This document shows, one piece after another, positions 1 to 32,000 of a stretch of DNA of 32,000 bases. The notes under the pieces are model-generated. The model ran no database searches and was not told the origin of the DNA. It worked only from the letters and a program-made list of their open reading frames with translations. The stretch comes from Parasynechococcus marenigrum WH 8102 (GTDB taxonomy: Bacteria; Cyanobacteriota; Cyanobacteriia; PCC-6307; Cyanobiaceae). Position 1 is the stretch's first letter, and the number at the start of each line of letters is the position of its first letter. The translations under genes were made by a program, and so were the position numbers. Location: contig NC_005070.1 in assembly GCF_000195975.1 (NCBI RefSeq), forward strand, positions 180,001 to 212,000, given 5' to 3'.

Positions 1-102
1 GGCGAAGTCCAGATCCTCCAGCACGTTCACACCGCCGAGCAAGGCGAAGGGGCGGTCGTTGGCGAAGGTGATGTCGCCGAGCTGAATCTGACGTGCTGTC
101 AT
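1..102 (-). CDS. kdsA: 3-deoxy-8-phosphooctulonate (Kdo-8-P) synthase, first 34 codons only (gene runs off the left edge)
   Basis: Reverse-strand ATG at 102-100. My translation MTARQIQLGDITFANDRPFALLGGVNVLEDLDFA matches the conserved KdsA N-terminus (E. coli ..[23 protein letters not shown]..). Absent from the ORF track because it is truncated. Confidence 0.7.
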   Translation of the reverse strand, partial: MTARQIQLGDITFANDRPFALLGGVNVLEDLDFA

Positions 103-172
103 CACCGACCACTGCTGCCAGGCGGAGCTTACCGGCTCTGTTTTGCGGGGTTATGAGCGATAGCCTCCAGCC

Positions 173-2566
173 ATGAGCTTTCTGGCCGGCCTCAACGACG
201 CCCAGCGCAGGGCGGTGGACCACCACGAAGGGCCCCTGCTGGTGGTGGCCGGTGCCGGCAGCGGCAAGACCCGCGCCCTCACCCATCGCATCGCCCATCT
301 GATCGGTGAGCACGGTGCTGATCCCGCCCAGATCCTGGCGGTGACCTTCACCAACAAGGCCGCCCGCGAGATGAAGGAGCGGCTGGAGGTGCTGCTGGCT
401 CAGAAGCTGGCCCAGAGCCAGTACGGCCAGCCCTGGAGCACCTTGCCGCCGGTTGATCAACGGCAGCTGCGCTCTCGGATTTACCGCGAGGTCAGCAAGG
501 AGTTGTGGATCGGCACCTTCCACGCCCTGTTCGCGCGGATGCTCCGCTATGACATCGACAAGTTCAAGGACGCTGAGGGGCTGAGCTGGACCAAGCAGTT
601 CTCGATCTACGACGAGGCCGATGCCCAGAGCCTGGTGAAGGAGATCGTCACCCAGGAACTGCAGCTGGATCCCAAGCGGTTCGAGCCGAAGAAGACCCGC
701 TGGGCCATCAGCAACGCCAAGAACCAGGGCTGGCTGCCGGATCAACTGGAAGCCAATGCTGAAGGTCAGCGGGGCAAGCTAACCGCCAATGTGTACCGCC
801 GCTACCGCAGGGCGCTGGCGGCGAACAATGCGCTGGATTTTGATGATCTGCTGTTGCTGCCGGTGCAGCTGCTTCAGCAGAACGAGCAGGTGCGTAGCTA
901 CTGGCACCGCCGCTTTGCCCATGTGTTGGTGGATGAGTATCAAGACACCAACCGCACCCAGTACGACCTGATCAAGCTGCTGGTCACCGATGGCAAAGAC
1001 CCGCAGACCTACAACAACTGGAGTGGGCGCTCGGTGTTCGTGGTGGGAGATGCCGACCAGAGCATCTACAGCTTCCGCGCCGCCGACTTCACGATCCTGA
1101 TGGGTTTTCAGGAGGACTTCGGTGATCAGGCGCCGGACGACGCCACCCGCACGATGGTGAAGTTGGAGGAGAACTACCGCTCCACCGCCACGATCCTCGC
1201 GGCGGCCAATGCCCTGATCGCCAACAACAGCGAGCGGATCGACAAGGTGCTGCGACCCACCCGCGGCGACGGGGAGTTGATCACCCTCACCCGTTGTGAT
1301 GACGAAATTGCCGAGGCCGAGGCGGTGGTGCATCGGCTGCGGACGATGGAGGCGGCCAACCCCGAGCTGAGCTGGGGAGATATGGCCGTGCTGTATCGCA
1401 CCAATGCCCAGTCTCGCTCGATCGAGGAATCGCTGGTGCGCTGGGGTATCCCCTACATCGTTGTAGGGGGTCTGCGCTTCTACGACCGGCGGGAGATCAA
1501 GGATCTGCTGGCCTATCTGAGGCTGTTGGTGAATCCGGCGGACACCGTCAGCCTGCTGCGGGTGATCAATGTGCCCAAACGGGGCATCGGCAAGACCACG
1601 ATTCAGCGGCTCACCGATGCCGCCAATCAACTGGGGATCCCGCTCTGGGATGTGGTGAGTGATGCCGAAGCCGTGCGATCCCTGGGGGGACGGTCGGCCC
1701 GTGGTCTGCTGCAGTTCTGCGAGCTGCTCCATGACCTGCGGCGTCAGGTGCAGGAGGTGGCTCCGTCCGAGCTGATCCAGCAGGTGATGGAGAAAAGCGG
1801 CTACATCAGCGAACTGATCGCGGAAGGCACCGATGAAGCGGAGGAACGCCGCCGCAACCTGCAGGAATTGGTCAATGCCGCTCTTCAGTACCAGGAGGAG
1901 AACGAGGAGGGGGATCTCGAAGGCTTCCTGGCTACGGCAGCGTTGTCCAGCGATGCCGACAGCAAGGACACCGCAGCGGATCGGGTCACCCTGATGACTT
2001 TGCACAGCAGCAAGGGCCTGGAGTTCCCGGTGGTGTGTCTGGTGGGTTTGGAGCAGGGCCTGTTCCCCAGCTACCGCTCCCTCGATGATCCGGCCTCCCT
2101 GGAGGAGGAGCGTCGCCTCTGCTATGTCGGCATCACTCGCGCCAAGGAGCGCCTGTTTCTCTCCCATGCCAGTGAGCGTCGGCTCTGGGGTGGCATGCGC
2201 GAAGCCGCCGTGCCGTCGGTATTTCTTTCAGAGCTGCCGGAGGCCCTGGTGCAGGGGGATCTCCCCCAGAGCGGTGGAGCGGCCCTGCGCCGCGAACGGC
2301 GGCTGGAGCGGCTCACCCGTGTGGATCGTGATCGTCCCAGCTCGGCGCCGGCCAATGCGGTGCGCCGCCGCCAGGCGGGTCCGGCCCCCGGGCGCAGCTG
2401 GAGCGTTGGTGATCGCGTCACCCATGCCAGCTTCGGGGTCGGCGAGATCACTCACACCTTCGGTAGTGGTGAGAAGGTGTCGATCGCGGTGAAGTTCGCT
2501 GGGATGGGCCCGAAGATCCTCGATCCGCGGTTGGCGCCGATCGAGCCGATTGCTGCCGATGGCTGA
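173..2566 (+). CDS. pcrA: ATP-dependent DNA helicase, UvrD/PcrA family (SF1)
   Basis: 797-aa ORF. Walker A AGAGSGKT near the N-terminus, VDEYQDTN (motif II), VGDADQSIYSFRAA, EENYRS, MTLHSSKGLEFPVV, YVGITRAKERL. C-terminal Tudor-like GDRVTHASFGVGEI. Confidence 0.95.
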   Translation: MSFLAGLNDAQRRAVDHHEGPLLVVAGAGSGKTRALTHRIAHLIGEHGADPAQILAVTFTNKAAREMKERLEVLLAQKLAQSQYGQPWSTLPPVDQRQLRSRIYREVSKELWIGTFHALFARMLRYDIDKFKDAEGLSWTKQFSIYDEADAQSLVKEIVTQELQLDPKRFEPKKTRWAISNAKNQGWLPDQLEANAEGQRGKLTANVYRRYRRALAANNALDFDDLLLLPVQLLQQNEQVRSYWHRRFAHVLVDEYQDTNRTQYDLIKLLVTDGKDPQTYNNWSGRSVFVVGDADQSIYSFRAADFTILMGFQEDFGDQAPDDATRTMVKLEENYRSTATILAAANALIANNSERIDKVLRPTRGDGELITLTRCDDEIAEAEAVVHRLRTMEAANPELSWGDMAVLYRTNAQSRSIEESLVRWGIPYIVVGGLRFYDRREIKDLLAYLRLLVNPADTVSLLRVINVPKRGIGKTTIQRLTDAANQLGIPLWDVVSDAEAVRSLGGRSARGLLQFCELLHDLRRQVQEVAPSELIQQVMEKSGYISELIAEGTDEAEERRRNLQELVNAALQYQEENEEGDLEGFLATAALSSDADSKDTAADRVTLMTLHSSKGLEFPVVCLVGLEQGLFPSYRSLDDPASLEEERRLCYVGITRAKERLFLSHASERRLWGGMREAAVPSVFLSELPEALVQGDLPQSGGAALRRERRLERLTRVDRDRPSSAPANAVRRRQAGPAPGRSWSVGDRVTHASFGVGEITHTFGSGEKVSIAVKFAGMGPKILDPRLAPIEPIAADG

Positions 2567-3428
2567 GCCCGGTTTGCTGCTCATCCGTGGACTCGGCCAC
2601 AGCGGCAGCACCATCCTTGACCTGGCCCTCGGAGCCCATCCGCAGCTGATTGGCCTGGGGGAGGCGGTGCGGGTGCTGGAGCGCCCCCGTCTCGGTGAAG
2701 AGCACAAGGGGCCGCAGCAACTGCGGGGTGATCTCCGCTTCGAACGTCGCTGCACCTGTGGTGAGCTGGCCGGCGACTGTCCGGTGTGGGGACCGCTGCT
2801 GGCGTGGTTGCCAGCCCACGACGATCGCCCCCTGGCAGAGAAGTTCAACCGTTTGATTGAGCCGTTGACTGCCACGTCACCCCGCTGGTTGGTGGAGTCA
2901 TTTCAGGCGGACGAGCAACTGCTGGACGCTCAAGCGCTGGGTCGTCCTGTGCGGGTGATTCAGCTCACCCGTGATGTGCGCTCCTGGGTGCATTCGGAAT
3001 CGCGGCGTGGTGTGGAGCGCCATGGCCGCGGTGGAACCGTGGGCTGGCGCTCCATGCTGCGTTGGTGGCGCATCAATCGCCGTTGGGAGCAACGCTTGAA
3101 CCGCTCCGGTTGTGCAGTGTTTCGGCTCGGCTACGAGGAGTTGGCCCTGGCTCCGGAGCAGGCCCTGCGAAAGATCTGCGCTTGGCTTGAGATTGGCTTT
3201 GATCCGGCGATGCTCCAGCCGGGGCTGAACTCGAGCAGTCACATCGTCAGTGGCAACCGCATGCGGTTCGACCCTGGTCAGAGCCAGGCGATTCGTTACG
3301 ACGCGGCCTGGCTCTCCTCTGCGGCCCTGTCGCTTCGGGTTGCGCCGTTGCTGCCAGCCGTGGCCCGTCTGAACCGCCGGCTCGTCTACAGCAATGGTTT
3401 GCTCGGACGTGTCTGGCCCTCGGCCTAA
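2559..3428 (+). CDS. sulfotransferase family protein
   Basis: ATG at 2559 overlaps the pcrA stop (2564-2566) by 8 nt; the ORF track opens at TTG 2550. N-terminal PAPS 5'-phosphosulfate loop LIRGLGHSGSTIL and 3'-phosphate motif QLTRDVRSWVHSESRR. Confidence 0.7.
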   Translation: MAEPGLLLIRGLGHSGSTILDLALGAHPQLIGLGEAVRVLERPRLGEEHKGPQQLRGDLRFERRCTCGELAGDCPVWGPLLAWLPAHDDRPLAEKFNRLIEPLTATSPRWLVESFQADEQLLDAQALGRPVRVIQLTRDVRSWVHSESRRGVERHGRGGTVGWRSMLRWWRINRRWEQRLNRSGCAVFRLGYEELALAPEQALRKICAWLEIGFDPAMLQPGLNSSSHIVSGNRMRFDPGQSQAIRYDAAWLSSAALSLRVAPLLPAVARLNRRLVYSNGLLGRVWPSA

Positions 3429-4164
3429 CCTCCCTGCCAGCCACCACCGGCCCGTGTCCACCGTTCCCTCGCCGATTCCGATTTTCATCGGCTACGACCC
3501 TCGGGAACGGGCCGCCACCAATGTGCTGATCGACAGCCTGTATCAGCTCAGCAGTGTGCCGTTGGCGATCACGCCGTTGGTGACGCCCCAGTTGGAAGCT
3601 CAGGGCTTGTATCAGCGCGAACGCGATCCCAAACAGAGCACGGCCTTCTCCTTCACCCGCTTCCTCGTGCCGCATCTGATGGGATACGAGGGCTGGGCCC
3701 TGTTCATGGATTGCGACATGCTCTGCCGGGGGGACATCAAGCAGCTGTGGGACCAGCGCGATGACCGCTACGGCGCGATGTGCGTCCAGCACGAACATGT
3801 GCCCGGTGAGACGGTGAAATTTCTTGGTGAGGTGCAGAGCGCTTACCCGAAGAAGAACTGGAGTTCGCTGATGCTGCTCAATTGCAGCCGCTGCTCAACG
3901 CTCACTGTTGATTACGTCAACTCCGCCAGCGGCCTGGAGCTGCACCGCTTTCATTGGCTTGCTGGGGACCATGAGATCGGCGCCATCCAGGGCGGTTGGA
4001 ATCACCTGGTGGACGTGCAGGCCCCACCGGAGCCCCTGGACGCCTCGCCGATGTTGCACTGGACCCTTGGCGGTCCCTGGTTCCGCGAGCAGCGCACCAT
4101 GGGCGGGCCGTTGGCGGCGGAATGGTTCAGCGCCCGGGATGATGCGATGAAGCTCTGGGATTGA
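3394..4164 (+). CDS. putative GT-A (GT8-like, DxD) glycosyltransferase
   Basis: 256-aa ORF with FMDCDMLCRGDIKQLW (DxD plus the LW pattern of GT8-type enzymes) and NWSSLMLLNC. Start uncertain: ATG 3394 overlaps the upstream gene by 35 nt, and in-frame GTG 3454 is an alternative. The stop overlaps the kdsB ATG (TGATG at 4162-4166). Confidence 0.5.
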   Translation: MVCSDVSGPRPNLPASHHRPVSTVPSPIPIFIGYDPRERAATNVLIDSLYQLSSVPLAITPLVTPQLEAQGLYQRERDPKQSTAFSFTRFLVPHLMGYEGWALFMDCDMLCRGDIKQLWDQRDDRYGAMCVQHEHVPGETVKFLGEVQSAYPKKNWSSLMLLNCSRCSTLTVDYVNSASGLELHRFHWLAGDHEIGAIQGGWNHLVDVQAPPEPLDASPMLHWTLGGPWFREQRTMGGPLAAEWFSARDDAMKLWD

Positions 4165-4943
4165 TGGCGATTCAACAGGCGGTGGTGGCGGTTCCGGCCC
4201 GTCTGCAGTCCTCCCGGCTGCCGAACAAGGTGCTGGCAGAAATCGGGGGGAAACCGATGATCCAGCGGGTGCTGGAACGCTGCCGTGAGGCGTCCACCGT
4301 GCAGGCGGTGGTGCTCTGCACCGACAGTTCTCAGCTGCAGCAGCTGGCGGAAGGCTGGGGCTTTCCGGTGCTGATGACCTCTTCCGATTGCAGTTCCGGC
4401 AGTGAGCGAATTGCATCGGTGGCCGACCAGCTGATGGCGCTGGCCTGGAGGGAGGGCCCGGCCGTGGCGGAGCAGACCGCCGTGATCAATGTGCAGGGGG
4501 ATCAGCCGTTCATCGATCCTGCGGTGATCGACGCGATGGTGGCGGAGTTTCAGCGCCTGGATCCCGTCCCGGCCGTTGTTACCCCGGTGTATGGCCTCAG
4601 CCCGGAAACCATCCACAACCCCAATGTGGTGAAAACCCTGCTGGCCCATGACGGACGGGCGCTGTATTTCTCCCGCTCCGCTATCCCGCACGTGCGGGAC
4701 GTTGATCCGACGGATTGGCACCGCCACACCACCTACTGGGGCCATGTGGGCATGTATGGCTTCCGGGGGGATGTGCTGGCCGCCTGGGATCAGCTGCCGG
4801 CGTCACCGCTGGAGGATCTGGAGCGGCTGGAGCAGTTGCGCCTGATCGAGGCGGGGCACACCATCGCTACGTTCCCTGTCGCCGGAACCTCCCTCTCGGT
4901 GGACACAGCAGAGCAGTTGGAACAGGCGCGCTCGATGGTCTGA
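4164..4943 (+). CDS. kdsB: 3-deoxy-manno-octulosonate cytidylyltransferase (CMP-Kdo synthetase)
   Basis: AVVAVPARLQSSRLPNKVLAEIGGKPMIQRV N-terminus, NVQGDQPFIDP, YWGHVGMYGFR and LEQLRLIE are typical KdsB/KpsU motifs. Confidence 0.9.
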   Translation: MAIQQAVVAVPARLQSSRLPNKVLAEIGGKPMIQRVLERCREASTVQAVVLCTDSSQLQQLAEGWGFPVLMTSSDCSSGSERIASVADQLMALAWREGPAVAEQTAVINVQGDQPFIDPAVIDAMVAEFQRLDPVPAVVTPVYGLSPETIHNPNVVKTLLAHDGRALYFSRSAIPHVRDVDPTDWHRHTTYWGHVGMYGFRGDVLAAWDQLPASPLEDLERLEQLRLIEAGHTIATFPVAGTSLSVDTAEQLEQARSMV

Positions 4944-4951
4944 GCCATAGC

Positions 4952-5797
4952 TCAGCGCGCCGAACACCATCGGCTGGCGGTCGGCCAGAGCCGGGTGAGA
5001 TCAAGCTCCGGGCAATGGAGCTGAACGGCCGCCAGGGTCGGTTCCTGCCATTGCCCCAGCTGCTTCAGCAGCTCCTCCGGCAGGTCCGTGTCGGTTCGGC
5101 TCACATTCACCCGTTGTTCCCACTGCGGTTCCTGGTACCGCACTCCGAGGAACCGGCAGAGTTCAGCCCAGCAGTTCTGATGAAACATCTGCTCATAGGT
5201 GGCGATGAAGCAGTGCTTCAGGCCGAAGCTGTCCTTGAGGGCCGTGAGGGTGTGGCCGTAGTCACTGCGCAGATTGATCCGTTCCGGGCGCTCGCGGCAG
5301 AGATCACACAGGGCCTGGATTTCGCCGGTGCTGTCCTGTAGCCCCTGCTTGCGCCGTTGCATGCGCAGGCTGGAGACGATGCGCTCGATCGGGTCCCGCA
5401 TCAGGAACAGCGGCTTTACCGGAATCCCTTGGTTGATGAAGCCAGTGCGAATGGTAAGCAGGGTGGCGGCGCTGAGCCCGCAGTAGGAGGGCGTGATGTC
5501 CCCTGTGAGTTGGATTCCCGGACGCCGCAGCAGCCTGGCGAAGTAGGCGTAGTACCGCTCGGGGCGGTCCAGGAAACGTTGGCGACGCCAGGTGCGGGGC
5601 TTCAACAGCGAGCGGCGGCTGCGGCCGCTGAAGCCTGCGGCCGGCAGGGTGAGCGCGTCATGGATGTGGTATTCCTTCAAGAAGCCGAAATCAGCGTCCC
5701 GGCGTCGGTTCAGCTGGGCGTGGAGCCAGGACGTGCCGGCCTTCTGGGCCCCGAGCCCCAGCAGGAACACCCCAGGCGCGTCAGTCGTTGCGGTCAC
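4952..5797 (-). CDS. sulfotransferase family protein
   Basis: GTG start at 5797. PAPS loop LGAQKAGTSWLH and 3'-PB motif LMRDPIERIVSSLRMQ. Overlaps the kdsC stop by 17 nt (same strand). Its stop lies only 8 nt from the kdsB stop (convergent). Confidence 0.75.
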   Translation of the reverse strand: MTATTDAPGVFLLGLGAQKAGTSWLHAQLNRRRDADFGFLKEYHIHDALTLPAAGFSGRSRRSLLKPRTWRRQRFLDRPERYYAYFARLLRRPGIQLTGDITPSYCGLSAATLLTIRTGFINQGIPVKPLFLMRDPIERIVSSLRMQRRKQGLQDSTGEIQALCDLCRERPERINLRSDYGHTLTALKDSFGLKHCFIATYEQMFHQNCWAELCRFLGVRYQEPQWEQRVNVSRTDTDLPEELLKQLGQWQEPTLAAVQLHCPELDLTRLWPTASRWCSAR

Positions 5798-6347
5798 GCC
5801 AACCCCTTCGGCTCAAGCTGCGCCAGCCATCGCGGGCTTGAAGGATCCGTTCCGCCAGCTCCCGTACGGCCCCATGACCGCCGCGGCGGCAGAGCACCAG
5901 ATCGGCACCCCGGCGCACGGGAGCGCAGGCATCGGCGGGCGCCAGCAGCAGACCCACCATTGGTCGCACGGCCAGGTCATTGAGATCGTCGCCGACAAAG
6001 ACGGTCTGCGAGACGGTCACCCCCACCTGCTGCTGCAGGGTCTGCAGGGCAGCGGGTTTGTCCTTGATGCCCACCAGGCAGTGTTCGATCCCCAGTTGGC
6101 GGGCCCGCACTTCGGTCGCGCCGCCACGGCCACCGCTGAGAAAAGCGATCTGCACCCCTGCCTGCAGCAGCAGACGGATGCCCAGGCCATCCCGCACGTC
6201 GAAGCGTTTGATCAGTTGCCCGTCGGCATCGAACCAGAGCCCACCATCGGTGAGCACACCATCCACATCCAGCACCAGCAGCTGCAGCTGGTTCAGCTGG
6301 CGGCGCAGTCTCCACCAGCCCAGCTGGTTCAAGCCCGGCAGGCTCAT
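5781..6347 (-). CDS. kdsC: Kdo-8-phosphate phosphatase (HAD superfamily, KdsC type)
   Basis: LLVLDVDGVLTDGGLWFDADGQLIKRFDVRDGLGIRLL, SGGRG and FVGDDLNDL are HAD motifs I-III in the KdsC arrangement. ATGA overlap with the kdsD stop (6344-6347). Confidence 0.85.
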   Translation of the reverse strand: MSLPGLNQLGWWRLRRQLNQLQLLVLDVDGVLTDGGLWFDADGQLIKRFDVRDGLGIRLLLQAGVQIAFLSGGRGGATEVRARQLGIEHCLVGIKDKPAALQTLQQQVGVTVSQTVFVGDDLNDLAVRPMVGLLLAPADACAPVRRGADLVLCRRGGHGAVRELAERILQARDGWRSLSRRGWRDRND

Positions 6348-7363
6348 GCCAGCCCTGCCTGCACCAGATCATGGAGCCGTAGCAGCCCCAGCAACCGTTT
6401 CTGCTCCCCCACCACAGGCAGCACCGAGATCGGTTTGCGGCGGTTGTGTTCCATCTGTTCCAAGGCCTTCACCACCAGCACATCACCGTTCACGGTGATT
6501 GGGTCCCTGGTCATCAGATCGGCTGCCGTCAGGCTGCTCCAGCTGTCGGCACTGTGGTCCTGTAGTGCTCGGCGCAGATCGCCGTCGGTGAGCAGTCCCA
6601 CCAGGGAGCCAGGCTGCTCCGGATGCTCCACCCAGCCACTGCCGATGCCGTCGCGGGTCAGACCGCCAATCACCTCAGGCAGGGGGGTATGAGGGTGCAG
6701 GGGATGCAGCTTGCTCACCGGCACCATCAGGTCGGCTGCCGTCAGCGTGAGTTGTTTACCCAATGATCCAGCCGGATGATTGAGGGCGAAATCAGCGGGC
6801 GAAATGCCGCGCCGTTCCATCCACACGGCCGCCAGGGCATCGCCGATGGCCATCGCCACCGCGGTGCTGGCGGTGGGAGCGAGATTGAGAGGGCATACCT
6901 CTCGGTCCACCCCGGCTTCCAGCACCACATCGCTGCCGCGGGCCAGGGAAGAGTCGGCCCGGCCGACGATGGCGATCCGGCCCGTGCCGCGCCGTTTGAG
7001 GTGGGGCAGCACCTCCAGCAGTTCTTCTGTTTCGCCGGAATTGGACAGCAGCAGGCAAACGTCCTCCGGGGCCACCACCCCCAGATCCCCGTGCAGGGCG
7101 TCCAGGGGGTTGAGGAACAGGGCCATCAGGCCGATTGAGGAGAACGTGGCGGCGATCTTGCGGGCCACGATGCCGCTTTTGCCCACACCGGTGATCACCA
7201 GCTTGGCCTTGCGGTCTGCACAGCGCTCCAGAAGCAGCAGGGCTGCTTCCACCTGATCACTGCTGAGCCGTTCCGCCGCTGCAGCGATGGCGGAGGCTTC
7301 CTCCTGCAAACAGCGAGTGAGAGCGGACAACGCCGGGATCCGTGATGATCTGACCATTGTCAT
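6344..7363 (-). CDS. kdsD: arabinose-5-phosphate isomerase (SIS domain plus tandem CBS), KdsD/KpsF type
   Basis: VITGVGKSGIVARKIAATFSSIG (SIS), LLLSNSGETEE, then two CBS-like repeats (LTAADLMVP.., LTAADLMTRDPITV..). Confidence 0.9.
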   Translation of the reverse strand: MTMVRSSRIPALSALTRCLQEEASAIAAAAERLSSDQVEAALLLLERCADRKAKLVITGVGKSGIVARKIAATFSSIGLMALFLNPLDALHGDLGVVAPEDVCLLLSNSGETEELLEVLPHLKRRGTGRIAIVGRADSSLARGSDVVLEAGVDREVCPLNLAPTASTAVAMAIGDALAAVWMERRGISPADFALNHPAGSLGKQLTLTAADLMVPVSKLHPLHPHTPLPEVIGGLTRDGIGSGWVEHPEQPGSLVGLLTDGDLRRALQDHSADSWSSLTAADLMTRDPITVNGDVLVVKALEQMEHNRRKPISVLPVVGEQKRLLGLLRLHDLVQAGLA

Positions 7364-7375
7364 GCACGCCCCGCA

Positions 7376-8587
7376 ATGGATCTGCCGGCTGTGCCGTCAG
7401 CCCTGCTGGATGCCCTCAAGGCGGCAGCCACCGAAGCCGGTGTGCCGCGTCTGGCGCTGGTGGGGGGTGTGGTGCGGGATTTGCTGCTGCATCAACGCCA
7501 TGGCCGTCCCTGGACTGGCGTTCCCGATCTGGATTGGGTGGTGGAGGGCAGCGCCGCCCATCTGGCGGATGTGCTGCAAGAGCGTTGCGGGACTGAACGG
7601 GTGAGCGGTGTTCAGCATCACGGTCAGTTCGGCACGGTGGCCCTGAACCTCGATGGCGTGCCCCTCGACCTGGCCACGGCGCGGCAGGAGCACTATCCGC
7701 GGCCAGCAGAGAACCCTGTGGTGCAGCCCGGGTCGTTGGCGGCGGATCTGGTGCGGCGTGATCTCACGATCAATGCCATGGCCCTCGATCTAATGTCCGG
7801 GGAGTTGATCGATCTCCACGGCGGCCAGAGCGATCTGGCCGCAGGCCGTCTGCAGTTTCTTCATCCCGGCAGCATCAGCGATGACCCCACCCGGGTGATC
7901 CGGGCTGCGCGTTATGGCGCTCGGTTGGGGATTGACCTGGGTTCCGAGGCCCTTGAACAGGTGGGTGCGACCGTCGCGGCCTGGCCCTGGGCCTGGCATG
8001 TGGGGAATGCGCCGGAGACGGCACCGCCGGCCCTGGCCAGCAGGTTGCGGATGGAGCTGGAGCGGCTGCTGGACCATGAACCGTGGCCCATCGCGTTGGA
8101 CCTGCTGGAGTCCTGGCAGGCCATGGCTCTGGTGGACCCCTGCTTGCAGCGTGATCCCGAACGAACCCGACGTCTGCGTTGGGGGCAACGCCTCGGGCTG
8201 CCGCTGATGACGGCGCTGTTGGCGGCTGCGGCTGATCCAGGGGCTGTGGCGCGCCGCCTGCAGATTCCCGGCGAGCAGCAGCAATGGTTGGAACGGCTGC
8301 CATCGCTGCAGGGCTGGTTGGGGTCGCATCCACTGCCCATCCATGCATCCCCAGATGCATGGACGACAGCACTTGAGCGCGGTGGTTGGCCGCCGCAGAC
8401 GGTGGCGCTGATGGTGACGCTGCGGCCTGCGGCGTGGAGGCCACTTCTGCGTTGGTGGGGCCGCTGGCGGCACATTCCGTCGCCCCAGAGTGCGCGCCAG
8501 TTGATCGCTGAGGGATGGCAACCGGGACCAGGTCTGGGTGAGGAATTGCGTCGCCGTCGCGGCGTGCTGCTGGATCAGGGGCGATGA
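7376..8587 (+). CDS. class II nucleotidyltransferase (CCA-adding enzyme / poly(A) polymerase family)
   Basis: LALVGGVVRDLLL...VPDLDWVV (GGxVRD..DxD head motif), RRDLTINAMA and DPTRVIRAARY. No HD domain visible. Its ATG lies 12 nt from the divergent kdsD ATG. Confidence 0.75.
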   Translation: MDLPAVPSALLDALKAAATEAGVPRLALVGGVVRDLLLHQRHGRPWTGVPDLDWVVEGSAAHLADVLQERCGTERVSGVQHHGQFGTVALNLDGVPLDLATARQEHYPRPAENPVVQPGSLAADLVRRDLTINAMALDLMSGELIDLHGGQSDLAAGRLQFLHPGSISDDPTRVIRAARYGARLGIDLGSEALEQVGATVAAWPWAWHVGNAPETAPPALASRLRMELERLLDHEPWPIALDLLESWQAMALVDPCLQRDPERTRRLRWGQRLGLPLMTALLAAAADPGAVARRLQIPGEQQQWLERLPSLQGWLGSHPLPIHASPDAWTTALERGGWPPQTVALMVTLRPAAWRPLLRWWGRWRHIPSPQSARQLIAEGWQPGPGLGEELRRRRGVLLDQGR

Positions 8588-10011
8588 GACGAACGGCTCA
8601 GCTCTGGACCTTGTTGGCTGCGCTGGTGGCGGCGGCCTTCGCTCTGCGGACCCTGGTGTTGATCGATGCCACCGCCCTGTGGAGCGATGAGCTCTACAGC
8701 GTGGGTAAAAGCTTTCAGCCAAGCCCGCTGGAGCTGCTCGGCATGCTGCGGCAGGACACCCATCCACCCTTGTATTACGGCCTGCTTTGGTTCTGGGGGC
8801 AGCTCGTAGGGCAAAGCCCCGTCAGTCTGCGGTTGCTCTCCTGGCTGGCCTATCTGGGAGGGGGCGCCGTGATGGTGGCCCAGGCGGTGGCCCTCAGTGA
8901 TGGTCGGCAGCGGGTGCTGCCCTTGGCGCTGCTCCTGGCGTTCTGCAGTCCCTACCCCGTGCGCTTCGCCATCGAAGGGAAAAGCTATGCGCTGCTGGTG
9001 CTGCTGGTGGCCCTGGCTTGGTGGTGGCGTCGTGCCGAACGATCTGTGGCCTACGGAGTGGTGGCGGCGTTGGCGGGTCTCACCCATTTCTACGGTCTCT
9101 TTCTCATGCTGGCCGCAGCCGCCTGGGATGGGGCAAGCCGGCGCTGGCATCTGGCGGGAGCTGCCGTGCTGGGGGCCATCCCAGCTCTGGGATGGATCAT
9201 CTATTCCGCGGATTACCTGTTCAGTTCCCGCTCCGGCAGTTGGATCGGTCAACCGGACTTCGCCCTGCTGGAGGAGTCCCTGGCTCGGGCTCTGGGGCTC
9301 TGGCCCCTGCCCAAGCTGCTGTTGCTGGTGGTGCTCATCGGGGGGCTGCAGCGTTGGGGCGGGATGCAACCGCTGCCCTGGCGACGGAACCGTTTGCTGG
9401 ACCGCAGTGCGCTGTTGCCCTCCGCCGTGATGGTGCTGGCTGTGGTGCTGGTCTCCTTTGTAAAGCCGCTGGCCTTCAGTCGCTACTTCGTGGTGCTGTT
9501 GCCGTCGGTGCTGCCGTTGCTGTGCGTGTTGCTCACCGCCTCACCACTCCATCACTGGGGGCAACGGGTGGTGCTTGGGGTGGTGCTGGTGCTGCTGATC
9601 AGTTGGTGGGGGCCAGGTTTTTCGGAGTTGGATCCCACCGCCGGTGGGGTGCGTGAACAGGACCAGTTCCGTGCGATCAGCCAGCGCACCAACGGGCAGA
9701 GGGAGCGTTACAGCCCCCGAGCCCGCCTGTTCAACCTCAGTGATCAGATGGAGTTGTCCATGGGACGCATCACCGCTCCTGAGCTCTCCTGGGGCGATCG
9801 CGATGAACTGCGGGAACGGCTGTTGCGTTCACCGCTACCGGACGAGCTGTGGCTGGCCAGCAGCGGGCCGCCGCAGAAGTTGAATCGCAAGCTCAAGCCC
9901 CTGCAGCAGCAGGCTGAAGCCGCTGGATATGTCTGTGCCGACCGTTCTGGAGGCCTCAGCCATGGTCGGCTGTTGCGTTGCCGATTGGGATCCAGGGGCC
10001 CTCTGCTGTGA
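8584..10011 (+). CDS. polytopic GT-C membrane glycosyltransferase (GT39/GT83, ArnT/PMT_2-like)
   Basis: ATGA overlap with the upstream gene (8584-8587). Many hydrophobic segments. First-loop signature LWSDELYSVGKSF...DTHPPLYYGLLWFWG is typical of ArnT/PMT-like enzymes. Soluble C-terminal tail of about 130 aa. Confidence 0.7.
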   Translation: MRRTAQLWTLLAALVAAAFALRTLVLIDATALWSDELYSVGKSFQPSPLELLGMLRQDTHPPLYYGLLWFWGQLVGQSPVSLRLLSWLAYLGGGAVMVAQAVALSDGRQRVLPLALLLAFCSPYPVRFAIEGKSYALLVLLVALAWWWRRAERSVAYGVVAALAGLTHFYGLFLMLAAAAWDGASRRWHLAGAAVLGAIPALGWIIYSADYLFSSRSGSWIGQPDFALLEESLARALGLWPLPKLLLLVVLIGGLQRWGGMQPLPWRRNRLLDRSALLPSAVMVLAVVLVSFVKPLAFSRYFVVLLPSVLPLLCVLLTASPLHHWGQRVVLGVVLVLLISWWGPGFSELDPTAGGVREQDQFRAISQRTNGQRERYSPRARLFNLSDQMELSMGRITAPELSWGDRDELRERLLRSPLPDELWLASSGPPQKLNRKLKPLQQQAEAAGYVCADRSGGLSHGRLLRCRLGSRGPLL

Positions 10012-11980
10012 GGGTCTGCGCTGTGGTTTCTGTACAGGCCAGTAGCAAGGGACCGCAGGTCTGGGGATCCACCAGCAGCTCAAGCAGTGCCTGCGAGGGT
10101 GAGTCATCCAGTTGGATGAGCCCATCCAGCCATTGCCAGCTGCGGCGGTTGGCCGGCGCCAGGCTGCTGGCATAGCCCTGAGCCAATCGATCCATGGCTT
10201 CGGGGTATGCCGGAATGCGGTTGGTCCAAAGGGTGATCCGTAGGGGGGAGCTGCTCGCCAGCATTTCCCCGAGATGCCCGAGCAGACCGAAGCCGGTGAC
10301 ATCGGTGCAGGCGTGTATTGCCTGGCGATGGGGCTCCAGTTGATCCAGCAATCGGTGCTGACTGCGGGACATGTGCTGGAGCACGGTGTCCAAGGCCTCG
10401 GGTTGGCAGGCACCCGCCATGGCAGCAGCGAACAACACGCCGGTGCCCAGGGGACGGCTTAACAGCAGCACATCACCGTGGGCGATTCCCCCCTTGCTCC
10501 AGGGGGCAGCGCTGCGACCGTTGACGCAGAGGCTCAGCTGCACCCCCAGGCTGGGGCAGTGCGGCGGTTCACTGCGGGATTCCAGGGTGTGGCCTCCGAT
10601 CAGCTGCGCCTGCTGTTCCTCCAGCACTGATCGCACACCGCACAGCGTCTGCACCAGTAATTCCTGCTGTTCCGCCGCCTCCAGCACCGGCAGAGTCACG
10701 ATTGCCTGGGCGCTGTCGACCCTGACACCGCAGGCCCAGAGATCGGAGCAAGCATGGAGGGTGGTGAGTCGACCGTTCAGCCAGGGGTCGCTGACCAGCG
10801 CCGGGAACCCATCCACGCTCTGCAGCAGCGGCGGATCGCCCTCGATGCGTGCCGCATCTTCTGGTGCCCCGGTGAGCCCGGCCTGCTCCAGGGCGGCTGC
10901 AAGGGGCTGGGCCGGCAGCTTGGCTGCGCATCCCCGGCAGGCCATCGGTTCTGATGCAGTCATCGGCTCGCTGCTGCGGAACCCCGCCATGAAGCGTCTG
11001 TCGATCCGTCGCTTCCACTGCCAGAGCCATCCGGAGGGTCCCAGCTGCCAGCGTCCCCAGCGTGCCCAGGCCCGGCCTTGCTGATCGCCGATCAGCTGAA
11101 GCGCCTGTCGTTGCGGCCGCCAGGGACGCAGCGGGCGATCCAGGCAGCTGGCTTCCAGGTTCCATGCCAAGGGGATGGCTGCTCGCACAGCCCAGACGCC
11201 GGAGGCTGGCCTGGGTGCTGCAGCCATGACGGCGCAGTCACCGCTCGCAAAAATGTGCTCGTTGCCCTCCACCTGCAGCTGGGCATTGGTGCGGAGGCGA
11301 CCATCGCCATCCACCGGCAGACCGCTGGCTGCCAGCCAGATGGGTGCGCGACTGCCGGTGCAAAGCAGCCAGGGGCCACCCGTGGGCTCGGGGGTCGTGA
11401 CTAGGTCGATCAAGGCCTCCAACAGGATGCGCCGCTCAAGGGGACCTGGACCGTTTGAGCGGGTTTGCAGGCGCAACGGGCGGTGAGGCCAGCGGCGTCG
11501 CAGCGCCAGCACCACTTCCATGGCTGCGGCGCCAGCCCCGACCACGGTGAAGGGATTTGTGCTGTTGGGATCCTCGGAGGCGATGAAGGCCAGGGCCGGC
11601 TCCAGTGGCTTGATCGCGATGCCTTCAGCGCTTGGCCTGCTGATGGCACCGACATCGAGGCTGATCAGACCAAAACGCAAGGGTGGGCGTTCTGCGAGCA
11701 ACAGGCAGCGCTGGCCGGGGTCCAGGCCGGTGATCTCCGCCTGCACGAAGCCGACACCAGCTCGATCGCAGAGGGAGCGCAGATTGATGGCGGCTGCCTC
11801 AGGTGGGTCGATCCCGGCGATCAGGGCTGGAACCATGCCCGAGTAGAGCGCTGAACTGCAGCGATTGATCAGCAGTACAGGGCGGGCCGGCCGTCGGGTT
11901 GGGTCCATGGCCCAGCGCTTGAGGATCAGCGCGTGGCTGTGGCCTCCGCCGGCCAGAAGGAGCGGCCCGGCTGGATTCAT
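9956..11980 (-). CDS. selD: fusion protein: FAD/NAD(P)-dependent pyridine-nucleotide-disulfide oxidoreductase (NDH-2-like) fused to selenide,water dikinase (selenophosphate synthetase, Cys type)
   Basis: Preferred start is ATG 11980 (MNPAGPLLLAGGGHSHAL, Rossmann GxGxxH right at the N-terminus), which forms an ATGA overlap with the galE stop. The ORF track extends to 12037. Second dinucleotide motif FTVVGAGAAAME and ASGDCA. C-terminal half has SelD motifs CRGCAAKLP, DDAARIEG, TDVTGFGLLGHL. Confidence 0.85.
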   Translation of the reverse strand: MNPAGPLLLAGGGHSHALILKRWAMDPTRRPARPVLLINRCSSALYSGMVPALIAGIDPPEAAAINLRSLCDRAGVGFVQAEITGLDPGQRCLLLAERPPLRFGLISLDVGAISRPSAEGIAIKPLEPALAFIASEDPNSTNPFTVVGAGAAAMEVVLALRRRWPHRPLRLQTRSNGPGPLERRILLEALIDLVTTPEPTGGPWLLCTGSRAPIWLAASGLPVDGDGRLRTNAQLQVEGNEHIFASGDCAVMAAAPRPASGVWAVRAAIPLAWNLEASCLDRPLRPWRPQRQALQLIGDQQGRAWARWGRWQLGPSGWLWQWKRRIDRRFMAGFRSSEPMTASEPMACRGCAAKLPAQPLAAALEQAGLTGAPEDAARIEGDPPLLQSVDGFPALVSDPWLNGRLTTLHACSDLWACGVRVDSAQAIVTLPVLEAAEQQELLVQTLCGVRSVLEEQQAQLIGGHTLESRSEPPHCPSLGVQLSLCVNGRSAAPWSKGGIAHGDVLLLSRPLGTGVLFAAAMAGACQPEALDTVLQHMSRSQHRLLDQLEPHRQAIHACTDVTGFGLLGHLGEMLASSSPLRITLWTNRIPAYPEAMDRLAQGYASSLAPANRRSWQWLDGLIQLDDSPSQALLELLVDPQTCGPLLLACTETTAQTLTAEGPWIPIGNATADHG

Positions 11981-13011
11981 GGCGCTGATCGATAGCCCAT
12001 CGGGTTGGCCTGCTGCCAGGCCCAGCCATCGCGGCACATCTCCACCAGGCCGCGGCGGGCTGTCCAGCCCAACACGGCTTCCGCCTGGCGCGGACAGGCC
12101 TGCAGCCTCGGCACATCACCGGGACGGCGGGCAACCACCTCATAGGGAATGGTGATGCCGGTGGCCTGCTCGAACCCCTTGATCACATCGAGCACGCTCA
12201 GTCCCGTGCCCGTGCCGATGTTCACGGTCAGCTGGGTGGGCGGCTCCTGGTTGAGCAGGTGGGTGAGCGTGACGCCATGGGCTTCGGCTAGATCCATCAC
12301 ATGCAGATAGTCGCGGATGCCGGTGCCATCGGGTGTCGGGTAGTCCTGCCCGAACACCCGCAGCTTGTCCCTGCGTCCTGCAGCTACCTGGGTGATGAAG
12401 GGGAACAGGTTGTTGGGAATGCCAAGGGGGTCTTCCCCGATGCGGCCGCTGGGGTGGGCACCCACCGGGTTGAAGTAGCGCAGGCAGGCCACCCGCCAGC
12501 TGCCGGAGCGACAAAGCGCTCCCAGCATCTGCTCGACGGCCAGTTTGGTTTGGGCGTAGGGATGCACCGGCGCGGTGGCCATGCCCTCATGCAGGGGGAA
12601 CTGCTCCGGTTCGCCATACACCGTGGAGGTGCTGCTGAATACAAGGGTGCGGCAACCGTGGCGTTCCATGACCGCCGCCAGCACTCGGCTGCCGTTGAGG
12701 TTCACATCCCAGTAGCGCAGAGGGTCGGCCACTGATTCACCCACCGCTTTGAGCCCGGCGAAGTGAATCACGCCATCCACCGGCCTGCCCGAGCGGAAGG
12801 CTCGATCCAGCACATCAGGGTTGCGCAAATCCCCTTCCACCAGCTGAAGGGCATCGGACGCCGCCAGCTCCTGAACCCGGCGCAGGGCTTCCGGACTGCT
12901 GTTGTCGAAGTTGTCCACCACCACCAGGGAGTGGCCCTGCTCCAGCAGCACAAGGCAGGTGTGGCTGCCGATGAAACCAGCCCCTCCGGTGATCAGGATC
13001 CTGCACGTCAT
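11977..13011 (-). CDS. galE: UDP-glucose 4-epimerase
   Basis: ILITGGAGFIGSHTCLVLLEQGHSLVVVDNFDNSS, the SSTSTVYG/YAQTKL catalytic S...YxxxK, RYFNPVGAH and DYPTPDGTGIRDYLHVMDLA. Confidence 0.9.
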   Translation of the reverse strand: MTCRILITGGAGFIGSHTCLVLLEQGHSLVVVDNFDNSSPEALRRVQELAASDALQLVEGDLRNPDVLDRAFRSGRPVDGVIHFAGLKAVGESVADPLRYWDVNLNGSRVLAAVMERHGCRTLVFSSTSTVYGEPEQFPLHEGMATAPVHPYAQTKLAVEQMLGALCRSGSWRVACLRYFNPVGAHPSGRIGEDPLGIPNNLFPFITQVAAGRRDKLRVFGQDYPTPDGTGIRDYLHVMDLAEAHGVTLTHLLNQEPPTQLTVNIGTGTGLSVLDVIKGFEQATGITIPYEVVARRPGDVPRLQACPRQAEAVLGWTARRGLVEMCRDGWAWQQANPMGYRSAP

Positions 13012-13101
13012 GGGGCGTGAGCAGCGCGTTGATTGATTGTGGATCAGGTCAGAGCGAGAGCAGGTGTTTGCACCTAGGGTTCGCCCACTGATTGGTGACG
13101 T

Positions 13102-13857
13102 GTGGACGGCGGAACGACGCTCCCCGAGCTAAGGCGAGCTATTGGAGCTGACGGTAGATCTCTTTTACGGCGCTACAACCTCCTCCAGCCGTTGGTGGAG
13201 CAGATGATCACCAGCGAAGCCATTTCTGGCATGTCGGTTCCTGAAGAAGCTCTCAACAGAGCCAAGCTCGAGCTCCTCGAGCAACGGGGCTTCGAAACAA
13301 TGGATCAGTGGCCCGAGATGCTCGCGGCTTTGGGTCGATCCAACGATGAGGTGATGGATCGGCTCGAACGGGTGATCCGTCGCCAGGGATACATTAGAGA
13401 GCAATTTGCTCCCAAGGCTGAAGCTCGTTTCCTCGAGCGCAAGAACGAGCTCGATCAAGTGGTGTACAGCCTGCTGCGGTTGTCCAACAATTTCCTGGCC
13501 CGTGAGTTGTATCTGCAAATCGAGTCTGGGGAATCCAACTTTGCGGACCTTGCCAAGCGCTATGCGGAGGGTCCTGAACGCAACACCAACGGCATCGTTG
13601 GGCCGGTCTCTTTGACCCAGGCCCATCCAGTCCTGGTTGAAAAGCTCCGAGTTGCGCAACCCGGGGTGCTGTTGGAGCCATTTCGCATTGCCGATTGGTG
13701 GCTGGTGGTGCGACTGGAGCGCTATTCCCCGGCCACATTCACGCCGGAGATCTCCGATCAAATGTGCCGGGAGATGTTCGATGCATGGATCGCCGAGGAA
13801 ACAGCCAGTACCTTGAGCCGGCTTGAAGCCGAATACAGCGACTTCAGCGTTTCCTGA
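13102..13857 (+). CDS. SurA-N/parvulin-like (PpiC-type rotamase fold) protein, no signal peptide, probably non-catalytic
   Basis: GTG start 13102 (start uncertain). C-terminal half shows the parvulin pattern NFADLAKRYAEGPERNTNGIVGPVS...PGVLLEPFRIADWWLVVRLE. Stop overlaps the ABC start (TGATG 13855-13859). Confidence 0.6.
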   Translation: MDGGTTLPELRRAIGADGRSLLRRYNLLQPLVEQMITSEAISGMSVPEEALNRAKLELLEQRGFETMDQWPEMLAALGRSNDEVMDRLERVIRRQGYIREQFAPKAEARFLERKNELDQVVYSLLRLSNNFLARELYLQIESGESNFADLAKRYAEGPERNTNGIVGPVSLTQAHPVLVEKLRVAQPGVLLEPFRIADWWLVVRLERYSPATFTPEISDQMCREMFDAWIAEETASTLSRLEAEYSDFSVS

Positions 13858-16775
13858 TGACCCAGTCCCCTCCCTTCCCCCTGCTGAAGCACCCTGCTTT
13901 CAAGGGCGTATCTGATGCTGCTTTGTTGCGGCTGCAGGACTCTTCGAGCCTGCTGCGGTTCGAACTGGGTCAGCAGCTGTGTGAGCCGGATGACATCCCG
14001 GCCAGGATCCTGGTTCTGCTCCAAGGTCAGGCACGTCTGGTGGGGCGTCACAACGGTCGCCTCACCACCGTTGGCAAGTTCGGCCCGGGCAGCTTGATCG
14101 GTGCCGCAAGCCTCCTGTGCGGTAGCCCGTGCGAAAACGTGATTGCATCGGATGAAGTGATCGCCTGTGCGATCTCCGATGAGCAGTGGACTCAGCTGTA
14201 CAGCGAGGAAGAATCCTTCCGCCAGTGGTGTGATCAGCAGTTGTGGCCCCAGGAGCTCCTCGCGCTGCTGGAGGTCCTTGAGGAGGGAACAGCGGAAACC
14301 GACAGCTCAGCTCTCGAGAAACTGGAGCAGGCTCTGAAGAGCGTCAAGCGTTGTCTGCCAGACGCGGAGGCGATTGACGCAGCTCTAGCGACGGGAGGTC
14401 GTCTTTATCTCACAAGTTGCTGGGGACACGCCTCCTTAGGGCAGTCGATCCAAGCGGTGTCTGACATTCCGGATTCGGATCGGTTCCGTCAACGCCTGGT
14501 GTTGTTTCCCGGTTTATCAGCGGACAGCGCTGAGAAGGAGCCGGGCGGCGATCTCGTGCCAGCGAATGCTGTGAAGAAGGCTGAACTGCTGCCTCCAGTC
14601 AGTCGTTACAGCCCTGAGCGCAATGTGGTGGACAGCCTGAGGCTGATCCGTGCTGAAGGCCCGATCCAGGAAACGCTGGCCTGCTTCCAGATGCTGGCCC
14701 AATTGATGAAGCTGCCGTTTCGGCGCGATTCAATTGAGAAAGTGCTGCAGGACAACCTGCGGCGTGGGCTGACGCCCAATCTTCAGCTCTGCGGCCAATT
14801 GGCGGCCAGCTTGGGTCTGCACGTCATGGCAGCCAAGGTGCCTTCCGTATCAGGCACCCGCCTCCAGGTTCCATCGATGCTTCCCTGGAAACAGGGTTTT
14901 GCTCTGGTGGTGGCCAGCAGCGAACAGGGCCTGAGGCTCGCTTCGCCGAAACACGGCATGGTCACGGTTGCTCCCGATCAATTAGCTGAAAGTTTCCCTG
15001 AGGGGATCGAGCTGCTTCTGATGGAGCGCTCCAATGCCACCCCTGATCAGAAGTTCGGTCCTGGCTGGTTCTGGCCTGCGCTCAAGCGCTACCGCGGGGT
15101 GCTGATTCAGGTGTTGGCCGCCAGTTTTGTGGTGCAGCTGTTCACCCTGGCCAACCCCCTGCTGATCCAGGTGATCATCGACAAGGTGATCAGCCAACGC
15201 AGTCTGGACACGTTGCAAGTGCTGGGCATTGCCCTGGTGATGGTGACCATCCTGGAAGGGGTGCTGGGCAGCCTAAAAACGTTCCTCTTCGCCGAAACCA
15301 CCAACCGCATTGATCAGCGCCTCGGTGCCGAAGTGATCGATCACCTGCTGCGTCTTCCCCTTGGCTATTTCGATCGCCGCCCGGTGGGTGAGCTCGGCAC
15401 CCGGGTGGCTGAGCTGGAAAAGATCCGCAACTTCCTCACGGGTCAGGCGCTCACCACGATCCTGGATGCCGCCTTCTCGGTGATCTACATCATGGTGATG
15501 GTGATCTACAGCTGGTTGCTGACCTTGATCGCCCTATCTGTGTTGCCGATTCAGATCGGTCTCACCGTGCTGGGAGCTCCGCTGTTCCGCCGGCAGTTCC
15601 GTGCTGCTGCTGAAGAAAATGCCAAAACCCAGAGCCATCTGGTTGAGGTTCTCACTGGTATTCAGACCGTTAAGGCTCAGAACGTGGAAATGGTCAGCCG
15701 TTGGCGCTGGCAAGAGTTCTACTCGCAATACATCGCTCGCACGTTTGAGAAGACGATTACCGGTACGGCTCTGAATCAAACCAGCCAGGTTCTGCAGAAG
15801 ATTTCGCAGCTGATGGTGCTGTGGATCGGAGCCTCGATGGTGTTGAGCGGTGACCTCACCCTGGGCCAGTTGATCGCCTTCCGGATCATTTCTGGCTACG
15901 TGACTCAGCCACTGCTGCGGTTGTCGACGATCTGGCAGAACATCCAGGAACTACGGGTGAGTTTCGAGCGTCTTGCTGACGTGATCGACACCCCGGAGGA
16001 ATCCGATGAGGTGGATAAGTCAAAGGTGATGTTGCCGCCGTTGCACGGGGAGGTGCGGTTCGAGGGTCTTTCCTTCCGGTTCCGACCTGGTCAACCTGAG
16101 GTGTTGAAGGACATCAACCTCGAGATCAAGGCCGGCACGTTCGTTGGAATCGTTGGCCAGAGCGGCAGTGGCAAGAGCACCCTGATGAAGCTCCTGCCGC
16201 GTCTTTATGAGCCGGGAGAAGGCAGGATTTTGATCGATGGCTACGACATCGCCAAGGTTGAGCTTTATTCACTGCGCCGACAGATTGGAATCGTTCCCCA
16301 GGACCCACTCCTGTTCAGCGGAACGGTGAGCGAGAACATTGCTCTCACCAATCCGGAAGCGTCCAGTGAGGAGATTGTTCGGGCAGCCCGCCTGGCCAAT
16401 GCCCACGACTTCATCATGGATCTGCCCAGTGGCTACAGCACTCCTGTGGGTGAACGGGGGGCTTCCCTCAGTGGCGGCCAACGTCAACGGGTGGCGATCG
16501 CGCGGACCTTGCTGAGCAATCCCAAGTTGCTGGTGATGGACGAAGCCACGAGCGCCCTTGATTACGAAACGGAGAGAAAGGTCTGCGACAACCTGCTCGA
16601 GAATCTGGATGACCAGACGGTGTTTTTCATTACGCACCGCCTGTCCACGATCCGTCAGGCCGATGTGATCGTGATGCTTCACCAAGGTGCCGTGGTCGAA
16701 GTCGGCACCCATGAGGACCTGATGAAGCATCGAGGTCGCTACTACGCCCTTTATCGCCAGCAGGAGAGCACCTGA
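13857..16775 (+). CDS. type I secretion ABC exporter (HlyB-like): cNMP-binding-like domain, unassigned linker, C39-like domain, 6-TM domain, NBD
   Basis: 972 aa. Walker A GQSGSGKST (about 16153-16179), Q-loop IVPQDPLLF, signature LSGGQRQR, Walker B LLVMDEATSALD, H-loop FITHRLS. ABC membrane domain runs from about residue 405 to 690. Confidence 0.9.
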   Translation: MTQSPPFPLLKHPAFKGVSDAALLRLQDSSSLLRFELGQQLCEPDDIPARILVLLQGQARLVGRHNGRLTTVGKFGPGSLIGAASLLCGSPCENVIASDEVIACAISDEQWTQLYSEEESFRQWCDQQLWPQELLALLEVLEEGTAETDSSALEKLEQALKSVKRCLPDAEAIDAALATGGRLYLTSCWGHASLGQSIQAVSDIPDSDRFRQRLVLFPGLSADSAEKEPGGDLVPANAVKKAELLPPVSRYSPERNVVDSLRLIRAEGPIQETLACFQMLAQLMKLPFRRDSIEKVLQDNLRRGLTPNLQLCGQLAASLGLHVMAAKVPSVSGTRLQVPSMLPWKQGFALVVASSEQGLRLASPKHGMVTVAPDQLAESFPEGIELLLMERSNATPDQKFGPGWFWPALKRYRGVLIQVLAASFVVQLFTLANPLLIQVIIDKVISQRSLDTLQVLGIALVMVTILEGVLGSLKTFLFAETTNRIDQRLGAEVIDHLLRLPLGYFDRRPVGELGTRVAELEKIRNFLTGQALTTILDAAFSVIYIMVMVIYSWLLTLIALSVLPIQIGLTVLGAPLFRRQFRAAAEENAKTQSHLVEVLTGIQTVKAQNVEMVSRWRWQEFYSQYIARTFEKTITGTALNQTSQVLQKISQLMVLWIGASMVLSGDLTLGQLIAFRIISGYVTQPLLRLSTIWQNIQELRVSFERLADVIDTPEESDEVDKSKVMLPPLHGEVRFEGLSFRFRPGQPEVLKDINLEIKAGTFVGIVGQSGSGKSTLMKLLPRLYEPGEGRILIDGYDIAKVELYSLRRQIGIVPQDPLLFSGTVSENIALTNPEASSEEIVRAARLANAHDFIMDLPSGYSTPVGERGASLSGGQRQRVAIARTLLSNPKLLVMDEATSALDYETERKVCDNLLENLDDQTVFFITHRLSTIRQADVIVMLHQGAVVEVGTHEDLMKHRGRYYALYRQQEST
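13896..14192 (+). other. cNMP-binding-like (CAP family) domain of the ABC exporter, non-canonical phosphate-binding cassette
   Basis: FKGVSDAALLRL..RFELGQQLCEPDDIPARILVLLQGQARLV...GPGSLIGAASLLCGSPCENVIAS..VIACAIS. Confidence 0.6.
14640..15032 (+). other. peptidase-C39-like domain (CLD) lacking the Cys/His/Asp catalytic residues
   Basis: IQETLACFQMLAQLMKLPF..LCGQLAASLGL..VPSMLPWKQGFALVVAS..LRLASPKHG aligned by eye to the C39 consensus. Confidence 0.6.
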
Positions 16776-16777
16776 CC

Positions 16778-17968
16778 ATGAAGCTCAATCCATTCCAGCG
16801 TCAGACGTCTCCTACGAACCAGGACAGCTCAGACCTCGTCAACTACGACGAATCGGTGCTGCAGCAGGGTCGGTTCTGGATGAAGACCGTCACCTGGACG
16901 ATGATCGGCACGACAGTATTTGGCGTGGCTTGGCTTGCCTTGGCTCGCACCGAGGAGATAGTCGTCGCCCCAGGTCAGCTTGAGCCTGTCGGTTCTGTGC
17001 AGGACATCCAGATGCCCGTGGGTGGTGTGGCGGACCAGATCCTGGTACAGGAAGGCGATGCCGTGAAGGCAGGGCAGGTGTTGATGAAATTGGACACCGA
17101 AGCCAGCGAAGAACAGCGCCTCAGCCTGGAGAAAACGATCAAGCTCAAACAGGAGCAGCTCCGGCTTAAGGCCGAGGAAAAGCAGCGCTATCTCCAGGTG
17201 AATAACGAGGAGGTGCAAATGCTTGAGAACAACCTCGCACTTCAAAGTGAGATTCTTGAGCGTTTTGAGGAATTGGAGGAGGCCGGTGCCACCTCCGAGC
17301 TGCAATATCTCAGCCAGCAGAACTCTGTTGAGGAAACCCGCGGTCGTCTGATGCAGACCAAGGCGGATCGTTTACGGCAGTTGGCGCTTCTCGATCAGCA
17401 GGTGGCACAGTTCAACACAGAAGTGGCCGACCTGCGCGGCCGCCTGGCTCAAGCAAGGGTCACCCTGCGCTACCAACAGCTGAAGTCTCCGGTGGATGGT
17501 GTGGTTTTCGATCTCAAGCCAACAGCCACGGGCTTCACCGCCCAGTCCACCCAGACGGTCATGAAGGTTGTTCCCTACGGCTCGCTGGAAGCGAAAGTGG
17601 AAGTACCGAGCAACAAGATCGGCTTCGTGACGGTTCCTCCCGGATGCCCCAAGGATCTGGAGAGTTGCATGAAAGCGGATATCAGCATCGATTCCTATCC
17701 ATCAACGGATTTTGGGGTTCTGGAGGGAAAGGTGACGCGCATCGGATCTGATGCTCTGCCACCCGATCCCCAGGAGCAGCGTCAGGAGCTCAGTTTCCCT
17801 GTCACTGTGAAGCTCGATCAGCAGAAGCTGCAGCTGAAAAGCGGTACAACGCTGCCACTGCAAGTCGGCATGAGCCTGACGGCCAACATCAAGTTGCGCA
17901 AGGTTTCTTACCTGCAACTGCTGCTGGGTGAGTTCCAGGACAAAGCCGAGTCGCTTCAGCGCCTCTGA
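16778..17968 (+). CDS. HlyD-family periplasmic adaptor (membrane fusion protein) of the type I secretion system
   Basis: N-terminal TM (TVTWTMIGTTVFGVAWLALA), lipoyl-like half-motifs (GVADQILVQEGDAVKAGQVLMKLD ... SPVDGVVFDL), long coiled-coil region, C-terminal beta-barrel. Starts 2 nt after the ABC stop. Confidence 0.9.
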   Translation: MKLNPFQRQTSPTNQDSSDLVNYDESVLQQGRFWMKTVTWTMIGTTVFGVAWLALARTEEIVVAPGQLEPVGSVQDIQMPVGGVADQILVQEGDAVKAGQVLMKLDTEASEEQRLSLEKTIKLKQEQLRLKAEEKQRYLQVNNEEVQMLENNLALQSEILERFEELEEAGATSELQYLSQQNSVEETRGRLMQTKADRLRQLALLDQQVAQFNTEVADLRGRLAQARVTLRYQQLKSPVDGVVFDLKPTATGFTAQSTQTVMKVVPYGSLEAKVEVPSNKIGFVTVPPGCPKDLESCMKADISIDSYPSTDFGVLEGKVTRIGSDALPPDPQEQRQELSFPVTVKLDQQKLQLKSGTTLPLQVGMSLTANIKLRKVSYLQLLLGEFQDKAESLQRL

Positions 17969-17973
17969 GCCAG

Positions 17974-19224
17974 ATGCGAATCCTGTTTGTTCATCAGAAC
18001 TTCCCGGGTCAATACGTTCACATCGTTCAGAGACTCGCTCAACAGGGCCAGCACCAGATCGTGGCCCTCGGCATCAATGCCTTGGATGCCAACCGACCTT
18101 TACCGGAAGAGTTGCAGTACTTCCGCTACCCCCTGGAACGGGGCAACACCAAGGGGATTCATCCTTTGGTGATGGAAACAGAAACGAAGATCATCAGGGC
18201 TGAGGGCTGTGCACGGGCGGCGGAACAACTGAAAGCCAAAGGATTCACGCCTGATCTCATCTGTGCTCATCCAGGCTGGGGTGAAGCCCTTTTCCTCAAA
18301 GCGATTTGGCCGGACTCACCGCTGCTTTGTTACGAGGAGTTTTTTTATCGAGCTCACGGGTTTGATTCCAATTTCGATCCCGAATTCGACCGGGATTGGT
18401 CCTGGCAGGAGCAGGCCCGCCTCAATATGAAAAATGCTTACTTGCATCTCACCCTGGAACAGGCGGACTGGCATGTGTCGCCCACCCATTTTCAGGCCAG
18501 CAGCTTTCCGGAGCATTGGCAGCGCCGCATCAGCGTGATCCATGACGGTGTCGACACCAGGCGCGCAGCACCGGTGGCCAATCCAAGGCCGCTGACTCTC
18601 CCGGATGGAACCGTTCTGGAGAAAGGTCAGTCGATCATCACCTTTGTGAATCGGAGTCTGGAGCCCTACCGGGGCTGCCATACCTTCCTGCGGGCGATCC
18701 CCGATCTTCAGCGCCAGTCACCGGATGCACGCATTGTGATCGTCGGTGAAACCAAGGGTGTCAGTTATGGGTCCCCCTGTCCCGACGGTGAGTGGAAGGA
18801 TCAATTCCTGGCTGAGATCGAGGGGCACTACGACCCGAGCGGGGTGCATTTTGCAGGGACACTGCCTTACGAGCAGTTCCTGCTGTTGCTGCAGTTGAGC
18901 GCCTGCCATGTGTATCTCACCTATCCGTTCGTCTTGAGCTGGAGCTTGCTTGAGGCGATGGCCTGTGGTTGTGCCGTTGTGGGTTCCGACACGGCTCCAG
19001 TTCGGGAGGTGATCCGCCACGGCATCAATGGTCTGCTGGTGGATTTCTTCTCTCCGGCCGATCTGGCATCAGCGGTGTCCGAGCTGTTGCGGGATCGCGA
19101 CCGGGCAGCATCTTTCGGAGCAGAGGCAAGACGCACGGTGGAACGCAGCTATGACCTTGACGTTTGTGTTCAACGTCAGCTGGCCCTGATCGATTTGGTG
19201 GCCAGCGGCAGTATTAACGCTTGA
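17974..19224 (+). CDS. GT4-family (GT-B, group 1) glycosyltransferase
   Basis: MRILFVHQNFPGQY N-terminus and the C-terminal GT4 pattern SWSLLEAMACGCAVVGSDTAPVREVIRHGINGLLVDF (E-x7-E type). Starts 5 nt after the HlyD stop. Confidence 0.8.
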   Translation: MRILFVHQNFPGQYVHIVQRLAQQGQHQIVALGINALDANRPLPEELQYFRYPLERGNTKGIHPLVMETETKIIRAEGCARAAEQLKAKGFTPDLICAHPGWGEALFLKAIWPDSPLLCYEEFFYRAHGFDSNFDPEFDRDWSWQEQARLNMKNAYLHLTLEQADWHVSPTHFQASSFPEHWQRRISVIHDGVDTRRAAPVANPRPLTLPDGTVLEKGQSIITFVNRSLEPYRGCHTFLRAIPDLQRQSPDARIVIVGETKGVSYGSPCPDGEWKDQFLAEIEGHYDPSGVHFAGTLPYEQFLLLLQLSACHVYLTYPFVLSWSLLEAMACGCAVVGSDTAPVREVIRHGINGLLVDFFSPADLASAVSELLRDRDRAASFGAEARRTVERSYDLDVCVQRQLALIDLVASGSINA

Positions 19225-19342
19225 ACGAAGTGGGGATAGAACTGTTTGAGAAGTTGGTTGTCGTCGAGACATTGATTTGAAATCTGGGCGACATCGCTTT
19301 GGCTTTGTCCTATCCAGAATTAACAAAGTCTGAAGAAAAATC

Positions 19343-21592
19343 GTGACTGCATCCTTTCGGCATGGTGTCGCCTCGGGTGATCCCTATCAGGATTCCTTTG
19401 TGATCTGGTCACGCGTGTCTGATGTGGATGGCTCGTCTGCATCTGTGAACTGGGAAGTCTCTTCAAGTCCGAAATTTAAAAAACGTACAATTTTGGATTC
19501 GGGAACGATTTCCACAAGTTCGGATCGAGATTGGACTGTCAAGGCACTTCCCGAGGGATTGCAGGCTGGTGAAGACTATTACTACCGCTTCGAAGTGGAT
19601 GGGGTGGTATCTCCTGTAGGTCACGCCAGTACGTTGCCTGATAAGGCTGCTTCAGTCCGTATGGCAGTTTTGTCATGCGCTAATTTTACAAATACGGAAT
19701 TTTTTGAGACCTATCGAAGAGTCGCGGAAATCGATGCTGAGCAGCCCTACGATATTATTTTACATGTTGGCGACTATATTTATGAATATGGTCAAGGCGG
19801 TTATCCGAGCGCAGAGTCTGCTGTTGAAAACCGTGGCTTTGAGCCCGATAGCGAGTTGCTGAGTCTTGACGATTATAGACAGCGTTATGCGCAGTACCAC
19901 AGTGATGCTGGTTTACGTGAAATGCATGCATCTGCTCCAATGGTCTCGATCTGGGACGACCACGAAACTGCTAATGACAGTTGGTTAGGAGGTGCTGAAA
20001 ATCACCAGTCTGAAGTCGAGGGTGATTGGGCCTCTCGTCGTGATGCTGCTCTGCAGGCTTACTACGAGTGGATGCCGATTCGAGAGCCTGCTTTGCGTCG
20101 GGATGTTGATTTGGGGACGGATGATTCGCCTCTGACTCAGGGTTTTCGCAGTTTTGACCTGGCTGATCTTGTTACTCTTTATGTACTTGAGACTAGGCTT
20201 ACGGCAAGGGATGAGCAGCTTGCTTATCCAAATTCTGACGCTGTCGCCGCTCGAATTGGGGACATACTCGCGGATCCACTGCTATTAGCTTCCTACGCCG
20301 AGTCTCTGGGTGTTGCTCCCCCCGTTTCAGCGGAGGACCTTGATGGCGTCAACGCTTTATCTGCAGCCTTGATCGATCCAGTGACCCTGGAGTTGGTTGC
20401 GGCGACTGTTGCCGATGGGTGGACGAATCCATCTCGAAATCTCCTTGGTCAAGACCAGCAGTCCTGGCTCCAGAGTGGCTTGGCCGGGTCTGATGCTGCT
20501 TGGCAGGTGCTTGGTCAGCAGGTCTTAATGCAGTCAATGGCTATACCAGCTGAGCTGCTGCTGAATGCCACGGATCCAGATGTTCTGGCGAAGTATTCGG
20601 CCCCCCTTGAAAAGTTGGCGACTGGACAGCCCCTGAATCAAGACGAGTTGGCTTTGTTTGATGAAGCTACTAAGATTCCATACAACCTTGATGCTTGGGA
20701 TGGCTACGGCGTTGAGAGAGAAACCATTCTTCAAACGGCAGCCGGTCTCGGTAAAAAGTTAGTTTCCCTTGCTGGTGATACACACAACGCATGGGTAGGT
20801 GTGCTGGACGCGATGAGTACAGGTGCGGCTATGCCTGGCCAAGTGGTCGGCATTGAATTTGCCACTCCAGGAGTTTCTGCTCCAGGAATAGAAACATACA
20901 TTGCCCCAGGTCTCGAGCCAATATTTTTAAGTTACACAGAAGGTTTAAAATATACAGACTTAAGTCGGAGGGGTTTCCTTGATATTACCTTTCACGAAGA
21001 ACACATCACTTCTAGCTATCAGCTTCTAGACCCTGACGAGGGTTGGATCGCCGATGTTTTGCAGTCAGATGATTCCTTCAGCCCACGCCAACTATCCCGG
21101 GTTGATGCCACGACAACTGCAGATATCCCAACCGGATTTGCCCACGGAAGGTTCAGAGAAGTCATCCGGGCTGGTGCTGGCAATGACCGCATCGCAGCTG
21201 GAGATCGCAAAGGTTATGTCTCCGCTGGAGGTGGTAACGATGACATCGACGGTGGCCGTCGCGCACAACTGCTCCTCGGTGATGAGGGTGATGATGTGAT
21301 TCGTGGTCGTGGTGGCCCTGACGAGCTCAGGGGTGGTCCCGGCGCAGACAGCCTGAATGGTGGTCCTGGTGATGATTTGATTCTTGGGGGCGCTGGTGCG
21401 GACAGTTTCCGCATCAGCAAAGGAGACGACCGCATCGTCGACCTTGATCCTCTTGAAGGAGACGTTCTGCTCTTGCCTGCAGGCCTCGAGCCAACGTTGA
21501 CTTCGGCTGTTTCTGGCGTCCTTCTCGCGACTGATCGTGGCACCACCCTGTTGGAGGGACTCACCCTGGAGCAGGTGGAGGGGCTGATCTGA
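19343..21592 (+). CDS. phoD: PhoD-family alkaline phosphatase/phosphodiesterase with C-terminal RTX repeats, no N-terminal signal peptide
   Basis: GTG 19343 is the only start after the in-frame stop at 19331-19333. FRHGVASGDP..VIWSRV (PhoD_N), VLSCANF, LHVGDYIYEYG, IWDDHETANDSW and LAGDTHNAWV (PhoD metallophosphatase motifs). RTX block at the C-terminus. Confidence 0.85.
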   Translation: MTASFRHGVASGDPYQDSFVIWSRVSDVDGSSASVNWEVSSSPKFKKRTILDSGTISTSSDRDWTVKALPEGLQAGEDYYYRFEVDGVVSPVGHASTLPDKAASVRMAVLSCANFTNTEFFETYRRVAEIDAEQPYDIILHVGDYIYEYGQGGYPSAESAVENRGFEPDSELLSLDDYRQRYAQYHSDAGLREMHASAPMVSIWDDHETANDSWLGGAENHQSEVEGDWASRRDAALQAYYEWMPIREPALRRDVDLGTDDSPLTQGFRSFDLADLVTLYVLETRLTARDEQLAYPNSDAVAARIGDILADPLLLASYAESLGVAPPVSAEDLDGVNALSAALIDPVTLELVAATVADGWTNPSRNLLGQDQQSWLQSGLAGSDAAWQVLGQQVLMQSMAIPAELLLNATDPDVLAKYSAPLEKLATGQPLNQDELALFDEATKIPYNLDAWDGYGVERETILQTAAGLGKKLVSLAGDTHNAWVGVLDAMSTGAAMPGQVVGIEFATPGVSAPGIETYIAPGLEPIFLSYTEGLKYTDLSRRGFLDITFHEEHITSSYQLLDPDEGWIADVLQSDDSFSPRQLSRVDATTTADIPTGFAHGRFREVIRAGAGNDRIAAGDRKGYVSAGGGNDDIDGGRRAQLLLGDEGDDVIRGRGGPDELRGGPGADSLNGGPGDDLILGGAGADSFRISKGDDRIVDLDPLEGDVLLLPAGLEPTLTSAVSGVLLATDRGTTLLEGLTLEQVEGLI
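21170..21412 (+). repeat. nine in-register RTX nonapeptide (GGxGxDxUx) Ca-binding repeats inside the phoD-like CDS
   Basis: AGAGNDRIA AGDRKGYVS AGGGNDDID GGRRAQLLL GDEGDDVIR GRGGPDELR GGPGADSLN GGPGDDLIL GGAGADSFR, followed by a non-repeat tail of about 59 aa. Confidence 0.85.
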
Positions 21593-21635
21593 GCATTGAC
21601 GGGCAGACTGGTCCGCTGAACCAGCACCCGGTGTC

Positions 21636-22928
21636 GTGAGTCAGCTGCAGAGCCTCAGGGGCATGGTGGATCTGTTGCCGGAGACTCTGCAGTGCTGGCA
21701 GGCCGTCGAAGCAGTCGCCCGGGAGCATTTCCGCCGCTCCGGTTTCGGCGAGATCCGAACACCGTTGTTGGAAACCACCGATCTGTTCTGCCGTGGCATC
21801 GGCGAAGGCACCGATGTGGTGGGCAAGGAGATGTACAGCTTCACCGATCGCGGTGAGCGTGCCTGCACACTGCGGCCAGAGGGCACCGCGTCGGTGGTGC
21901 GGGCGGCGCTGCAACACGGCCTGTTGAGCCAGGGCGCCCAGAAGCTTTGGTACGCCGGCCCGATGTTCCGCTATGAGCGGCCACAGGCCGGTCGCCAGCG
22001 TCAGTTTCATCAGATCGGTGTGGAGTGGTTGGGGGCGGAGAGCGCCCGCAGCGATGTGGAAGTGATCGCTCTGGCCTGGGATCTGCTGGCTCAGTTGGGC
22101 GTTGGTGGCCTCGAGCTGGAAATCAACAGTCTTGGTACGCCTGAGGATCGGCAGGCCTACCGCACAGCGCTGGTGGCCTGGCTGGAGCAGCGGCTGGATC
22201 AACTGGATGACGACTCCCGCGCCCGACTCAGCACCAATCCCCTGCGCATTCTCGATTCCAAAAACAAGGACACCCAGGCCTTGCTCGAGCAGGCACCCAC
22301 CCTGGCCGATGCCCTCAGCTCAGAGAGCCGGCAACGCTTTGATGCGGTTCAGCAGGGGCTGACCGCCCTGGGCATTCCCTTCCGGCTCAATCCGCGGCTG
22401 GTGCGGGGTCTGGATTATTACGGCCACACCGCCTTCGAGATCACCAGTGATCAACTGGGGGCGCAGGCCACCGTCTGCGGTGGTGGGCGGTACAACGGTT
22501 TGATCGCTCAACTGGGTGGAGCCCCCACGCCGGCCATCGGCTGGGCCTTGGGTATGGAAAGGCTGTTGCTGGTGCTGGAGGCGGCGGCGACGGCCGATCC
22601 GGATGGGGCAGCGGCGCGGCTGGTGGCCACGTCCGCACCTGATGCCTATGTGATCAACCGTGGTGACCAGGCGGAAACCATGGCGCTGACCCTCACGCGC
22701 GGTCTGCGGGCTGCTGGTCTGGCCGTGGAGCTGGATGGGTCGGGCTCCGCCTTCGGCAAGCAGTTCAAGCGGGCGGATCGTTGCGGTGCCCGTTGGGCTC
22801 TGGTGCTGGGCGATGACGAAGCAGCCCGGGCTGAGGTGCGGCTCAAGCCACTGCAGCACGAGGGCGAGGACCGGTCCTGGGCAGTTGCGGACATTGCCGC
22901 GATCGTGGAGACGCTGCGCACCCCTTGA
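21636..22928 (+). CDS. hisS: histidine--tRNA ligase
   Basis: GTG start. [31 protein letters not shown]...[28 protein letters not shown] (motif 2) and GGGRYNGL (motif 3). Confidence 0.95.
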
Positions 22929-22929
22929 G

Positions 22930-23880
22930 ATGCGGATTCACCTCGTGACCGGTGGAGCCGGGTTCCTGGGCTCCCATCTGATCGATCGGCTGATGGAGGC
23001 CGGCGATGAGGTGATCTGCCTCGATAACTACTTCACCGGCCGCAAGCGCAACATCGCCCGCTGGATCGGTCATCCCCGCTTCGAGCTGATCCGCCACGAC
23101 GTCACCGAGCCGATCAGGCTGGAGGTGGATCGGATCTGGCATCTGGCCTGCCCGGCGTCGCCGATTCACTACCAGACCAATCCGGTCAAGACGGCCAAAA
23201 CCAGTTTCCTGGGCACGTACAACATGCTGGGCCTGGCCCGGCGGGTGGGGGCGCGGCTGTTGCTGGCCAGCACCAGTGAGGTGTACGGCGACCCGGAGGT
23301 GCATCCCCAGCCGGAAAGCTATCGGGGTTGTGTCAACCCGATCGGGATTCGCAGCTGTTACGACGAGGGCAAACGCATCGCCGAGACCCTCTGTTTCGAC
23401 TACCAGCGGATGAATGGTGTGGAGGTGCGGGTGGCCCGCATCTTCAACACCTATGGGCCACGGATGCTGATTGATGACGGCCGGGTGGTGGGCAATTTCA
23501 TCGTTCAGGCCCTGCGGGGTGACTCCTTGACGCTCTACGGCGATGGCTCCCAGACCCGGTCGTTCTGTTTCGTCAGCGACCTGATCGAGGGGCTGATCAG
23601 GCTGATGAATGGTGCCGACACCGGCCCGATCAACCTCGGTAATCCCGATGAATTCACCATCCGTCAGCTGGCGGAACTGGTGCGTCAGCGGATCAATCCA
23701 AAGCTGCCGCTGATCGAAAAACCGGTGCCGGAGGACGACCCCCGCCAGCGCCGTCCGCTGATCGATCTGGCCAGGCAGCAGCTGGGCTGGCAGCCGACTG
23801 TGTCACTGGAGCAGGGGCTGGGACCGACGATCGACTCCTTCCGTAGTGTCCTTGCACTGGAGGAGGACCGCGGCGCGTGA
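22930..23880 (+). CDS. UDP-glucuronate decarboxylase (UDP-xylose synthase)
   Basis: ATG 22930, 1 nt after the hisS stop; the ORF-track extension back to 22735 overlaps hisS and was discarded. [51 protein letters not shown] and [10 protein letters not shown] are classic UXS motifs. Confidence 0.9.
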
Positions 23881-25280
23881 CGATTCAACGGATCTGCTGC
23901 ATCGGCGCCGGCTATGTGGGCGGCCCGACCATGGCTGTGATCGCAGACCGCTGCCCAGAGATCGAGGTGACGGTGGTGGACATCAACCAGGCGCGGATCG
24001 ACGCCTGGAATGATGCTGATCTGAGTCGGCTGCCGGTGTACGAGCCAGGGCTGGATGCCGTGGTGGGCCGTGCCCGGGGACGGAATTTGACGTTCTCCAC
24101 AGCGGTTGAAGCCACCGTCGCGTCAGCAGACATGGTGTTCATTTCCGTGAACACGCCGACGAAAACGAAGGGGCTGGGGGCGGGTCAGGCCAGTGACCTG
24201 CGCTGGGTGGAGGCCTGTGCACGCACGGTGGCGAAGGCAGCCACCGGCCACACAATCGTGGTGGAGAAGAGCACGCTGCCGGTGCGCACGGCTGCAGCGA
24301 TCAAAACGATCCTGGAGGCCGCGCAGGAGGACGATCAGCAGCGCTGCTTTTCGGTGCTTTCCAATCCTGAGTTCCTGGCGGAGGGCACAGCGATCCGGGA
24401 TCTGGAGGCGCCCGACCGGGTGCTGATCGGTGGCGAGGACGCGGCATCGATCGAGGCGCTGGCGGCGGTTTACAGCCACTGGGTGGACGAGGCGAAGATC
24501 CTGCGCACCAACCTCTGGAGCAGTGAGCTGTCGAAGCTCACGGCCAATGCATTTCTGGCGCAGCGGATCAGTTCGATCAACTCCGTCGCGGCACTCTGCG
24601 AGGCCACCGGCGCGGATGTGCGGGAGGTGGCCCGGGCGATCGGCACCGACAGCCGCATCGGCCCGAAGTTTCTCAATGCCGGCCCGGGTTTTGGCGGTAG
24701 CTGCTTCCAGAAGGACATCCTGAACCTGGTGTATCTGTGCCGGCACTTCGGCTTGCCGGAGGTGGCCGACTACTGGGAGAGCGTGGTGGCGTTGAACACC
24801 TGGCAGCAGCACCGGATCGCACAGCTGGTGGTGCAGAAGCTGTTCGGCACGGTGACCGGCAAGCGCCTGGCCATTTTTGGGTTTGCCTTCAAGGCCGACA
24901 CCAACGACACCCGCGAGGCGCCGGCGATCCGCATCTGCGGCGATCTGCTGGAGGAGGGGGCGCAGCTGGCCATCCACGATCCCAAGGTGGAGCCAGCCCA
25001 GATGGCCCGCGACCTGAAGCAGGAGGCGGCAGCGGCGGCTGATGTCCTCAGCGGAACCGGCAGCTGGGCTTTGGCTGAGTCCGTTGAGGAGGCCGTCAGT
25101 GGTGCGGATGCGGTGCTGATCCTGACGGAATGGAACGTCTACAGGAATTTGAACTGGGCGGAGCTGGCGGGACGGATGCGCAAACCGGCCTGGCTGTTTG
25201 ATGCCAGGGCCGTGGCGGATCCCGCAGTGGTGCGGGCGGCAGGCTTGACCCTTTGGCGGGTTGGAGACGGCGAAGACTGA
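23877..25280 (+). CDS. ugd: UDP-glucose 6-dehydrogenase (long, eukaryote-like form)
   Basis: GTGA start/stop overlap at 23877-23880. [34 protein letters not shown] (catalytic Cys) and [14 protein letters not shown]. Confidence 0.95.
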
Positions 25281-26302
25281 TGTCACGTACGGTCCTGGTC
25301 ACCGGTGCCGCCGGATTTATCGGCGCTGCGCTCTCTCAGCGACTGCTGGCCCGCGGCGAGCGCGTGGTCGGTCTCGACAACCTCAACAGCTACTACGACC
25401 CGGCCCTCAAACAGGCGCGTCTGCGTCAGGTCGAGGCCACGGCCTCGAAAGGAGCCTGGCGGTTCGAGCCGATCTCGCTTGAGGACGGCGATGCGTTGAC
25501 GGCTCTGTTTGCCGAGGAGCGTCCGGATGTGGTGGTGAATCTGGCTGCCCAGGCAGGGGTGCGTTACTCACTGGAGAACCCGGCGGCCTACATCCAGAGC
25601 AATCTGGTGGGGTTTGGCCACATCCTGGAAGGCTGCCGTCACCACGACGTTGGTCACCTGGTGTATGCCTCCAGCAGTTCTGTGTATGGCGGCAACCGCA
25701 ACCTGCCCTTTCACGAGCGCCAACCGGTCAACCACCCGGTAAGCCTGTATGCCGCCAGCAAGAAAGCCAATGAGCTGATGGCACACACCTACAGCCACCT
25801 TTACGGGGTGCCGGCCACCGGACTGCGCTTCTTCACGGTCTATGGGCCATGGGGACGGCCGGACATGGCCCCGATGCTGTTCGCCCGGGCGATCCTTGCG
25901 GGTGAACCGATCAAGGTGTTCAACCATGGCCGGATGCAGCGTGATTTCACTTATATCGATGACATCGTGGAAGGAGTGCTGCGCTGCTGCGATAAACCAG
26001 CTACAGCAAACCCCGATTTCGATCCCCTGCAGCCTGATCCTGCAACGGCGGCGGCGCCGCACCGGGTGTTCAACATCGGCAACAGCCAGCCCACGGAGCT
26101 GTTGAGTTTCATCGAGGTGATGGAGCAGGCCCTTGGTCGCGATGCGATCAAAGATTTCCAGCCGATGCAGCCAGGTGATGTCGTGGCCACGGCCGCCGAC
26201 ACCAAGGCATTGGAGGATTGGGTGGGATTCAGGCCCTCAACAGCGATTGAAGCTGGTGTGGCGCAGTTCGCAGAGTGGTACCGGTACTTTTACGGGGTCT
26301 GA
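25280..26302 (+). CDS. NAD-dependent UDP-glucuronate 4-epimerase (GAE/CapI-like SDR)
   Basis: TGATG overlap with the ugd stop. VLVTGAAGFIGAAL, the SSSSVYG...YAASKKANE catalytic S..YxxxK, and RFFTVYGPWGRPDMA, which is typical of UDP-GlcA 4-epimerases. Confidence 0.8.
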   Translation: MSRTVLVTGAAGFIGAALSQRLLARGERVVGLDNLNSYYDPALKQARLRQVEATASKGAWRFEPISLEDGDALTALFAEERPDVVVNLAAQAGVRYSLENPAAYIQSNLVGFGHILEGCRHHDVGHLVYASSSSVYGGNRNLPFHERQPVNHPVSLYAASKKANELMAHTYSHLYGVPATGLRFFTVYGPWGRPDMAPMLFARAILAGEPIKVFNHGRMQRDFTYIDDIVEGVLRCCDKPATANPDFDPLQPDPATAAAPHRVFNIGNSQPTELLSFIEVMEQALGRDAIKDFQPMQPGDVVATAADTKALEDWVGFRPSTAIEAGVAQFAEWYRYFYGV

Positions 26303-26337
26303 CTCTAGAGCGTGGCCACAAGAGAAGAGGAGGCCAC

Positions 26338-26362
26338 AAAAAAACCGGCCCGAAGGCCGGTT
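26338..26362 (-). terminator. rho-independent terminator of psbEFLJ
   Basis: On the minus strand, AACCGGCC-TTCG-GGCCGGTT (26343-26362) is followed by a T-run (plus-strand A7 at 26338-26344). It lies 25 nt downstream of the psbJ stop. Confidence 0.7.
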
Positions 26363-26386
26363 GAACAATCAAACGCAACCTGAAGA

Positions 26387-26587
26387 TCAGGCGGAACCGA
26401 CGCCGGTATAGGAGCCATAAAAGAACAGGCCGACCACAAACAAAACAGCCATACCACCGGCTGTGGCCACAAGCCACAGGGGCAGAACGCCTTCGGTCCA
26501 GCGGGAGCGCCAGGGCACTGCAGGACGGCCATCAGGAAGGCGGTCGGGAATTCGACCATCGGGGAAGGGAGACTTATTGCCACTCAT
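26387..26587 (-). CDS. psbJ: photosystem II protein PsbJ (long 66-aa form)
   Basis: C-terminal 36 aa [35 protein letters not shown] match canonical PsbJ (..GRIPLW..LFFYG.Y.G.GS). Preceded by a 30-aa extension. Confidence 0.9.
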
Positions 26588-26597
26588 TGGTCGAACC

Positions 26598-26717
26598 TTA
26601 GTTGAAGAAGTAGCTGGACATCAACACGCCGGTGACGAACACAAACAGCAGGCCCAGATAAAGGCTGGTGCGGTTGAGTTCAACCGGCAGGTTGTTGGGG
26701 TTGGGGTTGCGTTGCAT
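26598..26717 (-). CDS. psbL: photosystem II protein PsbL
   Basis: [39 protein letters not shown] (39 aa), from internal ATG 26717 of the 69-aa track ORF. Confidence 0.95.
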
Positions 26718-26725
26718 GGTGCTGA

Positions 26726-26863
26726 TCAGCGACGGATGAATTGCATCGCGGCGAGGGCGCCGAGGAAAAACACAGTCGGAACTCCGAGTGTGTGAAGGGC
26801 CAACCAACGCACCGTGAAGATCGGGTAGTTGCGTGGGGTGGTGGCGACGGGGGTCTGTGACAT
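26726..26863 (-). CDS. psbF: cytochrome b559 beta subunit
   Basis: Not in the ORF track (45 aa). My translation is [45 protein letters not shown], with the haem-ligand His in RWLALH. Confidence 0.95.
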
Positions 26864-26866
26864 GGG

Positions 26867-27115
26867 TTATTTCAGGCGGACGTCGAGTTCAGATTTACCC
26901 TCGTAGCGCTGGCTCACCACAGGAGCCTTGCTTTCGGAGGCCTGGAAATAAGCATCCGGACGAGGAGTACCGAAAGCGTCGTAGGCAAGGCCGGTGGACA
27001 CGAACAGGAACCCGGCAAGGAAGATCGATGGAAGAGTCACGAAGTGAATCACCCAGTAGCGGATGCTCGTGATGATTTCGAAGAACGGGCGTTCCCCTGT
27101 AGAGCCTGCAGCCAT
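26867..27115 (-). CDS. psbE: cytochrome b559 alpha subunit
   Basis: [53 protein letters not shown]... is near-invariant PsbE sequence. Confidence 0.97.
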
Positions 27116-27185
27116 AGCTCATGCGTATCAGCCCAGCAATCTTAGGGGGTGATGCCGGGTCGCCGAGTGAGGCCTGAGCCCTTGG

Positions 27186-28187
27186 TTACACAGCGTTGCC
27201 CACCCAACGCAGCAGGTTGCCGCGCTCACCCAGCACGAAGGCGTGATCCCAATCGAACACCATGCGGGTGAAATTGCTGGGCTGGCGATCGCCCACGGGA
27301 TCGATCTCCCAGCTGTCAGCACCGTCGCGACTCACCAGCAGGGTTCCGTTGCCGCCGCCGGCCCAGATCGCGCCGTCTTCATCCCAGGCCATATCCATGT
27401 AGCCATAACCGTTGGTGATCGGGATGATCGCCTTGGTCCAGCTTTCGAGGTTCCCCGATTCGTCGTTCAGGCGGATCTGAGCCCCACGGGCCACCATCCA
27501 GAGGTTGCCGTCGGGTTGGTAGCCGATGCTCTGCAGTCGTTGGCTGCTCACCCGCTGGTGCACCTGCCAGACGGAGTCCCCGGGCTGCCAGGTGGCGTAG
27601 AAATTACCCAGGCTGCTCACGCTCACGTAGCTGCCGTCATCACCGCGACGCAGATCACGCACCGCACCAGCGGCATCGGTGACCAGAGCCTCCCAGCTGC
27701 CGCCGTCGTCATGGGTCTCGTAGACAGCCCCCACGTTGGTGGCCATTTCGGCGGAGTGGCTTCCCAGTGCCGTGATCAGGTAAGGCTCACCAGGCAGCTT
27801 GGTGTCGAGGAACAGACGCGTCCAGTTCTGACCGCCATCGCTGGTGTGCATCAGCAGTCCAGGTTGTCCGGCGATCCAGCCTTCGTCGCCGTTGAAGTCG
27901 ATGCTGATCAGTCGGAAGTTTTCTTCCTCGGGCAGATCAAGGCTGCGATCGTTCCAGGTGGCCCCTCCATCGTTGGTTTCACGGATCATCCGGTTGCTGC
28001 CCACGAGGTAGCCGTGGCGTGAATCCGTGAAGGCCACATCCAGGGGATTGGCCTCGGTGTCGAGGTTGAGGGCCTGCCAAGGGCTGGTGGAAGCGACAGG
28101 CAGGCGTGTCGTGACGCAGCCACTGAGGCTCACCCCCAGCACCAGCACCAGCAGCAGATTGATCGCAGAAGAGACGAAGCGCGTCAT
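27186..28187 (-). CDS. ycf48: photosystem II assembly factor Ycf48/HCF136 (7-bladed beta-propeller lipoprotein)
   Basis: Lipobox LSGC after a hydrophobic N-terminus. Repeated DGGxxW blades (NDGGATWN, SDGGQNWT, DDGGSWE, RDGADSWE). Confidence 0.9.
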   Translation of the reverse strand: MTRFVSSAINLLLVLVLGVSLSGCVTTRLPVASTSPWQALNLDTEANPLDVAFTDSRHGYLVGSNRMIRETNDGGATWNDRSLDLPEEENFRLISIDFNGDEGWIAGQPGLLMHTSDGGQNWTRLFLDTKLPGEPYLITALGSHSAEMATNVGAVYETHDDGGSWEALVTDAAGAVRDLRRGDDGSYVSVSSLGNFYATWQPGDSVWQVHQRVSSQRLQSIGYQPDGNLWMVARGAQIRLNDESGNLESWTKAIIPITNGYGYMDMAWDEDGAIWAGGGNGTLLVSRDGADSWEIDPVGDRQPSNFTRMVFDWDHAFVLGERGNLLRWVGNAV

Positions 28188-28192
28188 GGCGT

Positions 28193-28609
28193 TCAGCGGA
28201 GCGAATAGAGGGAGAGGAAGAAGGCGAAGGCCAGGGCGAGACCACCGAAGATCAGAACGTTTTTCTGACCAGGGGTCATGCGATTGACTCCGATGCCGAA
28301 ATTGAGGTTCTCCTCAAAACCACTGGCTTTGGTGCGGGGGCCGATGTCTCGGAAGGCCGGTTTACGACTGCGGCATACCGGACAGCGGAAGCCGGCCGGG
28401 TCGAGATCGTCAAAGGCTGTACCGGCCTCAATTCCCACTTTCTTGACTCCTTCTTCAGGGTCGTAGACATATCCACAGCTGCGGCACTCGAAGCGGTGGG
28501 TGCGTGGATCGCTTTCCGGGGGAGCCTCAACAGCGGTGTTTGCCTCATCGGCAACCGGCGGCTGGTCCGTTGTCGGCGGCTGTTCGGCCGGCTGAAGCTC
28601 GTCGCTCAC
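28193..28609 (-). CDS. rubA: membrane-anchored rubredoxin RubA
   Basis: GTG start. Rubredoxin CxxC pairs (FECRSCGYVYDPEEG ... FRCPVCRSRK) and C-terminal TM anchor NVLIFGGLALAFAFFLSLY. Acidic, Pro-rich N-terminal extension. Confidence 0.9.
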   Translation of the reverse strand: MSDELQPAEQPPTTDQPPVADEANTAVEAPPESDPRTHRFECRSCGYVYDPEEGVKKVGIEAGTAFDDLDPAGFRCPVCRSRKPAFRDIGPRTKASGFEENLNFGIGVNRMTPGQKNVLIFGGLALAFAFFLSLYSLR

Positions 28610-28692
28610 CGCTTTATTGCTGTGCGCGCTGACTCTATCCGCGTCAACTCTTGGCAGTGAATGCCAGACTGCCGCTGTGTACTGGGACGTTC

Positions 28693-29055
28693 ATGTTTGC
28701 CCTGCCAGGCTACGACGCCTTCCTCGGGTTTTTGCTGATCGCTGCGGCTGTTCCAGCCCTGGCTCTGATCACCAACAAATTCCTGGCGCCCAAGAGCCGC
28801 GCCGGGGAGCGCCAGCTCACGTATGAATCCGGGATGGAACCCATCGGTGGCGCCTGGATTCAGTTCAACATTCGCTATTACATGTTCGCCCTGGTCTTCG
28901 TCATTTTTGACGTGGAGACAGTCTTTCTCTACCCCTGGGCCGTGGCCTTTCACCGCTTGGGGGTCCTGGCGTTCATCGAAGCGCTCATCTTCATCACCAT
29001 CCTGTTGGTCGCCTTGGCCTACGCCTGGCGCAAGGGCGCCCTCGAGTGGAGCTAG
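28693..29055 (+). CDS. ndhC: NAD(P)H-quinone oxidoreductase subunit 3
   Basis: I chose in-frame ATG 28693 ([25 protein letters not shown].., the canonical NdhC N-terminus); the track ORF opens at TTG 28651. [19 protein letters not shown]. Confidence 0.93.
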
Positions 29056-29057
29056 CT

Positions 29058-29798
29058 ATGTCAGATCTCACCTCTCCTTCCATCACTGCAGTGCGCGACT
29101 TGCGGGAAGCCAGCTGCGGTCCGATCGGTGCCCCTGCGGTCACCAGTGACCTGAGCGAGAACGTCATCCTCACCAGCCTGGATGACCTTCACAACTGGGC
29201 CCGTCTCAGCAGCCTCTGGCCTCTGCTTTACGGAACGGCTTGTTGCTTCATTGAATTCGCAGCGCTGCTGGGATCGCGCTTTGATTTCGACCGCTTCGGT
29301 CTGGTTCCCCGCAGTTCGCCACGTCAGGCCGACCTCCTGATCGTTGCTGGCACGGTGACGATGAAAATGGCTCCAGCTCTTGTTCGGTTGTACGAGCAGA
29401 TGCCCGAGCCGAAATATGTGATTGCGATGGGCGCCTGCACGATCACCGGAGGCATGTTCAGCGCCGACTCCACCACTGCCGTGCGTGGCGTGGACAAGCT
29501 GATTCCCGTTGATCTCTACATGCCCGGTTGCCCACCGCGGCCGGAGGCAATTTTTGATGCGGTGATCAAACTGCGCAAGAAGGTTGGCGATGAATCCCTC
29601 GCCGAGCGTCGCAAGCACGTTCAGACCCACCGCTATTTCACGGTCTCCCATCAGATGAAGCGTGTTGAAGAGCAGGTGACCGGCTCCTATCTCCGGGCTG
29701 AGACCCAGAAAGCTGCCCTTGCCGCCGCCCCCGCTGGTCAGACGCTGGCCACCGATGCCGCCGTTCTTACCCCCGCACTTGAAGCTGTCGAGTCATGA
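29058..29798 (+). CDS. ndhK: NAD(P)H-quinone oxidoreductase subunit K (NuoB homologue)
   Basis: ATG 29058, 2 nt after the ndhC stop (the track opens at GTG 29046). [21 protein letters not shown] and MPGCPPRPE are the Fe-S cluster N2 cysteine motifs. Confidence 0.95.
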
Positions 29799-30361
29799 GC
29801 GAAACCTCGAAGATTCCTCCTGCCTCCACCGAGGACACCTCTGCGGTTGTCGCCCCTGCGGCGGGGCCTGTGAGCCAGTGGCTGCAGCAGCAGGGCTTCG
29901 AACATCAGGCTCTCGAACCCGATCACGTCGGCATCGAGCAGATCGGTGTTGACGCTGCGGTGCTTCCGATCATCGCTGCAGCGTTGAAAAGCAATGGTTT
30001 CGATTACCTCCAGTGCCACGGCGGTTACGACGAAGGCCCCGGCGAACGCCTCGTTTGCTTCTATCACTTATTGGCCATGGCTGAGCAGCTGGAGGCCATG
30101 GCGTCTGACCCAGCAGCCCAATTGCGGGAAGTGCGGTTGAAGGTCTTCCTCAGCCGTGAAGGAACACCAGTTCTTCCTTCGATTTACGGACTGTTCCGCG
30201 GTGCCGACTGGCAGGAGCGGGAAACATTCGACATGTATGGCATTCAATTCGACGGCCATCCCCACCCCAAACGCCTGCTGATGCCGGAAGACTGGAAGGG
30301 TTGGCCGCTGCGCAAGGATTATGTGCAGCCGGATTTCTACGAAATGCAGGACGCCTACTGA
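29795..30361 (+). CDS. ndhJ: NAD(P)H-quinone oxidoreductase subunit J (NuoC homologue)
   Basis: ATGA overlap with the ndhK stop. [32 protein letters not shown]. Confidence 0.95.
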
Positions 30362-31680
30362 TCCCGTTCACGGCGATGGCCTCTGTAGAACCGCATCACC
30401 GCCAGGGCGAGACTGCGTGAGTCATGTCGGAGTGTGGCGGTTGGTCTGGCTCCTTGAAGGGGAGCTTGGGTGACGTCGTACCCGTCACTGCGTAGATCGT
30501 CCGCATCACAGACCACGGGCTGAGCACCGCGGGACCGGTAATGCTCCACCAGGGGCGAATCGTCCAGATCATCCTGAGCCAGGACGGCTGTGAACAGCCG
30601 TTGGTCGATGCCGAGGCTGGCCAGCTGTGCTTCGATCGCCCGCAGATGTCCACGCACATCCAGGCCATCCGTTTCCCCGGGTTGGGTCATCAGGTTGCAG
30701 ATGTACAGACGAGGCGCTCGGCTTCTACGGATGGCGCTGACCAGTTCCGGCACCAGCAGGTTGGGAAGCAACGAGGTGTAGAGGCTGCCTGGGCCCAGCA
30801 GGATCAGATCGGCACTGGCGATCGCCTCCAGGGCTCGGGGCAATGCTGGGGGACGTTCCGGCAGGCAGCCCAGCCGCACGATCGGGCTGGGGGCATGGCC
30901 GATGTTGCTTTCCCCCTCAATTCGATCACCATTCTCGAGCTCCGCCCAGAGCCGTACATCCACATTTGTGGCGGGCACCACTTGTCCCTGCACCGCCAGC
31001 ACCCGACTGGAGGCCGTGATGGCGGTTTCCAGATTTCCGGTGATCGCCGTCAGGGCAGAAAGGAACAGGTTGCCGAAGCTGTGGCCTTCCAGCCCGCTGC
31101 CGGCGGTGAAGCGGTACTGGAAGAGGCGGGTGAGCAGGGGTTCTTCGGTGGAGAGCGCTGCAAGGCAGTTGCGGATGTCCCCGGGGGGAAGCACCCCCAG
31201 CTCCCGCCGCAGTCGGCCGCTGCTGCCGCCGTCGTCGGCCACGGTGACGATGGCGGTGATGTGGCTGCTGTAACGCTTCAGGCCACTCAAGAGGGTCGAG
31301 AGACCGGTGCCGCCGCCGATGGCCACGATGTTCGGGCCGCGGTTGAGGCGGCTCTGGGTGCGGAGAGCATCTACCAGCACCGTGTCCTTGTCTGGGGCGA
31401 GGGCCTGCTGGATCGCCCCGAAACTGCGGCTCTGCCCCCAGAGCACCAGGCTGGTGCCGACGATCAACACCAACGGGCCGGTGATTTCGCGCGGCAGCAC
31501 GGTGGTGATCGTGCTCAGAAACCAGCTGAGGGTTTCGAGAATCCAGTAGATCGGTTTGAGATCCGCCCAGACCGCGGCCCCCAGCAGGGCCATCATCAGG
31601 CCGAGCCCTGAGGTCAGCACCCAGCGTTTGACCACCAGACCCGGTTGCAGCCAGCGGACAGCCCGCTGGGAGCGCGTCAT
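30355..31680 (-). CDS. YvcK/CofD-like (UPF0052, gluconeogenesis-factor family) protein with N-terminal membrane segment
   Basis: [43 protein letters not shown] and [15 protein letters not shown]. Preferred start is ATG 31680 ([11 protein letters not shown]..), followed by 3 hydrophobic helices. The track ORF extends to 31974, but that part is Arg/Pro-rich shadow sequence. Confidence 0.75.
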
Positions 31681-31834
31681 CAGGTCCCGCCGGCGATAGG
31701 CCCGCAGCACCCTGGCTTGACGACGTTTGCTGTGCGGTGTGACGGGCGGCAAGGGCCGGAGAGTCCGGTCGTTGTTTGAACTGTACGGAGCCCGATGGGG
31801 CACGCCAGGATGGATGTGATTTTCGTCCCAGCGC

Positions 31835-32000
31835 GTGAGCCAGTCCCAGCAGCCGGTGGTCGAGATGCGGGATCTGACGATGCAGTGGGGCGCCCGGCCG
31901 GTGCTGGATCGCGTCAGTTTGGTGATGCAGCCAGGGGAGCGCCTGGCGGTGGTGGGGCCTTCTGGTGCAGGCAAATCAACGGTTCTGCGCCTGCTGGCAG
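31835..32000 (+). CDS. ABC transporter ATP-binding protein, N-terminal fragment (runs off the right edge)
   Basis: My translation from GTG 31835 is [55 protein letters not shown] (Walker [10 protein letters not shown]). In-frame stop at 31817-31819 upstream; ATG 31865 is an alternative start. Confidence 0.6.

What the first reader, a model, noticed from the sequence alone, without database searches (positions are those of the whole stretch)
13102..19224. Translationally coupled export cassette: cytoplasmic parvulin-like protein, CNB/C39-like ABC exporter, HlyD adaptor and GT4 glycosyltransferase
Seen: four same-strand genes have essentially no intergenic space, so this is one operon. The junctions are TGATG at 13855-13859, a 2-nt gap at 16776-16777 and a 5-nt gap at 17969-17973. 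The first product has no hydrophobic N-terminal signal, so it should stay in the cytoplasm. Established: ABC plus HlyD is the inner-membrane core of a type I secretion system. Classical T1SS use neither a dedicated cytoplasmic chaperone nor a glycosyltransferase, and they need a TolC-like channel, which this window does not encode. Inference: this is a combined secretion and glycosylation module for large RTX or S-layer-type surface proteins. The parvulin-like protein may hold cargo export-competent, and the GT4 may modify cargo or an associated glycan. From memory, and unverified for this sequence: in Synechococcus WH8102 an ABC/HlyD/glycosyltransferase cluster beside a putative alkaline phosphatase was hit in transposon screens. 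Those mutants lost non-flagellar swimming and correct SwmA S-layer glycoprotein localisation. To my knowledge the roles of the accessory proteins and N-terminal domains have not been described.
Basis: partly seen in the sequence, partly recalled or inferred. Interest (0 to 1): 0.75.

Follow-up and report, generated by a model that had tools for sequence, protein, structure and literature searches.

The report
Cyanobacterial protein exporter with built-in chaperone
This is the known SYNW0192-0196 locus of marine Synechococcus WH8102: a type I protein-secretion pump whose gene is fused stop-to-start, across cyanobacteria, with a cytoplasmic SurA/PrsA-like chaperone gene, followed here by a glycosyltransferase and a secreted phosphatase cargo.

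Summary
In detail: the four ORFs, the three junctions and all domain calls hold. Exact protein matches show the window is Synechococcus WH8102, genes SYNW0192-0196.

Three things were missed:
- The next gene (19343-21592) is a PhoD phosphatase with no signal peptide and C-terminal RTX repeats. It is a ready-made cargo and has been detected in the WH8102 exoproteome.
- The parvulin/ABC/HlyD triad was already catalogued in 2011 as the cyanobacterial "group I bacteriocin cluster".
- GT4 and the cargo are variable add-ons. Only the triad is conserved (76 of 80 loci).

My tests argue against the bacteriocin label:
- The C39 domain lacks the catalytic Cys and His in 73 of 73 homologs.
- The ABC protein scores as HlyB-type.
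- RTX genes sit beside the triad in several genomes.

ORF1 models confidently (pLDDT 96) as a full SurA/PrsA-type chaperone, yet it is cytoplasmic. Its stop codon overlaps the ABC start in 64 of 74 loci.

Best reading: an RTX-protein type I secretion system with a dedicated cytoplasmic chaperone. The chaperone role is inferred, not shown, and the GT4 target remains open. This is a new variant of a known kind, of moderate interest.

The parts
13102..13857 (+). SYNW0192: cytoplasmic SurA/PrsA-like protein, 251 aa. N-terminal helical domain at aa 6-112, parvulin core at aa 119-209, long C-terminal helix at aa 215-250.
   Evidence: Exact match to CAE06707.1. Rotamase PF00639 at E 5.4e-7 and a weak TIGR04500 match. 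AF2 model with pLDDT 96 and pTM 0.85. Foldseek top hits are full-length PrsA, SurA, PEB4 and HP0175. No signal peptide or TM segment. Canonical parvulin catalytic positions are Leu, Gly and Trp.
13855..13859 (+). TGATG stop/start overlap that couples ORF1 to the ABC gene.
   Evidence: Read directly from the sequence. The same overlap (ATGA or TGATG) occurs in 64 of 74 cyanobacterial loci.
13857..16775 (+). SYNW0193: HlyB-type T1SS ABC permease/ATPase, 972 aa, with three extra N-terminal modules.
   Evidence: TIGR01846 at 731.6 bits, above the 725.55 cut-off. Best PDB match is HlyB 7sgr at E 6.9e-166. NP_896288 = SYNW0193 was detected in the cell proteome.
13878..14240 (+). CNB-like (CAP_ED) beta-barrel domain, aa ~8-128, with a non-canonical phosphate-binding cassette.
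   Evidence: PF00027 at 36.8 bits. AF2 pLDDT of 86-92 and Foldseek hits to CRP and PKA-R. The PBC reads GE->GA and RSA->CEN, with 'PCE' conserved family-wide.
14247..14507 (+). Small folded alpha/beta middle domain of unknown family, aa ~131-217, followed by a disordered linker at aa 220-250.
   Evidence: AF2 pLDDT of 78-89, dropping below 50 at aa 220-250. Poorly conserved outside marine Synechococcus.
14619..15032 (+). C39-like domain (CLD), aa ~255-392, protease-dead.
   Evidence: Family profile against PCAT1 C39 (7n87_A) gives E 5.4e-4, with the catalytic Cys aligned to Glu and the His to Ser/Gly. Among 73 homologs, none has the Cys and none has the His. A 31%-identical relative hits Pfam Peptidase_C39.
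15111..16553 (+). Transmembrane domain (aa 419-686) and nucleotide-binding domain (aa 750-899).
   Evidence: ABC_membrane at 184 bits and ABC_tran at 120 bits. Hydrophobic segments at aa 413-577.
16778..17968 (+). SYNW0194: HlyD-family membrane fusion protein, 396 aa, with a cytoplasmic N-terminus and a membrane anchor at aa ~35-56.
   Evidence: Exact match to CAE06709.1. HlyD_3 at 57.4 bits. TIGR01843 at 148 bits, below its 208.65 cut-off. N-terminal hydrophobic stretch.
17974..19224 (+). SYNW0195: cytoplasmic GT4 (GT-B) glycosyltransferase, 416 aa.
   Evidence: Exact match to CAE06710.1. PF12000 at 191 bits and PF00534 at 94 bits. No TM segment or signal peptide. The nearest solved relative is only PimA at E 2.6e-9. 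It follows HlyD directly in 15 loci and follows an RTX gene in 5 loci.
19225..19342 (+). 118-nt spacer before the cargo gene, with a weak Pho-box-like triple repeat at 19298-19327.
   Evidence: Sequence read. The repeat scores 16/24, tied for best in the window but still weak. No terminator or promoter stands above shuffle expectation.
19343..21592 (+). SYNW0196: PhoD-family phosphatase fused to C-terminal RTX repeats, 749 aa, a T1SS-type cargo. It is a low-GC insertion specific to clade III.
   Evidence: Exact match to CAE06711.1. PhoD_N and PhoD at 288 bits, plus HemolysinCabind x3. No Tat or Sec signal. GC of 0.50-0.52 against 0.57-0.67 around it. Absent from all 80 related loci, where GT4 abuts hisS. 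Present four accessions after the ORF1 ortholog in A18-46.1 and A18-40. Peptides were found in the exoproteome.
21158..21589 (+). RTX block (aa 606-712, with five consecutive nonapeptides at aa 646-690) and an acidic C-terminal tail, the presumed uncleaved secretion signal.

Best explanation
The cassette is the inner-membrane part of a type I secretion system for unprocessed, RTX-type proteins, with a dedicated cytoplasmic chaperone.

Shown here:
- SYNW0193 is a HlyB-class ABC exporter. Its C39-like domain cannot cleave leader peptides.
- SYNW0194 is its HlyD adaptor.
- SYNW0192 has the whole SurA/PrsA chaperone architecture but no export signal. Its gene is locked stop-to-start onto the ABC gene across cyanobacteria.
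- SYNW0196 is a phosphatase that has swapped the usual N-terminal Tat leader for a C-terminal RTX signal, and it is found outside WH8102 cells.

Inferred:
- SYNW0192 binds newly made cargo in the low-calcium cytoplasm and keeps it unfolded.
- It then hands the cargo to the N-terminal CNB-like and C39-like modules of the pump, and the cargo passes through HlyD and a TolC encoded elsewhere.
- The SurA-like gene occurs only with ABC genes that carry the extra CNB-like domain, so that domain is the likely docking or gating site.
- GT4, a cytoplasmic enzyme, either glycosylates cargo before export (SwmA is a glycoprotein) or builds a surface glycan that receives it.
- The slot downstream of HlyD is variable. 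Cyanobium-type genomes hold an RTX gene plus GT4 there, most marine Synechococcus hold GT4 alone, and clade III holds GT4 plus an acquired PhoD-RTX gene.
For: - T1SS identity: TIGR01846 above its cut-off and HlyB 7sgr at E 6.9e-166.
- Dead protease: 0 of 73 homologs have the catalytic Cys or His, confirmed by a tool-derived alignment to PCAT1.
- Cargo adjacency: HemolysinCabind RTX genes lie directly after HlyD in 7 of 55 loci, plus one more at a contig end, and between HlyD and GT4 in all 5 loci where those two are separated.
- PhoD-RTX has no Tat or Sec leader, and its peptides were found in the exoproteome.
- Chaperone: AF2 pLDDT of 96; top folds are PrsA, SurA and PEB4; no signal peptide; the family spans 1,388 clusters at 50% identity.
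- Linkage: the triad occurs in 76 of 80 loci, with the stop/start overlap in 64 of 74. Reverse checks from distant CNB-C39 ABC genes also find a Rotamase gene upstream.
- 'SurA' is reported only in cluster groups whose ABC has CAP_ED (PMC3140520).
- Group I clusters average only 0.35 bacteriocin precursors each.
- From memory, with the primary papers not held: transposon hits in SYNW0193-0195 abolish swimming and disturb SwmA production or localisation (McCarren & Brahamsha 2005, 2009). A secondary citation appears in PMC4293000.
Against: - No experiment or model here shows SYNW0192 touching either cargo or pump.
- RTX domains are usually thought to stay unfolded without help, and classical T1SS need no dedicated chaperone (PMC8277102).
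- The parvulin groove is strongly conserved (Y122, G167, P168, H175, P176), so a non-canonical enzymatic role is not excluded.
- GT4 is absent from 35 of 55 loci. In this window it sits among sugar-nucleotide and polysaccharide genes.
- In L002 its slot is taken by sulfotransferase and GT2 genes.
- WH8102 has three such triads, so which one exports PhoD-RTX is unknown.
- HlyD scores below the NCBIfam T1SS cut-off (148 against 208.65 bits).
Confidence: 0.6

Rival explanations
1. GT4 has nothing to do with the exported proteins. It belongs to the surrounding surface-polysaccharide gene region and builds an LPS, capsule or EPS glycan. Its tight junction with HlyD reflects only shared transcription in an envelope gene neighbourhood.
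For: - The flanks encode three epimerases/dehydratases, a UDP-glucose dehydrogenase, sulfotransferases, a GT8-like protein, a cytidylyltransferase and a KpsF-like protein.
- GT4 is missing from 35 of 55 triad loci.
- In L002 the slot holds sulfotransferase and GT2 genes instead.
- The nearest solved relatives are lipid and small-molecule GT4 enzymes such as PimA.
Against: - GT4 follows HlyD at an 8-15 nt gap in 15 species-level genomes.
- Wherever it is separated from HlyD, an RTX gene lies between them (5 of 5 loci).
- SwmA and oscillin are RTX glycoproteins (PMC3034196).
- From memory, glycosyltransferase mutants of WH8102 mislocalise SwmA.
Confidence: 0.4
2. SYNW0192 is not a cargo holdase. 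It is a subunit or regulator of the pump that binds the degenerate CNB-like domain, either to gate or assemble the transporter or to couple it to a cellular signal.
For: - The 'SurA' gene co-occurs strictly with the CAP_ED-bearing long-type ABC.
- The stop/start overlap implies fixed stoichiometry with the ABC protein.
- The CNB cassette has lost its cNMP contacts but keeps an invariant 'PCE' signature, as expected for a protein-contact or novel-ligand site.
Against: - The whole SurA/PrsA fold, including the N+C chaperone module used by those proteins to bind unfolded clients, is retained.
- The two roles are not exclusive.
Confidence: 0.25
3. SYNW0192 is a true prolyl isomerase with a non-canonical active site, needed because these RTX repeats contain proline (GGPGxD).
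For: - Strongly conserved groove residues.
- Three of the five tandem RTX repeats in SYNW0196 contain Pro.
- From memory, the parvulin histidines are not strictly essential for catalysis.
Against:
- Isomerisation in the cytoplasm would be pointless for a cargo that folds only outside the cell.
Confidence: 0.1
4. The triad is what the literature calls it: a group I bacteriocin cluster that cleaves and exports double-glycine leader peptides, with the rotamase acting as a peptide-maturation enzyme.
For: - The published classification (PMC3140520, PMC4558948).
- A weak match of ORF1 to TIGR04500, 'peptide maturation system protein' (32 bits against a cut-off of 180).
- Pfam Peptidase_C39 hit in a distant relative.
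Against: - The catalytic Cys, His, Gln and Asp are all replaced in 73 of 73 homologs.
- The ABC protein passes the HlyB model but not the bacteriocin or NHLP models.
- No room exists for precursor genes: the spacers are 90, 118 and 43 nt.
- The original survey itself found only 0.35 precursors per group I cluster.
- RTX genes are adjacent in several genomes.
Confidence: 0.05

Closest known systems
E. coli HlyB-HlyD-TolC haemolysin type I secretion system
   Same: HlyB-class ABC (E 6.9e-166 to 7sgr; TIGR01846 above its cut-off) with an inactive C39-like domain, a HlyD adaptor, TolC encoded elsewhere, and cargo with C-terminal RTX repeats and no N-terminal signal.
   Different: The ABC protein carries about 255 extra N-terminal residues (a CNB-like barrel and a small middle domain). 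The CLD has also lost the His that HlyB keeps. A SurA/PrsA-like gene is translationally coupled upstream. There is no acyltransferase. A GT4 gene follows.
Cyanobacterial 'group I bacteriocin gene clusters' (Wang, Fewer & Sivonen 2011, PMC3140520)
   Same: Identical gene content: SurA/rotamase, long-type CAP_ED + C39 ABC, and HlyD. WH 8102 is listed with three such clusters, so this locus is almost certainly one of them.
   Different: That label assumes an active C39 protease acting on double-glycine precursors. Here the catalytic residues are absent in all 73 homologs tested, no precursor gene is present, and RTX proteins are the neighbours.
SurA / PrsA / PEB4 family of parvulin-containing chaperones
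   Same: Same three-part architecture: an N-terminal helical domain, an inserted parvulin domain and a C-terminal helix packing back (Foldseek probability 1.00, E down to 9e-10).
   Different: All characterised members work outside the cytoplasm (periplasm or lipoprotein-anchored). This one has no signal peptide, lacks the canonical catalytic residues, and is tied to an ABC exporter gene.
SecB-dependent HasA secretion (Serratia HasDEF T1SS)
   Same: A precedent for a cytoplasmic anti-folding chaperone being required for type I secretion (PMC8277102).
   Different: SecB is a general chaperone of unrelated fold, encoded elsewhere. HasD has no N-terminal domain and HasA has no RTX repeats.
Accessory Sec (SecA2/SecY2-Asp-GtfA/B) export of serine-rich glycoproteins in Gram-positives
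   Same: The same logic of a dedicated exporter, dedicated cytoplasmic chaperones and a GT4 enzyme that glycosylates cargo before export. This comparison is from memory and is an analogy only.
   Different: The translocon is unrelated (Sec against ABC/T1SS). Cargo glycosylation by SYNW0195 has not been shown.
Tat-exported PhoD alkaline phosphatase (Bacillus subtilis type)
   Same: PhoD_N and PhoD catalytic domains (288 bits).
   Different: There is no twin-arginine leader. A C-terminal RTX block and tail take its place, implying export unfolded through a T1SS and calcium-driven folding outside. It scores 237 bits against the equivalog cut-off of 1000.

Membership tests
Type I secretion system, CLD-containing HlyB class | ABC half-transporter (TMD + NBD) that scores as the HlyB subfamily | tested here: met
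   TIGR01846 at 731.6 bits against a cut-off of 725.55. HlyB 7sgr at E 6.9e-166.
Type I secretion system, CLD-containing HlyB class | N-terminal C39-like domain lacking the catalytic cysteine | tested here: met
   The Cys position is Glu in the window, and E/V/A/S in 73 of 73 homologs. The His is also absent.
Type I secretion system, CLD-containing HlyB class | Adjacent HlyD-family membrane fusion protein with an N-terminal anchor | tested here: met
   HlyD_3 at 57.4 bits, above its 22.2 cut-off. Hydrophobic stretch at aa ~35-56. Caveat: TIGR01843 scores 148 bits, below its 208.65 cut-off.
Type I secretion system, CLD-containing HlyB class | TolC-like outer-membrane channel in the organism | not testable with these tools
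   None lies in the 32-kb window. The rest of the genome could not be searched. TolC is encoded away from the operon in E. coli too.
Type I secretion system, CLD-containing HlyB class | Cargo with C-terminal RTX repeats and signal, no N-terminal signal, found outside the cell | tested here: met
   SYNW0196 has HemolysinCabind x3 and five tandem nonapeptides, with no Tat or Sec leader. Its peptides were found in the exoproteome. Its dependence on this particular pump was not tested.
PCAT / group I bacteriocin gene cluster | Gene content: rotamase/'SurA' + CAP_ED-C39 ABC + HlyD | tested here: met
PCAT / group I bacteriocin gene cluster | Catalytically competent C39 peptidase (Gln/Cys/His/Asp) | tested here: not met
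   All four positions are replaced in 73 of 73 homologs. The alignment to PCAT1 agrees.
PCAT / group I bacteriocin gene cluster | Double-glycine leader precursor gene(s) in the cluster | tested here: not met
   The only spacers are 90, 118 and 43 nt. The flanking genes are an epimerase and PhoD-RTX/hisS. No dedicated scan for a GG motif was run beyond this.
SurA/PrsA-like parvulin chaperones | Parvulin domain inserted between N- and C-terminal segments that form a helical chaperone module | tested here: met
   AF2 pLDDT of 96. Full-length matches to PrsA, SurA, PEB4 and HP0175.
SurA/PrsA-like parvulin chaperones | Extracytoplasmic location (signal peptide or lipobox) | tested here: not met
   No hydrophobic N-terminus in the window protein or in aligned family members.
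SurA/PrsA-like parvulin chaperones | Canonical parvulin catalytic residues (Pin1 H59, C113, H157) | tested here: not met
   They align to Leu, Gly and Trp.
SurA/PrsA-like parvulin chaperones | Binds unfolded client proteins | not testable with these tools
Cyclic-nucleotide-binding (CNB/CAP_ED) domains | Eight-stranded beta-barrel fold | tested here: met
   PF00027 at 36.8 bits. AF2 model plus CRP and PKA-R fold hits.
Cyclic-nucleotide-binding (CNB/CAP_ED) domains | Phosphate-binding cassette Glu and Arg that contact cAMP/cGMP | tested here: not met
   GE->GA and R[ST]A->CEN in the window; 'G[AL]...PCE' family-wide.
PhoD alkaline phosphatase | PhoD_N + PhoD metallophosphatase domains | tested here: met
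   92 and 288 bits.
PhoD alkaline phosphatase | Twin-arginine (Tat) signal peptide | tested here: not met
   The protein starts at the PhoD_N domain and has no RR motif.
GT4 glycosyltransferases | GT-B fold with GT4 N-terminal and Glycos_transf_1 C-terminal domains | tested here: met
   PF12000 at 191 bits and PF00534 at 94 bits.
GT4 glycosyltransferases | Acceptor identity (protein or glycan) | not testable with these tools
   There is no close characterised relative; the best PDB match is PimA at E 2.6e-9.

The most novel reading that the evidence does not exclude
Cyanobacteria possess a phylum-wide class of type I secretion system with its own dedicated cytoplasmic chaperone. That chaperone is a SurA/PrsA-fold protein relocated to the cytoplasm. 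It docks on a degenerate CNB-like domain of the ABC pump and delivers unfolded RTX cargo. On this reading, the roughly 57 'group I bacteriocin clusters' catalogued in cyanobacterial genomes are misannotated protein exporters rather than peptide-antibiotic machinery.
Probability: 0.35. Interest if true: 0.7.

Novelty: new variant of a known kind. Interest (0 to 1): 0.5.

Why it matters
- **T1SS mechanism.** Type I secretion is usually taught as a three-part machine that needs no dedicated chaperone. A conserved, translationally coupled SurA/PrsA-like partner and a repurposed CNB domain would add a cargo-handling step that can be tested directly in a genetically tractable strain.
- **Annotation.** The result suggests that the most widespread 'bacteriocin' cluster type in cyanobacteria, still propagated by genome-mining pipelines, cannot process leader peptides and is more likely a protein exporter. 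That changes natural-product counts and points to the route used by S-layer, motility and nutrient-scavenging exoproteins.
- **Ecology.** It shows how an open-ocean Synechococcus clade acquired an extracellular phosphatase: a PhoD gene with an RTX export tag inserted next to an existing pump.

Tried and rejected
**Led nowhere**
- Locus retrieval with the diverse ORF1 alignments A1 and A2 failed because no conserved stretch was found. A 6-sequence alignment worked.
- The primary WH8102 motility papers are not held. Their content is cited from memory plus a secondary citation.
- A single-sequence search of the ABC N-terminus against PDB found only CNB hits and missed the CLD. A family profile resolved this.
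- The homolog search with the ABC N-terminus returned mostly fragments.
- The promoter and terminator scan gave nothing above shuffle expectation.
- The Pho-box scan gave only a weak 16/24 site.
- A supplement search for the C-terminal peptide of SYNW0196 found nothing.

**Considered and rejected**
- *A bacteriocin/PCAT exporter.* The protease is dead and there are no precursor genes.
- *PhoD-RTX as the ancestral or sole cargo.* It is absent from all 80 related loci, has low GC and is specific to clade III.
- *A motility-specific system.* The ORF1 ortholog is present in A15-28, which lacks swmA and swmB, and the triad is phylum-wide.
- *A canonical cAMP-regulated pump.* The phosphate-binding cassette residues are missing.
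- *ORF1 as a periplasmic SurA.* It has no signal peptide.


Full report
**1. Checking the observation**

The four + strand ORFs lie exactly where stated: 13102-13857, 13857-16775, 16778-17968 and 17974-19224. The junctions read TGATG at 13855-13859, a 2-nt gap and a 5-nt gap. Pfam and NCBIfam confirm every domain call.

- ORF1 matches a PpiC-type rotamase domain at E 5.4e-7.
- The 972-aa protein has a cNMP-binding domain at aa 34-117, then ABC_membrane and ABC_tran. It passes the curated HlyB-type T1SS model (731.6 bits against 725.55) over aa 274-970.
- The third protein is HlyD-family.
- The fourth is GT4 (PF12000 plus PF00534).
- ORF1 has no hydrophobic segment at all.
- No TolC-like gene lies in the 32 kb.

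**2. Where the window comes from**

Exact-sequence look-up shows the window is Synechococcus (Parasynechococcus marenigrum) WH8102. ORF1 is CAE06707.1, HlyD is CAE06709.1, GT4 is CAE06710.1, and the next gene is CAE06711.1. A proteomics table lists NP_896288 as SYNW0193. The genes are therefore SYNW0192 to SYNW0196.

**3.

The gene at 19343-21592 encodes a 749-aa protein with PhoD_N and PhoD phosphatase domains (288 bits) and three HemolysinCabind RTX hits at the C-terminus.

- It starts directly with the catalytic domain and has no twin-arginine or Sec leader.
- It has five consecutive RTX nonapeptides at aa 646-690 and an acidic tail. That is the signature of a type I secretion substrate.
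- The published WH8102 exoproteome lists NP_896291.1, 'putative alkaline phosphatase', as an exoprotein (PMC4949707).
- Its supplement gives a sequence beginning MTASFRHGVASGDPYQ, identical to the window protein, with peptides from residues 165-603 detected in the medium.

So a signal-less, RTX-tagged cargo lies 118 nt downstream of the cassette and is known to leave the cell.

**4. Synteny**

Using an alignment of ORF1 relatives I fetched 80 loci from species-representative genomes, nearly all of them cyanobacteria. I mapped the window's proteins onto them.

*The triad.* The order SurA-like gene, CNB/C39-like ABC gene, HlyD gene holds in 76 of 80 loci. It extends out to Oscillatoria, Okeania, Crocosphaera and Microcoleaceae at 33-37% identity. 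The stop of the first gene overlaps the start of the ABC gene in 64 of 74 evaluable loci (ATGA 52 times, TGATG 10 times). Starting instead from distant CNB-C39 ABC proteins, the upstream gene is again a Rotamase gene.

*What follows HlyD varies.* Among 55 loci with enough sequence:

| Downstream of HlyD | Loci |
|---|---|
| GT4 directly (8-15 nt gap), all marine Synechococcus | 15 |
| RTX gene, then GT4 | 5 |
| RTX gene only | 2 |
| Neither | 33 |

The sandwiched proteins are HemolysinCabind RTX proteins of 417-612 aa. L029 has an extra glycosyltransferase, and L002 replaces GT4 with sulfotransferase and GT2 genes.

*The PhoD-RTX gene is a recent insertion.*
- It is absent from all 80 loci. 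In the nearest relatives GT4 abuts hisS.
- It occurs in clade III strains A18-46.1 and A18-40, exactly four accession numbers after the ORF1 ortholog, and is truncated in RS9915.
- Its GC content is 0.50-0.52, against 0.57-0.67 around it.

It is therefore a clade-specific insertion of a cargo gene beside an older pump.

**5. The ABC protein's N-terminus**

An AlphaFold model of residues 1-405 (pLDDT 78) shows three folded modules: a CNB beta-barrel (aa ~8-128), a small alpha/beta domain of unknown type (aa ~131-217), and a C39-like domain (aa ~255-392). A disordered linker precedes the last. Fold search confirms the CNB barrel.

*The cNMP contacts are gone.* CRP's GE...RSA corresponds to GA...CEN here, and the family shows a conserved G[AL]...PCE.

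*The C39-like domain is protease-dead.*
- A profile of the family hits the PCAT1 C39 domain at E 5.4e-4. PCAT1's D-C-G-A-A-C aligns to e-e-t-l-A-C, so the catalytic Cys position is Glu. The catalytic His aligns to Ser or Gly.
- Across 73 homologs, none has the Cys (63 Glu, 5 Val, 3 Ala, 2 Ser) and none has the His. The oxyanion Gln and the Asp are also replaced.

This is a protease-dead CLD, as in HlyB, where Tyr9 replaces the Cys (PMC8277102).

**6. ORF1**

The family is large: 1,388 clusters at 50% identity at E<=1e-3, typically about 245 aa and homologous end to end.

- AlphaFold gives a very confident model (pLDDT 96, pTM 0.85) with a helical N-domain, a parvulin core and a long C-terminal helix.
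- The best structural matches are full-length PrsA, SurA, PEB4/Cj1289 and HP0175, at probability 1.00. All of these are extracytoplasmic chaperones.
- ORF1 and its relatives lack any signal peptide.
- Other groove residues are invariant or nearly so: Y122, G167, P168, H175, P176.

I read it as a cytoplasmic SurA/PrsA-type binding module with a conserved but non-canonical groove.

**7. What the literature already knows**

*The triad has been described.* Wang, Fewer and Sivonen (2011) defined 'group I bacteriocin gene clusters' as SurA (rotamase) + long-type ABC (CAP_ED + C39) + HlyD (PMC3140520).
- They counted 57 clusters, in all but one of the genomes surveyed, with three in WH 8102.
- They found only 0.35 precursor genes per group I cluster, against more than 3 in groups II-V.
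- They found SurA only in groups I, II and VI, which are exactly the groups whose ABC carries CAP_ED. Micallef et al. (2015) repeat this.
- That work assumed an active C39 domain. My residue tests contradict that assumption for this family.

*T1SS chaperones.* A comprehensive T1SS review mentions only SecB, for HasA, as a secretion chaperone. The part of it that is held says nothing about CNB domains.

*Motility.* From memory, with the primary papers not held: transposon insertions in SYNW0193-0195 abolish swimming and disturb SwmA production or localisation (McCarren and Brahamsha 2005, 2009). A secondary source confirms that glycosyltransferase disruptions gave non-swimming mutants. SwmA is an RTX glycoprotein of the S-layer. 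Strain A15-28 lacks swmA and swmB yet has the ORF1 ortholog at 88% identity. The system is therefore not motility-specific.

**8. Mechanism**

*Shown:*
- A HlyB-class pump with a dead CLD and a HlyD adaptor.
- A phylum-wide, translationally coupled SurA/PrsA-fold cytoplasmic partner.
- RTX genes recurrently adjacent.
- A signal-less RTX phosphatase that is secreted.

*Inferred:*
- SYNW0192 holds nascent cargo unfolded and passes it to the N-terminal modules of SYNW0193. The CNB-like domain is the likely docking or gating site, because the two parts always co-occur.
- Export proceeds through HlyD and a TolC encoded elsewhere.
- Calcium-driven folding occurs outside the cell.

*Open:* whether GT4 glycosylates cargo in the cytoplasm or builds a surface glycan. 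The RTX-GT4 sandwiches and the tight junction favour a link to cargo. The flanking polysaccharide genes, the absence of GT4 from most triads and its replacement in L002 favour the glycan reading.

Regulatory scans were uninformative. A Pho-box-like site upstream of SYNW0196 is weak (16/24).

**9. Verdict**

The locus is an already studied one, and its gene triad was already catalogued. What is new here:
- evidence that the 'bacteriocin' label is wrong for this family;
- the recognition that the accessory protein is a complete SurA/PrsA-type chaperone working in the cytoplasm;
- the degenerate state of both N-terminal domains;
- the picture of a conserved core with a variable slot for cargo and glycosylation genes, filled in clade III by an acquired PhoD-RTX gene.

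This is a new variant of a known kind, of moderate interest, with clear experiments available in a tractable strain.

Noticed in passing
window 9956-12037 (-): A 693-aa ORF combines a pyridine-nucleotide-disulphide oxidoreductase segment with AIRS/AIRS_C domains, giving a selenophosphate-synthetase-like fusion. A 675-709 aa ORF with a similar N-terminus occupies the same position upstream of the epimerase in L002, L004 and L011.
   Followed up: no
window 2550-7363 and 22735-26302: The cassette is embedded in surface-polysaccharide genes: two sulfotransferases, a GT8-like protein, a CMP-sugar cytidylyltransferase, a KpsF-like SIS+CBS protein, three epimerases/dehydratases and a UDP-glucose dehydrogenase. 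This suggests a sulfated glycan pathway. In L002 a sulfotransferase and a 1002-aa GT2-sulfotransferase fusion replace GT4 after HlyD.
   Followed up: partly
L055, L056, L057, L066: A paralogous SurA-like gene (43-47% identity) is not next to any ABC or HlyD gene. In L055 it lies after a HAMP histidine kinase and before a transglutaminase-like gene and an NDH-2-type oxidoreductase. The family is therefore not exclusively tied to T1SS.
   Followed up: partly
window 13857-15071 (ABC aa 92, 276, 312): Three cysteines are invariant across N-terminal homologs. One is in the 'PCE' motif that replaces the cNMP-binding Arg. One is in 'LACF', the i+4 position of the C39 motif. One is in 'LCG' of the CLD. 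A redox or metal-binding role is conceivable.
   Followed up: no
window 14247-14507 (ABC aa ~131-217): A confidently folded small alpha/beta domain lies between the CNB barrel and the CLD. It matches no family and is barely conserved outside marine Synechococcus.
   Followed up: partly
L033, L050, L056: Contigs carrying a picocyanobacterial-type cassette are filed under MAGs named Klebsiella, Mesorhizobium and Pseudanabaena. They are probably mis-binned contigs.
   Followed up: no
proteins P0168, P0193, P0208, P0231, P0265 (ORF1 relatives): Some family members are 460-710 aa long and match the query in two stretches. These are tandem duplications or fusions of the SurA-like unit.
   Followed up: no
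L075 13778-17608; L079 13824-17058: In filamentous cyanobacteria the HlyD homolog is much longer (527-651 aa). It is followed by a 549-598 aa ORF with no Pfam match, possibly another lineage-specific component or cargo.
   Followed up: no
window 8584-10011 (+) and 5592-6692 (+): Long ORFs with no Pfam match lie in a very GC-rich stretch and overlap other candidate ORFs. It is unclear which of them are real genes.
   Followed up: no
fold search of the ABC N-terminus: Among the CNB fold matches are trypanosome PKA regulatory subunits that bind nucleosides instead of cAMP. They are a precedent for CNB barrels with altered cassettes binding other small ligands.
   Followed up: no

Follow-up and report, generated by a model that had tools for sequence, protein, structure and literature searches.

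A predicted HlyB-type ABC exporter of cyanobacteria with a CNB-like N-terminal domain lacking the canonical phosphate clamp

Type I secretion is usually viewed as a substrate-driven process that is controlled only via gene expression. Among the ABC exporters of cyanobacteria, HetC of Nostoc sp. PCC 7120 bears a cNMP-like domain which is required in vivo, for which no effect of cAMP or 2-OG was found and which binds ppGpp with a Kd of 59 uM (PMC10986499). The affinity of HetC for ppGpp is weak. In Synechocystis PCC 6803, according to the account given in PMC11594277 (citing Agarwal et al. 2018), Sll1180 and Sll1181 are the HlyB and HlyD analogues and export the RTX S-layer protein Sll1951 via the TolC homologue Slr1270. 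A glycosylated RTX S-layer protein, SwmA, has also been described (PMC3034196). Here we analyse an exporter encoded in a 32-kb stretch of DNA (the window), whose layout, from the N- to the C-terminus, comprises a CNB-like domain, an alpha/beta insert, a C39-like domain (CLD), a transmembrane domain (TMD) and a nucleotide-binding domain (NBD).

The exporter gene and its neighbours

The host is a marine Synechococcus, in all probability WH8102, in which case the exporter gene would be SYNW0193. This gene and those around it are arranged as follows.

13102..13857, + strand: cytoplasmic parvulin (PpiC)-like protein, 251 aa, no signal peptide (PF00639, 30.9 bits)
13857..16775, + strand: ABC exporter, 972 aa (ORF list; Pfam; NCBIfam)
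15111..15914, + strand: transmembrane domain of the exporter, aa 419-686 (PF00664, 184 bits)
16104..16775, + strand: nucleotide-binding domain of the exporter (PF00005, 120 bits; motifs in the translation)
16778..17968, + strand: HlyD-family membrane fusion protein (PF13437; TIGR01843 at 148 bits, short of its cut-off, 208.65)
17974..19224, + strand: GT4 glycosyltransferase, Glyco_trans_4_3 plus Glycos_transf_1 (Pfam, 191 bits)
19343..21592, + strand: PhoD-like phosphatase with C-terminal RTX nonapeptide repeats (PhoD_N; HemolysinCabind, 56 bits)

The exporter passed TIGR01846, the NCBIfam model of the HlyB subfamily, with 731.6 bits against a cut-off of 725.55 (exporter aa 274-970 matching model positions 2-693), and stayed below the cut-offs of two bacteriocin/PCAT models, TIGR01193 (410.9 bits vs 523.85) and TIGR03796 (453.5 bits vs 853.3). 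Its TMD aligns with that of HlyB (profile vs PDB, E=7e-56). The NBD motifs had been described as all intact, and the translation does contain Walker A (GQSGSGKST), the signature (LSGGQRQR), Walker B (LLVMDEATSALD) and the H-loop (ITHRLST). By its sequence, the protein belongs to the HlyB subfamily of type I secretion ABC transporters, that is, a CLD-type or ‘group 2’ T1SS exporter. A preceding sequence-only reading, concerned with the span 13896-15032 (aa 14-392 of the exporter), had already taken it for an RTX-type and not a bacteriocin exporter. This view is borne out by the NCBIfam results, and supported further by the loss of catalytic residues described below, the adjacent HlyD gene and the downstream PhoD-RTX gene, whose product has no N-terminal signal. 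It is not new, as close orthologues are already labelled “type I secretion system ABC transporter, HlyB family”. The other label found in databases, “peptidase domain-containing ABC transporter”, needs correction, since the exporter cannot be a peptidase.

The start codon of the exporter overlaps the stop codon of the upstream gene (ATGA), and the exporter is translationally coupled to this parvulin-like gene. Among the 52 loci examined, the latter, an obligatory partner of the exporter, lies directly upstream of it in all 50 that reach upstream, and it does so in Trichodesmium as well. Orthologues of the parvulin-like protein are annotated as PPIase, and its resemblance to TIGR04500 (‘peptide maturation system’) is weak, at 32 bits vs a cut-off of 180. 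It is likely that this protein is an unrecognised accessory component of the T1SS. Downstream, the HlyD gene is kept in every one of the 52 loci that extends that far; the GT4 gene, whose product probably modifies the secreted substrates, is conserved in marine loci, with a homologue near the Trichodesmium exporter. No TolC homologue was found in the 32-kb window.

The PhoD-RTX gene is the third gene downstream of the exporter. As PhoD_N begins at aa 7 of its product, a Tat or Sec signal would not fit in front of it; the RTX repeats follow, and then a C-terminal tail. We consider this phosphatase a candidate T1SS substrate. SYNW0196 carries the annotation of a putative alkaline phosphatase (PMC3865332), and NP_896291.1, the WH8102 counterpart of the PhoD-RTX protein, was detected in the WH8102 exoproteome (PMC4949707). 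The gene has a low GC content (0.50-0.52 vs 0.65 in the flanks) and represents a low-GC insertion. It is missing beside the exporter operon in most other strains, and thus its product is not a general substrate.

The C39-like domain and the region preceding it

Three segments of the protein are considered here.

14304..14510, + strand: family-specific alpha/beta subdomain, aa 150-218 (AF2 pLDDT 80-94; no Pfam match)
14514..14621, + strand: disordered tether, aa 220-255 (pLDDT <50; variable in length and sequence in the alignment)
14622..15032, + strand: C39-like domain (CLD), aa 256-392 (profile match to the PCAT1 C39 domain)

The Pfam model of peptidase C39, PF03412, left the exporter unmatched at E<=1, and a profile of aa 256-402 matched the C39 domain of PCAT1 end to end (E=1.5e-4). 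In the latter alignment, Gln15 of PCAT1 corresponds to Ala266, Cys21 to Glu272 and the Asp to Ser363, while a separate PDB profile alignment places Gly347 at the position of the catalytic His. Thus all four residues, the oxyanion Gln as well as the catalytic Cys, His and Asp, are replaced, in accordance with the earlier description of this region as C39-like without a catalytic triad, which had been read from the motifs QET/LAC, QGFALVV and LASP. Nor is this a peculiarity of one protein: Cys, His and Asp never occur in these columns in the 53 picocyanobacterial homologues, in further cluster representatives or in filamentous cyanobacteria. In the predicted model of the CLD, helices and strands follow one another in a papain-like order, as in the C39 fold; there was no C39 fold match. 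Sequence similarity between this domain and the HlyB CLD is not significant (hhalign E=0.028), so that substrate docking ‘as in HlyB’ would be a matter of analogy.

The region in front of the CLD, aa 120-260, had been called a 140-aa linker matching nothing. One half of this statement stands: the region has no relative in Pfam, PDB sequences or PDB folds, and the best E-value obtained by Foldseek against PDB for its alpha/beta unit (aa 150-218) was only 1.3. The term ‘linker’, on the other hand, had to be given up. Most of the region is folded in the AF2 model (pLDDT 80-94), as helices 108-143 are the C-helices of the CNB part and aa 150-218 form the alpha/beta unit, in which Arg213 is invariant in the homologue alignment; it is aa 220-255 that are disordered. 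Inter-domain confidence of the AF2 model is low (pTM 0.53), and any coupling path between the domains is therefore a conjecture.

The CNB-like domain and its possible ligand

The N-terminal part of the exporter contains the following features.

13878..14285, + strand: CNB-like domain, aa 8-143, a beta-roll plus C-terminal helices 108-143 (PF00027; PDB profile; AF2/Foldseek)
14088..14150, + strand: degenerate phosphate-binding cassette, aa 78-98, reading GSLIGAASLLCGSPCENVIAS (alignments; column counts)

The CNB fold is genuine and well above chance. PF00027 scored 36.8 bits vs a gathering score of 27.5 (E=3.9e-9, aa 34-117), the family profile matched PKG, PKA-R and CRP chains in PDB with E-values down to 3e-10, and Foldseek on the AF2 model returned CNB domains exclusively (probability 1.0, E~3e-9), among them those of CRP, PKA-R and channels, with the cAMP-independent, nucleoside-binding PKA-R of T. 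brucei as the top match. All of these agree with the CAP/CNB beta-roll that had been recognised at residues ~14-112, and the letters of the cassette, GSLIGAASLLCGSPCENVIAS, are also as previously given. Its Glu position is occupied by Ala83, both in the phmmer alignment to PKA RI-alpha and in the hhalign alignment to CRP, whereas the Arg position is Cys92 in the former, which is gapless, or Pro91 in the latter. The sequence-only reading had rightly put Ala at the Glu position and concluded that the clamp was lost, but the Glu that it placed at the Arg position is not supported, its hand alignment being off by 1-2 residues, which does not affect the conclusion. As neither Arg nor Lys is present in aa 83-99, the phosphate clamp is missing whatever the register. 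The cassette Glu column contains A, L or M in the 53 picocyanobacterial homologues and A, L, I, V or W in the wider family. Judging by the residues present, the module would thus be unable to hold a cyclic nucleotide phosphate by the canonical clamp.

Conservation was assessed in 141 representatives, clustered at 50% identity, a set in which E93 was fixed by selection; E93 is also invariant in homologue sets that were not selected for this residue. Among the representatives, R60, G38 and G57 are present in 100%, G82 in 99%, E133 in 98%, A97 in 95% and C92 in 91%, and information content has its maxima at aa 53-61 and 81-93. In cyanobacteria ranging from picocyanobacteria to Trichodesmium, conservation of the N-terminus is highest at Arg60 and Gly82...Cys92-Glu93, and the same Arg60/Cys92-Glu93 signature is carried by the Trichodesmium, Limnospira and Nostocaceae exporters. 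The pocket stretch reads Gly82-x-Ala-Ser...Cys92-Glu93, while Arg60 is located on strand beta5, at a position where Arg is not found in canonical CNB domains. From secondary-structure position alone, we infer that Arg60 and Glu93 lie in the pocket. The idea that the CNB module is a pseudo-domain does not survive these results, as the cassette and the beta5 Arg are the most conserved part of the N-terminus, which argues for a retargeted receptor instead. Most likely, the CNB-like module is a receptor retargeted to a non-cyclic ligand. It is plausible, by analogy, that it senses a ligand other than cAMP/cGMP and gates secretion, and such sensing fits the HetC precedent.

The same conserved pocket could equally be read as a surface for binding another protein, such as the parvulin-like partner. 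The module would then bind no small molecule and serve as a structural or protein-interaction module, engaged in dimerisation or in docking of the parvulin-like partner or the substrate. This would agree with the loss of clamp residues from the cassette, with the co-inheritance of the translationally coupled parvulin-like gene, and with the precedent of CLDs, in which a dead fold has been reused for protein binding (PMC10986499, discussion). However, conservation centres on the ligand cassette and on beta5 and is not distributed across a surface, and the related HetC domain binds nucleotides in vitro (PMC10986499). We thus regard a purely protein-binding role as possible, yet rather doubtful.

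An Arg on beta5 touches the base in PKG, and R60 is invariant (141/141 representatives) at a position that has no Arg in canonical CNB domains; one might therefore imagine that cAMP or cGMP is bound non-canonically, with Arg60 standing in for the cassette Arg. This seems very improbable to us, because a Glu to meet the ribose 2'-OH is lacking, the invariant and acidic Glu93 is in the phosphate site, and cAMP did not stabilise HetC's N-terminal domain (PMC10986499). We give even less credence to the exporter being a peptide/bacteriocin PCAT that cuts double-glycine leaders with a non-canonical nucleophile, such as Cys276. It is true that Cys276 is invariant, that the sequence of the CLD resembles the PCAT1 C39 domain more than it does the HlyB CLD, that the upstream parvulin-like gene weakly resembles TIGR04500, and that active cyanobacterial relatives are known, namely HetC (PMC10986499) and PteB (PMC4997328). 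Nevertheless, in the PCAT1 alignment Cys276 falls on the second Cys of the DCGxxC motif, which is not catalytic; the His, the Asp and the oxyanion Gln are absent; and the bacteriocin/PCAT models, like TIGR04500, were far from their cut-offs while the HlyB model was passed.

Proposed mechanism and comparison with known systems

On balance, we find it probable that the exporter is the inner-membrane ATPase of a HlyB-kind T1SS, in which a dead CLD docks RTX cargo and the CNB-like module acts as a retargeted, secretion-controlling receptor. By analogy with HlyB, the CLD would dock unfolded RTX substrates; candidates for such cargo are the neighbouring PhoD-RTX phosphatase and glycosylated RTX surface proteins encoded at other places in the genome, SwmA being an example. 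The cargo would be threaded C-terminus first via the ABC/HlyD/TolC channel. Candidate ligands of the CNB-like module are (p)ppGpp or guanine nucleotides (cf. HetC), or a nucleoside (cf. trypanosome PKA-R). The ligand signal might reach the CLD by way of the long C-helix, the alpha/beta insert and the flexible tether, and ligand binding would reposition the CLD and thereby turn on or off either substrate loading or ATPase activity.

A more specific proposal, offered tentatively and with considerable reservation, is that of a ligand-gated cyanobacterial T1SS, in which the pocket (Arg60/Cys92-Glu93) would bind an alarmone, nucleotide, nucleoside or nucleotide-sugar, RTX export would be opened or shut, and a dedicated cytoplasmic parvulin-like protein would hold the unfolded cargo or hand it over. 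The level of ppGpp in cyanobacteria rises in the dark. WH8102 kept in the dark nearly ceases to release SwmA, SwmB and alkaline phosphatases (PMC4949707). If true, a ligand-gated T1SS could explain this drop in the release of SwmA, SwmB and alkaline phosphatase. More generally, if the pump bears a fused and conserved sensor-like domain, secretion would be under post-translational control, which would span S-layer/motility proteins and phosphate-scavenging enzymes in highly abundant ocean phototrophs. The family signature of Arg60, Cys92-Glu93 and Arg213 provides concrete targets for point mutants, and SwmA, SwmB and SYNW0196, exported RTX proteins of WH8102, are usable as read-outs.

When compared to HlyB of E. 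coli (PDB 3ZUA, 7SGR, 8DCK), the exporter shares the N-terminal C39 fold without the catalytic Cys and the adjacent HlyD gene, and it has a candidate substrate of the RTX type nearby. However, HlyB begins with the CLD, while the exporter has ~255 extra residues in front of it (CNB-like domain, alpha/beta insert and tether). HlyB also retains His83, whereas the exporter family has Gly or Ser there and the exporter lacks Gln and Asp as well; moreover, the operon, unlike that of HlyB, includes a parvulin-like gene and a glycosyltransferase. The role of Sll1180/Sll1181 in RTX export is the one that we propose for the exporter. Sll1180 is presumably an ortholog and may have a CNB-like domain of its own. 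To our knowledge, a regulatory role of its N-terminus was not addressed in Agarwal et al. 2018.

The PKA regulatory subunit of Trypanosoma brucei/cruzi (PDB 6FLO, 6HYI, 6HYQ) resembles the CNB-like module in that its cassette Arg is substituted and nucleosides are bound instead of cAMP. It regulates a eukaryotic kinase, however, and has two CNB domains; its cassette Glu is kept and its substitutions are other than those of the exporter. The likeness lies in fold and principle and does not extend to family. PteB (Synpcc7942_1133) of Synechococcus elongatus is, like the exporter, a C39-domain ABC exporter of HetC-like domain organisation (PMC4997328), but it is an active PCAT and the exporter is CLD-type. 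The nearest precedent for the CNB-like module is HetC, which, by its description, shares the order of modules with the exporter: a cNMP-like domain, a long spacer, a C39 fold, a six-helix TMD and an NBD. HetC has kept the catalytic Cys347 and His420, and its peptidase is active, whereas the exporter has Glu272 and Gly347 and is dead in this respect. Finally, HetC has no membrane fusion protein gene nearby and its presumed cargo is a signalling peptide, while the exporter has an adjacent HlyD gene and its probable cargo is RTX proteins.

The exporter, its operon and its family

The ABC protein encoded at 13857-16775 is an HlyB-type half-transporter with intact ATPase motifs. With 731.6 bits it clears the 725.55-bit cut-off of NCBIfam model TIGR01846 ('type I secretion system permease/ATPase, HlyB'), its residues 274-970 covering model positions 2-693, while it scores far under the cut-offs of the bacteriocin and PCAT models; all NBD motifs are intact when read in the translation. 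The sequence-only reading was thus right to call it an RTX-type exporter, an assignment already present in public annotation. The 90%-identity cluster mates of the window proteins come from WH8103, RS9915, BOUM118, A18-40 and A18-46.1, of clade III; those of the exporter are labelled 'type I secretion system ABC transporter, HlyB family', and those of its operon neighbours 'PpiC-type PPIase', 'HlyD family' and 'hemolysin-type calcium-binding repeat family protein'.

Genes of the operon and Pfam domains of the exporter
13102-13857, + strand: parvulin/PpiC-like protein, 251 aa, without signal peptide, cytoplasmic (Pfam)
13857-16775, + strand: exporter, 972 aa (translation of the window)
exporter aa 34-117, + strand: cNMP_binding (Pfam, 36.8 bits, gathering score 27.5)
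exporter aa 419-686, + strand: ABC_membrane (Pfam)
exporter aa 750-899, + strand: ABC_tran (Pfam)
16778-17968, + strand: HlyD (Pfam, NCBIfam)
17974-19224, + strand: GT4 glycosyltransferase (Pfam)
19343-21592, + strand: PhoD-like phosphatase with C-terminal RTX repeats, PhoD-RTX (Pfam, sequence)

Exporter homologues are encoded at 52 genomic loci, 50 of them labelled Synechococcus, Cyanobium, Parasynechococcus or unclassified cyanobacteria and two (MAG contigs L027 and L028) carrying proteobacterial labels; some genomes hold a second paralogue at 35-38% identity. The operon partners of the exporter are fixed. The parvulin-like gene, whose stop codon overlaps the exporter start (ATGA) in translational coupling, lies upstream in all 50 loci that reach upstream, and every locus that includes enough downstream sequence has HlyD, the paralogous ones among them. 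The Trichodesmium exporter is preceded at a distance of about 550 bp, without any called gene in the interval, by a 251-aa rotamase-like gene (L053, 8690-9445), and it has a GT4 in its vicinity; in most marine strains hisS directly follows GT4. Synechococcus sp. M16CYN carries the PPIase/ABC/HlyD trio on a 17-kb circular 'plasmid', pM16CYN01 (AP029049.1, 206-5028). The parvulin-like protein, which weakly matches TIGR04500 ('peptide maturation system protein'), is possibly an unrecognised accessory factor of type I secretion systems (T1SS).

Several other features of these loci were observed. On pM16CYN01, xerC and genes for high-light-inducible proteins stand alongside the trio. A paralogous PPIase-like/CNB-CLD-ABC/HlyD trio of 35-38% identity (L047, 9156-19482), from the same genomes, has a GT2 before it and, after it, a 934-aa protein for which Pfam gives no match and a TPR-sulfotransferase protein; these systems seem to be accompanied by enzymes that modify their cargo. 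The T1SS operon in the window (13001-19000) has a GC content of 0.56-0.60, compared with 0.65-0.67 in flanking core genes, yet it occupies the same place in many strains. On the opposite strand, 9956-12037 encodes a 693-aa protein with an N-terminal pyridine-nucleotide-disulphide oxidoreductase-like region and AIR-synthase-related (SelD-like) domains.

The cyclic-nucleotide-binding-like domain and its cassette

The N-terminal module is a cyclic-nucleotide-binding (CNB) fold that, as judged from sequence, lacks the phosphate-binding Glu/Arg clamp and keeps a conserved putative pocket. Besides the match to Pfam PF00027, a phmmer search of the PDB with residues 1-414 returned CNB domains only, and the family profile reached PKG, PKA-R and CRP with E-values down to 3e-10. 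In an AF2 model of the N-terminus (410 aa, mean pLDDT 79.8, and 85-94 across most of the CNB domain) the beta-roll and helices of the fold are visible, and among the matches listed by Foldseek against the PDB, 50 of 50 are CNB-domain proteins (probability 1.0).

The phmmer alignment sets the cassette GSLIGAASLLCGSPCENVIAS against FGEIALLMNRPRAATVVA of PKA RI-alpha without a gap, replacing the clamp Glu by Ala83 and the Arg by Cys92. An hhalign alignment of the CNB profile with CRP, which is weak and served for register only, opens a two-residue gap between Pro91 and Cys92, facing CRP Glu81-Arg82, and pairs Cys92 with CRP Ser83. The clamp is therefore at its canonical columns in neither alignment and, as residues 83-99 contain no basic residue, it is missing whatever the register. 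The earlier claim of an absent clamp thus stands, but its register, with Glu93 at the Arg position, was shifted.

That reading had also called the module a pseudo-domain, and here conservation speaks against it. Among 53 sequences, column 83 is Ala, Leu or Met, and Cys92 and Glu93 never vary. When the CNB profile was run exhaustively through HMMER, 137 cluster representatives passed E<=1e-30. Across 141 domains of the family, conservation is 100% at G38, G57 and R60, 99% at G82, 98% at E133, 95% at A97 and 91% at C92 (Leu, Ile, Ser, Phe, Tyr or Met otherwise), the 100% of Glu93 being by construction, as this set was picked by that residue. Information content peaks at residues 53-61 and 81-93, and the cassette, as the best-conserved stretch of the N-terminus, argues against a decayed domain. 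Relatives from Trichodesmium, Limnospira, Nostocaceae and Allocoleopsis all keep Arg60, Cys-Glu and Glu133 and have a C39 fold without Cys, His and Asp; the family, spread from picocyanobacteria onwards, is therefore old and found across cyanobacteria. A metal site Cys88-x3-Cys92 was ruled out, since Cys88 is kept in just 13 of the 53 homologues.

A 1137-aa protein (L054, 5123-8536), neighboured by EAD10-domain genes, carries the same CNB variant, with a Trp-...-Cys-Glu cassette, and the opening helix of the C39-like domain, joined to a STAND NTPase and a histidine kinase. The putative sensor module has been reused beyond ABC exporters. The top structural match of the AF2 model is trypanosome PKA-R, described in PDB entry titles as cAMP-independent and inosine- or guanosine-binding, which shows that a CNB domain with a substituted cassette can receive another ligand. 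In 6RSX (residues 167-276, the second CNB domain of Euglena gracilis PKA-R) Cys also occupies the cassette Arg position (NQPCVATV), which is why this entry is the best single-sequence PDB match.

The supposed linker and the C39-like domain

Residues 120-260, earlier taken for an unassigned linker, indeed have no sequence match in Pfam or the PDB; they are, however, mostly folded in the AF2 models, two runs of which concur.

Predicted structure around aa 120-260 of the exporter
aa 108-143, + strand: C-terminal helices of the CNB domain (AF2)
aa 150-218, + strand: compact alpha/beta unit (AF2, pLDDT 80-94)
aa 220-255, + strand: disordered stretch, the only one in the linker (AF2)

The alpha/beta unit is modelled with helices 152-162 and 170-178 and strands 164-166, 182-185 and 214-217. 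A Foldseek search of the PDB found no relative of it (best E 1.3), and Arg213 is invariant, Trichodesmium included. Residues 150-218 are thus a subdomain specific to the family, and a flexible tether comes after it.

Pfam PF03412 (Peptidase_C39) gave nothing at E<=1 for the exporter, so the C39 assignment rests on the coverage of TIGR01846 and on a family-profile match: a profile of residues 256-402 from 13 diverse homologues matches the full length of the C39 domain of PCAT1, taken in isolation (7N87, E=1.5e-4). This alignment places Ala266 at Gln15, Glu272 at the catalytic Cys21 and Ser363 at the Asp; a second one, of the family profile against the PDB (AHFVVI/ADP versus QGFALV/ASP), puts Gly347 at the His. 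All three motif readings made from sequence (QET before LAC, QGFALVV, LASP) were correct. In none of the 53 sequences does column 272 hold Cys; column 347 holds Gly or Ser, and column 363 always Ser. The C39 fold is, by its sequence, catalytically dead. In papain-like enzymes the nucleophile sits at a helix N-terminus and the His at a strand start; in the model, Glu272 lies at the N-terminus of helix 269-284 and Gly347 begins strand 347-355, places that would correspond to these sites. The matches listed by Foldseek for the 410-aa model are all CNB domains and give the C39 fold no independent support. Similarity of the profile to the C39-like domain (CLD) of HlyB, whose sequence was confirmed at 100% identity, is not significant (hhalign, E=0.028), and functional equivalence with it is therefore by analogy.

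Candidate cargo, a possible mechanism and known exporters

PhoD-RTX looks like a textbook T1SS cargo and is a candidate substrate. Its PhoD_N domain starts at residue 7, leaving no Tat or Sec signal, and the protein ends in nine RTX nonapeptides and a C-terminal tail. RTX repeats have here taken the place of the usual Tat signal. The gene (GC 0.50-0.52, flanks 0.65) stands between GT4 and hisS only in this lineage among the compared loci; as a strain-specific low-GC insertion, it was ruled out as a general substrate. A copy with 58% identity occurs in a Cyanobium MAG (L037, 14415-16136), on the opposite strand and some 4 kb away from the exporter. The 118-bp spacer upstream of PhoD-RTX (19225-19342) contains motifs of the TTAAC type (attaacgc, aattaacaaa), which possibly resemble Pho boxes.

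We infer that the operon genes are SYNW0192-0196. Insertions in SYNW0192-0195 reportedly abolish swimming and disturb SwmA/SwmB localisation, as McCarren and Brahamsha are said to have found in 2005 and 2009; among the papers searched, none mentions SYNW0193. SYNW0196 appears in PMC3865332 as a putative alkaline phosphatase and is, by numbering offset from SwmA, NP_896291.1, a member of the WH8102 exoproteome that is nearly gone in the dark, as are SwmA and SwmB (PMC4949707). SwmA, an RTX protein of the S-layer, is glycosylated (PMC3034196).

A plausible scenario is that the CLD docks unfolded RTX cargo and the CNB module recognises either a partner or some non-cyclic ligand, its state being relayed by the C-helix, the alpha/beta insert and the tether to cargo access or the ATPase cycle. 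The parvulin-like protein would work on the cargo in the cytoplasm, and GT4 would glycosylate it. Rival explanations are that the CNB module serves for protein interaction only, or that it binds a cNMP non-canonically through Arg60, which is invariant in the 141 family domains. The exporter might also be a cryptic peptidase with Cys276 as alternative nucleophile, but this residue was ruled out, as the PCAT1 alignment pairs it with the second Cys of DCGxxC, which has no catalytic role.

A sensor role for the CNB module is a reasonable proposal and has a published cousin. HetC of Nostoc PCC 7120, compared here through its published description, is the closest precedent: its modules run from a cNMP-like domain and a spacer to an active C39 domain (Cys347/His420), TMD and NBD, and its function is abolished when the cNMP region is deleted (PMC10986499). 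Its N-terminal domain is not stabilised by cAMP or 2-OG; it is stabilised by GDP, GTP and most of all ppGpp, with a Kd of 59 uM (PMC10986499). A search for HetC-like sequences with the Trichodesmium homologue returned CLD-type relatives only. A similar exporter, also active, is PteB of S. elongatus, which handles double-glycine proteins (PMC4997328), and Synechocystis Sll1180/Sll1181 are cited in PMC11594277 as exporting the RTX S-layer protein Sll1951. New here are the family signature, a putative CNB pocket that is conserved rather than decayed, the alpha/beta subdomain without a match and the universal parvulin-like partner. In contrast to HetC and PteB, which are active proteases, the family described here is their protease-dead, HlyD-coupled, RTX-type counterpart.
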